Shown: one piece after another, positions 1 to 64,000 of the stretch
Layout of the letters: every line of letters begins with the position of its first letter
Numbering within the stretch: position 1 is the stretch's first letter
DNA from: an uncultured Alphaproteobacteria bacterium
GTDB taxonomy: Bacteria > Pseudomonadota > Alphaproteobacteria > HIMB59 > GCA-002718135
Length of the DNA: 64,000 bases
Assembly: GCA_902518895.1 (NCBI GenBank)
Contig: CABYHL010000001.1
Span: forward strand, 10,423 to 74,422
Reading direction: 5' to 3'
Notes under the pieces: generated by a model
Databases searched by the model: none
Told to the model about the DNA's origin: nothing
The model's input: the letters and a program-made list of their open reading frames with translations, nothing else
Position numbers and translations under genes: made by a program

Positions 1-76
1 AATTACAGCTGAACCTGGAGCACAAATTGCACGATTAATTAGTTCTAACAGTAGCAATAATCAAGAGTCGAACTAG
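1..76 (+). CDS. rplJ: 50S ribosomal protein L10, C-terminal fragment (5'-truncated by window)
   Basis: Frame from nt 2 reads ITAEPGAQIARLISSNSSNNQESN* (TAG 74-76); L10-like C-terminal 'P..QIAR' helix directly upstream of rplL. Confidence 0.8.
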   Translation, partial: ITAEPGAQIARLISSNSSNNQESN

Positions 77-94
77 GTAAATAAGGAGAAATAA

Positions 95-472
95 ATGGCT
101 GATTTGAATAAAATTGTCGAGGATCTATCATCTCTTACTGTTCTTGAAGCAGCTGAACTAAGTAAATTGCTTGAAGAAAAATGGGGAGTATCCGCTGCTG
201 CACCAGTTGCAGTTGCTGCTGCCCCTGCTGCAGGTGGAGGAGAAGCCGCTGCAGAAGAGAAAACAGAATTCGATATCGAACTATCTGAATCTGGATCTAA
301 TAAAATTGCTGTTATTAAAGAAGTAAGAACTATTACAGGTCTTGGACTTAAAGAAGCAAAAGATCTAGTTGAAGGTGCGCCTAAACCACTAAAACAAGGG
401 GTTAAAAAGGAAGAAGCTGAAGAAATGAAGAAAGCATTAGAAGCAGCTGGTGCAAAAGTTACATTAAAATAA
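95..472 (+). CDS. rplL: 50S ribosomal protein L7/L12
   Basis: LTVLEAAEL, Ala-rich hinge, [22 protein letters not shown]; AAGGAG SD. Confidence 0.99.
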
Positions 473-503
473 TTTGAAGGCCTTTTTAATAAGGCCTTTA
501 AAT
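472..503 (+). terminator. Stem-loop between rplL and rpoB (attenuator/terminator or processing site)
   Basis: atttgaaggcctt-tttaat-aaggcctttaaat: 13-bp stem (one G-U), 6-nt loop. Confidence 0.6.
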
Positions 504-529
504 CTATAAGTGCAAATAAAGGAGAAAAA

Positions 530-3500
530 GTGAGTTTAGATCATATTAATTCAAAAAAAATCAGAAAATCTTTCGGTAAAATCCCACTAGTAACCTCTCT
601 TCCAAATTTAGTTGAGGTTCAAAAAAGATCATTTGATAGTTTTTTGCAACTAAGAACTAATCCAGAAAAAAGAGAAAATATTGGTCTTCATTCAATTTTT
701 AAATCTGTATTCCCAATTAATGATTATGCTGAAAGAGCTACTGTAGACTATGTTAGCTATAATCTTGGTGTACCAAAATATGATGTAGAAGAATGCTCAC
801 AAAGAGGTATGACATACGGCACACCTTTGCTAGTTAATTTTCGTCTAATAATTTGGGATGTTGATGAGATAGCTGGTACTAAGTCAGTTAGAGATATTAA
901 AGAACAAGAAGTATACATGGGTGATATTCCATTGATGACTAAAAATGCAACTTTTGTTGTTAATGGCACAGAACGAGTTGTTGTAAGTCAAATGCATCGT
1001 TCACCTGGTGTTTTTTTTGATCACGATTTTGGAAAAACTCATACCAGTGGAAAATATTTATTTAATGCAAGAATTATTCCTTACAGAGGATCATGGTTAG
1101 ATTTTGAACATGATGCTAAAAATAATATTCATGCTAGAATTGATAGAAAAAGAAAATTTCCTGTCACAACACTCTTTAAATGTTTGTTAAGTGAAGTTTC
1201 TGAAAAATATATAATCGATTGTAATGATAAAAAAATTGATCCGGATCCAAGAAGAATACTTGGAATGACTGGAGAAGAGATACTATCTTTGTTTTATGGC
1301 AATGTTATTTATAAAAAAAATGAATTTGGTTGGGCATTCAAAGAAGATTTATCTTTTTTCAAAGGTAAAATTTTAAATTACGACTTACTTGACTCCAAGA
1401 ATGGCAAAATTCTTTTACCTAAAGGAACAAAAGTAAATCAAAAAATGATAAATGATTTAAAAAAGAAAAATCTTACAAGTGTTACTATAAACGAAGAGTC
1501 TTTAATTGGTTTCTTCTTATCTTCCGACATCATTGATGAAAAAACAGGGAAAATTTATTTTGAAGCAGGCTACGAAATAGATGATATATTCATAGAATTT
1601 ATAAATGAAAATAAAACTAATAAAATTGATATTCTCAAGGCAGATAATATTGAAATTGGTTCATATATTAGGAATACTTTACAGTTAGATAAAGCAAGAT
1701 CTAGGGAAGAGGCTCTATTTGAAGTATTTAAAATATTAAGACCAGGTGAACCACCTACAATTGAGACTGCAGAAAATTTATTTAATAATCTTTTCTTTAA
1801 TTCAGATAGATATGACCTATCAGCTGTGGGTAGATTAAAAATTAATGCAAAATTTAAAAAATCTACACAAATTGATCAAAGAGTGCTTGATAAAAGTGAT
1901 ATTTTGGATGTTGTTAAGCACATGCATAACCTAATTGATGGAAAAGGAGAAATAGATGATATTGATCATTTAGCCAATAGAAGAGTGCGTTCAGTTGGAG
2001 AACTATTAGAAAACCAATATAGAATAGGTCTATTAAAAATGGACAGAGCTATTAAAGAAAGATTAAGCTCGCTTGAGGTAGATAATATTATGCCTCAAGA
2101 TATAGTAAACGCAAAACCAGTAGTAGCTTCGATTAAAGAATTCTTTGGTTTAAGTCAGTTAAGTCAATTTATGGATCAAACAAATCCTTTAAGTGAAATA
2201 ACTCACAAAAGAAGAGTATCAGCTTTAGGACCAGGTGGTTTAAATAGAGAAAGAGCTGGTTTTGAAGTCAGGGATGTTCATCAAACGCATTATGGAAGAA
2301 TTTGTCCAATTGAAACTCCAGAAGGAGCAAATATTGGACTAATAAATAGTTTAGCTTCCTACTCAAGAATAAATAAATATGGTTTCATCGAGACACCATA
2401 CAGAATTGTTAATTCAGGTAAAGTTTCAGATCGAGTAATTTATCTCAGCGCAATTGATGAAGAAGATTTTGTTATTGCTCAAGCAAATGCAGAAGTTGAT
2501 ACTAAAGGTAAATTTTCCAATAATATTGTAAGTTGCAGAAAAAATGGTGAGTTTATAAATGTTGATGTAGATGCAATAGATTTAATGGATGTTTCACCAC
2601 AACAGCTAGTTTCGGTAGCATCTTCTTTGATTCCTTTTTTAGAGAATGACGATGCTAACCGAGCGCTAATGGGCTCTAATATGATGAGGCAAGCTGTTCC
2701 GTTAATTAAACCTAAAGCACCACTTGTTGGTACCGGAATGGAATACACAGTTGCTAAAGATAGTGGCTCAACTATTGTAGCTAAAAGAGAAGGTATAGTT
2801 GATCAGCTTGATTCTAAAAGAATAGTAATAAGAATAACAGATAAGAATGATAAATCGCTTAATAAAATAGATATATATAATCTTTCAAAGTTTCAAAGAT
2901 CCAATCAAAACACTTGCATTACACAGCGTCCTCTTGTTAATGTTGGTGATAAGGTAAATAAAAATCAAGTTATAGCTGATGGGCCGGCAACAGATTTAGG
3001 AGAATTAGCTTTAGGTAGAAATGTTCTTGCTGCATTCATGCCATGGAATGGTTACAATTTTGAGGATTCAATATTAATCTCAGAAAAAGTTGTTCAGGAT
3101 GATGTCTTTACTTCAATTCACGTTGAAGAGTTTGAAGTAATGTCTAGAGATACTAAGTTAGGTCCTGAGGAAATAACAAGAGATATCCCTAATGCAAGCG
3201 AAGAGATGTTAATAAACCTTGATGAAACAGGCATAGTATATGTTGGTGCTGAGGTTAACTCTGGAGATATTTTAGTTGGGAAAGTAACACCTAAGGGAGA
3301 GTCGCCAATGACTCCAGAAGAAAAACTATTAAGAGCAATTTTTGGAGAAAAAGCTGCTGATGTTAAAGATACAAGTTTAAGAGTGCCTCCAGGTGTTAAA
3401 GGAACTATTGTTGAGATTAGAGTTTTTTCTAGAAGAGGAATTGAGAAGGATGAAAGAGCTATTAGTATAGAAAATAACCAAATTGAGATAATTGCTCGGG

Positions 3501-4735
3501 ATAGAGATGATGAATTAAATATACTTGAGAAAAGTTTTGGAAATCATTTAAGAGAACTTCTAAATAATCAGACTTTCGTATCTGGAATTGAAGGATTTTC
3601 TAAAAACACAACTTTAAAGTACGAAGAGTTAGAAAATTTAAGTTTAAATGATTTGCTTAAGATAAATATTTCAGATGATAAAAAAAATAATCAAATTGAA
3701 ACCTTGGTTAAAAATTATGAAAATCAACTTGGAAATATTAACCAAAAATTCGAAAACAAAATTGATAAAATTCAGAGTGGAGATGAATTACTCCCAGGAG
3801 TTCTAAAATTAATTAAAGTTTTCATTTCAGTTAAACGTAAGCTTCAGCCTGGTGATAAAATGGCTGGAAGACATGGTAACAAAGGCGTCATATCAAAAAT
3901 ATGTCCTGTTGAAGATATGCCTTACCTAGAAGATGGAACTCCAGTTGATATTGTTTTGAACCCACTAGGGGTTCCTAGTAGAATGAATATAGGTCAGATT
4001 TTAGAAACACATTTAGGTTGGGCTTCGGCATCTTTAGGCAGACAAGTTAAGGCAATGATTAATAATATTCAATCAGAAGGCCAAACAAATAACCTAAGGG
4101 AAAAATTGTTAGAAATTTATGATTTAGAAAATCATCAAAAAATTATAAAAAACATGGATGATGATGAAATAATTGAACTAGGTAATAACCTCAAAGAAGG
4201 AATACCGTTTGCAACCCCAGTATTTGATGGAGCAAAAGAAAAAGATATTACAAGTTTATTATCTAAATCTGGAGTATCCAACACTGGACAAGAAATATTG
4301 TATGATGGAGTTACAGGAAAAAAATTTGAGAGACCAGTTACAGTTGGCTATATGTATATGTTGAAACTGCATCATTTGGTTGACGAAAAAATTCATGCAA
4401 GATCCATTGGTCCGTACAGTTTAGTTACTCAACAACCACTTGGAGGAAAAGCACAATTTGGAGGACAAAGATTTGGTGAAATGGAAGTATGGGCTTTAGA
4501 AGCTTACGGTGCAGCCTATACACTTCAAGAAATTTTAACAATTAAATCAGATGATGTTGCAGGTAGAACAAAAGTTTATGAATCTATTGTCAAAGGCGAC
4601 AATAATTTTGAATCTGGAACTCCTGAGTCTTTTAATGTAATGGTAAAAGAATTAAGATCTCTTGGTTTAAATTTGGACTTCAAGGATAATACAAAGGAAA
4701 ATAATTTAACAAACTTAATAGGATCAAATGAATAA
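530..4735 (+). CDS. rpoB: RNA polymerase beta subunit (GTG start)
   Basis: [46 protein letters not shown]; AAGGAG SD. Confidence 0.99.
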
Positions 4736-7700
4736 AGAACTTACAAATATTTTTAATCAAAATCAAGGTGTGCAAAATTTTAATAGTCTTAAGATATCTA
4801 TAGCTAGTCCTGACGATATAAGATCTTGGTCATTCGGAGAAATAAAAAAACCAGAAACAATAAACTATCGAACATTTAAACCAGAGAAGGATGGTCTTTT
4901 TTGTTCTAGAATTTTTGGTCCTGTGAAAGATTATGAATGTCTATGTGGCAAATATAAGAGAATGAAGTTTAGGGGAATAATTTGTGAGAAATGTGGAGTA
5001 GAAGTAACACTTTCAAAAGTAAGAAGAGATAGAATGGGTCATATAGAATTAGCTGCACCTGTATCTCATATTTGGTTTATGAAATCTCTCCCTAGTAGAA
5101 TTGCAACTCTTCTTGATATGACAATTAAAAATTTAGAAAAGGTGCTTTATTTTGAACAGTTTATTGTGGTTGAGCCAGGATTAACAGATCTTAAAAAAGG
5201 TGAAATAATATCCGAGGAACAATTTATACAATATCAAGATGAATATGGTGAAGATTCTTTTAGCGCAGCTATCGGAGCTGAAGCAATTGAACAAATGCTC
5301 TTAGGTATTGATTTAGAAAATGAGTATAATCAATTAAAAATTGATTTAAATGAAACTAAATCTGAACTTAAAAAAACTAAAATAACAAAAAGACTTAAAC
5401 TTATAGAATCATTTATTTTATCAAAAAATAAACCTGAATGGATGATCATGAAAGTTCTTCCTGTCATACCTCCAGAATTAAGACCTCTTGTTCCACTTGA
5501 CGGTGGAAGATTTGCAACTAGTGACTTAAACGACTTGTACAGAAGGGTTATTAATAGGAATAATAGATTAAAAAGATTAATCGATTTAAGAGCACCCGAT
5601 ATCATTATTAGAAATGAAAAAAGAATGCTTCAAGAATCTGTAGATGCTCTTTTTGATAATGGAAGGAGAGGAAGAGTTATTACATCTACAAATAAAAGAC
5701 CGCTTAAGTCACTTTCTGATATGTTAAAAGGTAAACAAGGAAGGTTTAGACAAAACCTTCTTGGTAAAAGAGTTGATTATTCAGGACGTTCTGTAATTGT
5801 TGTTGGTCCAAATTTAAAACTACACCAATGTGGTATACCAAAGAAAATGGCACTAGAACTTTTTAAACCATTTATTTTTCACAAACTTGATATTTATGGT
5901 TGGGCTAATACTATTAAGGCTGCTAAAAAGCTTGTAGAAAAGGAAGATCCTCGTGTTTGGGATATATTAGAAGAAGTAATAAGAGAACATCCAGTTCTTT
6001 TAAATAGAGCTCCGACTCTTCATCGATTAGGAATTCAAGCTTTTGAACCAATATTAATTGAAGGAAAATCAATCCAATTACATCCACTGGTTTGTACAGC
6101 TTTTAATGCAGATTTTGATGGAGATCAAATGGCTGTTCATGTTCCGTTAAGTCTTGAAGCTCAGCTTGAAGCAAGAGTACTAATGATGAGTACAAATAAC
6201 ATTTTGCATCCAGCTAGTGGCAAACCAATTATTGTTCCTTCCCAAGATATTATTCTAGGAATTTATTATTTATCAATAATGAGAGAAAAACAAATTGGAG
6301 AGGGACGAAATTTTATTGATTTAAATGAAATATTAAAAGCTCTAGAAAATAATGACATTACACTTCACTCAAAAATTATTGCAAGAATAGAAACGTATGA
6401 AGGTAATTTATCTAAAGTTGAAACTACTCCCGGGAGAATGATACTAGGAAATATTCTACCTAAGAATAAAAATATAAACTTTGAATTGATAAATAAAGTT
6501 CTTACAAAAAAAGAAGTTAGTAACATAATTGATTCAGTTTATAGATTCTGTGGACAAAAAGAGACTGTTTTATTTGCCGATCATATTATGCAAATCGGAT
6601 TTAAATATGCTGCAGTAGCTGGTATTTCATTTGGTAAAGATGATCTTATTATTCCATCTGACAAAAATGATCTTTTAAATACTACCCAATCAAAAGTTCA
6701 AGAATATGAAGACCAATATCAAGACGGATTAATTACTCAAGGAGAAAAATATAATAAAGTAGTTGATGCCTGGTCAGAGTGTACCAATAGAGTTGCAGAC
6801 AAAATGCTAGATGTAATTTCTAACCCTTCCGATGATCAACCAATTAATTCTGTTTACATGATGGCGCACTCAGGAGCTCGAGGATCTGCAGCTCAACTAA
6901 AACAATTATCAGGAATGAGAGGCTTGATGGCTAAACCTTCTGGTGAAATTATTGAGAACCCAATTAAATCTAATTTTAAAGAAGGTTTATCTGTTCTTGA
7001 ATACTTCACTTCGACTCATGGAGCTCGTAAAGGTCTTGCCGATACAGCTCTTAAAACAGCTAGCAGTGGATATCTAACCAGAAGATTAGTGGATGTAGCT
7101 CAAGATGCAGTTATTAGAGAATTAGATTGTAATACTAAAAAAGGTGTATTAGTTGAGGAAATAGTTGAATCAGGCAACATAACATCTCCCTTAACTGAAA
7201 GAATATTAGGTAGAACACCTGTAGATAATATTATTGATGAAAATCAAAATATTATTGTTAATTCGGGTGAAATTATCTCTGAAAAACATTTAGACCCTAT
7301 ATCAAAGCTAGGATTGAGATCATTAAAAATTAGATCAGTACTAACTTGTGAGACAGAAGATGGAATTTGCTCAATTTGTTATGGAAGAGATCTAGCTAGG
7401 GGTACACCTGTTAATATTGGTGAAGCTGTTGGTATTATAGCAGCACAATCAATTGGAGAGCCTGGTACCCAATTAACTATGAGAACATTTCATATTGGCG
7501 GAGCCGCTAGTTCTTCTGTTGAGCAATCTAATGCTATGTCACCAGTGTCAGGAAAAATAAAACTAGAAAATATTAAAATAATCGAAGATCGATTTAAAAA
7601 CAAAATAGTCTTAAGTAGAAACGGAAAAATAAAAATTTCTGATAATGAAGGTGATAAATTTTCTTCGAATATTCCTTTTGGATCTAAAATTTTTGTTAGT

Positions 7701-8840
7701 GATGGTGATCATGTAGAAAATAATAAAATGCTTGCAGAGTGGGATCCTTATACTTTACCTATTATTGCAGAAAAAAATGGTTATGTTAGATACGTTGATT
7801 TAAAGCAAGGTATATCATTTAGAGAATCAATAGATGATACTACAGGCATATCTAGCAAAATTGTAATTGATTGGAGTCAAAATCAAAAAAGTAAAAATTT
7901 TAAACCAGCAATAAATATTTTGGAAAGTTTATCTGATGAAGAAAATTTAAGTTTTTCTAATTATCCCATGTCTATTGATTCTATATTAAGTGTAGAAGAT
8001 GGGCAGGAAGTAACAGCTGGACAAGTAATTGCAAGAATTCCTAAGGAATCATCAAAAACAAAAGATATAACAGGTGGACTTCCAAGAGTAGCAGAACTAT
8101 TTGAAGCTAGAAAACCTAAAGATCCTGCGATTATGTGTGAAATCGATGGTAAAATTTCTTTTGGCAAAGATTACAAAAATAAAAGAAGAGTAATAATTAC
8201 ATCTTTAGATGAAAAAGATACTGTTGAACTTTTAATTCCAAGATCTAAATATTTAAATGTTCAGGAAGATGACTTTGTAAAGAGAGGGGATATTTTAGTA
8301 GAAGGTACACCAGTTCCTCATGATATATTAAGAATTTTAGGTATTGAAGAACTTGCAAGATATTTAGTTAGAGAGGTTCAATCAGTTTATAAACTACAAG
8401 GAGTTTATATTAATGATAAGCATATTGAGACAATTGCAAGGCAAATGCTTCAAAAAGTTTTAATTAAAGAACCAGGTGATTCTAATCTAATTTCAGGTGA
8501 ACAAATACAAAGAAGAGATGTTTTAAAGTTAAATAAAATTTTAGTTGAGCAAGGAAAGAAAGAAGTTACTTTTGAACCTGTTTTGTTAGGAATAACAAAA
8601 GCAAGTCTTCAAACTAACTCATTTATTTCAGCAGCTTCCTTCCAGGAAACAACTAAAGTCTTAACTGATGCAGCTACATTAGGTAAAATTGATACTCTAA
8701 ACGGCTTGAAAGAAAATGTTATAGTAGGTAGATTAATACCAGCTGGCACCGGAAAAATGACAACAGACTACGAAAATATAGCATTTGAAAGGGATAAAGA
8801 AATAATCAATAAAAATCAGTCTGAAAATCTTGAAAATTAG
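4728..8840 (+). CDS. rpoC: RNA polymerase beta' subunit
   Basis: [12 protein letters not shown] catalytic motif; N-terminal Zn finger CLCG..CEKC. Confidence 0.99.
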
Positions 8841-8860
8841 CTTTTTTTTAGCATAACTGC

Positions 8861-8889
8861 TTGACTTTATCGCTATCAGTTAATAAAGA
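8861..8889 (+). promoter_or_regulatory. Putative sigma70 promoter of the rpsL (str) operon
   Basis: TTGACT (8861-8866)-N17-TAAAGA (8884-8889). Confidence 0.55.
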
Positions 8890-8892
8890 CCC

Positions 8893-8915
8893 CTACGATT
8901 TGTTAAAGGTCGTGG
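8893..8915 (+). promoter_or_regulatory. rpsL leader hairpin (candidate cis-regulatory RNA)
   Basis: ctacgattt-gttaa-aggtcgtgg: 9-bp stem with 3 G-U pairs, GC-richer than the surrounding intergenic DNA. Confidence 0.4.
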
Positions 8916-8947
8916 ATTAATTTCCAAACACTTAACTAAAGGATAAA

Positions 8948-9319
8948 ATGCCAACTATTAACCAACTTGTTAGAAAAGGTAGGACTAACGTAAAAAAAAG
9001 AAATAAAGTGCCTGCGTTAGATAAAAGTCCTCAAAAAAGAGGTGTCTGTACAAGAGTTTATACAACGACTCCAAAGAAACCAAACTCTGCTCTAAGAAAA
9101 GTAGCAAGAGTTAAGTTAACTAATGGCCAAGAAGTTTCAGCTTATATCCCAGGAGAAGGACACAATTTACAAGAACACTCTGTTGTTTTAATTAGAGGCG
9201 GGAGAGTTAAAGATTTACCAGGTGTCCGTTATCATATTTTAAGAGGTACACTTGATACACAAGGTGTTTCATCTAGGAAACAAAGAAGATCTCTATATGG
9301 AGCAAAACGTCCTAAGTAA
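8948..9319 (+). CDS. rpsL: 30S ribosomal protein S12
   Basis: [23 protein letters not shown]. Confidence 0.99.
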
Positions 9320-9321
9320 AT

Positions 9322-9792
9322 ATGTCTAGAAGAAGAGCAGCTGAAAAAAGAACAATCTTACCCGATCATAAATACAAGGATTTGGTTCTAGCAAAATTTA
9401 TGAACAGAATTATGTTAGATGGAAAAAAATCAATATCTGAAAAAATTGTTTATGGCGCTTTCGATATTGTTTCTAATAAAACTGATAAGACCCCAATTGA
9501 TTTTTTTCATGAAGCTCTGAATAATGTTAAACCATCACTAGAAGTTAGGTCAAGAAGAGTTGGAGGCGCAACTTATCAAGTTCCAATGGAAGTAAGACCT
9601 AAAAGAGCTCAAACTTTAGCAATGAAATGGATAGTTGACTCTGCAGTAAAAAGAAATGAGAAGACTATGCGGGAGAGAATTGCAAATGAAATAATTGATG
9701 CATTTAATAATAAAGGCAATGCAGTTAAAAAAAGAGAAGAAACTCATAAAATGGCTGATGCCAACAGAGCGTTCTCTCACTTTAGGTGGTAA
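9322..9792 (+). CDS. rpsG: 30S ribosomal protein S7
   Basis: [22 protein letters not shown]. Confidence 0.99.
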
Positions 9793-9798
9793 ATTATA

Positions 9799-11877
9799 AT
9801 GACCAGATCTCATCCATTATCCAAATATAGAAACATAGGAATTATGGCTCATATAGATGCTGGGAAAACTACAACAACTGAAAGAATACTTTATTATACT
9901 GGTAAATCTCACAAAATTGGTGAAGTTCATGATGGTGCTGCAACAATGGATTGGATGGAGCAAGAACAAGAACGAGGAATAACAATTACCTCTGCCGCAA
10001 CTACATGTTTTTGGAAAGATCATAGAATAAATATTATCGATACACCTGGACATGTAGACTTTACAATTGAAGTAGAAAGATCACTAAAGGTATTAGATGG
10101 TGCCGTGGCTGTTTTTGATGGTGTTGCAGGTGTTGAACCTCAGTCTGAAACAGTTTGGAGACAAGCAGATAAATATAAAGTTCCTAGAATGTGTTTTATA
10201 AATAAATTAGACAGAACAGGAGCTAACTTCTTTATGTGTGTTGACATGATTTCAGATAGATTAGGTTCATACCCTCTTGTTACACAACTACCTATTGGGA
10301 TTGAAAGTAATTTAAAAGGAGTTGTTGATTTAGTCTCAAATCAGGCAATCATTTGGCAAGATGAAAGCCTAGGAGCAAAATTTGACATTGTAGACATTCC
10401 AGATGAATTAAAAGACCAATCTGCAGAATATAGAGAAAAATTAATTGAAAAAGCAATTGAAGAAGATGATACAATTATGGAAAAATATTTGGATGGTAAA
10501 GAACCAACTATTGATGAATTAAAATCTTGTATAAGAAAAGGAACAATTAAAGGATCTTTTGTTCCAGTTTTAACTGGTTCTGCATTTAAAAATAAGGGAG
10601 TTCAACCTTTATTGGATGCTGTGATAGATTATATGCCATCACCAACAGATGTAGCTAGTGTCAAAGGAGTAGATATAAATGACGACAACATTGAATTAAC
10701 AAGAAACTGTGAAGATAATGAACCCTTTAGTGCTCTTGCTTTTAAAATAATGACCGATCCATTTGTTGGTAGTTTAACTTTTGCTAGGATTTACTCTGGT
10801 TCTATAAATACAAAAGACTCTGTGTTAAATTCAAACTCAGGTAAAAAAGAAAACATTGGTAGAATGTTATTGATGCATGCTAACAATAGAGAAGAAATAA
10901 AGACAGCTAATGCTGGTGATATTGTTGCACTTGTTGGTTTAAAAGATGTTACTACTGGAGAAACTCTTTGCGCTCAAGATAAACCAATTGTTTTGGAAAA
11001 AATGGATTTTCCTGATCCTGTTATTGAAGTAGCTGTTGAACCTAAAACAAAAGTAGATCATGAAAAAATGGGGCAAGCACTAGGAAGACTTGCTCAAGAA
11101 GATCCTAGTTTTAGAGTAACTACTGATCATGAAAGTGGACAAACAATTATTAAAGGTATGGGAGAACTTCATCTTGAAATACTTGTTGATAGAATGAAAA
11201 GAGAATTTAAGGTTGAAGCTAATGTAGGCGCACCACAAGTTGCTTACCGCGAAACAATATCAAATTCTTTTGATGTTGATTACACTCATAAAAAACAATC
11301 TGGTGGTGCTGGACAATTTGCTAGAGTTAAAATTAAATTTGAACCTGGGGAGGCTGGGAGTGGTTATCAATTTATAAATCAAATTAAAGGTGGAAATATT
11401 CCAACAGAGCATATCCCTGGTGTAGAAAAGGGTTTGATAGCTCAGCAACAAACAGGGGTAATTGCTGGGTTTCCATGTATAGACTTTAAAGCTACTTTGT
11501 ATGATGGGGCGTATCATGATGTAGATTCAAGCGTATTAGCTTTTGAGATTGCTGCAAGAGCAGCATTTAGAGAAGGTATAGCGAAAGCAAGCCCAGTTCT
11601 TCTAGAACCAATGATGAAGGTTGAGGTAGTAACACCTGAAGAATATATGGGTGATGTTATAGGAGACTTAAATAGTAGAAGAGGACAAGTACAAGAAATG
11701 TCCACAAGAGGAAACGCTAATGTAGTTGATGCCATGGTTCCACTTGCAAATATGTTTGGATATGTAAATAACCTTAGATCTCTCTCTCAAGGAAGAGCTA
11801 ATTACACAATGCAATTTGATCATTATGAAGAAGTACCTTCAAATGTTGCAGATGAAGTAAAGGCTAAGTTAGCTTAA
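9799..11877 (+). CDS. fusA: Elongation factor G
   Basis: [24 protein letters not shown]. Confidence 0.99.
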
Positions 11878-12185
11878 TGGATAATCAAAATATAAGAATT
11901 AGATTAAGAGGATACGACAATTCTTTATTAGATAGTAGTACTCAAGATATCATTAATACTGCGAAAAGAACTGGCGCCAAGGTTAAAGGACCAATTCCTT
12001 TACCCACTCGATTTGAAAGATTTACTGTAAATAAATCTCCACATATTGATAAAAAAAGTAGAGACCAATTAGAAATAAGAACTCACAATCGTCTCTTAGA
12101 TATAATTGATCCAACACCTCAGACAGTTGATGCTTTGATGAAGCTCGACCTATCTGCTGGAGTAGAAGTAGATATAAAGATTTAA
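11877..12185 (+). CDS. rpsJ: 30S ribosomal protein S10
   Basis: IRIRL..GPIPLPT..SPH; TAATG overlap with the fusA stop. Confidence 0.99.
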
Positions 12186-12186
12186 T

Positions 12187-12834
12187 ATGTTAAGATCTGG
12201 TTTAATAGCTACTAAAATTGGTAATACATCTTATTTTCAAGAAAATGGTATTAATACACACGTTACTGTTTTAAAAATTGATGAATGCGTAGTAACTAAT
12301 ATCAAAACTACAGAAAAAGATGGCTATAACGCTGTTCAACTTGCTTCCATTGAAACAAATAAAGATATTTCAAACATAAACAAACCACAAAGAAAGATTT
12401 TTTCATCAATTAAACTAAAACCTATGAAAATTTTGAAAGAATTCAGGGTTGATAATGAAAATGTTTTAGAAATAGGTACAAAACTAAACGCTAATCATTT
12501 TAAAGTTAATCAATTTGTTGACGCCAGCAGTGTATCTATTGGCAAAGGTTTTGCAGGTGTCATGAAAAGACATAATTTTGGAGGATTAAGAGCATCTCAT
12601 GGTGTTTCAATTTCCCATAGATCTCATGGATCAACTGGTCAAAACCAAGATCCTGGTAGAGTTTTTAAAGGAAAAAAAATGGCCGGAAGAATGGGCAATA
12701 GAAGAGTAACCAAACAAAATTTAAAAATAGTTGAAATTGACGATAGTAATAACCTTTTAATAGTAAAGGGCTCTATTCCAGGTAAAAAAAATTCTATTAT
12801 TTTTTTAAAAGATTCAACAAAAAAAACTAAATGA
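12187..12834 (+). CDS. rplC: 50S ribosomal protein L3
   Basis: GKGFAGVMKRHNF, QDPGRVFKGKKMAG. Confidence 0.98.
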   Translation: MLRSGLIATKIGNTSYFQENGINTHVTVLKIDECVVTNIKTTEKDGYNAVQLASIETNKDISNINKPQRKIFSSIKLKPMKILKEFRVDNENVLEIGTKLNANHFKVNQFVDASSVSIGKGFAGVMKRHNFGGLRASHGVSISHRSHGSTGQNQDPGRVFKGKKMAGRMGNRRVTKQNLKIVEIDDSNNLLIVKGSIPGKKNSIIFLKDSTKKTK

Positions 12835-13454
12835 AAAAATCAATTTTTAATTTAAAAAACAAGAGTGTCGGCGATATAGAACTGGATACAAGTATATTTG
12901 GTATTAAAATATTACCAGATTTAATCCATCAGTATATTAGATACCAAAATGCTAAATCAAGACAAGGATCGCATAAAACTAAAACAAGATCTGAAGTAAG
13001 TGGAAGAAGCAAAAAGCCTTTTTCACAGAAAGGTACAGGTAATGCTAGGCAAGGAAGTAATAAACCACCAAATTTTCGAGGTGGTGCAGTTTCAATGGGC
13101 CCAGTAAATAGAGATTATTCTTTTTCATTAAATAAAAAAGAAAAAAAATTAGCTTTGAAGTCCGCTCTTTCTGTTAAGGTTTCAGAAGACAAAGTTGTAA
13201 TTATTGATTCTTTTGAAATTAAAAGTTTTAAAACTAAGGATTTATTCTCCGATTTAAAACAATTTAAATACAAATCAGCCCTATTTATTCACTCAGAAAA
13301 TGGATTAGATAAAAATTTTAAATTAGCATCATCAAATATACCAAAAATATCAACCTTAAATCAAAAAGGTATTAATGTTAAGGATCTCATAACATTTGAT
13401 AAAATTTTTATTGAACAAAAATCTATAAATGAAATCACTAAGAGGTTATTATGA
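12831..13454 (+). CDS. rplD: 50S ribosomal protein L4
   Basis: TKTRSEVSG..KPFSQKGTGNARQG. Confidence 0.98.
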   Translation: MKKSIFNLKNKSVGDIELDTSIFGIKILPDLIHQYIRYQNAKSRQGSHKTKTRSEVSGRSKKPFSQKGTGNARQGSNKPPNFRGGAVSMGPVNRDYSFSLNKKEKKLALKSALSVKVSEDKVVIIDSFEIKSFKTKDLFSDLKQFKYKSALFIHSENGLDKNFKLASSNIPKISTLNQKGINVKDLITFDKIFIEQKSINEITKRLL

Positions 13455-13768
13455 TAAATAAAAAAACTAAGATTTCATTGTTCAGGGCTTATGACATAAT
13501 TAAAAAGCCAATTACCACAGAGAAATCTACAAATTTACAACAGTTTAATCAATACTCTTTTATTGTATCAAAAAATTCTAATTCTTTTGAAATAAAAAAT
13601 GCAATTGAAATGATTTTTAAAGTTAAAGTTAACAAAGTTAACACTTCAATTTTAAGAGGTAAAGGTAAGACTTTTAAAGGTCAATATGGTTTTAGAAAAG
13701 ATACTAAAAGAGCAATTGTAACACTTGCAGAAGGAAATACAATTGACTCATCATTGGAGATTAAGTAA
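13451..13768 (+). CDS. rplW: 50S ribosomal protein L23
   Basis: P.ITEKS, KRAIVTL; position in the S10 operon. Confidence 0.97.
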
Positions 13769-14589
13769 TGCTAAATAAATTTAAACCTATAACTCCTGGG
13801 CTTAGAGGCACTGTTTTAGTATCTAAAAAAGAATTATCTAAAGAGAGACCCCACAAAGCACTAACCAAAAAAATAAATTCTACAGGCGGCAGAAATAATC
13901 AAGGCAGAATTACATCAAGAAGAATGGGTGGAGGTGTAAAGAGAAAATATAGGTTAATTGATTTTAAGCGTTCTAAGACTAATATTTCTGCAGAGGTAAT
14001 TAGAAACGAATATGATCCAAATAGGTCGGCGTTTATTTCTTTAGTAAAGTATGATGATGGAGAGCATAAATATATAATCTCCCCAAAAAATATAAAAATT
14101 GGCGAGAAAATTATTTCTGGAGATACTGTAGCAATTAAGAATGGTAACTGTTTACCTATTAATAATATACCAGTTGGAACAAGTATTCATAATATTGAGC
14201 TAAAACCTGGAGCAGGAGGTCAATTAATTAGATCAGCAGGTTCATCCGCCCAAATTGTATCAAAAGAAGAGCCCTATGTTCAAATCAAATTAGTCTCTGG
14301 AGAAATCAGGCATATTAATAAAAATTGTAAAGCTACTATAGGCGAAGTTTCAAATCCAGATCAAAAAAATATTAAACTGGGTAAAGCAGGTAGAAAAAGA
14401 TACTTAGGTTTTAGACCAAAAGTAAGAGGTGTTGTTATGAATCCCGTTGATCACCCACATGGAGGTGGTGAGGGAAGAACTTCAGGTGGTCGTGACCCAG
14501 TAACTCCTTGGGGTGTTTCTACAAAAGGAAAAAAAACAAGGCACAATAAAAAGACAGACATATTTATTATTAAAAGGAAGAAAAAATAA
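13768..14589 (+). CDS. rplB: 50S ribosomal protein L2
   Basis: [21 protein letters not shown]. Confidence 0.99.
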
Positions 14590-14870
14590 TGACAAGATCA
14601 ATTTGGAAAGGTCCATTTGTAGACAGAACTTTAATGAAGAAAGCTGAGAAGCTATCTCAATCTGGTCGAAAAGAAGTTTTAAAAACTTGGTCCAGAAGAT
14701 CTACAATTCTACCTGAATTTGTTGGCTTAACTTTTGGAGTTTACAACGGACAGAAGTTTGTACCTGTAACTATAAATGAACAAATGGTTGGTCATAAGTT
14801 AGGAGAATTTTCTCCAACTAGATCCTTTAAGGGGCATACAGCTGCAGATAAAAAAGCGGAGCAGAAATGA
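14589..14870 (+). CDS. rpsS: 30S ribosomal protein S19
   Basis: [20 protein letters not shown]. Confidence 0.99.
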
Positions 14871-15235
14871 GTCAAAATCTTGAAGCGATAGCAAAGGATA
14901 ATATGATTAGAATTAGTCCTACAAAACTTTCGTTAATAGTTAATAGTATTGTTGATATGAAGGTTAGTTCAGCTATTAATCAATTAAAATTTTCTTCAAA
15001 AAGAGTATCTAAAACAATATTAAAAGTTTTAAACGCAGCTATAGCAAATGCAGAAAATAACAAACAATTAGATATTGATAAACTTTTTGTAAAAAAAGCT
15101 TTTGTTGGTAAAAGTTTAAGAATGAAAAGATGGCGACCTAGAGCTAAAGGTAGAGCTGCTTCGATTATAAAACCTTTTAGTAAAGTAACTATTGTAGTTG
15201 AGGAAAGATCAAAAATAGAAAAGGAAAAACAATAA
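14867..15235 (+). CDS. rplV: 50S ribosomal protein L22
   Basis: [15 protein letters not shown]. Confidence 0.98.
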
Positions 15236-15912
15236 TGGGACAAAAAGTTAATCCATACGGTATCAGACTTGGTATTAATAAAACTTGGTCATCTAGATGG
15301 TTCTCAAAAAGCGAATATACTAAGTTACTACACCAAGATTTAAAGATAAAAAGTTATGTTGAGAAAAAACTAAAGAATGCAAGTATATCGAAAATAAATA
15401 TTGAAAGAGCAGCAAAAAAACTAAGACTTTCAATATACAGCTCAAGACCTGGAATTATTATTGGAAAAAAGGGAGCTGATATAGAAACATTAAAAAAAGA
15501 TCTTTCAAGTATGTCAAATCTAGAGGTATTTTTAGACATAAAAGAGGTAAGAAAGCCCGAAGTTGAGGCAAAATTAGTAGCAGAAAACATTGCTTCTCAA
15601 CTAGAAAAACGTATTTCTTTTAGAAGAGCTATGAAAAAGGCTGTTCAGTCAGCTATGAGATTAGGAGCAAAAGGTGTTAAAGTTGTTTGTAGTGGAAGAT
15701 TAGGAGGAGCAGAAATTGCTCGGACCGAAAAATATCATGAAGGTAGTGTTCCTTTACATACTTTAAGGGGTGATATTGATTATTCTACGGCAGAAGCTGA
15801 AACAACTTATGGAATTTGTGGCATCAAAGTCTGGATAAATAAAGGTGAAATACTCTCTAAAGATCCGTACGCAAGTGAAAAGAAGCAAATCGAACAAGGG
15901 AGTGTTAGATAA
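15235..15912 (+). CDS. rpsC: 30S ribosomal protein S3
   Basis: [24 protein letters not shown]. Confidence 0.99.
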
Positions 15913-16328
15913 TGAATATGCTATCTCCTAAGAAGACTAAATTTAGAAAACAATTCAAAGGAAGAATCCATGGCAGTGCTAAAGGTAATTACGCACTAAA
16001 TTATGGAAGCTTTGGTTTAAAAGCCTTAGAGCCTGAAAGAGTTACTTCTAGACAAATTGAAGCTGCAAGAAAAGCAATAACAAGATATTTAAAAAGAGCT
16101 GGTAGAATGTGGATTAGGATTTTCCCTGATGTTCCTGTATCAAAAAAACCAGCTGAGGTAAGAATGGGTAAAGGTAAAGGTTCAATTGAATACTGGGCTT
16201 GTAGAGTAAAACCAGGAAGAATAATGTTTGAAGTTGATGGAGTAAATATTAATGACGCTAGAAAAGCTATGACATTAGCGGCAGCTAAACTTCCTATAAA
16301 ATGTAAATTTGTTGAAAGAAATATATAA
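15912..16328 (+). CDS. rplP: 50S ribosomal protein L16
   Basis: [12 protein letters not shown]; the true start may be the second Met at 15918. Confidence 0.99.
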
Positions 16329-16522
16329 TGAGTAAAAAAACTGCTACTAACGAAAATAAAATCAAAGAAGAAATTTTGAATCTTAAGAAAAATCTTTTAA
16401 ATTTAAATTTTCAAAAATTTTCAGGTCAACTCGAGAAAACAGCTCAAATAAAAGATATTAAAAAGCAAATAGCTAGATTAAAAACTAAACATAAAATATC
16501 TAATGGAGACAAAAATGCCTAA
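16328..16522 (+). CDS. rpmC: 50S ribosomal protein L29 (divergent N-terminus)
   Basis: GQLE..A.IK..KKQIAR; position between rplP and rpsQ. Confidence 0.93.
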
Positions 16523-16760
16523 AAGAATTTTGTCAGGGGTTGTATCTTCTTCTAATGCTAACAAAACTATAACAGTAAGTGTTACTAGAAGAATTAAGCA
16601 TAAACTTTATAAAAAAATAATTAGACAAACTAAAAAATACCATGCCCACGACGAAAATAATCAGTATAACATAGGTGACACAGTCTCAATTATTGAAACT
16701 AAACCTATATCTAAATTAAAAAAATGGAAAGTGTATTCTAATTCAGGAGACAATTCATGA
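16515..16760 (+). CDS. rpsQ: 30S ribosomal protein S17
   Basis: [23 protein letters not shown]; start moved to ATG 16515, which follows GGAG at 16505-16508. Confidence 0.98.
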
Positions 16761-17125
16761 TACAAATGCAATCTAAGCTTTTTGTAGCTGATAATTCAGG
16801 AGCTAGAAAAATACAATGTATAAAGGTTTTAGGTGGTTCAAAAAGAAGATCAGCTTCAATAGGAGACATAATTGTAGTTTCAGTTAAAGACGCTTTACCA
16901 AGAGCAAAAGTAAAAAAAGGAGATGTTTTTAAAGCTGTAATCGTTAGAACATCTAAAGATTTTAAAAGATCTGATGGTACTGCTATAAGATTTGATAAGA
17001 ACGCTGCTGTCCTCTTAGATAAACAAGAGGAACCAATTGCAACTAGAATTTTTGGACCAGTAACCAGAGAGCTAAGAACAAAAAAATTTATGAAAATAAT
17101 TAGTCTTGCACCGGAGGTTATTTAA
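16757..17125 (+). CDS. rplN: 50S ribosomal protein L14
   Basis: [22 protein letters not shown]. Confidence 0.99.
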
Positions 17126-17442
17126 TGAGTAAAAAATTTAAACTTCGTAAAGGAGATGAGGTAATTGTATTAACCGGAAAAGATAAAGGTAAAACTGGTA
17201 AGATTGTAAAAATGCTTCCAAAGCAAATGAAAGCTATAGTATCTGAAATAAATAAAGTCAAAAAAAACAAAAAACCAGATAACAATCAACCTGGTGGTAT
17301 AATTGAAAAAGAAATGCCCATGCATATTTCAAACCTTGCATTTTATGATACCAATTTAAAAAAAGGTATAAGAATTGGATATAAATTGGATAATGATAAT
17401 AAAATTAGAATTAATAAATCTTCAGGTATGGAAATTAAATGA
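17125..17442 (+). CDS. rplX: 50S ribosomal protein L24
   Basis: KOW motif GDEVIVLTGKDKGKTG; GGIIEKE.P.HISN. Confidence 0.98.
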   Translation: MSKKFKLRKGDEVIVLTGKDKGKTGKIVKMLPKQMKAIVSEINKVKKNKKPDNNQPGGIIEKEMPMHISNLAFYDTNLKKGIRIGYKLDNDNKIRINKSSGMEIK

Positions 17443-17990
17443 GTAGACTTTTAGAACAATATAATAATCAAATTAAACAAGATTTAAAATCAAAGCTAGG
17501 TTTCAAAAATGTTTTTGAAGTACCTAAAATTAAAAAAATTATTTTAAATATGGGAATTGGAGAAGCAAAGGAAGATTCTAAATTAATAGATAAGGCTCAA
17601 GAAGATTTAACGCTTATTTCTGGTCAAAAGGCTGTAAAAACAAAATCTAAAAAAGCTATATCCGGTTTTAAAATTAGAGCAGGTATGCCACTTGGTGCAA
17701 AAGTAACTTTAAGAAATAAAATTATGTATGAATTTCTAGATAGGTTAGTTAACATAGCTATTCCTAGAATCAGAGATTTTAGAGGTCTTAATATTAAAAG
17801 TTTTGATGGAAAAGGCAATTTTTCAATGGGAATTAAAGAGCATGTAATATTTCCAGAAATAAATTTTGACAAAGTTGACAAAATTAAAGGTATGGACATC
17901 ACAATCTGTACATCAGCAAAAAATAATACTGAGGCATTGGAGTTATTGAAATGTTTTAATATGCCTTTTAATGAAAATCAAAGAAGTTAA
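17439..17990 (+). CDS. rplE: 50S ribosomal protein L5
   Basis: [13 protein letters not shown]. Confidence 0.99.
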
Positions 17991-17998
17991 GGAGTAAA

Positions 17999-18304
17999 AT
18001 GGCAAAATTAAGTTCTATCCAAAAAAATTTATTTAGGAAAAAATTGATTAATAAATATAAATCTAAAAGAGAGCTATTAAAATCTAAAATTAAGGACAAA
18101 AATATCTCTTTAGAAGAAAGGATTAATCTTCAAAATAAATTGAACGATTTACCTAGAAATGGTTCATCGATAAGACACAGAAATAGATGTGAATTAACTG
18201 GGAGACCAAGAGGAAATTATAGAAAATTTGGATTATCAAGAATTAAATTGAGAGAACTTTCAATGACTGGTGATTTGCCAGGAGTTGTAAAATCAAGTTG
18301 GTAG
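17999..18304 (+). CDS. rpsN: 30S ribosomal protein S14 (long, Zn-ribbon-less type)
   Basis: [29 protein letters not shown]; 101 aa, single Cys. Confidence 0.98.
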
Positions 18305-18313
18305 GAGAAAAAT

Positions 18314-18712
18314 ATGGCTTTTAATGATTCACTTTCAGATATGTTAGCAAGGATTAAGAATGCTCATCAAGCTAATAAAGTATCCACACTATGTCTTAAA
18401 TCTAAATTAAATATTAATGTTTTAAATGTTTTAAAAGATGAAGGTTACATTCGAGATTTTAAAGATATTGAAGAAAGAAAAGGAATTAGTTCTATTAAAA
18501 TAGATTTAAAATACTTTAATGGCACTCCTGTAATAAAGAAAATAAAAAGAATATCAAAACCTGGCATTAGAAAATACTCGAAAATTAGTGACTTAAATAA
18601 GCCATATGGCGGATTAGGTATTTCTATTTTATCTACTCCAAAAGGAGTGATGTCAGATCATCAAGCAAAAAAAAATAACGTTGGTGGTGAAATTTTGTGT
18701 GAGGTTTTTTAA
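18314..18712 (+). CDS. rpsH: 30S ribosomal protein S8
   Basis: DMLARIKNA, ISKPG, STPKGVM..GGE. Confidence 0.99.
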   Translation: MAFNDSLSDMLARIKNAHQANKVSTLCLKSKLNINVLNVLKDEGYIRDFKDIEERKGISSIKIDLKYFNGTPVIKKIKRISKPGIRKYSKISDLNKPYGGLGISILSTPKGVMSDHQAKKNNVGGEILCEVF

Positions 18713-19242
18713 TGTCAAGAATAGCTAAAAATCCAATTAAAATTTCCAAAGAAGTTGAATGTAGTTTTAAAGATGGTATTTTTTCAGCTAAAGGTAAATT
18801 AGGACAAATGGAAATTTCAGTAAATTCCAATTTCACTATCAATATAGAGGAAGATGAAGTTAAAGTTCTACCATTAAAAGAAATTACAAATGACCCTAAT
18901 TGGGGCACTACTAGAGCAATAATTGCAAATACAATTAATGGTGTTACCAATGGTTTTACAAAGACACTAGAATTAAATGGAACTGGATATCGTGCTAGCG
19001 TTACTGGCTCTAAACTCAAGCTTGAACTTGGTTATAGCCATGATATTAACTTTGAAATTCCAACAGAAGTCAAAATTGAATGTCCAAAACAAAATTTGAT
19101 TAAACTTACTAGTATAAATAAAGAAAAATTGGGCGCTGCTGCTGCTAAGATAAGATCTTACAGAAAACCAGAACCTTTTAAAGGTAAAGGTATAAAATAT
19201 TCAGATGAGTATATTTTTAGAAAAGAAGGAAAAAAGAAATAA
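18712..19242 (+). CDS. rplF: 50S ribosomal protein L6
   Basis: LGYSH, RKPEPFKGKG. Confidence 0.99.
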   Translation: MSRIAKNPIKISKEVECSFKDGIFSAKGKLGQMEISVNSNFTINIEEDEVKVLPLKEITNDPNWGTTRAIIANTINGVTNGFTKTLELNGTGYRASVTGSKLKLELGYSHDINFEIPTEVKIECPKQNLIKLTSINKEKLGAAAAKIRSYRKPEPFKGKGIKYSDEYIFRKEGKKK

Positions 19243-19244
19243 TA

Positions 19245-19577
19245 ATGAAAAATAGAAAACAAAGAGTAAGATATAAAACAAAAAAAGTTTCAAATAGAAA
19301 TAGATTGACAGTTTTCAGATCAAATAATCATCTTTATGCTCAATTAATTGACGATACAAAAGGACTTACTTTAGCAAGTTCTTCATCTATTGAAAAATCA
19401 ATAAAAGAAAAAAATCTTTCTAGAAAAGAAACTGCAGAACTTATTGGCAAAAGTATTGCAAAAAAAATAATTGCAAAAGGTATTGATAAAGTGGCCTTTG
19501 ATAGAGGTAAATATAAATATCATGGTCTCATAAAAATACTGGCTGAAGCAGCTAGAGTAGAAGGTTTAAACTTTTAG
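19245..19577 (+). CDS. rplR: 50S ribosomal protein L18
   Basis: RL.VFRSN.H.YAQ.IDD, FDRG.Y.YHG. Confidence 0.98.
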
Positions 19578-19585
19578 AGGTATAT

Positions 19586-20095
19586 ATGTTTGAAAATGAT
19601 AAAAATGATTTTAGTGAACATTTAGTTACTATAAATAGGGTAGCTAAGGTTGTTAAAGGTGGTAGAAGATTTGGTTTTGCAGCAATAATGATTGTTGGTG
19701 ATAATAAGGGAAGAGTTGGAATAGGTACAGGTAAAGCAAAAGAAGTTCCAGAAGCAGTAAGAAAAGCAACAGAAAATGCTAAAAGTAAAATGATTAGAGT
19801 TCATCTAAAAGAAAATAGAACAATACATCATGATACCATTGGTCGATTTGGAGCAGGAAAAGTAATACTTAGATCTGCCTCTCCTGGTACTGGAATCATA
19901 GCAGGTGGGCCAATGAGGGCTTTATTTGAATCTTTAGGAATAAAAGATGTAGTTGCTAAATCAACCGGTACATCCAATCCACATAATATGTTAAAAGCAA
20001 CTTTAAACGCTTTCAAAATGTCTGAGTCTCCAAAATCAGTTGCTGCTAAAAGATCAAAAAAAATTAACGAAATTAATAATTCTAAGAGTAATTAA
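19586..20095 (+). CDS. rpsE: 30S ribosomal protein S5
   Basis: [22 protein letters not shown]. Confidence 0.99.
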
Positions 20096-20097
20096 AA

Positions 20098-20556
20098 ATG
20101 AAAATTAATGAATTAAAGTCTAATTTAACTTCAAACAAAAAAAATAAAAGAAGAGGTAGAGGTTCAGGGTCTGGACTTGGAAAAACTTCTGGTAGAGGTG
20201 TTAAAGGTCAAAAATCAAGATCTGGAGTCTCTATTAATGGATTTGAAGGCGGTCAAATGCCTATATATAGAAGACTGCCAAAAAGAGGATTTAAAAATTA
20301 TTTTAAAACAAAAACACAAAATATTAATTTTATTATGATTAATAATATTTTAAAAAAATATAAGCTTAATCCTCAAGAAATAAGTGAGACAGTTTTATTT
20401 GATAAAAAAATATTCAAAAGATCAAAAGGAAGTTTAAAACTTCTTAATGTTGGTAAACTAGATATTAAAACTAATTTAGAAATTTCTTATGCTTCAAAAA
20501 AGGCAATAGAGGTTGTAGAAAAATTAGGTGGAACAATTAAGTTAATTAAGAAATAA
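20098..20556 (+). CDS. rplO: 50S ribosomal protein L15
   Basis: [33 protein letters not shown]. Confidence 0.99.
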
Positions 20557-21897
20557 ATGGCAACAGCTGCAGATAGACTAGCAAATAACCTAAACTTTGG
20601 TGCTTTAGGTAAGGCAACTGAACTAAGACAAAGACTTCTATTTACTTTAGGTGCTCTAATTGTTTTTCGACTAGGAACATTTTTGCCAATTCCAGGTATT
20701 AACCCACTTGCACTACAACAATTTTTCGAGCAACAATCTTCGGGTATTCTAGGGATATTTGATACATTTTCGGGAGGAGCTCTTGGTAGAATGGGAATTT
20801 TTGCTCTTGGTGTCATGCCATATATATCTTCATCAATTATTATGACTCTAATGCAGTCAGCAATTCCTTACCTTAAGTCACTTAAAGAACAAGGATCAAA
20901 GGGAAGAAGACAGCTTCTTCAATATACAAGATATTTTACCGTACTTATTGCTGCTATACAGGGTTACGGAGTATCAATAGGATTAGAGTCAATGCAAACA
21001 ACTTATGGTAATATTGTTTTTGAGCCTGGTCTTTTTTTTAGACTTACCACAGTCATTACTCTAGTTGGAGGAACAATATTCTTAATGTGGCTTGGTGAAC
21101 AAATCTCTTCAAGAGGAGTGGGAAATGGAATTTCTCTCATTATTACAGCTGGAATCATTGCTAATTTACCAAGTGCTTTTGTAAGTACCCTTCAATTAGG
21201 AAGAACAGGTGAATTAAGTATTGCTTTTATTTTAGGAATTTTAATACTTATATTATTATTAATTATATTTATTGTATTTGTTGAAAAAGGACAGAGAAGA
21301 TTGCCTGTTCAGTATCCTAAAAGACAAGTTGGAAACAAAATATATGGCGGTCAGAGTTCTCATTTACCTTTAAAAATTAATACTGCCGGAGTGATTCCAG
21401 TTATTTTTGCATCCTCTATTTTGTTACTACCAAATACAATGTCTGGTTTTGGAGCAGGTTCTTCGAGCGATATATTTATACTTATTTCAAGTTACTTAGG
21501 AAGAGGTCAGCCCTTATATTTGGCATTATACGCAGCAATGATAATTTTCTTTGGATTTTTTTATACCTCTATCGTATTTAATCCAGATGAACAAGCAGAG
21601 AACCTAAGAAAGTATGGTGGTTTTATTCCTGGAATAAGACCTGGTGAAAACACTTCTAAATATATTGAATTTGTTTTAGTCAGGTTAACAACAATAGGTA
21701 CTATTTATTTAACTTTCGTTGCCCTACTTCCAGAATTTCTTTTATCTAGAACTTCAATTCCATTTTATCTCGGAGGAACTGCACTACTTATAGTCGTTGT
21801 TGTGATGATTGACTTTATTACTCAGGTGCAGTCACACTTATTTCAGCATCAGTATGAAGGCCTTCTTAAAAAAACAAAATTAAAAGGCAGAAGATAA
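20557..21897 (+). CDS. secY: Preprotein translocase subunit SecY
   Basis: Multi-TM; FALGVMPYI, WLGEQI..GVGNGISL, IPGIRPG. Confidence 0.99.
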   Translation: MATAADRLANNLNFGALGKATELRQRLLFTLGALIVFRLGTFLPIPGINPLALQQFFEQQSSGILGIFDTFSGGALGRMGIFALGVMPYISSSIIMTLMQSAIPYLKSLKEQGSKGRRQLLQYTRYFTVLIAAIQGYGVSIGLESMQTTYGNIVFEPGLFFRLTTVITLVGGTIFLMWLGEQISSRGVGNGISLIITAGIIANLPSAFVSTLQLGRTGELSIAFILGILILILLLIIFIVFVEKGQRRLPVQYPKRQVGNKIYGGQSSHLPLKINTAGVIPVIFASSILLLPNTMSGFGAGSSSDIFILISSYLGRGQPLYLALYAAMIIFFGFFYTSIVFNPDEQAENLRKYGGFIPGIRPGENTSKYIEFVLVRLTTIGTIYLTFVALLPEFLLSRTSIPFYLGGTALLIVVVVMIDFITQVQSHLFQHQYEGLLKKTKLKGRR

Positions 21898-22464
21898 TTG
21901 AATAACATTGTTTTTTTTGGCCCTCCAGGAGCTGGAAAAGGTACCCAGGCTAAAATTATTTCTAATTTTTTAAAAGTTTCCCATCTCTCAACTGGCGATA
22001 TCTTAAGAGGAAAGTTAAATGATAAAGATAATCTTGCAATCGAATTAAAAAAAATTATGTCTTCAGGTAATTTAGTTTCTGATGAAATTTTAAATTCCAT
22101 AGTTTCCTCAAGGTTAGTAAAAGAAAAAAATAATGGTTTTATTTTAGATGGTTATCCTAGAACTTTAAATCAATCAGAATTCTTAAACAAATTTCTTTCT
22201 GATAATTCGACCTCGATAAATTTTATATTTAATATTCAAATAGACTTCAATATTTTGACTTCCAGAATATTGAAAAGATCTAAAGAGGAAAATAGAGAAG
22301 ATGATAATATAGAAGTTATTAAAACTAGATATGAAGAATATTTAAATTCAACGCAGAAAGTGTCCAATTATTATAAAAATCAATTTTCAACAATATTTCA
22401 TGAAATAGATGGTTCTTTACAAATTGAAGAAATAACTGAGAAAATCAAACAAATTTTAAAATAA
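21898..22464 (+). CDS. adk: Adenylate kinase, short-LID type (TTG start)
   Basis: GPPGAGKGTQ, STGDILR, LDGYPR, short R..R.DD lid. Confidence 0.96.
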   Translation: MNNIVFFGPPGAGKGTQAKIISNFLKVSHLSTGDILRGKLNDKDNLAIELKKIMSSGNLVSDEILNSIVSSRLVKEKNNGFILDGYPRTLNQSEFLNKFLSDNSTSINFIFNIQIDFNILTSRILKRSKEENREDDNIEVIKTRYEEYLNSTQKVSNYYKNQFSTIFHEIDGSLQIEEITEKIKQILK

Positions 22465-22500
22465 TCATGAAAAACAGCCAAAAATCTATCACATCTTTCC

Positions 22501-22530
22501 TTGACTAATTGTACAAATATCATGTATTCA
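22501..22530 (+). promoter_or_regulatory. Putative sigma70 promoter of the alpha (rpsM) operon
   Basis: TTGACT (22501-22506)-N18-TATTCA (22525-22530). Confidence 0.55.
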
Positions 22531-22558
22531 CCCTCATTCAATTTTTTTTGACTCATTT

Positions 22559-22939
22559 ATGGCTAGAATTTCAGGCGTTAACATTCCAACAAACAAAAAG
22601 GTAAATATTGCACTTACCTACATATTTGGCATAGGGAAAAAATTTGCACTAGACATTTGTAATGGTGCATCAATTGATATTTCTAAACGTGTGAGTGAAT
22701 TAAATGAAGAAGAAGTAAACAAAATTAGAGATTTAATTGATAAAGAATATTCTGTTGAAGGAGATTTAAGAAGAAAAATTTCTCTTGATATAAAAAGATT
22801 AAATGATTTGGGCTGTTACAGAGGTCTTAGACATAGAAAAAAACTACCCGTAAGAGGACAAAGAACTCACACAAATGCTAGAACTAGAAAAGGCAAGGCA
22901 GTTGCAATAGCAGGCAAAAAGAAAGTTACTAAGGGATAA
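22559..22939 (+). CDS. rpsM: 30S ribosomal protein S13
   Basis: [33 protein letters not shown]. Confidence 0.99.
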
Positions 22940-22941
22940 AA

Positions 22942-23322
22942 GTGGTAGATAAAAAAAAATCAAAAATCAAAAAAAAATTGTCTTCTGGTATTGCTCATAT
23001 TGTTTCATCATTTAATAATACAATCATTACAATTTCAGACGAAAAAGGTAATGCTTTAGCATGGTCATCATCTGGTCATAAGGGCTTTAAAGGATCTAGA
23101 AAATCTACACCTTATGCTGCACAAATTGCTGCTGAAGATGTTGGTAATAAAGCTAAAGAATATGGGTTAAAAAATCTTAAAGTTGAAGTTTCTGGTCCAG
23201 GTTCAGGTAGAGAGTCCGCTCTTAGATCATTGCAATCCATAGGCTATGTTATTACATCTATTAAAGATGTGACACCAATACCTCACAATGGATGCAGACC
23301 AAGAAAAAGAAGAAGAGTTTAA
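22942..23322 (+). CDS. rpsK: 30S ribosomal protein S11 (GTG start)
   Basis: [26 protein letters not shown]. Confidence 0.99.
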
Positions 23323-23338
23323 ATAAAGGAGTATTTGA

Positions 23339-24361
23339 GTGTTACAAAAAAACTGGAGTGAATTAATAAAACCTACAAAAATGGAAGTAAATGTTGAAGA
23401 GGGAAATGGTAGAATTGGTAAACTAACAGCTGAACCTTTAGAAAGGGGTTTTGGTTTAACTCTAGGTAATTCTTTAAGAAGAATTTTACTATCATCTTTA
23501 CAGGGTGCAGCAATTACATCTGTGAAAATTAAAGGTGTTGTTCATGAATTTTCTACAATTCCTGGAGTCAAAGAAGATCTAACAGATATTTTATTAAATT
23601 TAAAATCGGTAGCCGTAAAAGTTCACTCGCAAGGCCTAAAAAAAATGTATATCAAATCAAATGGCTCAGGTGAAATTAGAGCTGGTAATTTCGAAACAGA
23701 CTCAGAAACAGAAATTATGAACCCTGATCAATTGATTATGACTCTCGACTCTAATGCTGATGTTGAAATTGAGGCGAATGTGGAGACTGGAAAAGGTTAT
23801 GTATCTGCTGAAGTTGCTGAAGATGAAAATAAAATTATCGGAGAAATAAAACTAGATGCTATGTTCAGTCCAGTTGTAAAAGCTTCTTATAAAGTAGAAA
23901 ATAGCAGAGTTGGGCAGGTTACTGACTTTGATAAATTAGTTTTTGAAGTTGAAACAAATGGTGCAATAACTCCTGATGACGCTATTGCTCTTGCAGCAAG
24001 AATTTTGCAAGATCAATTACAACCTTTTATTAACTTCGATGAACCTGAGGTATTACCTGATCAATCAAATGTTGAAGCTTTATCTTTCAATTCAAATTTA
24101 CTAAAAAAGGTTGAAGAACTAGAGTTGTCAGTTAGATCAGCCAACTGTCTAAAAAATGATAATATTATTTATATTGGAGATCTTGTTCAAAAGTCAGAAT
24201 CAGAAATGCTGAGAACTCCAAATTTTGGTAGAAAATCTCTTAACGAAATAAAGGAAGTCCTTCAGCAAATGGAGCTAAATCTTGGAATGTCAGTACCAGA
24301 TTGGCCACCGGAAAATATAGATGAGTTAGCAAAGAAATACGAGGACCCCTTCAATAAATAA
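23339..24361 (+). CDS. rpoA: RNA polymerase alpha subunit (GTG start)
   Basis: [35 protein letters not shown]; AAGGAG SD. Confidence 0.99.
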
Positions 24362-24367
24362 ATTTTT

Positions 24368-24805
24368 ATGAAACATAATATTAAAAATAAAAAATTAAAT
24401 AAAACTACCTCCCATAGAAAAGCAATGTTTATGAACATGTCAAATGCACTCATAAAGCATGAGCAAATCACAACAACTTTAGCAAAGGCTAAAGAGTTAA
24501 GAAGATTTGTAGAAAAAATTGTAACTCTAGGAAAAAAAGGTGATTTGCTATCAAGAAAAAAAGCAATTTCTATTTTACAAGATAAAAAAATGTCTAAAAA
24601 AGTTTTTGATGTGCTTTCTGAAAGATATAAAAGTAGAAGTGGTGGATATACTCGTATTATAAAACTTGGAAACAGATTTGGTGATAATGCCCCTACAGCG
24701 GTGATAGAATTTGTTGACAGAGATGAAAATGCAAAAGGACAAGATAGCGGTCCTGTTATTGAAAAAAAATCTACTGAAGAAGTAGAACCACAACCTCAAA
24801 TTTAG
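24368..24805 (+). CDS. rplQ: 50S ribosomal protein L17
   Basis: HEQITTT..KAKELR, GGYTRI, R.GD.A. Confidence 0.99.
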
Positions 24806-24811
24806 AAACTT

Positions 24812-25180
24812 TTGTTCAATATATTTTTTGTAGCAACTGGTGGTGCAACAGGTGCCGTCTTGAGATATATCTTAACTAGCTTCAGCAAAAATTTATTTAC
24901 ATCTAGTATCTACGGCACACTTTCTGTGAATATTTTAGGCTCTTTTTTAATTGGATATCTAATTACCTCTGATTATGCAAAGAGTTTATCTGAAGATTTC
25001 GTAAAGTTTTTTTTGATAATTGGCTTACTTGGTTCTTTTACTACTTTTTCTGCTTTTTCTTATGAAGTAGTAAATTTAATAAATTCAAAAAAAATGCTTA
25101 TATCTTTTTTTTATATCTTTATTTCAATTTTTTTGTGCATTCTATTTGCTTATATAGGAATGATAATAAATAAATTTTAA
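24812..25180 (+). CDS. crcB: Fluoride channel FluC/CrcB (TTG start)
   Basis: GG..GA..RY, GTL.VN..GSF..G, G..GSFTTFS.F. Confidence 0.93.
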   Translation: MFNIFFVATGGATGAVLRYILTSFSKNLFTSSIYGTLSVNILGSFLIGYLITSDYAKSLSEDFVKFFLIIGLLGSFTTFSAFSYEVVNLINSKKMLISFFYIFISIFLCILFAYIGMIINKF

Positions 25181-25181
25181 A

Positions 25182-26096
25182 TTGATAAAGAATATAAAAA
25201 TTAAAAAAGATTTTGATATAAGATTAGATAAATATTTGAAAAATTTATATTCTTCTCTTACGCAAAGCTTTGTTGAAAGAAATATTAGAAAAAAAAATAT
25301 TTTAATCAATGATTCACGTACTAAAGCAAATTATATCGTTAAAATAAATGACAATTTAAAAATTTTAAATTTTCATGACAAAATATATAAAAATAGAATA
25401 ACTTTTAAAAAAAATATTAATATTTCAAATAAAGATTTAGCAAATTTTAATAAATCAATTATTTTTGAAAATAATGATTTCTTAGTTCTAAATAAATGGG
25501 CTGAAATAGCTACACAGGGTGGAAGTAAAATAAACGTTTCTATAGACCATATTATAAAAAATATTAATTCAAATTACAGGCTTGTTCACAGACTTGATAA
25601 AGAGACTACAGGCTTGCTTTTAATTGCTAAAAATTTAAATTATGCAAAATATTTGTCATTGCTTTTTAAACAAAAAAAAATAAATAAGTTTTACATAGCT
25701 CTATGTGAAGGAATTCCTAGAAATAATATTTCTCAAGTAAATTTACAAGTTAGAAATAAAAAACAAAAACTTGAGAATACTCTAACTAATTACAAACTTA
25801 TTTATAAAAAAAATAGTTTATCACAAATTTTGTATAGTCCCAAAACTGGAAAAACTCATCAATTAAGAATTGTTTCAAAAAATCTTGGATGTCCAATTAT
25901 AGGAGATAACAAATATAATAGTTTTTCAAAATTTAAAAACGAAAAACTAAAACTTCATGCTTATAGTTTAAACTTCAGAATAGAGAATGAAGATTTTGAT
26001 TTTGTAGCAGATTTGCCTAATCATTTTTTAACATTTTTAAAAAAAAATAAATTAAAAATAAACAAAAATATTTATAAAAACTTAGATACTTTTTAG
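25182..26096 (+). CDS. rluC: RluA-family 23S rRNA pseudouridine synthase with S4 domain (RluC-like)
   Basis: RLDKYL S4 domain, catalytic VHRLDKETTG, GKTHQLR, PIIGD.KY. Confidence 0.85.
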   Translation: MIKNIKIKKDFDIRLDKYLKNLYSSLTQSFVERNIRKKNILINDSRTKANYIVKINDNLKILNFHDKIYKNRITFKKNINISNKDLANFNKSIIFENNDFLVLNKWAEIATQGGSKINVSIDHIIKNINSNYRLVHRLDKETTGLLLIAKNLNYAKYLSLLFKQKKINKFYIALCEGIPRNNISQVNLQVRNKKQKLENTLTNYKLIYKKNSLSQILYSPKTGKTHQLRIVSKNLGCPIIGDNKYNSFSKFKNEKLKLHAYSLNFRIENEDFDFVADLPNHFLTFLKKNKLKINKNIYKNLDTF

Positions 26097-26729
26097 TTTA
26101 TTAATAAATATATCTTTAAAACTTTCATCAAATTCATTTTGATCTAATTTTATACCTAATTCTTCCATAGAAGTATTTTTATATTCTTTTAAACCACATG
26201 AGTGAATATAATCGTAATATTTAAGATCAGGATTAATATTAAAACTCATTCCGTGATAAGTAATCCATTTTTTTACTCTAAGACCGATAGCGCCAATTTT
26301 TTTTTCTTTATCAAAAGTTATTTTATTATTTTTAATTACCCAAATACCAACTCTATCTTTGAAGGCTTTAGCTTCAATATGGTAATTTTTTAAAAAGGTA
26401 ATTAATGAATCTTCAATAATAGAAATGAACTTTCGTATATCTTTTTTTTTATTATTTAAATTTAACATAAAATAAACAATTCTTTGACCTGGACCATGGT
26501 ATGTTGTTTTACCTCCACGATTTGTTTTAATTACATCAATAATACTCGAGTTTAATACCTCATTATTTTTAGCACTAGTTCCTTGAGTAAAAATATGATT
26601 ATGAGTTAAAAACCATAATAATTCTTTAGATAGATTGTTATTTATATTTTCTACTTTTGATTCCATAAATAGGATTGCTTCATCATAATTTATTTCATCC
26701 CTAGATATTTTAATTTCAATCTCTTCCAT
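26082..26729 (-). CDS. lipB: Lipoyl(octanoyl) transferase
   Basis: RGGKTTYHGPGQ, KIGAIG, HG..FN, SCG. Confidence 0.96.
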   Translation of the reverse strand: MEEIEIKISRDEINYDEAILFMESKVENINNNLSKELLWFLTHNHIFTQGTSAKNNEVLNSSIIDVIKTNRGGKTTYHGPGQRIVYFMLNLNNKKKDIRKFISIIEDSLITFLKNYHIEAKAFKDRVGIWVIKNNKITFDKEKKIGAIGLRVKKWITYHGMSFNINPDLKYYDYIHSCGLKEYKNTSMEELGIKLDQNEFDESFKDIFINKLKSI

Positions 26730-26751
26730 CTTCTTTATTTTACTTTATTGC

Positions 26752-26780
26752 TTGTTAATATTCTATCTGATATTTAATCT
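26752..26780 (+). promoter_or_regulatory. Putative sigma70 promoter for tRNA-Leu/mgtE
   Basis: TTGTTA (26752-26757)-N17-TAATCT (26775-26780), 9 nt before the tRNA 5' end. Confidence 0.5.
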
Positions 26781-26789
26781 TCTATATAG

Positions 26790-26876
26790 GCGGCTGTGGC
26801 GGAATTGGTATACGCGCAGCGTTGAGGTCGCTGTGGGATTTATCCTGTGGAAGTTCAAGTCTTCTCAGCCGCACCA
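26790..26876 (+). tRNA. tRNA-Leu (anticodon GAG), CCA encoded
   Basis: Acceptor stem GCGGCTG/CAGCCGC + A-CCA; D-loop GGAATTGGTATAC; anticodon arm CAGCG-TTGAGGT-CGCTG; long variable arm; T-loop GTTCAAGTC; 87 nt. Confidence 0.97.
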
Positions 26877-26882
26877 ATTTAT

Positions 26883-28250
26883 ATGGATGAAATTATTATT
26901 AACAAAGATCAGGATTCTTCAAGTAAATCAGTTGAATTAGTAACTGATTATTTAGAAAATTATAAATATGATAAAGCTTTATCTTATTTAAAAGATATTC
27001 ATAATGCTGATATTGCAGATGTTCTTCAAAATTTAGACCCAGTTTTAAGATTAAGCCTTTTGAATATAATTGATAAGAAGTTTGATCCTGAAATTTTAAC
27101 TTATTTAAATGATAGTGTTAGAGAAGAAATAATAGAAACTTTGGATATAAAACAATTAGCTAATAATGCTAAAAGTTTAGATACTGATGATGCTGTCGAC
27201 TTAGCTGAGGATTTAGAAGAAAAAGATCAGACAATATTCTTAGAAAATTTAGATAAAGAAGAGCGTACATTGGTTGAAGAAGGATTAAAGTACCCTGAGG
27301 ATTCTGCCGGAAGATTAATGCAAAGACAATTTGTTGCAGTTAATCAATCATGGAATGTTGGTCAAGCAATTGATTATTTACGAAACAATAAAGGAAATTT
27401 ACCTGAAGATTTTTATGATATTTACTTAATCAATAATAATAAAGAAGCAAAAGGAGTAGTTCCGTTGGGAAGATTAATGGGTTCAAAAAGAGAAATAGAA
27501 TTAAATTCAATAACAAATAAAGATTTAAGATTAATAGATGTAAATACAGATCAAGAGGATGTAGCTTTATTATTTAATAAATATGGATTAGTCAGTGCCC
27601 CAGTGATTAATAATCAAAAAAAAATTATTGGATCAATTACAGTTGATGATGTTGTAGAGGTTATAGAAGAAGAGAGAGAGGAAGATATTTTAAAGCTTGG
27701 AGGTGTAGATCATACAGATTTGTATGAGTCAGTTATTACTACAACAAAATCTAGAATTTCATGGTTAATTATAAATTTAATGACAGCTGTAGTCGCTTCT
27801 ATAGTCATAGGTCTATTTGAAGTTGCCATAGAAAAAGTAGTAGCCTTAGCTATTTTAATGCCAATCGTAGCTTCAATGGGTGCCAATGCCGGCACTCAAA
27901 CTTTAACAGTTGCAGTGAGAGCTATTGCTGTGAAAGAATTAACAGCTAGCAATGCTCTAAAAATTATTACTAAAGAGACTCTTATTGGTGGTATAAATGG
28001 CATTATATTCGCTATTATAATATCTTTAATTTCTATTTATTGGTTTGATAATCTGCTTTTGGGTTTAATAATAGGTCTTGCCATGATATTAAATTTAATT
28101 ATTGCTGGTTTTTCAGGAATTGTAATTCCACTAATTTTAGATAAGTTGAAAATTGATCCTGCTTTAGCATCTGCTGTAATTTTGACTACAATAACAGATG
28201 TTTTTGGTTTTCTATCTTTTCTAGGATTAGCAACTTTATTTTTAATATAA
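26883..28250 (+). CDS. mgtE: Magnesium transporter MgtE
   Basis: YPEDSAGRLM, CBS pair, MPIVASMG.NAGTQT, DPALAS..TT.TD; start moved to ATG 26883 because the longer ORF start lies inside the tRNA. Confidence 0.96.
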   Translation: MDEIIINKDQDSSSKSVELVTDYLENYKYDKALSYLKDIHNADIADVLQNLDPVLRLSLLNIIDKKFDPEILTYLNDSVREEIIETLDIKQLANNAKSLDTDDAVDLAEDLEEKDQTIFLENLDKEERTLVEEGLKYPEDSAGRLMQRQFVAVNQSWNVGQAIDYLRNNKGNLPEDFYDIYLINNNKEAKGVVPLGRLMGSKREIELNSITNKDLRLIDVNTDQEDVALLFNKYGLVSAPVINNQKKIIGSITVDDVVEVIEEEREEDILKLGGVDHTDLYESVITTTKSRISWLIINLMTAVVASIVIGLFEVAIEKVVALAILMPIVASMGANAGTQTLTVAVRAIAVKELTASNALKIITKETLIGGINGIIFAIIISLISIYWFDNLLLGLIIGLAMILNLIIAGFSGIVIPLILDKLKIDPALASAVILTTITDVFGFLSFLGLATLFLI

Positions 28251-28273
28251 TCTGGCCTATTTAAGTTAAATCA

Positions 28274-29614
28274 ATGCTAAAAAAAAATGATCTAATAGAT
28301 TACTTTTATAAAGGAATTAAAGACAAGAATGACTTACGCATAGGAGTAGAACACGAGAAATTTGTTTTAGACAAAAACAATTTACACCAATTATCTTATG
28401 AAGAGTCAAACGGCATAAAAGATATTCTTTTAAAATTTGTAAATAAGGGATGGAAACCAAAGTATGATGATAAAAATACTGTAATAATTGCTCTAGAAAG
28501 ATTCGGTGAAAGTATAACTTTAGAACCAGGCGGTCAGATTGAATTATCTGGAGCTCAATTAAAAAATATTCATCAAACCTGCACAGAAACGAATAGGCAT
28601 TTAAAAGAATTAAAAGAAATTGGTGAAGAATTTAATTTTATATTACTGGGCTTAGGCGTGGAACCTAGTTTATCTCTTGATGAATTGCCTTGGATGCCAA
28701 AACAAAGATACTCCATAATGAAAAAATATATGCCTAAAGTTGGTACTCTGGGACATCATATGATGAAACGTACTTGCACAAACCAAGTAAATTTGGATTA
28801 TCATTCTGAAGAAGATATGATTGCTAAGTATAGATTAATGTTAAATCTTGAAGGAATTGCAACTGCAATATTTGCTAACTCACCATTTGATCAAAAAAAA
28901 GTATCTAAATATAAGAGTTTAAGATCTCATTTTTGGCATCACACAGATAAAGATAGAACAGGTTTATTACCATTTGCTTTTGATAAAGATTTTAATTTTG
29001 AAAAATATGCTGAATATGCTCTTGATGTGCCAATGTATTTTGTAATTAGAAATCATAAATATATAGATATGACCGATTATACTTTTAGAGATTTTATGAA
29101 TAACAACATCTCCAAAGATTTGCACATTGAAACCACTATTGAAGATTGGATAAACCATTTATCAACTTTATTTCCTCAAGTTAGATTAAAGCAATTCTTA
29201 GAAATTCGTTCCATGGATGCATGTTCATGGAGTTTAATATGTTCCCAACCTGCTTTTTGGATTGGTATTTTATATAATGATGAATCTATTGATAAAACAA
29301 ATGAAATAGTTGAGGGCTGGACTCAAAAAGATAGAAATTTGATTAATAGTTTAGTGCCAAAAGAAGGTCTGCAAACCAAATTCAAAAATGGCATTTTGTT
29401 AGATATTGCACAAAAATTATTTGAAATTTCAAAATCAGGTTTAGAAAAAAGAAATATTCTAGTCAAAAATGAAAAATATAATGAAACATTTTATCTTAAA
29501 GATTTAGAACAAAATCTATCAAATGGCCATTCACCGGCTGATTTACTAATTAGCAAATATAATGGTGAATGGAAAAAAAATATTAATAAAATATATGAGG
29601 AAGAAATATTCTAA
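28274..29614 (+). CDS. gshA: Glutamate--cysteine ligase (alphaproteobacterial/plant type)
   Basis: RIGVEHEKF, TLEPGGQIELSG, WMPK.RY, FANSPF, HLSTLFP.VRLK..LE.R. Confidence 0.95.
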   Translation: MLKKNDLIDYFYKGIKDKNDLRIGVEHEKFVLDKNNLHQLSYEESNGIKDILLKFVNKGWKPKYDDKNTVIIALERFGESITLEPGGQIELSGAQLKNIHQTCTETNRHLKELKEIGEEFNFILLGLGVEPSLSLDELPWMPKQRYSIMKKYMPKVGTLGHHMMKRTCTNQVNLDYHSEEDMIAKYRLMLNLEGIATAIFANSPFDQKKVSKYKSLRSHFWHHTDKDRTGLLPFAFDKDFNFEKYAEYALDVPMYFVIRNHKYIDMTDYTFRDFMNNNISKDLHIETTIEDWINHLSTLFPQVRLKQFLEIRSMDACSWSLICSQPAFWIGILYNDESIDKTNEIVEGWTQKDRNLINSLVPKEGLQTKFKNGILLDIAQKLFEISKSGLEKRNILVKNEKYNETFYLKDLEQNLSNGHSPADLLISKYNGEWKKNINKIYEEEIF

Positions 29615-30552
29615 TGAAAAAAAATATAGCAATTCAAATGGATGATATTGAAAAAATTGATTATGAATTCGATACATCTTTTTTAATAGGTTATGAGGCG
29701 CAAGAAAGAGATTATGATATTTTTTATTACAATCCAAAAGATTTATTCATAAAAGAGAATACTATTCAAGCATCTGGATATTATTTAGAGTTATTGCTAG
29801 ATGAAAAAAATTATTTCAATTTTAAATCTAATAAAATAATTGCCAAATTAGAAGATTTTCAATTTGTCTTTTTAAGACAAGATCCTCCTTTTGATATGAA
29901 TTATATCACATCGACTTATATTTTGGACTTACTTCCATCTTCAACAATTGTTGTGAATGATCCAACAGCAGTTAGAAATTCTACTGAAAAATTATTTACA
30001 TTTAATTTTAAAGAATTTATGCCACCTACATTAGTAACAAAAGATTTAAAAATTATTGAAGAATTTTTAGATAAAGAAGAAGATATCATAACCAAACCTC
30101 TTTATGGTAATGGAGGGGATGGGATACATAGATTTGATAAAAGTAATTTCAATTCTAAAATATTAGAGGAATATTTACACTTGCCTATAATGGTCCAAAA
30201 ATTTATCAATGAGATAGAGTATGGAGACAGGAGGATCGTTTTTTTTGATGGTGAATATTTTGGTTCAGTTGCTAGAATACCCCAAGAAGGTAATTTAAAG
30301 GCAAATTTTCATGCTGGTGGAAAGGCAAGTAAAACTGACTTAGTTTATAGAGACAAAGAAATCATCGAAAATTTGGGACCGAAGCTAAAAGAGCACAATC
30401 TGTTTTTTGTTGGAATTGATATAATTGGAAATTATCTAACAGAAATAAACGTAACTTCACCTACAGGATTGAAGCAAATTAATGCATTAAACAACGTAAA
30501 ATTAGAGAAAGATTTTTGGGATAAGCTTGAAGCAAAATATAAATTAGTTTAA
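29614..30552 (+). CDS. gshB: Glutathione synthetase
   Basis: RQDPPFDM.YI..T, KPL.GNGG, EINVTSPTG. Confidence 0.97.
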   Translation: MKKNIAIQMDDIEKIDYEFDTSFLIGYEAQERDYDIFYYNPKDLFIKENTIQASGYYLELLLDEKNYFNFKSNKIIAKLEDFQFVFLRQDPPFDMNYITSTYILDLLPSSTIVVNDPTAVRNSTEKLFTFNFKEFMPPTLVTKDLKIIEEFLDKEEDIITKPLYGNGGDGIHRFDKSNFNSKILEEYLHLPIMVQKFINEIEYGDRRIVFFDGEYFGSVARIPQEGNLKANFHAGGKASKTDLVYRDKEIIENLGPKLKEHNLFFVGIDIIGNYLTEINVTSPTGLKQINALNNVKLEKDFWDKLEAKYKLV

Positions 30553-30575
30553 TTATAGTATTTAAAGGAAAACAT

Positions 30576-31142
30576 ATGCACGAAAATAGAATTTTAATAC
30601 ACAAACTAAAAAACTTTGAAAATATAAATTCAAATTTTCTTATAATAACCTTGATGTTATTTGGTTCAATTTTACTAGCGATTTCCGCTAGAGTTCAAGT
30701 ACCATTTTGGCCAGTGCCAATGACAATGCAGACGTTTGTTATATTCTTAATAGGAATGACATATAGTGTAAGATTATCTTTTGCCACAGTTGCATTTTAC
30801 CTTTTTCAAGGAGCTATAGGGCTCCCTGTTTTTGCAGCCGGTGGTGGAGTTGCTTATTTAGTTGGGCCAACAGCAGGATATCTTTATGGCATGTTATTTG
30901 CATCTATTGTTATAAGTTATTTAGCAAATTTAGGTTTTAGTAAAACATATTTTAAAGCTACAGTATCTCTCTTAATTGGTTCTGCTATTATTTTTTCATT
31001 TGGCATCATCTATCTTGGTTATATTATTGGTTTTGAAAAAGCAGTAGCCGCTGGTCTTTTACCATTTATTCCAAGTGAATTGTTTAAAATTGCATTAGCA
31101 GTTGCTTTGATCCCAACTTTACATAAAATTATTACAAAATAA
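30576..31142 (+). CDS. bioY: Biotin transporter BioY (solitary S-component)
   Basis: PVPMTMQT, G..GLPVFA, GPTAGYL.G. Confidence 0.93.
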   Translation: MHENRILIHKLKNFENINSNFLIITLMLFGSILLAISARVQVPFWPVPMTMQTFVIFLIGMTYSVRLSFATVAFYLFQGAIGLPVFAAGGGVAYLVGPTAGYLYGMLFASIVISYLANLGFSKTYFKATVSLLIGSAIIFSFGIIYLGYIIGFEKAVAAGLLPFIPSELFKIALAVALIPTLHKIITK

Positions 31143-31148
31143 TAATTA

Positions 31149-32039
31149 ATGAAAATCGGTATTGATGTAGGCGGTACCAAAACTGAGGGTATTCTTATAG
31201 ATCCAAATGGAACGGAAATAGATAGAAAAAGAATTAATACTGAAAAAAGTTATGATGGGACAATTAAGGGAATACTATCCATTATAAATCATTTTGAAGA
31301 TAAACACGGCAAAGCAGAATCTGTTGGTATGGGAATGCCAGGAGCCATATCAAATGATACAGCTCTAATCAAAAACGCTAATTCTATATGGTTAAATGGC
31401 AAACCTTTTAAGCAAGATTTAGATAAAATTTTAAGTAGAAATGTGAATTTGGAAAATGATGCTAATTGTTTTACTCTTTCTGAAGCGGTAGATGGAGCTG
31501 GTAAAGGGTTTGAAATTGTTTTCGGAGTCATAATAGGAACTGGTGTAGGCGGTGGTATCAGTATCAATCAAAAAGTAATAAGAGGTCGTAATAGCATTAG
31601 CGGAGAGTGGGGGCACATTGTTTTGCCCAGTAGAACAGAAGATGAAAAAAAATATGTTAAAAAATGTTATTGTGGAAAAGATGGGTGCTTAGAGACCTAT
31701 ATATCTGGACCAGGCTTTTCATCTGTCTATAATTTACGTTGCAATAAAAATTATAATTCACATCAAATATTAGATGGTTTTAATAATAAAGAAAAAGATA
31801 GTATCTTTGCACTAAATCAATATGTCGATCATTTAGCAAGAGGCTTATCTTTAGTTTGTAATATCCTTGATCCAGATGTGATTGTTTTGGGTGGAGGTAT
31901 GTCAAACATCGATTTTATTTACGAAAATATAAATGATGCTCTAAAAAAATATGTTTTTACAGATACGCTTCACACAAAAGTTGTAAAAAATATTCATGGT
32001 GATTCAAGTGGCGTAAGAGGGGCTGCTTGGCTTTCTTAA
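31149..32039 (+). CDS. ROK-family sugar kinase (Mak/fructokinase-like)
   Basis: GIDVGGTK, ENDAN, GTGVGGG, GEWGH, CYCG..GCLE; no HTH domain. Confidence 0.9.
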   Translation: MKIGIDVGGTKTEGILIDPNGTEIDRKRINTEKSYDGTIKGILSIINHFEDKHGKAESVGMGMPGAISNDTALIKNANSIWLNGKPFKQDLDKILSRNVNLENDANCFTLSEAVDGAGKGFEIVFGVIIGTGVGGGISINQKVIRGRNSISGEWGHIVLPSRTEDEKKYVKKCYCGKDGCLETYISGPGFSSVYNLRCNKNYNSHQILDGFNNKEKDSIFALNQYVDHLARGLSLVCNILDPDVIVLGGGMSNIDFIYENINDALKKYVFTDTLHTKVVKNIHGDSSGVRGAAWLS

Positions 32040-33487
32040 ATACCACCCATTGAAATATATTTTATAGTTAAATAGTCATCAAGGCCATAACGAGAACCTT
32101 CTCTTCCCATTCCTGATTCTTTTACACCTCCAAAAGGAACTTCAGCAATTGTTGGTAGCCCATTATTGATAGATACAATCCCATATTCAAGTGCTTCAGC
32201 AACTCTCCAAATTCTTCCAATGTCTCTTGAATAGAAATATGAAGCTAATCCATATGGTGTATCATTAGCCATTTTAATCACTTCATCATCACTGGAAAAT
32301 TTATAAAGAGGAGCAACAGGTCCAAATGTTTCTTCAAAAGTTATTTTTGCCTTTGTAGATACATTAGAGAGAACAGTTGGTTGATAGAAATTCCCACCAA
32401 GCGAATGCACATCTCCACCAATTGCTATTTTAGCTCCTGTGTTCACTGCATCTTGAACATGATCAACTACTTTTTCTAAAGAGGATTGATCAATTAACGG
32501 ACCAGATGTAATTCCGTCTTCAAGTCCATTGCCCACTGTTATTTTACTGACTTCATTTGTAAATTTTTCCAGGAATTCATCATAAATATTTTCATGCACA
32601 AATATTCTATTTGAACAAATACATGTTTGACCACTATTTCTAAATTTACTTTGAAGAGCTCCTGCAACAGCTTCATCCATATCTGCATCATCAAAAACAA
32701 TAAATGGTGCGTGACCACCAAGTTCCATAGACACTTTTTTTACTGTTGAGGCACTTTGCTCTAAAAGTATTTTTCCGACTTCCGTAGATCCAGTAAAAGA
32801 AATTTTTCTAACAATAGGATTGCTTGTTAGTTCTTTACCAATTTCACTTGCCGATCCAGTTATTACATTAAATACACCATCTGGGAAACCAGCTTCCTTA
32901 GCAAGTACTGCTACAGCTAATGCTGAATAGGGTGTTTGGCTTGCAGGCTTAACGACTGTCGTACAACCAACAGCAAGAGCGGCTGCACATTTTCTTGTTA
33001 TCATTGAATTTGGAAAATTCCATGGAGTTATCGCTCCAACAACACCAACAGGTTGTTTAATTATTACAATTCTTTTTCCAGGTCTTGGATCAGGAACTAT
33101 GTCACCATAAACTCTTTTTGCTTCTTCAGCATAGAATTCAATATATGAAGCACCCATTAGTATTTCACCCTTTGCTTCAGCTAGAGGTTTACCTTGCTCA
33201 ATAGTCATGATTTTAGCTAAATCATCTGCATTTTCTGTAATTAGCTCACCCCATTTTTTAAGAATAACTGATCTTTCTTTCGCAGTAGTTTCTTTCCAAG
33301 TTTGGAAAGCTGTATTAGCATCATCTATAGCTTTTTTAGTTTCTGAAACTGAGCATTTTGGGACATTGCCAATAATTTCAAGAGAGGCTGGATTATTAAC
33401 CTCAAGAGTTTCACCTGAAGAACTGTCAACCCATTCCCCATTTATGAAACATTTTTGTTTAAAGAGTGATTTGTTATTTAATTCCAT
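32036..33487 (-). CDS. gabD: NAD(P)-dependent succinate-semialdehyde dehydrogenase (GabD/Ssd-like)
   Basis: ITPWNFP..MITRK, SFTGST, SMELGG, FRNSGQTC, EETFGP, GREGS.YG. Confidence 0.88.
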   Translation of the reverse strand: MELNNKSLFKQKCFINGEWVDSSSGETLEVNNPASLEIIGNVPKCSVSETKKAIDDANTAFQTWKETTAKERSVILKKWGELITENADDLAKIMTIEQGKPLAEAKGEILMGASYIEFYAEEAKRVYGDIVPDPRPGKRIVIIKQPVGVVGAITPWNFPNSMITRKCAAALAVGCTTVVKPASQTPYSALAVAVLAKEAGFPDGVFNVITGSASEIGKELTSNPIVRKISFTGSTEVGKILLEQSASTVKKVSMELGGHAPFIVFDDADMDEAVAGALQSKFRNSGQTCICSNRIFVHENIYDEFLEKFTNEVSKITVGNGLEDGITSGPLIDQSSLEKVVDHVQDAVNTGAKIAIGGDVHSLGGNFYQPTVLSNVSTKAKITFEETFGPVAPLYKFSSDDEVIKMANDTPYGLASYFYSRDIGRIWRVAEALEYGIVSINNGLPTIAEVPFGGVKESGMGREGSRYGLDDYLTIKYISMGGI

Positions 33488-33495
33488 AAGTTTTA

Positions 33496-33503
33496 ATTAT
33501 AAT
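33496..33503. promoter_or_regulatory. Palindromic ATTATAAT giving TATAAT on both strands in the 43-bp divergent gap
   Basis: TATAAT at 33498-33503 (+) and 33501-33496 (-). Confidence 0.4.
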
Positions 33504-33530
33504 GCATAGTTTTAAATTAAGGAAAATATA

Positions 33531-34634
33531 ATGACAATAGTTAATTCTTGGAATGAATGGGATCCATTAAAGCATGTTATAGTTGGGGCAGTTGAAAATG
33601 CCAACATACCTCCAATGGAACCAGCGCTTGAACCGAAAATTAGTAAAGATAGTGGTATGGCAGGATCTCACGGACCACGTTCAATGGAGTCAATTGATAA
33701 AGCAAATATACAATTAGAAAACTTTGTTAAAATTTTAAATTCCCTAAATATAAAAGTTGATAGACCAACACCTATTGATTTTTCTCAAAGTATCGAGACA
33801 CCCGATTGGTCTAATGATGGTATGTTTGGTTGTATGCCTCCAAGAGATGTTATTCTTACTGTAGGAAATGAAATGCTAGAGGCGCCCATGTCTTACAGAT
33901 GTAGATGGTTTGAGTACCTTGCTTATAGACCACTACTTGAAAAATATTATGCAGAAGATAAAAACATGAGATGGGAATCAGCACCTAAACCAAGATTAAC
34001 TAATCAATCGTATAAGTCTAATTATCTTCCTGAAGGTATAACGGAAGAAGAACGTTATAAAAAAATTGAAAATAGAGACATGATATTGACAGAAAAAGAA
34101 CCACTTTTTGATGCAGCAGAAATTTTACGCTTTGGAAAAGATCTTTTTTATCATAACAATTTTACATCAAATTTAAGTGGCTTAGATTGGTTAAGAAGAC
34201 ATTATCCAAATCATCGTGTTCATCAAATTAATTTACCAGGTGATTTAATTCCAACTCACATTGATGCATGTTTTACTCCTATTAAACCAGGAGTTATAAT
34301 TATTAATCCGAATAGAAAAATATCATCAGAGCAAAGAAAAATTTTTGATGATAATAAATGGGAAATTCATGAGGCAGCACCTTCTATCCATAATAGTCCA
34401 CCACCTATGTGTTATTCATCAATCTGGTTATCAATGAACGTTTTGATAATTGATCCTAAAACTATATGCGTCGAGGCAACTGAAGAAAAAATGATTAAAC
34501 AAATGGAAAGTTTTGGATTGGATGTCATTCCTGTTCCTTTTAGAGACGTTTATGCATTTGGGGGCAGTCTACATTGTGCCACTACTGATGTTCATAGAGA
34601 TGGTGAGTGTGAGGATTATTTTCCAAATCAATAA
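33531..34634 (+). CDS. Amidinotransferase (AGAT/StrB1-like, pentein superfamily)
   Basis: VNSWNEWDPL..VIVG, PPRD, FDAA (Asp), HID (His), WLSMN, FGGSLHCAT.D (Cys). Confidence 0.9.
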   Translation: MTIVNSWNEWDPLKHVIVGAVENANIPPMEPALEPKISKDSGMAGSHGPRSMESIDKANIQLENFVKILNSLNIKVDRPTPIDFSQSIETPDWSNDGMFGCMPPRDVILTVGNEMLEAPMSYRCRWFEYLAYRPLLEKYYAEDKNMRWESAPKPRLTNQSYKSNYLPEGITEEERYKKIENRDMILTEKEPLFDAAEILRFGKDLFYHNNFTSNLSGLDWLRRHYPNHRVHQINLPGDLIPTHIDACFTPIKPGVIIINPNRKISSEQRKIFDDNKWEIHEAAPSIHNSPPPMCYSSIWLSMNVLIIDPKTICVEATEEKMIKQMESFGLDVIPVPFRDVYAFGGSLHCATTDVHRDGECEDYFPNQ

Positions 34635-35389
34635 TGGATAGTTTTAAACAAAATAATTTTAAAGCCAATTTACATGACACAAGCTTTTCTAGAATTGGTA
34701 TAATTACACTATCAACGGATTTTACTATAGAGCAGGATTTTAGAAAAATTTGCCATAATTTACCAGTTGATCTGTTTTTTAATAGGATACCTTTTTTAAA
34801 TCCTCTAACTCATGAAAATTATATGAGGATGGCTGATCATCTTACAGAAACAACAAACCAAATACTACCCAATGAAAAAATACAAGTTGTAGCGTATGGA
34901 TGTACTTCGGGTACTATTGAAATTGGTGAAAAAAGAATAAGATCTGAAATTTTCAAGGCTAAACCTGATGCCTTAATTACTACACCTGTTACAGCAGCTG
35001 TCAAAGCACTTAAATTGTTAAATCATAAAAAAATTGCTGTTCTTACTCCTTATCCAAAAGATGTTAATGTTAAAGTTTACAAACATTTAAATGATAGTGG
35101 ATTTGAAATTAAATCATTTAGTTCGTTTAACTTAAATTATGATTCGGAAATTGCCAAAGTTACTCATGATAGTTTAATGCAAACAATCTCCTCAATTGAT
35201 TTAACAGATGTTGATAGTATTTTTGTTTCTTGTACTGCATTAAAAGTAATTGATATTATCGAAACATTAGAGTCAAAATTAAGCATAGATATCATTTCAA
35301 GTAATCAAGCTATTATTTGGGATTCATTAAGATTATCTAATATTAATCAAAAAATTGATGGTTTTGGTAACCTCTTTAAATTACATTAA
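34634..35389 (+). CDS. eutA: EutA-like protein (Asp/Glu racemase/maleate isomerase family)
   Basis: RIG.I.L.TD.T.E.DF, YGCTSG, LTPY, FVSCTAL, SSNQA..W; followed by eutB and eutC. Confidence 0.75.
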   Translation: MDSFKQNNFKANLHDTSFSRIGIITLSTDFTIEQDFRKICHNLPVDLFFNRIPFLNPLTHENYMRMADHLTETTNQILPNEKIQVVAYGCTSGTIEIGEKRIRSEIFKAKPDALITTPVTAAVKALKLLNHKKIAVLTPYPKDVNVKVYKHLNDSGFEIKSFSSFNLNYDSEIAKVTHDSLMQTISSIDLTDVDSIFVSCTALKVIDIIETLESKLSIDIISSNQAIIWDSLRLSNINQKIDGFGNLFKLH

Positions 35390-35401
35390 ATAGGGTTTAA
35401 A

Positions 35402-36364
35402 TTGATTACACTTCAGCAAATACAAGATGCGCATAAGAAAATTTTACCTTATGTTAATTATACACCATTAATTAATTCTAATTTCTTATCAAAAAATACT
35501 ACAGTAAAACTAAAGTTAGAAAATTTTCAAATCACTGGTTCATTTAAGTTAAGAGGTGCTGTTAATAAACTTCTTTCTTTAAGTGAAGATGACAAAAGCA
35601 AAGGAGTGATCGCAGTCTCTACAGGCAATCATGGCAAAGGCGTTGCTTATGCTTCAAAAGTATTGGGCATTCAATCAACAATATACATGTCTTCAATGGT
35701 TCCAGAATATAGAAAAGAGGCTATTGAAAAATTAGGAGCTAAAGTAGAAATTATTGGAAAGAATAGTGATGAAGCTGATTTGCATGCTAAACAAATTGCG
35801 AAAGAAAAAAATATCCCATTAATTCATCCTTTTGATGATGAAGATATTATAATAGGTCAAGGTACAGTTGGACTTGAAATGCTTAATGAATTTCCCGAAG
35901 TTGATACAGTAATTATACCAACATCTGGTGGCGGTCTTATATCTGGAATAGCACAAGCTATTAAACTTCAAAAACCTAATACAAAAATTATTGCCGTATC
36001 TATGGAAAGAGGCCCTTCAATGTATGAAAGTCTAAAAGAAGGTAAGCCTGTTGATGTAGAGGAAATTGAAACTTTAGCTGATTGTTTAGGGGGTAGTATT
36101 GGTTTAGATAATAAATTTACATTTAATATTGTACAACAATACGTTGATGACTTTGTTTTAGTAAGTGAAGAAAAAATAGCTGAGGGAATTAGAATAAATT
36201 TTTTAGAACATAAAATTGTATCTGAAGGTGCTGCAGCAACAAGTGTAATGGTTGTTAAAGAAAAATTAACATCGCACTTAGGAAAAAATATAATTTGTTT
36301 AATTTGTGGTGGAAATATTGACTCGGAACTATTTAACAAAGTTTTAAGCCATGCTCATCCTTAA
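35402..36364 (+). CDS. eutB: EutB-like PLP-dependent dehydratase (Thr dehydratase family; TTG start)
   Basis: TGSFKLRGA, STGNHG, HPFDD, SGGGL, LAD.LGG.IGLDN (EutB-type signature). Confidence 0.85.
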   Translation: MITLQQIQDAHKKILPYVNYTPLINSNFLSKNTTVKLKLENFQITGSFKLRGAVNKLLSLSEDDKSKGVIAVSTGNHGKGVAYASKVLGIQSTIYMSSMVPEYRKEAIEKLGAKVEIIGKNSDEADLHAKQIAKEKNIPLIHPFDDEDIIIGQGTVGLEMLNEFPEVDTVIIPTSGGGLISGIAQAIKLQKPNTKIIAVSMERGPSMYESLKEGKPVDVEEIETLADCLGGSIGLDNKFTFNIVQQYVDDFVLVSEEKIAEGIRINFLEHKIVSEGAAATSVMVVKEKLTSHLGKNIICLICGGNIDSELFNKVLSHAHP

Positions 36365-37325
36365 TAAAAATGATATTATTCAACATGTAGATTTGAATAA
36401 AAATCTCATACCAATAATAGAGGAAGCATTTAAAAGTCTATCAAAGGGTTTGGTAATGATGCCACCTATAATGAGAATTGATATTGAAAAATATCATGGT
36501 GAATCAGATGTTAAAGCTGCATACGTTGAAGGTCTTGATAGTTTTGCAATAAAAATTGCCTCAGGTTTTTTTGATAATCCAAAACTTGGTTTGCCATCTA
36601 GTAATGGACTGATGGTTTTATTGGATTCCAAGACTGGAGTTGTAAAATCTGTTTTATTAGATGAGGGTTATCTTACAGATACTAGAACAGCTATAGCAGG
36701 AGCAATAGCTACAAAATATTTATCAAATCAAAATGCTAATTCTGTTGGTATTATTGGGGCTGGAATTCAATCCAAATTACAACTTCAAGCAATAATGTTA
36801 GTTAGAAAAATAAACAAAATTATAGTCTGGGCAAGAGATGAGACAAAAGCGAACCAATTCTTAGAAAGTTTCAAAAATTTAGATATAGATTTGTATATAG
36901 CTTCTTCTTGCAAAGAATTGGCAAGCTTATCAGAAATAATTGTTACAACGACTCCTAGTAAAAAACCACTTTTGGAATTTGATTGGATAAATAAAGGAAC
37001 TCACATAACAGCAATGGGATCAGATGCTGAACAAAAAAATGAATTAGATCCTCATATGTTAAAATATTGTGATCAATATGTGCCTGACAATCAATTACAA
37101 ACAAGTGTTTTGGGTGAATTACATCATGCCTTAAAACAGAATATAATTTCTTCCAAAGAAAAATTTAATGAACTTGGCGATATTATTAGTGATCCAAGCT
37201 TAGGAAGAAAAAATAATGAAGATATAACTATATGTGATTTGACAGGAACTGGCGTACAAGATACTGCAATAGCAAGGTTTGCCTATAATCATTGTAAAAC
37301 AAATAATTTAGGCATCAATATTTAA
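36351..37325 (+). CDS. eutC: EutC-like ornithine cyclodeaminase/mu-crystallin family protein
   Basis: GE.DVK.AYV.GLD.FAIK..GFFDNPKLGLPS.NGLM, YLTD.RTA, AMGSD.E.KNE, DLTGTGVQDTAIA. Confidence 0.88.
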   Translation: MLILNKNDIIQHVDLNKNLIPIIEEAFKSLSKGLVMMPPIMRIDIEKYHGESDVKAAYVEGLDSFAIKIASGFFDNPKLGLPSSNGLMVLLDSKTGVVKSVLLDEGYLTDTRTAIAGAIATKYLSNQNANSVGIIGAGIQSKLQLQAIMLVRKINKIIVWARDETKANQFLESFKNLDIDLYIASSCKELASLSEIIVTTTPSKKPLLEFDWINKGTHITAMGSDAEQKNELDPHMLKYCDQYVPDNQLQTSVLGELHHALKQNIISSKEKFNELGDIISDPSLGRKNNEDITICDLTGTGVQDTAIARFAYNHCKTNNLGINI

Positions 37326-37328
37326 TTT

Positions 37329-38771
37329 ATGAGTCAAGCAATAATAAAAAAAACATCTGATTACTTCAAATCAAAAGGAGTTGTCTTACCTAGTATAAGT
37401 GAACTTCAAGATCCTCAAATTATTAATGATGATATTAAAAATTCTCTAAAAAAAATAAATAATAATGATATCAATCCACTTAACCTTTTTAGAGTTCATT
37501 GGTTTAATAAAAGAGATCAATCAGGTTTTGGAAATGAGCCTGAATATATTGTTCTTCCAACAGAATTTACAGGTGTTAAGGCAAAGATAATTGTAAATAT
37601 GGGACGATATTTTCCCTTAATAACAGCTCATAAAGTTTTGGCAGCTTATGGTTGTTTGCTTCCAAGAATATTGAATGGCACTTTTGATTATGAAAAACAT
37701 AAAGCAGTTTGGCCTTCAACAGGAAATTATTGCAGGGGCGGAGTGGCAATATCTCGGATTATGGGTCTTAATAGTATTGCAATACTTCCTGAAGGAATGA
37801 GTAATGAGAGGTTTGAATGGTTGAATAATTGGGTTGAAGATAAAAAAAATATTATAAAGACAAAAGGCACAGAAAGTAATGTTAAAGAAATCTATGATGC
37901 TTGTAATGAATTAAAAAAAGATAATCAAAATGATATCATAAATCAATTTGATGAGTATTATAATTATGGTATTCATCGTTCTGTAACCGGTCCATCGTTT
38001 GAAAAATCATTTCTTAAAGTTAAAGGTAACAGTAATTTAACTCCTAGGTTTTACGTAAGTGCTTCAGGATCAAGCGGTACTCTAGCAGCAGGAGATTATC
38101 TTAAAGATAAATTACAGACGAAGATTGCAGTTGTTGAGGCTTTGGAGTGTCCAACATTGCTTCATGGAGGTTATGGAGAACATAATATACAAGGTATTGG
38201 TGACAAACATGTTCCCCTTATTCATAATGTAATGAATACAGATTTTGTCGTAGATGTTTCTGATCAAGCTACCAATAATCTAAATATGATTTTTAATACT
38301 GAAATAGGAAAAAAGTTTTTAATTGAGAAAAAAAATTTTGAGCCTGATTTTGTTTCTCGACTTCCCGAATTTGGCTTTTCAGCAATAGCAAATATATTGG
38401 CATCAATAAAATTAGCTAAATATATGGATTTAAATAGTGATGATGCAATTATAACGGTTGCTACAGATGGTGCAGATTTATATATGTCAGAATTAAATAA
38501 GACCATTGCAGATTTTAAAAATAATTATGATGAAATAGTTTGTGCTGAACTATTTGGAAAACACTTATCAGGAATATCTACTGATAATATGCTAGAACTT
38601 TCTTACATGGACAAGAAAAGAATATTTAATTTAGGGTACTTTACTTGGGTAGAGCAACAAGGTGTAAGTCTTGAAGAATTTGAAAAAAGAAAAGATCAAA
38701 AATTTTGGAATTCACATTATGAATATATGCTTTCTCTAGACAATAAGATTAAAGAATTTAATAATATATAG
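37329..38771 (+). CDS. Uncharacterised PLP-dependent enzyme, fold type II (cysteine synthase/Trp synthase beta superfamily)
   Basis: AHKV (PLP Lys), WPSTGNY, GSSGT phosphate loop, HNIQGIGDKHVP, ATDG; 480 aa with terminal extensions. Confidence 0.75.
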   Translation: MSQAIIKKTSDYFKSKGVVLPSISELQDPQIINDDIKNSLKKINNNDINPLNLFRVHWFNKRDQSGFGNEPEYIVLPTEFTGVKAKIIVNMGRYFPLITAHKVLAAYGCLLPRILNGTFDYEKHKAVWPSTGNYCRGGVAISRIMGLNSIAILPEGMSNERFEWLNNWVEDKKNIIKTKGTESNVKEIYDACNELKKDNQNDIINQFDEYYNYGIHRSVTGPSFEKSFLKVKGNSNLTPRFYVSASGSSGTLAAGDYLKDKLQTKIAVVEALECPTLLHGGYGEHNIQGIGDKHVPLIHNVMNTDFVVDVSDQATNNLNMIFNTEIGKKFLIEKKNFEPDFVSRLPEFGFSAIANILASIKLAKYMDLNSDDAIITVATDGADLYMSELNKTIADFKNNYDEIVCAELFGKHLSGISTDNMLELSYMDKKRIFNLGYFTWVEQQGVSLEEFEKRKDQKFWNSHYEYMLSLDNKIKEFNNI

Positions 38772-38774
38772 GTT

Positions 38775-39929
38775 ATGAAAACTCAGTCATTACATAACCA
38801 ATTAGTAGAATGGCGTCATGATCTTCATATGCACCCACAATTAAGTTTTGAAGAAGAGTATGCTGCAGCAAAAGTGTCAACACTTCTAAAAGAGTTTGGA
38901 ATAGAAGTTCATTCTGGTATTGCCAGAACTGGAGTAGTTGGAATTTTAAAAAAAGGAAATAGTTCAAAATCAATAGGTATAAGAGCTGACATGGATGCTC
39001 TTCCTATACATGAAACTAATAAGTTTAGTTATAAGTCCAAGTTTGATAACAGAATGCATGCATGTGGACATGACGGTCACACAACAATGTTATTAGGTGC
39101 AGCAAAATATTTATCAGAAAAAGGTAACTTTAACGGTACGGTATATTTTATTTTTCAACCTGATGAAGAGAATACATTCGGTGCAAGAACAATGATAGAT
39201 GAAGGATTGTTTGATAAATTTAACATTGATGAAGTTTACGCTATGCACAATATTCCTAACATGGAAATTGGAACATTTGGTACAAGAAATGGAGCTATTA
39301 CAGCCAGCGAAAATTTATTTGAAATTGAAATAAAAACTAAAGGTGGGCACGCCGCATTACCTCATATGGGGGTAGATGCAATAACTGTTGGTTCTCAAAT
39401 AGCTGTAGCACTTCAATCGATAGTGTCTAGGAAATTAAATCCAGCAGACAATGGTATAGTGTCTATTACCGAATTTATAACTGATGGTAAAAAAAATGTT
39501 CTGCCAGGTATGGTAAAAATGACTGGTGACGCGAGAGCTTTATCAAAAGAAACAAATGAAAAAATTGCTTCAAAAATGTTACAAATAGTCGAAGGGATTT
39601 GCAATGCACATGGTGTTAATGGTAGTGTTAAATATGAAACAGCCTGTCCTGTAACTTTTAATTCAAAAAATCAAACTGAGTCTGCAACAAAAGCTGCAGT
39701 TTCTTTACTTGGTAGTGATAAATGTAATGGTAATATAGAACCACGTTTATTCTCAGAAGATTTTTCTGTTATGGCAAATGAAAAACCTGGCTGCTTTGTT
39801 TTAATGGGTAATGGAACATCAGAGCAGCATTCCAGACCTTTACATGCTGATAATTATGATTTTAATGACGAATTATTAGTCATAGGTTCTTCATATTGGA
39901 CTGAATTGGTAGAACAACAATTAAAATAA
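38775..39929 (+). CDS. M20D/Acy1-like amidohydrolase (hippurate hydrolase-like)
   Basis: WRHDLH.HP, RADMDAL, MHACGHDGH, FQPDEE, GGHAA.PH, SEDF. Confidence 0.9.
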   Translation: MKTQSLHNQLVEWRHDLHMHPQLSFEEEYAAAKVSTLLKEFGIEVHSGIARTGVVGILKKGNSSKSIGIRADMDALPIHETNKFSYKSKFDNRMHACGHDGHTTMLLGAAKYLSEKGNFNGTVYFIFQPDEENTFGARTMIDEGLFDKFNIDEVYAMHNIPNMEIGTFGTRNGAITASENLFEIEIKTKGGHAALPHMGVDAITVGSQIAVALQSIVSRKLNPADNGIVSITEFITDGKKNVLPGMVKMTGDARALSKETNEKIASKMLQIVEGICNAHGVNGSVKYETACPVTFNSKNQTESATKAAVSLLGSDKCNGNIEPRLFSEDFSVMANEKPGCFVLMGNGTSEQHSRPLHADNYDFNDELLVIGSSYWTELVEQQLK

Positions 39930-41087
39930 ATGTTTTCTGAAAACTTAAATAAACTAAAGAAAAAAATGTCTGAGAACAATATTGATCTCTCAATTATAAC
40001 TGATGATGACTCGATATATTATTTCACAGGATACCATGACTTCCTTCATATGGATTTTTATCGACCAACATTATTAGTTGTTTCAAATGATCATAAAACT
40101 TATTTAATAACACCTCTTCTTGATGTTTTATTAGTACCAGAATCTTGTCCTGTAGATATGGTTGAAACATGGAATGATGGTATTGGAAATGAATGGAGAG
40201 AATTATTACCTCAAATCATCAATCAGCATAAAAATATTTTTATTGAAAAATTTAAAATTAACCCAATGGTTAAGAGTTATTTAGACGAATTACTTCAAGA
40301 CCATCCCGGGGATTTAACCAAATTAATAGATAATATAAGAATGATTAAATCTAATCATGAATTGAATATAGCTCGTCATGCCGGCGAAGTTGGTATGGCT
40401 ATGATGGAGGCAGCAAAAAAAACAATTGGCCATAATGTTCCTGAGTATGAGGTTGCACTTGCACAATCACAAGCTGGAACAAGAAAAGCTGCAGATCTTT
40501 TAAAAGAATTTTATCCTGATAATATCAATATGTCTCCAAATATTCACTTTTTACCTGTTATGACATCGGGTCATGATTTACCTAAAACTCACCATCGTGC
40601 TTCAACCAAAATTATAAAAAAAGGTGATCCCGTATTCGTATGTTATTGTGGTTCTACAAATTTCCATAGGTTTAAATTAGGTTTTGACAGAATATTTTGG
40701 GTAGAAGAAATTCAATCCGATGAACAAATAAAAGCTTTTGAGACTGCAGTTAAATCTCAAAAAGCTGCTCTTGAAATTCTTGGCCCTGGAGTAACAGCTG
40801 AAGAGGTTCATGCTGCTTATGCAGATACTATACAGTCTGAGGGATACCCTTATCCTACATTTCGATGTGGAAGAGGTACAGGCTTTAGCTTTTTAGAGGA
40901 ACCACAATTAGTAGTTGGTAATAAAACAGTACTGGAGCCTGGAATGGTATTTGCCGTTGATGGCGGGGCAAGTGCAAATAATTTTAGATCACAAGTTGGT
41001 GATAGTTTTATTATAACAAAAGATGGATACGAACAAATTACACATCATTCTAAAAATATTGATGACCTAATAATTCCACATGGATGA
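39930..41087 (+). CDS. M24-fold (creatinase/prolidase) hydrolase lacking canonical metal ligands
   Basis: Creatinase-N-like domain (YYFTGY), R.IKS..EL, L.PG.T; CGRGTG replaces GHGxG; FAVDGG and VGDS replace the EP and IED motifs. Confidence 0.8.
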   Translation: MFSENLNKLKKKMSENNIDLSIITDDDSIYYFTGYHDFLHMDFYRPTLLVVSNDHKTYLITPLLDVLLVPESCPVDMVETWNDGIGNEWRELLPQIINQHKNIFIEKFKINPMVKSYLDELLQDHPGDLTKLIDNIRMIKSNHELNIARHAGEVGMAMMEAAKKTIGHNVPEYEVALAQSQAGTRKAADLLKEFYPDNINMSPNIHFLPVMTSGHDLPKTHHRASTKIIKKGDPVFVCYCGSTNFHRFKLGFDRIFWVEEIQSDEQIKAFETAVKSQKAALEILGPGVTAEEVHAAYADTIQSEGYPYPTFRCGRGTGFSFLEEPQLVVGNKTVLEPGMVFAVDGGASANNFRSQVGDSFIITKDGYEQITHHSKNIDDLIIPHG

Positions 41088-42105
41088 AATCACAGTATTT
41101 AACACACATTGCTGTGGTGAAATTGGGGATGTCGTAACTGGAATTAAAGGCTTGAAGTTTAATTCACCTGAGGAAGCTTCTAAAAAACTTTTTTTAGATA
41201 AAAAATGGAGAAATTTTTTTTTAAATGAACCTCGGGGAGGGGTCTTTAAACATTGTAATATTATTTTAGAACCTTCAAATAAAAATGCAGATGCTGGATT
41301 TGTAATCATGGAACCAGAAGATAATCCTCCAATGAGCGGATCAAATGCAATTTGTGTAACGACAGTCTTATTAGAAAAAAATGTTATTCAAATGAAATAT
41401 CCTAAAACCATGCTTACACTTGAAGCTCCCGGTGGTTTAATAAAAGTTGTTGCTGATTGTGAAAATAAGAAAGTTAAAAGTGTCACTTTAACTAATCTTG
41501 CCTGCTTTGCAGATAAAATAGATGTAGATTTAAAGACTAAAAATTATGGTACAATTAAAGTAAGTACTGCTTTTGGTGGTGACAGTTTTTTAATTTGTAA
41601 TGCTAGCGATTTTAATCTTAAAATTGAACCAAAGAATGCAAATAAATTTGTAAATGTTGCTAAAGAATTATTGAAAGAAGCAAACGCATCTATAGGATTT
41701 GAACATCCTACTATTAAAGGATTAAACTATCTTTCTTTTTGCCAATTTATTGAACCCTTAAAAAAAAATAATCAATCATTACTTACAGGATTAAATACAG
41801 TTGTTATACGACCTGGAAAACTTGATCGTTCACCCTGTGGTACAGGCACTTCAGCAAGATTAGCAGTAATGAAAGAAAAAAATGAAATACAAATAAATGA
41901 AGAATTTATATCAAAGTCTATTATAGGATCTTCATTTAAAGCAAGTATTCAAAAGGAAATTAAAATTAATAACAAAAATTGTATTATTCCAAAAATAACA
42001 GGTAGTGCATTTATTACTGGAAAACAAAGTTTATATATCGATAAGGATGATCCTTTTCCAGAAGGTTATAGATTAAATGACACATGGCCAGATTCATCAA
42101 GTTAA
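41080..42105 (+). CDS. Proline racemase/hydroxyproline epimerase-dehydratase family protein (Ser/Cys dyad)
   Basis: H..GE, EPRGG, PPMSGSN, DRSPCGTGTSAR, DPFPEGY. Confidence 0.9.
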   Translation: MDEITVFNTHCCGEIGDVVTGIKGLKFNSPEEASKKLFLDKKWRNFFLNEPRGGVFKHCNIILEPSNKNADAGFVIMEPEDNPPMSGSNAICVTTVLLEKNVIQMKYPKTMLTLEAPGGLIKVVADCENKKVKSVTLTNLACFADKIDVDLKTKNYGTIKVSTAFGGDSFLICNASDFNLKIEPKNANKFVNVAKELLKEANASIGFEHPTIKGLNYLSFCQFIEPLKKNNQSLLTGLNTVVIRPGKLDRSPCGTGTSARLAVMKEKNEIQINEEFISKSIIGSSFKASIQKEIKINNKNCIIPKITGSAFITGKQSLYIDKDDPFPEGYRLNDTWPDSSS

Positions 42106-42181
42106 CTGTGATTAAATAACACTGGCATGGCAAGTTAATTTATTTTACTTTCATCAACTATTCTAATAATTAATAAAACAA

Positions 42182-43447
42182 ATGACAAAATTTAATGCCT
42201 GGAATGTAATTAAAAACGGTTTAAATGGTCAGTCTTATTGGACTAGACAATGGCGTGATCCAGAACCAAAAAGTAGTTATGATGTTGTAATAATTGGGGG
42301 AGGTTTACACGGTCTTGCCACGGCATATTATTTAGCAAAGAATCATAATATAAAGAATGTAGCTGTCTTAGAAAAAGGCTGGATTGGTGGAGGAAACGCT
42401 GGACGTAATACAACTATTGTAAGATCAAATTATATGATGCCAGGCAACCACGAATTTTATGAACATTCTTTAAAGTTATGGGAAAATTTAAGTCACGAAT
42501 TAAATTATAATGTAATGTTTAGCCAACGAGCTCATGTCTCGTTATTTCATAGCCCTGGTGCTAAAGATTCAGTTTCACGGATTTATAATATTATGCGACT
42601 CCATGGAACTGATGCAGAACTTTGGGATTTAAAAACTTTAAAGAAAAAAATTCCGCATTTAAATTATCATAATTCTAGATTTCCAATACTTGGAGCTGCA
42701 GTTCAAAAAAGAGCAGGTAATGCAAGACACGATGCAGTTGCATGGGGTTATGCAAGGGCTGCAGATACATTAGGTGTAGACATTCTTCAAAATTGTGAAG
42801 TTACAGGTTTTACAAGAAAGAATGGAAATATTGAAAGTATTCAAACTTCAAGAGGAATTATAAAAGGAAAGAAAATAGGATTTGCTGTTGCAGGCAATAC
42901 TTCAGTATTATGGCAAATGGTAGAATTAGGCAACCTGCCAATTGAATCCCATAAACTACAAGCATTTGTATCTGAGGCTGTTAAACCACTTCTAGACCAA
43001 GTTGTTGTTTATGGTGTGGGTGGTGCGCATTTCTATATATCGCAGTCAGATAAAGGGAGCATGGTGTTTGGTGGTGATCTTGACTGGTATAAATCATATG
43101 CTCAAAGAGGAAATCTTCCTATGGTTCAAGATGTTGCCGAAGCGGCCATGGCGATATTTCCTTCACTTGGAAGAATAAGATTACTTCGTCATTGGGCAGG
43201 TGTTATGGACATGACAATGGACGGATCATTTTTTATTTGTAAAACGCCAATATCTAATCTCTATTTAAATGCTGGTTGGAACTATGGTGGTTTCAAAGCT
43301 AGTCCTGCATCAGGTTGGTATTTTGCTGACTTAATTGCAAATGAAAGCCCGCATAACTACGTGCAAAATCATAATTTAGAAAGATTTGAAAAAGGTATCA
43401 ATATTGATGAACGTGGCGCAGGACCTGATCCAAAATTGCACGGTTAA
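42182..43447 (+). CDS. soxB: Heterotetrameric sarcosine oxidase-type subunit beta
   Basis: GGGLHGLATAYYLA, GGN.GRNTTIVRSNY, ARHDAVAWGYA. Confidence 0.92.
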   Translation: MTKFNAWNVIKNGLNGQSYWTRQWRDPEPKSSYDVVIIGGGLHGLATAYYLAKNHNIKNVAVLEKGWIGGGNAGRNTTIVRSNYMMPGNHEFYEHSLKLWENLSHELNYNVMFSQRAHVSLFHSPGAKDSVSRIYNIMRLHGTDAELWDLKTLKKKIPHLNYHNSRFPILGAAVQKRAGNARHDAVAWGYARAADTLGVDILQNCEVTGFTRKNGNIESIQTSRGIIKGKKIGFAVAGNTSVLWQMVELGNLPIESHKLQAFVSEAVKPLLDQVVVYGVGGAHFYISQSDKGSMVFGGDLDWYKSYAQRGNLPMVQDVAEAAMAIFPSLGRIRLLRHWAGVMDMTMDGSFFICKTPISNLYLNAGWNYGGFKASPASGWYFADLIANESPHNYVQNHNLERFEKGINIDERGAGPDPKLHG

Positions 43448-43732
43448 ATGATTAGAATCAATTGTCCTTATTGTGGTGAAAGAGATCATAGTGAATTTAG
43501 TTACGGAGGAGATGCAACAATCAATTATCCTTCGTTAGATGCATCAGAGAAAGATTGGACTGAAGCTATATTTTTCAGAAAAAATATAAAAGGTTTTCAA
43601 TTTGAAACATGGCATCATTCTAATGGATGCAGAATGTGGTTGGTAGTTGAACGTTCTACTGTCACTCATGAAATAAAAAGTGTCAAACCATGCCATCCAG
43701 ATTTACAGAAGGTTGTAGAAAATAATAAATGA
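43448..43732 (+). CDS. soxD: Sarcosine oxidase-type subunit delta
   Basis: CPYCG.R..EF, W.H..GC..W Zn ligands. Confidence 0.92.
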   Translation: MIRINCPYCGERDHSEFSYGGDATINYPSLDASEKDWTEAIFFRKNIKGFQFETWHHSNGCRMWLVVERSTVTHEIKSVKPCHPDLQKVVENNK

Positions 43733-46686
43733 AGACAAGAAGAATAGATAACTATGGAAAAATTAATAGAGATAAAATTTTATCCTTTAGCTGGGATAAA
43801 AAAAATTACAAAGGTTTTGAAGGAGATACTCTAGCATCAGCATTACTTGCAAATAATATTGGTATAGTTGGTAGAAGTTTTAAATATCATAGACCAAGGG
43901 GAATATTTTCTAGTGGAGTCGAGGAATCTGGTGCTTTAGTTACTATTGGTTCAAAAGATAGAAGAGATCCAAATGTAAGAGCAACAACACAAGAATTATA
44001 TAATGGTTTGGAAGCAAGTGGTCAAAATGCATTTCCAAATGTAAATTTTGATCTAGCTGGAATAAATAATTACTTAGGTAGGTTTTTTGCAGCTGGTTTT
44101 TATTATAAAACTTTTATGGGAATACCTCCACTTGAATGGGGTAAAGGAACAGCCATATGGATGTTTTTTGAAAAGTTTATTAGAAAAGCTGCGGGAATGG
44201 GAAGTGCTTCTGGGTTACCCGATCCAGATACTTATGAGCACGCTCATGATTTTTGTGATTTAATTGTTGTAGGATCAGGACCTGCTGGTGTTGCAGCTGC
44301 AATAGAGGCAGCAGAAAAAAAATTAGATGTTATTTTAGTTGAGCAAGATAGTCTTATTGGAGGAAATCAACTTGCAGAAAATGATTTTGATAACTCACAA
44401 ATTAAAAATCAACTTGAAAATCTAGGCATAAAAATAATGACTAGAACTACTGCATTCGGATTATATGATAATTGCGTTGTTGGTTTATTAGAGAGAGTAA
44501 CAGACCATATATCAGCACCAAATGTAAACATTCCACGCCAAAGATTTTGGACCATTAGAGCAAAGCATATAATTGTTGGTGCTGGAGCAATTGAAAGACA
44601 CATTGCATTTAATAATAATGATATTCCTGGTGTAATGACCGTAAATGCATCAAAGCATTATTTGAATAGATATGGTGTACTCACTGGAAAAAGTATTGTG
44701 ATAGCTACAAATAATGATTCTGTTTATGAAACAGCACATCAATTATCAGAAGCTGGGGCTAATGTAACTGTTCTTGATTCACGAACTAATTTTGAAATTG
44801 AGACAAATAAAAGTTTTGAAATTAGAAAAGGGTATGTGCCTTATAATATTAATGGTTCAAAAAAAATTGATAGTTTAGATATATCAAAAAGTGAAATTAT
44901 TAATAAATCTGAAACTATAAATTGTGATCAGGTTCTATTATCAGGTGGCTGGTCACCTGCTGTACATTTGTTATCTCACAGAGGTGTAAAGCCTAAATGG
45001 GATTATAACAATGCTTGTTTTTTACCAAGTGACACAAAAGAAAATATTACAATGGTAGGTTCTTCTAGAGGTTTATGGAATAAAAATGATTGTATTGCTT
45101 CTGGGATAGCAGGAACTACTAGTGTGTTGAACCGTTTAGGTATTTCTAAAACAAATTATTTTTTCCCAAAACCTGGTGGATGGAAAAATCCCATACAACC
45201 ACTTTATGAAGTAAAATATAAAAAATCTAGATCAAAAAGTTTTGTAGATTATCAACATGATGTAACGACAGATGATGTAAGACTCGCACATCGTGAAGGT
45301 TTCATTTCGGTAGAGCATCTTAAAAGATACACAACTTTAGGTATGGCAAACGATCAAGGAAAAATGGGAAATATCATTGGATTATCTTTAATGGCTGAAC
45401 TTTTAAATAAAGAAATTCCAGAAGTTGGAACTACTGTTTTTAGACCTCCTTATACTCCTGTATCTATAGGTGCCTTAAGCGGAAGAAATGTTGGAAAACA
45501 TTTTAGGCCGTTAAGAGTAACGCCAATGCATCAATGGAATATTGATCATGGTGCAAAAATGATTGAAGTTGGATTGTATCAAAGACCTTGGTATTATCCC
45601 AAAGAAAATGAAACTTTAAGTGACTCTTATATAAGAGAGGCATCAACAGTAAGAAAAACAGTTGGAATTTGTGATGTAACATCACTAGGCAAAATTGCTA
45701 TTCAAGGACCAGACTCTACCGAATTTTTAAATAGAATTTATTCGAATGGTTTTTCAAAACTACAAGTTGGAAAAGCTAGATATGGTATCATGTTGCGTGA
45801 TGACGGTATTGTAATGGATGATGGCACATCTTGGAGATTAGCAGAAAATGAATATTTTATGACGACGTCTACAGGTGAAGCTGCAAAAGTGATGTCATGG
45901 TTAGAAGAATTACTTCAAACTAGATGGACAGATCTTAATGTTAATGTGACTAGTGTTTCTGAACAATGGGCAGGCGTATCAGTTGCAGGACCTAAATCTA
46001 GAGAAGTTCTCAATAATTGTGTCGATGATTCTTTTGTTATAACTAATAATAACTTACCTTTTATGGGTGTTACTTCAACATTTCTTAAAGGTAATATTCC
46101 TTGTAGAATTGCAAGAATTAGTTTCTCAGGTGAATTAGCTTTTGAAGTTTATGTCAAATCAGATTTTGCTAATACAATGATGGACTTACTTTGGGAAAAT
46201 GCAAAAAAATATGATGGATGTTTATATGGATTAGAAGCTTTAGGTGCACTTAGAGTTGAAAAAGGTCATGTAACAGCTGCTGAGCTTGATGGAAGAGTAA
46301 CTATTGATGATGCAGGTTTAAGCAAAATGGCATCTACAAAAAAATCATATATTGGAAGCGCAATGAGAAAACGAGGAGTATTAAAAAATAATGATCGAGA
46401 AATTCTTGTAGGTTTCTTTCCTGTAAAATTAAAGGAAACTTTTAATGCTGGAACTATTGTCTGTGAAAAAAATAATATTAAAGGACAGGGTATCGGAAGA
46501 ATTACCTCAGTTACTTATTCTCCAGAACTTGGACATTGGATTGGATTAGGTTTTGTCAAGGGTGGTTTAGATAAATGGAAAGATACTAATTTAGTTGGGG
46601 CAGATCCTGTAAGAAATAAACAAATCAATTTAAAAGTTGTTTCACCACATATGATTGATCCTAAAGGAGAACGAATGTATGCATAG
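43729..46686 (+). CDS. soxA: Sarcosine oxidase-type subunit alpha (GcvT-like THF domain)
   Basis: GDTLASALLAN, RSFKYHRPRG, EHLKRYTT.GM..DQGK, DV..LGKI, ISFSGELAFE. Confidence 0.93.
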   Translation: MKTRRIDNYGKINRDKILSFSWDKKNYKGFEGDTLASALLANNIGIVGRSFKYHRPRGIFSSGVEESGALVTIGSKDRRDPNVRATTQELYNGLEASGQNAFPNVNFDLAGINNYLGRFFAAGFYYKTFMGIPPLEWGKGTAIWMFFEKFIRKAAGMGSASGLPDPDTYEHAHDFCDLIVVGSGPAGVAAAIEAAEKKLDVILVEQDSLIGGNQLAENDFDNSQIKNQLENLGIKIMTRTTAFGLYDNCVVGLLERVTDHISAPNVNIPRQRFWTIRAKHIIVGAGAIERHIAFNNNDIPGVMTVNASKHYLNRYGVLTGKSIVIATNNDSVYETAHQLSEAGANVTVLDSRTNFEIETNKSFEIRKGYVPYNINGSKKIDSLDISKSEIINKSETINCDQVLLSGGWSPAVHLLSHRGVKPKWDYNNACFLPSDTKENITMVGSSRGLWNKNDCIASGIAGTTSVLNRLGISKTNYFFPKPGGWKNPIQPLYEVKYKKSRSKSFVDYQHDVTTDDVRLAHREGFISVEHLKRYTTLGMANDQGKMGNIIGLSLMAELLNKEIPEVGTTVFRPPYTPVSIGALSGRNVGKHFRPLRVTPMHQWNIDHGAKMIEVGLYQRPWYYPKENETLSDSYIREASTVRKTVGICDVTSLGKIAIQGPDSTEFLNRIYSNGFSKLQVGKARYGIMLRDDGIVMDDGTSWRLAENEYFMTTSTGEAAKVMSWLEELLQTRWTDLNVNVTSVSEQWAGVSVAGPKSREVLNNCVDDSFVITNNNLPFMGVTSTFLKGNIPCRIARISFSGELAFEVYVKSDFANTMMDLLWENAKKYDGCLYGLEALGALRVEKGHVTAAELDGRVTIDDAGLSKMASTKKSYIGSAMRKRGVLKNNDREILVGFFPVKLKETFNAGTIVCEKNNIKGQGIGRITSVTYSPELGHWIGLGFVKGGLDKWKDTNLVGADPVRNKQINLKVVSPHMIDPKGERMYA

Positions 46687-47242
46687 ACATTCTGCACTAG
46701 AAACAATTTATAAGGTTGGAAAATATTCATCAAGCGGGAAACAATCTCTAACATTTAAAGAATTAAAAAGTTTAGAAATTTTGCAAATTGCTTGTTGGCC
46801 TGACAAAATTGATGAAATGAATAATTTATTATCAAAAGAACTAAAAATTAAAAATATTCCTAGTTTTAATAAAGGGATAATTTTTGAAAATAAATCATTA
46901 TGGAGAATGGAACCTTTGAAATGGTGGCTATTTAATAAAGAAATTAAAATAAGTGAGCAAATCGCAACAACTTTAGATATGTCTCATGCTTTCACAGGTA
47001 TTGAAATTACAGGAGATAATTCATCATTATTTTTAAATAGACATCTTCCAATTGATTTAAGAGCTAGAAATTTTCCAGATCTATCTTCTGCTAGCTCAGC
47101 TATTCATCATGTCAGTGTTAAGCTATTTAAAATAACTTCCAATAACTACTGTCTATATATACCAAGAGGTTTTACTTTATCAATTTGGGAGATCCTTCTT
47201 GAAACAGCGTATCAGTTTGGATACGAAGTATTAGAGAGATAG
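46679..47242 (+). CDS. soxG: Sarcosine oxidase-type subunit gamma
   Basis: LDMSH, PIDLR, PRGF..S.W..L...A..FG; start moved to ATG 46679 with AAGGAG at 46664-46669, overlapping the soxA stop. Confidence 0.85.
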   Translation: MHRHSALETIYKVGKYSSSGKQSLTFKELKSLEILQIACWPDKIDEMNNLLSKELKIKNIPSFNKGIIFENKSLWRMEPLKWWLFNKEIKISEQIATTLDMSHAFTGIEITGDNSSLFLNRHLPIDLRARNFPDLSSASSAIHHVSVKLFKITSNNYCLYIPRGFTLSIWEILLETAYQFGYEVLER

Positions 47243-47316
47243 ATAGATTATCTAAGGGTAACGGAAACTGGTTATAAACTAATTACTAATGTATTTAGCG
47301 ATTTGCATATAGCAAA

Positions 47317-47997
47317 TTAATCATTTGCATCACCACCTCCGGCACCTTTTGACCTAGATTCCTCTGACTCAGGAACAAAAGTTCTAAAAGCTATTTTAGA
47401 TATTTCCTCCCAAGATTCTTTATCAGGATTGATACCCTTAGAGAGCAAGTTATTTATATTTGATGATGGAATATTAATATCTAATTTTTGTTCATTAAAA
47501 ATTTTCTTTGTGAGTAAAAGATCAAAATTTCTTTGATAATTTGTAGAGATAATTTCTCTATTAACCCTAATATTTTCATTTGTTATTTGTGCATCTATTT
47601 TTTGATCTAACAAAAACTGTGAATAGATATTTTTTTTGGCATACTTATAAAGCAAAGGTATTAGGAATATGGGGTCGCTACAATTTTTTAAAGTTAATTT
47701 AAAATTATCCCTTTTATTTATTTTTGATACTAAATAATCAATCAATCCTGGGCCTATGACCAAAAAAGATTTATTTTTACAATCAAACTCATCATTTATT
47801 TTTGACGGATCTATACTGGCATTAGAAGTGTTGTCTAATTCTTCAAGTTTTAATTTTAATAATTTGATCCCATCCAAACCAAATACTTCAAGCCATGTAG
47901 TAATAAATGCAGCATCCTCATCTGATCCATAAGTGAATCCTAATCCTGAAAAAGCTCGTTGTGTATTAGTGTAGACTTCATAGTAAGAATAACTCAC
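47317..47997 (-). CDS. DUF3726-like protein of unknown function (GTG start)
   Basis: N-terminal S..EV...RAF.G.G..G..EDAA..WLE..G; C-terminal W..I..A.RTFVPESE.SR..GAG; GTG at 47997, 5 nt after the upstream stop. Confidence 0.65.
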   Translation of the reverse strand: MSYSYYEVYTNTQRAFSGLGFTYGSDEDAAFITTWLEVFGLDGIKLLKLKLEELDNTSNASIDPSKINDEFDCKNKSFLVIGPGLIDYLVSKINKRDNFKLTLKNCSDPIFLIPLLYKYAKKNIYSQFLLDQKIDAQITNENIRVNREIISTNYQRNFDLLLTKKIFNEQKLDINIPSSNINNLLSKGINPDKESWEEISKIAFRTFVPESEESRSKGAGGGDAND

Positions 47998-48002
47998 AGA
48001 TA

Positions 48003-49667
48003 TTAATATGTACTCATTGTTGCAAAACCCCATTCATCAACATTTTTATTATTCAGATCTGATAAATAAGGGGCTCCAGAAAAAAAACTTACTCTTAACC
48101 ATCTATCTGACTTAGGATCATAACGATTAGCTCCAAAAAAAGATAATTTAAATCTTAACATATCAATTGGCATTGTTTTTTTATCAAGAACATTATCTTG
48201 AACTTCTGAAAAAGGATAATTTTTTAAAGATTGAATTCTCTTAACAACCCCTCTGTATTCTGGGTGCATTAACAAAAATTCACAAATTAATTGATTTTCA
48301 TCTACATTTTTTATTTGCTTAAACAAATCATTAACCATTTTTGCAATTCCTAGATTTTGCTCCAATTCACTTCCTTGTTCATTATATCTTTCACCTAATC
48401 TAGGTTCTAACTTTGCTGCTGAAACATACCAAAATAAATAATTGCTATCTTTATTATTAAAATCAATATTTTTTATCCAAGAATATTTATCACTGATTAT
48501 TTCTTTCAAATCTCCAATAGATTGATTTCCATCAATATCCATTATCTCATCATCTGCCATATCTTCTGCTAACTCTTCTGATATTTGAGGAAACAATTCA
48601 ATTAGTTGTACTCTTGCAATTTCCTTAGTATCATTATTAAAATTCGAGTCACAATAATCTAGAATATCTAACCATTTAAATTTTTGAGAAAGATCTATGT
48701 CATTAATGTAGGAAATATATTTTTTTAAATCTTCAGTAGTTAATTTATTTTTATTAATTTGGAATTCATCACTTGTGTTAACTTCCTCAAGATAACTAAG
48801 AGCTTTATTCAAAAGTTTTTTATATTTTTCAAAAACTATATTATCTAACTCAATTTGAGAAATTTCTTCTAATGTCTTTGTGTACTGTTCCATCCACTTA
48901 TTAATCAACTTTGGATGTTTAATGATAAAAGGTGCCATACCTAAACCTGTTGAATTACCAATACCTAAATGTTGTTTAATTTTTCTATCTAACTTTACTG
49001 CTTTTTTTGGGTTTATTTGCCTTGCTACATGTTCAACTAATTCAATACTAAATTCTCTAATTAAATAAACTGATAACATTTCTGCTCTAAAGGGTTGATT
49101 GAAAATAGTTGTTTTTTTTGTGTTAGTAAAATCTGATAATCCAAATTTACCACTACCATAAACAGCAGTAGTTCTTAGTAAGTACCCAACTTTATTTATT
49201 TCATAAATATCTGGCTGGTTACCATTTGAAAGACAATCGACAACATACTGAAACAATCTTACACTTTTATTTGCTCTGCTAAGAATTAATTCATCTGGAG
49301 AATTGCGACCTGATTCTTGCAGAGGAATTGTTTTTTTTAATCTATTTAGATCTTGCTCAGATAATTTACCTACATGTAACGTATAGGCTGTATCCCATTT
49401 ACTAGCGATAACTCTATCACTTCTATCCTTATCATCTAGGAAAGAAGAGAAACATACAAGTGAATAAGTTTGTTTATTAATAATAATTTCATAAACAACT
49501 GTACCGTAACCATGTTTATCTAAATCAAATTTTGATTTATGTATTTCCCAATTGTCGTTAATCAATCTTCTTAACATACTTCTGGAAAAACTAAGGCGAG
49601 AAGGATAGCGTGAACCCATTCTTGATAGTTTCATGTAGTTATCGTTTTCTCTTACTTTTTGTAACAT
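48003..49667 (-). CDS. Conserved-looking hypothetical protein, 554 aa
   Basis: Long open frame with genome-typical codon usage and motif-like blocks RSDRVIA..WD, RANKSVRLF, GYLLRTTAVYGSGKFG, GIGNSTGLGMAPF, WYVS..KLEPRLG, KLSFFGA. Confidence 0.85.
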   Translation of the reverse strand: MLQKVRENDNYMKLSRMGSRYPSRLSFSRSMLRRLINDNWEIHKSKFDLDKHGYGTVVYEIIINKQTYSLVCFSSFLDDKDRSDRVIASKWDTAYTLHVGKLSEQDLNRLKKTIPLQESGRNSPDELILSRANKSVRLFQYVVDCLSNGNQPDIYEINKVGYLLRTTAVYGSGKFGLSDFTNTKKTTIFNQPFRAEMLSVYLIREFSIELVEHVARQINPKKAVKLDRKIKQHLGIGNSTGLGMAPFIIKHPKLINKWMEQYTKTLEEISQIELDNIVFEKYKKLLNKALSYLEEVNTSDEFQINKNKLTTEDLKKYISYINDIDLSQKFKWLDILDYCDSNFNNDTKEIARVQLIELFPQISEELAEDMADDEIMDIDGNQSIGDLKEIISDKYSWIKNIDFNNKDSNYLFWYVSAAKLEPRLGERYNEQGSELEQNLGIAKMVNDLFKQIKNVDENQLICEFLLMHPEYRGVVKRIQSLKNYPFSEVQDNVLDKKTMPIDMLRFKLSFFGANRYDPKSDRWLRVSFFSGAPYLSDLNNKNVDEWGFATMSTY

Positions 49668-49721
49668 TTATTAAATATGTATAGTTAATTTTGGTTTTTT
49701 CATTAATAGAAGTATTAATCT

Positions 49722-50708
49722 ATGTCAAAAATAAGTGAAGATATATTTCTAATTGATGGATTGGAATATTGTAATTGGAATAGGGAATTATTTGAAAATG
49801 CCCACCACGCTGGATTAACTGCAATCCATGCGACATTAGTGTATTGGGAAAATACTGAAGAGTCTTTCGAAAAAATAAATTATTGGCACCATCTTTTTAA
49901 AGAGCATCATGACATTATTGCTCATGCAAAAACTACCGAAGATATTTTGGCTGCTAAAAAAAATAATAAAGTTGCAATTATTTTTGGTTTTCAAAATTCT
50001 GCTCCTATTGCGAATGATATATTTTTAATTGAAAAATTTTTTGAAGCAGGTGTAAGATTTATGCAACTCACCTATAATAATCAAACCCCACTTGCTGGAG
50101 GATGTTTTGAACCTAAAGACTCAGGTGTTTCACGATTTGGAAAAGCTGTTATTGAAGAAATGAATAGACTTGGCATGATTGTAGATTTAAGTCATGCAGG
50201 AAAGCAAACTTGTCTTGATGCTATTGAAGTCTCAAGTAAACCTGTGGCAATTTCTCATGCTAATCCAAATTTCTTTCATAAATCTAAAAGAAATATTGAT
50301 ACTGATATTTTACAAAAACTTGTTAAAAAAAATGGTTTTATTGGGTTAAGTTTATATCCTTACCATCTTAAAAATTTAGGTGATTGTACCATAGAAGATT
50401 TTTGTGAAATGGTTAAGGAGCTAGTAAACCTAATTGGTGAAGACAATATTGGAATAGGCTCTGATCTTTGTTTAAATTGGCCTGATGATGTAGTTATGTG
50501 GATGAGAAATGGAAAGTGGACCAAAAATATCGACTATGGAGAATCTAAAGATAAAAATCCAAAATGGCCTAAGTTACCAAGTTGGTATAAGCAACCAAGT
50601 GACTTAAATAATTTATTTTATTTAATGTGTGAAAATAATATTCCAGAAAAAGTTTCTACAAAAATAATAGGTCAGAATTGGTTTAACTTCATGAAAAATC
50701 AATTTTAG
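49722..50708 (+). CDS. M19 membrane-dipeptidase-family protein, atypical subfamily
   Basis: IDGLEYCNW, GFQN, MQLTYN, EMNRLGMIVDLSH, SHAN, RN..D, GIGSD. Confidence 0.85.
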   Translation: MSKISEDIFLIDGLEYCNWNRELFENAHHAGLTAIHATLVYWENTEESFEKINYWHHLFKEHHDIIAHAKTTEDILAAKKNNKVAIIFGFQNSAPIANDIFLIEKFFEAGVRFMQLTYNNQTPLAGGCFEPKDSGVSRFGKAVIEEMNRLGMIVDLSHAGKQTCLDAIEVSSKPVAISHANPNFFHKSKRNIDTDILQKLVKKNGFIGLSLYPYHLKNLGDCTIEDFCEMVKELVNLIGEDNIGIGSDLCLNWPDDVVMWMRNGKWTKNIDYGESKDKNPKWPKLPSWYKQPSDLNNLFYLMCENNIPEKVSTKIIGQNWFNFMKNQF

Positions 50709-51568
50709 TTTCTACGACTAATAAAAGAAGCTGATAGCAAACTTATTATTACAATCGAAGCACCAATCATTTGATAAATTTCTAAATTTTCTTTTAATAA
50801 AAAAACAGCTCCAAGAACACCGACCACTGGTTCTAAATACAAAAATAAAGCGGTATATGATTGTCCAATCTTTGGGATAGCAATTAATTGTGATAAAAGT
50901 GCAAAGCTATAACACACCGAAGGAATCAAAATTAAAAGATAAATATTGATATCAAAATTAAAATTTAAAGAAAAAAATATTTTTAATATTACAAAGAAGA
51001 AAAAAGTATTAAAAAAATTTATAAAGATATTAATTGGTATTGGTGAAATACCTTTAAAAGACATTTTTTGATTTACTATAATCATACTAGTTGACCCAAG
51101 TGATGCAAGAAAAGCTAAAAGAATACCTACTATATTTATGACTTTAAAAGATGGTCCTATAACTAAAACAATTCCTAAAAATGTTACAAAAAAGAGAATC
51201 TTTACAGTTAATGAAATTTTTTCTTTATCGACAATAATAGAAAATAGAAGAACATATATTGGATAGAGGCAAAAAATAAGAATTGTTAAACTAACTTCAA
51301 TAAATATAACTGAAGTCAATAATCCAAGCGTTAATAATATTGAACCCGCTGATATAGATAAAAAGTATTTGAGGTTCTTTTTAAAAATTTCTAATAGATT
51401 CTTTTGATATGGGATAAAAGGTACTATAATTATCGAAGCAACTGCGTAACGTAAAAAAATAGTTAATGCTACAGAGGCTCCTGAATTATATGCTATTTTT
51501 GTAGTAGGGCCAATTAAGCCAAACAAAATTCCAGCAACTAAAGCAAAAATAACTCCAAATATGAACAT
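50705..51568 (-). CDS. DMT/EamA-family transporter
   Basis: About 10 TM helices in two repeats; LRY, Y.EPV..L.E.L...Q..G. Confidence 0.85.
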   Translation of the reverse strand: MFIFGVIFALVAGILFGLIGPTTKIAYNSGASVALTIFLRYAVASIIIVPFIPYQKNLLEIFKKNLKYFLSISAGSILLTLGLLTSVIFIEVSLTILIFCLYPIYVLLFSIIVDKEKISLTVKILFFVTFLGIVLVIGPSFKVINIVGILLAFLASLGSTSMIIVNQKMSFKGISPIPINIFINFFNTFFFFVILKIFFSLNFNFDINIYLLILIPSVCYSFALLSQLIAIPKIGQSYTALFLYLEPVVGVLGAVFLLKENLEIYQMIGASIVIISLLSASFISRRN

Positions 51569-51584
51569 TTTTTTAAATTAACTT

Positions 51585-51613
51585 TTGACTATTTGTTTTC
51601 ATGCAGTTATTCA
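51585..51613 (+). promoter_or_regulatory. Putative sigma70 promoter for the ABC transporter operon
   Basis: TTGACT (51585-51590)-N17-TATTCA (51608-51613), 21 nt before ATG 51635. Confidence 0.55.
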
Positions 51614-51634
51614 AGCTTCATTACAAAATATATT

Positions 51635-52723
51635 ATGAATGACACATCTCAAAGTTTCGTTAAATTTGAAAAGATAGATAAAAGTTATGATGGAGAAGTA
51701 CTAGTAGTAAAAAACTTAAACTTGGACATTGCTAAGGGTGAATTTGTAACAATGTTAGGTCCATCAGGGTCAGGTAAAACAACAACTTTGATGATGTTAG
51801 CTGGTTTTGAAACTCCTACAAATGGTGAAATATTTTTAGATACTAAACCAATAAGTAAAATACCTCCTTATGAAAGAGAAATTGGAATGGTATTTCAAAA
51901 CTATGCTTTATTTCCCCATATGACTGTTGCGGAAAATTTATCATTCCCTCTAGAAGTGAGAAAAATTTCAAAACCAGATATTAAAGAAAAAGTGCAGAAA
52001 GCTCTTGATATGGTAGAGTTAGGTAATTTTGGTACTAGATTTCCTGCTCAATTATCTGGTGGACAACAACAAAGAGTTGCTTTGGCAAGAGCGCTTGTAT
52101 TTGAACCTCGCCTAGTATTAATGGACGAACCTTTAGGTGCACTCGATAAGAATTTACGTGAACAGATGCAATACGAAATAAAACATATTCATGATAGAAT
52201 TGGCATAACAGTTGTGTATGTTACTCATGACCAAAGTGAAGCATTAACAATGTCCAATAGAATTGCAGTATTCAATGATGGAGTTGTACAACAATTGTCT
52301 ACACCTGATATCTTGTATGAAAAACCTGAAAATTCTTTTGTTGCAAAATTTATAGGTGAAAATAATACACTTAATGGTGTTGTTAGGGAAGTGAATGGAT
52401 CATCATGTACTGTTGAATTGGATGGTGGTTTTGGAATGGTGAAAGCATTAAAAATTAATGTGAATGAAGTTGGAGAAAAAACCCAACTATCTATAAGACC
52501 AGAACGTGTTTCAATTGATAAAACAACATCTGACTCCAACAATTTTTCAGGTAAAATTGAAGAACTAATTTACCTAGGAGATCACATCAGAGCTAGGCTT
52601 GATGTTTGTGGTAATAATGAGTTTATAGTCAAGGTTCCAAATGAAGGAAGTTTTAATCATAAAGAGGGTGATGAACTTAAATTAAGCTGGAATTCTGAAG
52701 ATGTTCGAGCATTAGATCTATAA
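51635..52723 (+). CDS. potA: ABC transporter ATP-binding subunit, PotA-type with TOBE domain
   Basis: GPSGSGKT, MVFQNYALFPHM, LSGGQQQR, MDEPLGALD, VTHDQ; start moved to ATG 51635. Confidence 0.9.
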   Translation: MNDTSQSFVKFEKIDKSYDGEVLVVKNLNLDIAKGEFVTMLGPSGSGKTTTLMMLAGFETPTNGEIFLDTKPISKIPPYEREIGMVFQNYALFPHMTVAENLSFPLEVRKISKPDIKEKVQKALDMVELGNFGTRFPAQLSGGQQQRVALARALVFEPRLVLMDEPLGALDKNLREQMQYEIKHIHDRIGITVVYVTHDQSEALTMSNRIAVFNDGVVQQLSTPDILYEKPENSFVAKFIGENNTLNGVVREVNGSSCTVELDGGFGMVKALKINVNEVGEKTQLSIRPERVSIDKTTSDSNNFSGKIEELIYLGDHIRARLDVCGNNEFIVKVPNEGSFNHKEGDELKLSWNSEDVRALDL

Positions 52724-52815
52724 TTATACTTTTTTCTATATATTTAGCCAAAATTTTTTACTTTTACCCCTTTTTTTTCATTTAACGACATGTTATTACA
52801 AGAGCATTACAGACA

Positions 52816-52829
52816 TAATCTTAAGATTA
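52816..52829. promoter_or_regulatory. Perfect 14-bp palindrome upstream of the SBP gene
   Basis: TAATCTTAAGATTA. Confidence 0.3.
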
Positions 52830-52854
52830 AATAATTAAAAATAGGAGGATATAT

Positions 52855-53958
52855 ATGTCTAAATTTTTAAAAGCCTTCTTATTTGTGTCACTTGTATTTG
52901 TTCCTTTTGCAGCTAGCGCTGTAACAGTTGCTTCATGGGGTGGTGCTTATACAGAAAGTCAACAAAAAGCTTATGCTGATACATATTCTGATCCTAGCTC
53001 AATTGTCTTTGAAAACTACAATGGAGGTTTAGGTGAAGTAAGAGCTCAAGTAGAAAGTGGAAGTGTTACTTGGGATATAGTAGATGTATTACCATCTGAT
53101 GCAATCACAGGTTGTGATGAAGGTCTATTTGAAGATATTTCTTCTGAAATTGCTGAATTATCAACTCCAGGCCCTGATGGTGAATCAATGTTAGAAGATA
53201 TGGAAAATAATGGTCTTGAATACCACTCTGGTTGGGACTGTTGTGTACCACAAATCTTTTGGACATACGTTGTATTTTATGACCCAGATGCATTCCCTGG
53301 AGAGAAGCCAGACAGTATGGCAGACTTTTTTGATACAGAAAAATTTCCTGGTAAAAGAGGTATTCATACTTGGGCAACAGGTGTAATCGAAAAAGCTATG
53401 GTAGCAGATGGAGTAAGTCCAAATGCAGTTCCTACAGTTTTAGCTAACCAAACAGGTGCTATTGATAGAGCATTTGAAGTTATGGACAGAATTAAGGACG
53501 ATGTTGTTTTCTGGTCTGCTGGTTCACAACCACTTGAGTTAGTAAAAAGTGGTGAAGTTATTATGGCTATTGCATATAACGGTCGTGTAGGTGCAGCAAA
53601 CTTAGCTGAAGGTGAAAACTTTGAGTATATTTGGGAAGGTCAGGTTTTAGACCAAGAGTATCTTTGTCTAACTGCTGGAGCTCCTAATAGAGATGCAGCT
53701 ATTGACTTTATGATGCATGCTTCAACTCCTGAAGCACAAGCTGAACAAGCTAAATATATTACATATGGACCAATGAGAGCATCTGGTATTCCAATCATTG
53801 AAAACAATGAGCCTTGGGGACCAGGAGGTGTTGATATTATGCCTCATATGCCCAACACACCAGAACGTTTAAAAGTTTCAATCGTGAGTGATCCACAATG
53901 GTGGTCAGATTACGGTGCAGAAATTAACGAGCGTTATGCTGCATGGATGGGTAACTAA
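52855..53958 (+). CDS. ABC transporter solute-binding protein, PotD-like family (polyamine/osmolyte)
   Basis: Signal peptide ending ASA; SWGGAYTESQ, TWDIVD, GCDEGL, KFPGKR, AYNGR; AGGAGG SD. Confidence 0.9.
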   Translation: MSKFLKAFLFVSLVFVPFAASAVTVASWGGAYTESQQKAYADTYSDPSSIVFENYNGGLGEVRAQVESGSVTWDIVDVLPSDAITGCDEGLFEDISSEIAELSTPGPDGESMLEDMENNGLEYHSGWDCCVPQIFWTYVVFYDPDAFPGEKPDSMADFFDTEKFPGKRGIHTWATGVIEKAMVADGVSPNAVPTVLANQTGAIDRAFEVMDRIKDDVVFWSAGSQPLELVKSGEVIMAIAYNGRVGAANLAEGENFEYIWEGQVLDQEYLCLTAGAPNRDAAIDFMMHASTPEAQAEQAKYITYGPMRASGIPIIENNEPWGPGGVDIMPHMPNTPERLKVSIVSDPQWWSDYGAEINERYAAWMGN

Positions 53959-53989
53959 GCTTGATAAATTAAAATTTGTAATTTAATCT

Positions 53990-54015
53990 AAAGGCGAGAA
54001 TTATCTCGCCTTTTT
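53990..54015 (+). terminator. Intra-operonic stem-loop/intrinsic terminator after the SBP gene
   Basis: aaaggcgaga-atta-tctcgccttt followed by a T-run. Confidence 0.75.
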
Positions 54016-54029
54016 ATTTGGAGGTTACT

Positions 54030-55295
54030 ATTTCTACAGCTGAATTATTAACTACTGACGGTATCCCACTTAAACAAAGTCTTCGCAAAGCTGAAAGAAG
54101 AAATAAACTTCGAGCTTTTCTTCTGGTTTTTCCTTTACTTCTTTTTATTATTGTTACTTTTGTAATGCCAATCGGAGATATGCTTCTCAGGAGTGTTGAC
54201 GATAGCCAAATTAATTCAGTTTTTCCCAATACTTTTGAAGAATATAAAAACTGGGATAAAGGAGCAGACGAACTACCTCCAGAAGAAGTATATAAAAGTC
54301 TTTTTTTCGAACTAGCCAATGGAGACAAAAGGCAGATAGGTAAAGCTTTAACAAGAATGAATTATGCTAAATCTGGCTGGAAAAGTTTAATAAAAAAAAC
54401 CTCTAGAGAAATAAAAAAAATTGTAAAAAAGGGCGAAGAGCCTGTTTCGTACAAAGATACATTTATAAAAATAAATAAGTTTTGGGGTGATCCAACTTAC
54501 TGGTACTCTTTTAACCAAATGGTAAATGATAGATCTTCAATTTATTATTGGAACGCACTTGATAGAACATTTGATGAAGATGGAGATGTTGTTCTACAAG
54601 ATGAAAAAAGAAGAATGTATATAAAAACTTGGCTTAGAACTTTTAAGGTAAGTGTATATGTTACAATTTTTTGCTTAATTCTTGGTTTTCCGGTTGCTCA
54701 TCTATTAGCTAATCTACCTCTTAGATACAGTAATCTTTTAATGATTTTTGTACTATTACCCTTTTGGACTTCCTTACTTGTGAGAACAACAGCATGGATT
54801 GTAATGCTTCAACAAAATGGCGTTATCAATGGAATTTTAGTTTGGTTAGGTGTTATAAGCGATGATGGTCGTATTCAAATGGTTTACAATGAGGCTGGAA
54901 CTTTAATTGCTATGACTCAAATTTTATTACCATTTATGATTTTACCTTTGTATAGCGTAATGAGAGTAATTCCTAAAAGTCATATGAGAGCAGCTCAAAA
55001 CTTAGGCGCTAAACCTGCAATGGCATTTTGGCGTGTTTACTTGCCACAGACTATTCCTGGTATAAGTGCTGGAGGTTTATTAGTATTTGTTCTTGCAATT
55101 GGATATTTTATAACCCCTGAATTAGTTGGAGGAAAAGATGGTAAATTAATTGGAAGTTGGATAGCATACCATTTAAAAACTACACTCAATTGGGGATTGT
55201 GTGCTGCTCTTGGAGGTATACTTCTTGGTATAATGCTGATCTTCTATTGGCTTTACAATAAAATTGTTGGAATAGACAACATAAAGTTAGGATAA
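54030..55295 (+). CDS. ABC transporter permease, PotB-type with a large periplasmic insertion (start either ATT 54030 or TTG 54018)
   Basis: LLPFWTSLLVRT.AW, LPFMILPLY, EAA-like RAAQNLGA..AFWRVYLP; GGAGGT SD at 54020-54025. Confidence 0.88.
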   Translation: MSTAELLTTDGIPLKQSLRKAERRNKLRAFLLVFPLLLFIIVTFVMPIGDMLLRSVDDSQINSVFPNTFEEYKNWDKGADELPPEEVYKSLFFELANGDKRQIGKALTRMNYAKSGWKSLIKKTSREIKKIVKKGEEPVSYKDTFIKINKFWGDPTYWYSFNQMVNDRSSIYYWNALDRTFDEDGDVVLQDEKRRMYIKTWLRTFKVSVYVTIFCLILGFPVAHLLANLPLRYSNLLMIFVLLPFWTSLLVRTTAWIVMLQQNGVINGILVWLGVISDDGRIQMVYNEAGTLIAMTQILLPFMILPLYSVMRVIPKSHMRAAQNLGAKPAMAFWRVYLPQTIPGISAGGLLVFVLAIGYFITPELVGGKDGKLIGSWIAYHLKTTLNWGLCAALGGILLGIMLIFYWLYNKIVGIDNIKLG

Positions 55296-55299
55296 TAAT

Positions 55300-56196
55300 A
55301 TGGCTCTCCCAAGTTACGCATCACCAGTTCAAAGAACATACTATTACTTTTATTTATTTTTTTGCACTGTAGTTTTCTTCTTTTTAATAGCACCACTATT
55401 TGCAATTATTCCAATATCTTTCAGCGTTTCACCTTTTATGGTTTTTACAGAAGGAATGCTGGCTTGGCCCCCTGATCCTGAAGCTTGGTCGATACGATGG
55501 TATAAAAATATGATTGGTGATTGTAGTGCTGACGTCGTTTCATCTACAGTCCCATGTTCAACAAAGTGGATGGTTGGTACAGTAAATAGTTTTTATATAG
55601 GTATTATTGCAACTGTTATTGCTACAGCTTTAGGAACACTGGCAGCTCTTGGTTTAAGTAGACCACATATGCCATATAAAGGTTTGATAATGGCAATATT
55701 AATTTCACCAATGATTGTTCCATTAATTATAACAGCTGCAGGAATGTTCTTCTTCTATGCAAGAATAAATCTTGTTTATACTTTCACAGGTGTTATTCTT
55801 GCACATGTTGCTCTTGCTACACCTTTTGTAGTAATCACTGTAACGGCAACATTAGTTGGTTTTGATATGAATATGGTAAAAGCAGCTCAAAGCTTAGGCG
55901 CTAAACCAATGAGAACATTTTTTAAAGTCATTATGCCATTGATTTTACCAGGTATTATATCAGGAGCTTTATTTGCGTTTATTACATCGTTTGATGAAGT
56001 TGTTATAGTTATGTTTATGGCTAGTATTGATCAATTAACTATTCCAAAACAAATGTGGGCCGGGATACGACAAGAAATTAGCCCTGTTATTTTATGTATG
56101 GCTACTTGTTTAGTGCTTCTTTCTATATTTTTATTAACTACAGTTGAGCTACTTAGAAGAAGGTCTGAAAAACTCAGAGGTATTAAAGCTCGATAG
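55300..56196 (+). CDS. ABC transporter permease, PotC-type
   Basis: SPMIVP, LAH..LATPFV, AAQSLGA, SFDEVV. Confidence 0.9.
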   Translation: MALPSYASPVQRTYYYFYLFFCTVVFFFLIAPLFAIIPISFSVSPFMVFTEGMLAWPPDPEAWSIRWYKNMIGDCSADVVSSTVPCSTKWMVGTVNSFYIGIIATVIATALGTLAALGLSRPHMPYKGLIMAILISPMIVPLIITAAGMFFFYARINLVYTFTGVILAHVALATPFVVITVTATLVGFDMNMVKAAQSLGAKPMRTFFKVIMPLILPGIISGALFAFITSFDEVVIVMFMASIDQLTIPKQMWAGIRQEISPVILCMATCLVLLSIFLLTTVELLRRRSEKLRGIKAR

Positions 56197-56200
56197 AACA

Positions 56201-57430
56201 GTGAAGAACATTGCTGTTATTGGTGCTGGCATAGTTGGTATATGTAGCGCATATTTTTTAAAAAAATCTGGATTTAATGTAACTTTAATTGACAGGGAGC
56301 AGCCTGGTTCAATGACAAGTTTTGGTCATGCTTGTACTTTTGCAGACTATGCAAATGTTCCTGTAAATTATCCTGGATTGATTTGGGATATACCATCAAT
56401 GCTCTTAAGAAAAGATGGACCTTTGGCAGTTGATTTTTTTTATATTTTAAAGAACTTGCCTTGGGCAATAAGTTTTTTAAAAAACTGTAAAAAAGAAAAA
56501 GTTAATGAAATAGCAAACTCTCTTACCAACCTATTAAAACACTCACAAATATCTTACGATGAAATTTTTCAAGATGTAAATGTAAAAGAATATATTAGTC
56601 ATGAAGAAAATCTTTATCTTTTTGATTCAAAAAAATCTTATGAAAATTATGAATACGCAAACATTATTAGAAAAAATAATAACGTTAAAGTAAGAAATTT
56701 AAATAAAGATGAAGTTAAAGAATTAGAACCAAATTTAGCTGATGTTTATTATTCTGGGCAAGTCTTTACTGGATCGAGACACACAACAAATCCATTAGCA
56801 ATAAGTACTAAAATTTTTGAAAAGTTTTTAGAATTAGGTGGTATTTATATAAATCAAAATATAAAAAATTTAACGCAGAAAGAAAAAAATATTGAATTAT
56901 TTTTAGAAAATAAAAAACTTTATTTTGATAAAATAATTGTAAGTGCTGGTGCTTGGTCCAATGAAATTGCAAACAAGCTTGGAGATAAATTCCCTCTTGA
57001 CACCGAAAGAGGATATCACCTTTTATTTGAAACTGATGAGAAATTAATAAATCGTCCCGTTGCTTGGTCTGAGTCTGGATTTTATTTAATACAAATTCAT
57101 AATGGTATAAGAGCTGCTGGTACAGTTGAAATAGCAGGTTTAAATAAACCACCTAATAAAAAACGTCTTGAAATGATAGAAAGACAATCAAGAAAGGTTT
57201 TACCTCAATTGAAAGAAGTAAGATCAACATGGATGGGTAGAAGGCCTACTTTACCAGACTCATTACCTGTTATTGGAAAGTCTCGCAAAAATAATAATGT
57301 CATTTATGCATTTGGACATCAACATATTGGCTGGACTTTAGGAGCTGTTACGGGAAAAATTATTGATAGTTTATCAAAAGATCAATTGCCAAATATAGAT
57401 ATTAGCGCTTATTCTCCTAACCGATTTTAA
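56201..57430 (+). CDS. FAD-dependent D-amino-acid dehydrogenase (DadA-like; GTG start)
   Basis: IAVIGAGIVG, TSFG.A, AGAWS, ERGYH, AGTVE, W.G.RP.LPDSLPVIG, AFGHQH.G.T. Confidence 0.85.
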   Translation: MKNIAVIGAGIVGICSAYFLKKSGFNVTLIDREQPGSMTSFGHACTFADYANVPVNYPGLIWDIPSMLLRKDGPLAVDFFYILKNLPWAISFLKNCKKEKVNEIANSLTNLLKHSQISYDEIFQDVNVKEYISHEENLYLFDSKKSYENYEYANIIRKNNNVKVRNLNKDEVKELEPNLADVYYSGQVFTGSRHTTNPLAISTKIFEKFLELGGIYINQNIKNLTQKEKNIELFLENKKLYFDKIIVSAGAWSNEIANKLGDKFPLDTERGYHLLFETDEKLINRPVAWSESGFYLIQIHNGIRAAGTVEIAGLNKPPNKKRLEMIERQSRKVLPQLKEVRSTWMGRRPTLPDSLPVIGKSRKNNNVIYAFGHQHIGWTLGAVTGKIIDSLSKDQLPNIDISAYSPNRF

Positions 57431-58860
57431 CCTAAACTAATTCCAACATTTTTGACTTGAAGATAAGATTTAAGTCCATCTACTCCTTTTTCACGGCTAT
57501 ATCCTGATTGTTTATAACCTCCAAAAGGAGTTGCATGATTTCCAGTAAACCATTTATTTACATATACTTGACCAGCTTCTAATTTGCTTGCAGTCCAAGA
57601 TGCTTTTTTAAGATCTTTTGTAAACACTCCAGCACCTAAACCATACTCAGTATCATTAGCAATATCAATTGCTTCTTCTTGATCTTCATATTCAAGAACT
57701 GATAGTACTGGACCAAAAATTTCTTCTCTGGCTACAGTCATACTTTGTTTAACATTATTTAGAACTGTTGGTTCCATAAAATATCCTTCACGTTCTAATC
57801 TTTTTCCACCATACGCTGCTTCTGCTCCTTCTTGGATTCCTGATCTTGCATAACCTTCAACTTTTTGAAGCTGATTTTCAGATATAACCGGAGTTAGGTC
57901 TGTATCTTTTTCTATACCAGGTCCAATTTTTAAAGTTTTACTCATATCAACAAGCTTATCAACTAATTCATCTTTGATTGATTTATGAACTACCAATCTA
58001 GACATCGCTGTACAAATTTGTCCTGCAACACTAAATATTCCTGAACGTGCACTCTCTAAAACTTCATTTAGATCTGCGTCAGGGTACACTATACCAGCTG
58101 ACTTACCACCTAATTCAACTACAGCAGGTATAGCTTTGTCAGCACAAGCATGAAGTATCTTTTTTCCAGTTGCGACTGAACCTGTAAATACTACGTGATT
58201 TACATCTTCATGAGATACAAGATAAGATCCTGCCTCATTCCCATATCCACAAATTATGTTTATTAATCCTTCAGGTACTCCAGCATTTTGTATTGCTTTA
58301 GCAAAAACTGTTGCTGACAAGGGGGTTAATTCTGCAGTTTTAATAATTGTTGAATTTCCTGTAGCAAAAGAACACGACAGTGATCTTCCAATCATTGATA
58401 ATGGAAAATTCCATGGCACAACATGTGCTGATACACCAAATGGTTCTAAAACTGTGTAATCAAAAACATTTTTTGCAACAGGTATTGTTTTACCTTCAAG
58501 TTTATCTGTTAAGCCTGCATAATAATCAAACATATCTGCTACATCATTGAATTCTTTAATTGCTGAAGCAATATTTTTTCCATTTTCATAACAAAGAAGC
58601 TCACCACCTTCTTTTGAAACCTTTCTTGTCTCTTCTGCAATTTTTCTCATTAGTTTCGCTCTTGAAAGTAAAGGCATATCAACAAGTACTCTGCTGTTAT
58701 AAGAATTTTTAGCTGCTTCAACCGCAAGATCAACTTCATTTTTTTTTGCACATGAAATTTCGCCAATGATTTTACCATTTGAAGGATCATCAACCTTTAT
58801 TGTTTCTTTGGACTCACTTTCAATCCATTTATTATTTATAAAATTCTTATATTTTTCCAT
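57427..58860 (-). CDS. NAD-dependent aldehyde dehydrogenase
   Basis: PWNFP, FTGS, ELGGKS, AGQIC, EEIFGPV, PFGGYKQSG. Confidence 0.93.
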   Translation of the reverse strand: MEKYKNFINNKWIESESKETIKVDDPSNGKIIGEISCAKKNEVDLAVEAAKNSYNSRVLVDMPLLSRAKLMRKIAEETRKVSKEGGELLCYENGKNIASAIKEFNDVADMFDYYAGLTDKLEGKTIPVAKNVFDYTVLEPFGVSAHVVPWNFPLSMIGRSLSCSFATGNSTIIKTAELTPLSATVFAKAIQNAGVPEGLINIICGYGNEAGSYLVSHEDVNHVVFTGSVATGKKILHACADKAIPAVVELGGKSAGIVYPDADLNEVLESARSGIFSVAGQICTAMSRLVVHKSIKDELVDKLVDMSKTLKIGPGIEKDTDLTPVISENQLQKVEGYARSGIQEGAEAAYGGKRLEREGYFMEPTVLNNVKQSMTVAREEIFGPVLSVLEYEDQEEAIDIANDTEYGLGAGVFTKDLKKASWTASKLEAGQVYVNKWFTGNHATPFGGYKQSGYSREKGVDGLKSYLQVKNVGISLG

Positions 58861-58944
58861 TTTCTGCGTTTTTTAATCAATTATTTTTGTTTCATTCTTT
58901 ATCATTTAGGATATGAAAATGATACAAATTTAATTTTAAGAAAC

Positions 58945-60303
58945 ATGAGTATTACATTTAATCAGTTAAAAAAACTAATAACAAAAAAAGAAATAGATAC
59001 AGTTTTAGTTTGCGTATCAGATATGCAAGGTAGACTAAATGGTAAAAGAGTTACTGGAAAAGCTTTTATTGATTATGTCTATAAAGAAACGCATATGTGC
59101 GATTATCTTTATACCGTCGATATGGATATGTTTACTGTACCCGGATATAAATCTTCTTCATGGGAAACGGGTTATGGTGATATGACTGTAATTCCAGATC
59201 TCAAAACGATAAAGGTAGCAAATTGGTTAAATAAAACAGCTATAGTAATATGTGATTGTTTAGACCATTCAGGAAAAAAACCACTTATTCATTCAACAAG
59301 ACAGATATTAAAAGATGTTTTAGCTAAGGCAGACAAAATGGGATTTCAATCTATGGTTGGCTCAGAATTAGAATTTTTTCTTTTTAATCAAACTTATGAT
59401 GAAATTCATAATAATAATTATACAAAACTTAAAGAGTCTTCTTGGTATATTGAAGATTATATGATTTTCCAAACTACGAAAGAAGAGGATGTGATGCAGG
59501 AATTAAGAAATTCTCTTCTAGATAGTGGGATTTATGTAGAATGTTCAAAGGGTGAAGCAGCTCCAGGACAAGAAGAAATCAATGTTGTTTTTTCTGATGC
59601 ATTAAACATGGCTGACAATCATATTTTAATTAAAAATGCGACAAAAGAAATTGCTTATAAACATAACAAAGCTGTCACCTTTATGGCTAAATATAACAAA
59701 GATGTTTGTGGAAGTTCATGTCATATTCATAACTCTTTATTCGATAAGAAAACAAAGAAAAATATTTTTTATAACCCTAAGGATAAATATGGCATGTCTG
59801 ATATTTTTAAAAGTTATCTTGCAGGACAAATTAAATTATTGCCAGATATATCAATTTTTTTAGCACCAAATATTAATTCTTATAAAAGATTTCAAGATGG
59901 ATCATTTGCTCCTACAAAATCTGTTTGGGGTATTGATAATCGTACTGCTGGGTTTAGACTAGCTGGTCATGGATCATCCATAAGAATTGAATGTCGAGTC
60001 CCAGGAGCGGATGTTAATCCTTATCTTTCTTTTGCTGCTTTAGTTGGTGCTGGTTTATACGGTATTAAAAACAAACTTAAATTAGATAAACCTTATTCAG
60101 GGAATATTTATGAGAAAAAAGTAAATGAAGTTCCTAAAACACTTAACGAAGCAATTCAACTTGCTAAAAAATCTAATTTTTTAAAAGAGATATTTCCACA
60201 AGATGTACTAGATCATTATATCCATGCTGCTGAATGGGAACAAAAAGATTATGATGGTTCAGTTAATGATTGGCAGTTACGAAGATACTTCGAACGAGGC
60301 TAA
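58945..60303 (+). CDS. Glutamine-synthetase-like gamma-glutamyl-amine ligase (PuuA/ethanolamine gamma-glutamylase-like)
   Basis: DMQGRL.GKR, ELEFF, GE..PGQ.E, TFMAK, GSSCHIH.S, NSYKRF, DNRT, E.R.PG.D.NPY; SFAP replaces the true-GS YEAP flap. Confidence 0.88.
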   Translation: MSITFNQLKKLITKKEIDTVLVCVSDMQGRLNGKRVTGKAFIDYVYKETHMCDYLYTVDMDMFTVPGYKSSSWETGYGDMTVIPDLKTIKVANWLNKTAIVICDCLDHSGKKPLIHSTRQILKDVLAKADKMGFQSMVGSELEFFLFNQTYDEIHNNNYTKLKESSWYIEDYMIFQTTKEEDVMQELRNSLLDSGIYVECSKGEAAPGQEEINVVFSDALNMADNHILIKNATKEIAYKHNKAVTFMAKYNKDVCGSSCHIHNSLFDKKTKKNIFYNPKDKYGMSDIFKSYLAGQIKLLPDISIFLAPNINSYKRFQDGSFAPTKSVWGIDNRTAGFRLAGHGSSIRIECRVPGADVNPYLSFAALVGAGLYGIKNKLKLDKPYSGNIYEKKVNEVPKTLNEAIQLAKKSNFLKEIFPQDVLDHYIHAAEWEQKDYDGSVNDWQLRRYFERG

Positions 60304-60312
60304 TATTACTAA

Positions 60313-61689
60313 ATGTTTGAGACTATTACTCCAATAGACAACTCCGTCTTACTTAAAAGAGAATATGCAACAGAAGAAGATATTGAAACAAGTCTCAGCA
60401 ATTCCTATTCTGTAAGACAACATTGGAAAAATATATCTCTAGAAGAGAGAAAAAAGTCAGTTTTAAATTTTGTAGAAATTTTTTTAAAGAATAAAGATGT
60501 TTCTAGTAATTTATGTAAGCAAATAGGTAGACCTATAGCACAGTGCCCAGGAGAGATGCGAGGTTTTGAAGAAAGAGCTCGTTATATGATTGAAAATGCT
60601 GATAGAGCATTATCTAGAGTTGTTTCAATTAAAAATGATGAATTTGATAATTATATAAACAAAGAACCACTAGGGACTATATTTGTAATTGCACCATGGA
60701 ATTACCCTTTCAACACTTCTGTTAATTCAATTGTACCAAGTTTACTTGCAGGTAATGCAGTTATATTAAAACATTCTTCTCAAACTCCACTTTGTGCTGA
60801 AGAATTATATGAGGCAGCTAAACAATCTTCATTACCAAAAAATATTTTTCAGTATTTACATTTAGATCATGATCAAACATCAAGAATAATTTCAGATTCA
60901 AGAATTAATCATGTTTTATTTACAGGTTCTGTAAGTGGCGGAAAAAAAATAAAAAAATCTATAGGCACTAGATTTATTGGAGCCGGTCTAGAGTTAGGTG
61001 GAAAAGATCCAGCTTATGTTAGAGCTGATTGTGACTTAGATCATGCTGTTGAAAATTTAGTTGATGGATCATACTTCAATTCTGGTCAATCTTGTTGTGG
61101 TATCGAAAGAATTTATGTTGATAAAAAAATATACAATACATTTGTAGAAAAATTTAAAGATGTAACTGAGAAATATATTTTAGGAAATCCACTAGAGATG
61201 GAGACAAATTTAGGTCCTGTAGTGAAGCAATCTGCTGCAAATTATATTAGATCTGAAGTTAACAACGCAATTAGTCAAGGTGGAAAGAATATTATAGATA
61301 ACAAAAAATTTAATTTAGATGATGGTAATAATTGTTATGTAAGCCCAAGTGCACTCATAAATGTCGATCATTCGATGAAATATATGATGGAAGAAATATT
61401 CGGTCCTTCAGTTGGAATAATGAAAGTAGAAAATGAAAATGAAGCTTTATCTCTAATGAATGACAGTTCTTATGGGTTAACAGCAAGTATTTGGACAAAT
61501 GATAAGTCTTTTGCAGAAAATTTTGGAAAAAATGTTGAGACAGGAACTTTTTTTATGAATAGATGTGATTATTTAGATCCCGGCTTAGCATGGACCGGTG
61601 TAAAAGATACTGGAATTGGCGTTACTTTATCTGTTCTAGGATTTGATCATTTAACAAGAGCAAAAAGCTATCATATAAGAAATATTTAA
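60313..61689 (+). CDS. Aldehyde dehydrogenase (gamma-glutamyl-aminoaldehyde dehydrogenase-like)
   Basis: APWNYP, FTGSV, LELGGKDPAY, FNSGQSCC.IER, NRCDYLDP.LAWTG. Confidence 0.9.
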   Translation: MFETITPIDNSVLLKREYATEEDIETSLSNSYSVRQHWKNISLEERKKSVLNFVEIFLKNKDVSSNLCKQIGRPIAQCPGEMRGFEERARYMIENADRALSRVVSIKNDEFDNYINKEPLGTIFVIAPWNYPFNTSVNSIVPSLLAGNAVILKHSSQTPLCAEELYEAAKQSSLPKNIFQYLHLDHDQTSRIISDSRINHVLFTGSVSGGKKIKKSIGTRFIGAGLELGGKDPAYVRADCDLDHAVENLVDGSYFNSGQSCCGIERIYVDKKIYNTFVEKFKDVTEKYILGNPLEMETNLGPVVKQSAANYIRSEVNNAISQGGKNIIDNKKFNLDDGNNCYVSPSALINVDHSMKYMMEEIFGPSVGIMKVENENEALSLMNDSSYGLTASIWTNDKSFAENFGKNVETGTFFMNRCDYLDPGLAWTGVKDTGIGVTLSVLGFDHLTRAKSYHIRNI

Positions 61690-61693
61690 GATT

Positions 61694-62842
61694 ATGGAAA
61701 ATATTAATTGGAATTATCCTACTACAATCTGGTTTGGTGTTGATAGAATAAAAGAAATACAAAAAGCCTGTGAAGAAATAAATATTCAAAAACCATTAAT
61801 TGTTACTGATAATGGAATTTTAAAAACAAACATTATTAATAAGTTAAATGATTGTTTAGATAAACAGGCAATTGTTTATAGTGATGTTAAATCAAATCCT
61901 ACAGGTAAGAATGTTGAAGATGGTGTTAAAGCATTTAATGAAAATAAACATGATGGAGTAATAGCTGTTGGTGGAGGATCGGGTATGGATACAGGAAAGG
62001 CAATTGCATTCATGGCCAAGCAAGAAAGACCAATCTGGGATTTTGAAGATATTGGTGACTGGTGGACTAGAGCTAATGCAGATTCAATTTTTCCTATAAT
62101 TGCTCTACCTACTACAGCTGGAACAGGTTCTGAAACTGGAAGAGCTTCAGTTTTTACAAATGAAAAAACACAAGAAAAAAAAATAATTTTCCATCCAAAA
62201 ATGCTTCCATCAATTGTTATTCTTGATCCAAATTTGACAATTCCACTTCCTGCAAATTTAACAGCCTTTACAGGAATGGATGCACTAGCTCATTGCTTAG
62301 AAGCATATTTGTCGAATATTTTTCATCCTTATTCTCAAGGTATTGCATTAGAGGGCATTAGATTAGTAAAAAATAATCTTGTTCTTGCTTTTAATGATGG
62401 ATCAAATCTAGAAGCTAGATCGCATATGCTAGCATCTTCATCTATGGGCTCAATAGCTTTTCAAAAGGGTTTAGGTGCTATCCATTCTTTAAGTCATCCT
62501 GTTGGTGCAATTTATAATACACATCATGGATTAACCAATGCAGTATTTATGCCATATGTTTTACAATATAATAAAAAAGGAATTGAAGAAAAAATTATTG
62601 ATATTTCAAGATATATAAATTTAAAATCAGCAACATTTAATAATTTTATGGATTGGATTTTAGAGCTTAGATCTAATTTAAATATTCCTCATACTTTAAG
62701 TGAAATAATTGATGATGACAAAAATTTAGAAAAAATGAGTTTAATGGCTTTTAATGATCCATCAACAAGTACAAATCCTATACCAGTTAACGCAGAAGAT
62801 TTTTTAAAAATGTATATAAACGCCTTTAAAGGTGATTTATAA
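61694..62842 (+). CDS. Iron-containing alcohol dehydrogenase
   Basis: GGGSGMD, PTTAGTGSE, DALAH, H..SH, HHG metal ligands. Confidence 0.93.
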   Translation: MENINWNYPTTIWFGVDRIKEIQKACEEINIQKPLIVTDNGILKTNIINKLNDCLDKQAIVYSDVKSNPTGKNVEDGVKAFNENKHDGVIAVGGGSGMDTGKAIAFMAKQERPIWDFEDIGDWWTRANADSIFPIIALPTTAGTGSETGRASVFTNEKTQEKKIIFHPKMLPSIVILDPNLTIPLPANLTAFTGMDALAHCLEAYLSNIFHPYSQGIALEGIRLVKNNLVLAFNDGSNLEARSHMLASSSMGSIAFQKGLGAIHSLSHPVGAIYNTHHGLTNAVFMPYVLQYNKKGIEEKIIDISRYINLKSATFNNFMDWILELRSNLNIPHTLSEIIDDDKNLEKMSLMAFNDPSTSTNPIPVNAEDFLKMYINAFKGDL

Positions 62843-62844
62843 AT

Positions 62845-63999
62845 TTAAAGCGTTGCTCCAATTATCCAAGGATTAAATTCATCGTCACCATAATCATTTA
62901 TTTCACTCTTTGATTTTTCACCCGATGCAACTGAAATTACTTTATCAAATATTTCTTTGCCAACTTCATTAACGCTTGCAACATTATCCATAATAGTACC
63001 AGCATTGATGTCCATATCTTCACTAAGTTTATTATACATATTTGTATTTGTTGCTATTTTAATACTCGGAGTGGGTTTAAATCCAAAGCACGAACCTCGA
63101 CCAGTAGTAAAACAAATAACATTAGCGCCAGAAGCAACTTGACCAGTTACAGATACAGGATCATAACCTGGAGAATTCATAAAGTTAAAACCTTTGGTTT
63201 TTACCTGTTCAGCATAATCGAGAACATCAACCATATTTCTATTTCCAGCTTTGGATACTGCACCTAATGACTTTTCCAGAATTGTAGTTAAACCTCCTTT
63301 TTTATTACCAGGACTTGGATTATTATCTAATGTGCTATCGTTGCTAGCAACATATTTTTTCCACCATTCAATTTGTTTATTTAGTTTTTCTATATTTTTT
63401 TCGTTTAATGATTTTTCAAATAATAAATGTTCGGCTCCATATATTTCTGGAGTCTCTGATAGTAATGTTGTTCCACCATGATCAATAATCATATCTGAAG
63501 CAAAGCCTAGTGCAGGATTTGCAGTTATCCCAGAATACGAATCTGAACCACCACATTGCAAAGCAACTGTTAGTTCTGAAACAGGAATATTTGTCCTAGA
63601 AATACTATTAATTTCATTTAGTTGATTAAAAATTTTTGAAGTTACTTTCCTTATTATTTCATTTGTTCCACCTTCGTCTTGAATATTCAAATATTCAATA
63701 TTTCTTTTTTCCTGATCATTGTTGTACAAACTTATTTGGGCACATTCGCATCCAAGTCCAATAACAAAAACTTTTCCAAAATTAGGATGAATTTTAAAAC
63801 CTTCAATAGTTCTGTTAAATACATTCATGGCATATCCAGAAGTATTCATCCCACAACCTGATGAATGTTTTAAACAAACTGCCCCATCAATGTTATCAAA
63901 ATTATTATCTTTTAAATAATTATTTATTTTATCAGATATTTTTTTAACAACTGTTGCCGAACAATTAACTGTACTAATTAAACCTATATAATTCCTAGT
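62845..63999 (-). CDS. UxaA/GarD/SuyB-family dehydratase (altronate dehydratase-like), 5'-truncated by the window end
   Basis: The frame stays open to the window end (TRNYIGLISTVNCSATV...H..GCG); GLGCE, QCGGSD..SG.TANP, ETPE, NPSPGNK.GG, EKSLGA, FTTGRG. Confidence 0.88.
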   Translation of the reverse strand, partial: TRNYIGLISTVNCSATVVKKISDKINNYLKDNNFDNIDGAVCLKHSSGCGMNTSGYAMNVFNRTIEGFKIHPNFGKVFVIGLGCECAQISLYNNDQEKRNIEYLNIQDEGGTNEIIRKVTSKIFNQLNEINSISRTNIPVSELTVALQCGGSDSYSGITANPALGFASDMIIDHGGTTLLSETPEIYGAEHLLFEKSLNEKNIEKLNKQIEWWKKYVASNDSTLDNNPSPGNKKGGLTTILEKSLGAVSKAGNRNMVDVLDYAEQVKTKGFNFMNSPGYDPVSVTGQVASGANVICFTTGRGSCFGFKPTPSIKIATNTNMYNKLSEDMDINAGTIMDNVASVNEVGKEIFDKVISVASGEKSKSEINDYGDDEFNPWIIGATL

Positions 64000-64000
64000 A

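Follow-up and report, generated by a model that had tools for sequence, protein, structure and literature searches.

We read the array described here as a twelve-gene patchwork whose core, i.e., a metal-free M24 hydrolase, an M20 amidohydrolase, a racemase and SoxBDAG, would degrade an N-methylated, ectoine-like cyclic amidine, and give this reading a probability of roughly 0.55. The mosaic-plus-core architecture as such we consider likely, and a substrate class built on 2,3-diaminopropionate is put forward tentatively. The host is an abundant small-genome ocean bacterium, from which a window (the whole stretch of DNA analysed) of 64,000 nt was studied. Gene content and order are conserved among relatives, insertions and deletions fall between modules, and the combination of M24, racemase and soxBDAG recurs in other lineages, among them culturable bacteria.

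Layout and conservation of the array

The eight ORFs from the amidinotransferase to the proline-racemase-family gene (Table 1) share one strand, with junctions of -1, 12, -14, 3, 3, 0 and -8 nt. Both points had been made in the original prediction, and its gene family calls hold in profile, structure and residue comparisons as well. Its use of the tight junctions as a sign of one coupled operon is rejected as proof: 69% of the 849 same-strand neighbour pairs of this genome are at most 15 nt apart (median 2), such that tight spacing is the genome-wide norm and weak evidence for coupling. Runs of at least eight genes make up 8 of 662. The right-hand operon boundary had also been drawn too short, i.e., the same-strand run comprises twelve genes, with the previously missed soxBDAG following 76 nt further downstream. 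These genes belong to the unit and are the most consistent partner of M24. Within the 76-nt gap before soxB, no terminator-like site was found by a promoter/terminator scan that reported fewer sites than shuffles (57 vs 84; 5 vs 6.8).

Table 1. Features of the array and its flanks, with positions in the window; profile figures here and in the text are score/cut-off
Feature	Position	Strand	Basis
Succinate-semialdehyde dehydrogenase (GabD type, ssd)	32036..33487	-	TIGR01780 731/646; divergent from the array, 43 nt apart
Amidinotransferase (AGAT fold), separable module	33531..34634	+	nearest human AGAT, E 2e-76
EutA-family protein (Asp/Glu racemase, arylmalonate decarboxylase fold)	34634..35389	+	TIGR02990 208/318
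EutB-like PLP dehydratase/ammonia-lyase	35402..36364	+	PRK07476 380/413
EutC-like imine reductase/cyclodeaminase	36351..37325	+	PRK08291 453/408, TIGR02992 413/472
Fold-type-II PLP enzyme, CysK/CBS-like, invariant K102, separable	37329..38771	+	fold and family searches
M20D amidohydrolase, predicted deacylase of the core	38775..39929	+	TIGR01891 321/154; DoeB2 316/550
Metal-less, creatinase-like M24 hydrolase, core marker	39930..41087	+	alignments, tree, fold comparison
Proline-racemase-family protein, Ser86/Cys253 pair	41080..42105	+	profile, structure comparison
soxBDAG, sarcosine-oxidase-family heterotetramer, predicted N-demethylase of the core	42182..47242	+	profiles, identities
Remnant 3' end of EutD-like gene	47255..47320	+	blastn vs G282

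Of 20 genus loci, 14 keep all eight genes in this order, as do 4 genomes from three other genera; real coupling of all eight genes would account for this, and so would shared descent. The GabD-type gene is a conserved flank with equal position in 20/20 genus loci; its assignment as HomD is unsupported (34% identity), and as a DoeC candidate (49% identity) it cannot be separated from GabD. Relatives carry insertions at three joints (eutA/eutB, eutC/PLP and racemase/soxB) which place transporters and other enzymes mid-array, and the racemase is missing from the array in G025 and G511. Near-identical sequence occurs in seawater RNA libraries from seven studies. With 29-30 of 30 bins covered, RNA-library contigs of four runs bridge 6/7 joints as well as racemase/soxB; one contig also spans the divergent gap between ssd and the amidinotransferase, so that bridging is no proof of co-transcription. 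The original prediction did not recognise the gene combination as a described pathway, and the literature searched, with most subscription journals outside its reach, holds no description of it either; the portion of PMC10308909 covered mentions none of ectoine, sarcosine, creatin- and urease.

The M24 hydrolase and the portable core

At the M24B metal-ligand positions, aligned to 1PV9, the M24 protein has C238, G251, R315, D344 and G357 and is hence no metal-dependent peptidase by this measure, given that we take the five ligands of Xaa-Pro peptidases to be Asp, Asp, His, Glu and Glu. We further assume Phe62, Arg64, His232, Glu262, Glu358, Tyr258 and Arg335 to be the functional positions of creatinase, with both Glu binding the guanidinium. 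The equivalents of F62, R64 and H232 (F43, R45 and H221) are retained in 12/12 aligned family members and in 37/37 distant loci. E262, E358 and Y258 are replaced by D253, D344 and K249, and the R335 loop is absent; K249, G251, D253 and D344 had been specified in the search patterns for the 37 loci, such that their invariance there is built in. With regard to fold, the M24 model is closest to creatinase (TM 0.86 vs 0.78 for EutD), in support of the divergent creatinase-fold hydrolase originally proposed. The protein scores 57/613 on EutD and 54/575 on DoeA2 and falls outside the EutD clade in a quick-search tree with long-branch warnings, and the EutD rows of the alignment lack the R64, E262 and E358 equivalents. 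Since M24 keeps creatinase residues that EutD does not have, it is probably no EutD substitute.

The portable core is M24 with a racemase slot and SoxBDAG, often joined by M20. Plasmids of Roseovarius pelagicus and Aminobacter SR38 carry M20 with a diaminopropionate ammonia-lyase, an Ehu-type ABC system and M24-arylmalonate-decarboxylase-family-sox genes. Their M24 orthologues are 54-56% identical to the window protein, and only these 2 of 303 plasmid records hold a SoxB of at least 74% identity (75-76%, beside the M24 orthologues; next best 60%). Two sister genera (G494, G544) have M24-racemase-soxBDAG without the other array genes, G175 has M20-M24-racemase (its M20 being 60% identical to that of the window), G188 has ehu-eutBC-doeD-M20-M24 with an ammonia-lyase facing, and in G144 a diaminopropionate ammonia-lyase directly precedes an 81%-identical SoxB. 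The M24-Sox link is not obligatory, i.e., the complete genome G144 has Sox but lacks an M24 match, and M24 is present in G175 and G188, whose SoxB reaches only 58-59% identity. Among 20 groups (at 85% identity) of 37 distant metagenome M24 loci, M20 is directly upstream in 6 and a racemase directly downstream in 5, 6 have a flavin amine oxidase within the locus, and 14 have any of these. The amidinotransferase, the PLP enzyme, eutB, eutC and the proline racemase are found in 0/20 groups, where many contigs are short and missing neighbours are weak evidence.

In the proposed route, M24 would use creatinase-type chemistry to open the amidine and M20 would then remove the acyl group that this releases; a racemase would invert the alpha-carbon of the N-methyl amino acid and SoxBDAG would oxidise off the N-methyl group. 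The inversion would fall to an EutA-family protein elsewhere and here likely to the proline-racemase-family protein in the slot, or to the upstream EutA-like one. For the last step, a diaminopropionate ammonia-lyase is expected elsewhere; none was found in this genome and four relatives (best 83/276 bits), and the EutB-like or the CysK-fold PLP enzyme is the predicted substitute. The original idea of Eut chemistry repurposed for an amidine or guanidine compound survives in part: a non-ectoine amidine is the best reading of the substrate, while a single pathway that includes the amidinotransferase is not retained. Spelled out in full, the core might be an undescribed pathway for a cyclic, N-methylated amidine that is abundant in the sea and analogous to ectoine, with a five-membered ring and a diaminopropionate backbone. 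Its hydrolase would represent a new creatinase-derived family, and a proline-racemase-family enzyme would have replaced the EutA-type racemase here to act on an N-methyl amino acid; so specific a version is speculative.

Catabolic genes retained by streamlined ocean bacteria point to compounds that are common enough to merit them, and homarine breakdown was discovered in this way. With the M24 marker in 48/60 genomes of this oligotroph family, the reading, if true, would point to a component of dissolved organic nitrogen in the ocean that has so far been missed. The substrate can be sought in the two cultured strains, whose plasmids carry the core with its own binding protein. The gene labels 'Xaa-Pro peptidase', 'sarcosine oxidase' and 'ectoine transporter' would have to be corrected.

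The core also resembles creatine breakdown by creatinase (EC 3.5.3.3) and sarcosine oxidase, in that a metal-free hydrolase of the pita-bread type that has the F62/R64/H232 positions is coupled to a sarcosine-oxidase-family enzyme and urease is over its cut-off in this genome and in 4/4 relatives. Breakdown of a linear creatine analogue (an N-amidino-N-methyl amino acid) by the core, with M24 releasing urea and Sox demethylating as creatinase and sarcosine oxidase do with creatine, is unlikely. It would agree with the creatinase fold and residues of M24, with the urease, with one metagenome group (L348/350/357) that has creatinase, M20 and window-type M24 in one run, and with amidinotransferases elsewhere, which have creatinase nearby in 6/60 loci and agmatinase in 6/60. 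However, M24 is only about 22% identical to creatinase, has Asp at both guanidinium-binding Glu positions and Lys for Y258, and is missing the R335 loop. Moreover, racemase and M20 are unneeded for creatine breakdown, and the M20 deacylase, the ammonia-lyase and the Ehu-type transporter are left unexplained.

Eut-like genes and separable modules

The best NCBIfam models of the EutA-, EutB- and EutC-like proteins are those of Eut, all below the equivalog cut-offs (208/318, 349/413 and 413/472). The EutB-like protein is 41-47% identical to other EutB, and the best plasmid matches of the EutC-like one are EutC with about 50%. In FastTree trees of small sequence sets, EutB and EutC come out as sisters of the canonical sets, while the EutA-like protein forms its own clade without a resolved placement; it stays apart from the M24-linked racemases, with which it shares only 31-34% identity. 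About 1,116 nt of an EutD-like gene that is present in the relative G282 are missing here. Intact genes of this type score 460-485/613 on TIGR02993, are full length in 23/60 genus genomes and, in many relatives, stand at the end of the same array together with M24. A hydroxyectoine-type module that has lost its EutD-like gene here is the likely source of the eutBC genes, which would encode a pair of hydroxy-amino-acid dehydratase and imine reductase.

EutD, EutE, a DABA aminotransferase and Ehu had been reported as not recognisable in the array, and indeed none of EutD, EutE, DoeD and EhuB was found in this 71%-complete genome. The best EutD/DoeA match in it reaches only E 2e-13, and EutE/DoeB has no match in it or in four genus genomes of 89-96% completeness. 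In the same five genomes no DoeD exceeds the PRK07482 cut-off (0/5), which the doeD-type gene of G188 passes; the four class-III aminotransferases of this genome fit families other than DoeD/Atf. EhuB scores 40/191 here and is over the cut-off in 3/60 genus genomes, and some relatives have ehuABCD over the cut-off inserted between eutC and the PLP gene. A Ueh TRAP transporter, EnuR or any regulator was not found among the 27 window proteins scanned.

Compared to a canonical ectoine/hydroxyectoine cluster, the array shares eutABC-like genes in alphaproteobacterial order, an adjacent SSADH gene, the combination of a metal-free M24 hydrolase with a deacylase and a PLP enzyme and, in relatives, Ehu transporters and the EutD-like gene. 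It differs by the absences just listed, by an M24 from a separate creatinase-like clade and by additional genes for the amidinotransferase, the CysK-fold enzyme, the proline-racemase-family protein and Sox. A non-orthologous (hydroxy)ectoine route, in which M24 and M20 replace EutD and EutE and eutABC act on the hydroxyl group, was named in the original prediction as an alternative. It could draw on the Eut best matches, the ehuABCD insert, the gene order of G188 and precedents for M20-type deacetylases, i.e., the NCBIfam DoeB2 model and abgB in Bacillota clusters (PMC13188858, in the part covered). The methylotroph DoeA2/DoeB2 route (NF038259, NF038260) likewise pairs an M24 hydrolase with an M20D deacetylase, but the scores here are 54/575 and 316/550, and the M20 fits a generic amidohydrolase model equally well. 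We regard the replacement as quite improbable: the EutD-like gene coexists with M24 in the same array of relatives, and M24 differs in its active site, in its scores and in its place outside the EutD clade. Furthermore, the four more complete genus genomes have no DoeD over the cut-off, an N-demethylase is unneeded for ectoine, and the binding proteins encoded in M24 clusters share only 26-33% identity with canonical EhuB. The EutABC roles themselves are described as proposed, not proven, in the sections covered of PMC5924519 and PMC13188858.

The amidinotransferase retains the catalytic D194/H243/C349 and has R262 at the Arg322 position, all invariant in 38 sequences. Its acceptor flap (for the role of these AGAT positions see PMC4887976, in the part covered) holds I240/T242 vs N300/M302 in human AGAT, i.e., it is not the flap of AGAT proper. 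It likely serves a separate guanidino-compound route. The PLP enzyme leads, in atlas, PDB and fold searches, only to an unannotated CysK/CBS-fold family, whose neighbours vary (CoA transferase and luciferase in 4/13 genomes, agmatinase family in 4, ammonia-lyase in 1).

The main claim of the original prediction, one eight-gene guanidino-metabolite pathway with an integral amidinotransferase, is very doubtful given that eutB, eutC, the PLP enzyme, M20 and the proline racemase occur at 0/60 amidinotransferase loci outside the genus, that PLP and M24 homologues are never adjacent in 399 other alphaproteobacterial genomes, and that transporters and other enzymes are inserted at three joints in relatives; the spacing equals the background. 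In its favour are a gene order that several genera of the family have in common, the distinct acceptor flap of the genus enzyme, the RNA-library contigs across 6/7 joints and a deltaproteobacterial locus (L088) where an amidinotransferase adjoins a 40%-identical M24 relative. A pure by-product of genome compaction was to be expected if the eight genes did not co-occur in other lineages and eutDE sat elsewhere in the genome; the former holds outside the order, while no eutDE lies elsewhere in this genome. Despite the equally tight spacing of 69% of same-strand neighbours and the varied PLP neighbours, functional uncoupling is hardly credible and, for the core, largely refuted by the recurring M20-M24, M24-racemase and M24-Sox adjacency in unrelated, non-streamlined genomes.

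The racemase slot and the homarine comparison

The proline-racemase-family gene lies between M24 and soxB, a slot that holds an EutA-family racemase in other lineages. The closest solved structures to its product are 4K8L, 1TM0 and 4K7G, and it scores 417/550 on the T3LHypDht model. Instead of the Ser/Thr active-site pair of trans-3-hydroxyproline dehydratases (cluster 3), it has Ser86/Cys253 and may still be an epimerase or racemase. Judged by the part of PMC4113996 covered, it shares the catalytic Ser86 with Asn89 with the hydroxyproline dehydratases/epimerases; unlike 4K8L and the dehydratase B9K4G4 (Thr), it has Cys253 and matches the epimerase B9JQV3 in its Ser/Cys pair. The same portion (Zhao et al. 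2014, PMC4113996) gives Ldh_2/MLD2 or OCD ketimine reductases as partners of these enzymes. Since several relatives have the gene beside an Ldh_2/MLD2 gene, it may be an independent module.

Genes of the mgd type (N-methylglutamate dehydrogenase) are often misannotated as sox (PMC13236597, in the part covered). As in the homarine operon described there (homABCD with mgdABCD), likely homA, homB and homC lie just downstream here, assigned by gene order and length, but no HomD orthologue was found here (best 34%). We mostly reject the EutA-like, EutD-like and sox genes as a homarine pathway: SoxA of the window shares 57-60% identity with the M24-linked copy vs 45% with the one partial hom-linked SoxA compared (Ruegeria TM1040, C-terminal 414 aa), and the hom genes in the covered part of PMC13236597 include neither racemase nor M24. 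The Ldh_2 gene of relatives is 34% identical to HomE, and a ketimine reductase is as plausible an assignment as HomE.

Layout and conservation of the array

We verified the coordinates of the eight ORFs and their junctions of -1, 12, -14, 3, 3, 0 and -8 nt. The original prediction had read these junctions as one coupled operon. The tight spacing itself stands but is no special evidence, since 69% of the 849 same-strand neighbour pairs in the host genome (assembly of 1.27 Mb, 29% GC, 71% complete) show gaps of at most 15 nt, and 8 of the 662 gene runs are at least eight genes long. That is, tight spacing is the genome background. The array also extends past 42105, i.e., soxBDAG begins 76 nt downstream and a site scan found no terminator-like site in this gap before soxB. 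Seven studies contributed fourteen seawater RNA runs that contain 35-52% of the sampled words; in four runs contigs span the region and bridge most joints, to which DNA carry-over may contribute.

Coordinates of the array, its neighbours and related clusters in other genomes
Feature	Location	Strand	Content
Eight-gene array	window 33531..42105	+	
soxBDAG	window 42182..47242	+	sarcosine-oxidase-family genes
gabD-type SSADH gene	window 32036..33487	-	
Candidate homABC	window 47317-50708		DUF3726 gene (717 nt), 554-aa hypothetical (1665 nt), membrane dipeptidase
PotABCD-like ABC transporter	window 51593-56196		
Three consecutive genes	window 58945-62842		glutamine-synthetase-like gene, aldehyde dehydrogenase, iron alcohol dehydrogenase
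Insertion in array	L039 10420-15827		BisC-type S/N-oxide reductase with Ehu-type transporter
Insertion in array	L041 1536-11395		BisC-type S/N-oxide reductase with a different Ehu-type transporter
Expanded cluster, complete 5.1-Mb genome	G188:C1 about 1930000-1947000 (L241-L200)		argE, EutD, ehuBCDA, eutBC, C-N hydrolase, three further M24s, doeD, M20, ammonia-lyase
Recurring cluster, Photobacterium TY1-4 plasmid	L364 5829-14398		diaminopropionate ammonia-lyase, Asp/Glu racemase, M20, another M24
Recurring cluster	L264 353-5613		same
Desulfobacterales locus	L089 9968-14903		amidinotransferase followed immediately by carbamate kinase and ornithine carbamoyltransferase

Our genome sample represents the order by two families, which would fit HIMB59/AEGEAN-169. 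The amidinotransferase is present in 30/35 genomes of the genus versus 0/24 of the sister family. The eight-gene order is intact in 14 of 20 genus loci, the others being cut by the locus end (3), carrying insertions (2) or lacking the racemase (1). We compared another 10 loci from the order. The complete gene order is present in one genome of the sister family and in four from three other genera; another locus has no racemase, two genera carry M24-racemase-soxBDAG alone and the last two are partial. Insertions in relatives comprise ehuABCD and a BisC-type oxidoreductase between eutC and the PLP enzyme gene, and an Ehu-type system, argE, a glutamine amidotransferase, bisC and two extra M24s between eutA and eutB. 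Some relatives have an Ldh_2 gene at the racemase-soxB joint, either alone or accompanied by a ProVWX-type transporter.

A EutD-like gene (460-485 bits, cut-off 613) is full length in 23/60 genus genomes and lies after soxG in the loci examined; the window copy lacks 1,116 nt at about 47255. Searches of four genus genomes, each 89-96% complete, gave no match for EutE and none over the cut-off for DoeD, and EhuB exceeds the cut-off in 3/60 genus genomes.

Genes that travel together

The eight genes had been proposed to form a single pathway that includes the amidinotransferase. This is not supported by 60 amidinotransferase loci from outside the genus (from at least 80 matched): among the matches listed, eutB, eutC, the PLP enzyme, M20 and the proline racemase occur in 0/60. 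An EutA-family gene and an M24 relative are each found once among these listed matches; creatinase occurs in 6, agmatinase in 6, and a binding protein of PotD type in 6 or of ArgT type in 8. The view that the gene combination is undescribed was upheld, i.e., a literature search turned up no account of the same combination.

Genome searches, each sampling 300-400 genomes, placed M24 in 11/399 and the PLP enzyme in 13/399 other alphaproteobacterial genomes, with both in 2/399, on different contigs. In a quick tree, the window M24 clades with the M20-adjacent copies of genomes G175 and G188 (99 SH-aLRT). Roseovarius pelagicus and Aminobacter SR38 each carry an M24 orthologue on a plasmid. An arylmalonate-decarboxylase-family gene and then sox genes come after it, and an Ehu-type ABC system, M20 and a diaminopropionate ammonia-lyase lie upstream. 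The orthologue is N7U68_RS00935 in R. pelagicus HL-MP18 and IG197_RS31790 in Aminobacter; N7U68_RS00960 encodes the binding protein of the R. pelagicus cluster. Only these two of 303 plasmids encode a SoxB at least 74% identical to the window copy, which shares 75-76% with them versus 52% with the host genome's other SoxB.

For distant metagenome M24s, we counted 37 of the 80 listed loci; these 37 form 20 groups at 85% identity, and the 43 closer loci were read but not counted. Among the matches listed, 14/20 groups have M20 before M24, a racemase after it or a flavin amine oxidase in the locus, and 0/20 show the amidinotransferase, PLP enzyme, eutB, eutC or proline racemase. The M24-Sox link is not fixed, i.e., genome G144 carries Sox (81%) behind a diaminopropionate ammonia-lyase with M24 absent, and G175 and G188 have M24 without window-type Sox. 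The array is modular: M24, the racemase and Sox, with M20, make up its portable core, which resembles creatinase rather than EutD. The presence of this core in cultured strains makes its function testable.

The recurring ammonia-lyase/racemase/M20/M24 cluster, whose Photobacterium version also carries a TRAP transporter, looks like the ectoine pathway's equivalent for diaminopropionate.

Protein features and candidate substrate

The suggestion that M24 replaces EutD is weakened by both active site and fold: the predicted structure (pLDDT 90) reaches TM 0.86 to creatinases versus 0.78 to EutD. M24 keeps 0/5 prolidase metal ligands. Compared with the active site of creatinase, M24 retains the F62, R64 and H232 positions but has Asp at E262 and E358, Lys at Y258 and no R335 loop; equivalents of R64, E262 and E358 are absent from the EutD alignment rows.

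The proline-racemase-family protein has a Ser86/Cys253 pair, that of an epimerase according to an excerpt of PMC4113996. Its position between M24 and soxB, the slot of an EutA-family racemase elsewhere, suggests that it replaced the latter; an MLD2 gene adjoining it in relatives points instead to an independent module for hydroxyproline. The window M20 clusters with M24-adjacent M20s at a weak support of 0.55, and the EutA-like protein's placement lacks a resolved grouping. The PLP enzyme, of CysK/CBS fold, belongs to an unannotated family whose members' neighbours differ from genome to genome.

Creatinase cuts beside an N-methyl group. The core seems to parallel the ectoine design, i.e., an amidine would be opened, deacylated and deaminated, and it adds a demethylase and a diaminopropionate lyase partner. 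Sarcosine-oxidase-family enzymes use CH3NHCH(R)COOH backbones, as stated in PMC13236597. The simplest compound using every core partner would be an N-methylated five-membered ectoine analogue, broken down to N-methyl-diaminopropionate and then diaminopropionate. The main alternative is a linear creatine analogue, which the urease in the host genome favours. For the ectoine analogue, the EutB-like or CysK-fold enzyme would have to replace the diaminopropionate ammonia-lyase in the host, because none was found in its 71%-complete genome. The eutBC genes read best as a dehydratase/imine-reductase pair derived from a hydroxyectoine-type module, where the EutBC roles are themselves proposals in the excerpts of PMC5924519 and PMC13188858.

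Amidinotransferase and flanking genes

The window amidinotransferase has zero Pfam or NCBIfam matches. Its catalytic triad is intact, and its acceptor flap reads I240/T242 at the positions of N300/M302, which an excerpt of PMC4887976 links to substrate binding, such that glycine specificity is not expected from the sequence. It is arranged head to head with gabD; as a speculation, it may use omega-guanidino acids as amidino donors and ornithine as the acceptor, with GABA then converted to succinate. In other lineages, homologues (52-62%) of the PotABCD-like transporter adjoin genes for amidinotransferases, agmatinases and creatinases, hence the substrates of the window transporter may be guanidino compounds and not polyamines.

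Five matched amidinotransferases (P0003, P0007, P0014, P0078, P0105) are labelled 'serine/threonine protein kinase' by NCBI, which is a misannotation. The two genes downstream of the Desulfobacterales amidinotransferase suggest that it takes part in an energy route resembling that of arginine deiminase. In Pelagibacteraceae (loci L112, L114, L118, L119, L122), some genomes have a true creatinase immediately before the amidinotransferase, and others have none at that position.

The three genes following the array and soxBDAG probably represent homA, homB and homC, which belong to homarine catabolism. Their lengths match those in PMC13236597, and the Ruegeria TM1040 homologues (26, 39 and 41%) are arranged as in the hom operon; no orthologue of HomD turned up. 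The three consecutive genes further downstream, beginning with the glutamine-synthetase-like one, resemble a gamma-glutamylation route for amines.
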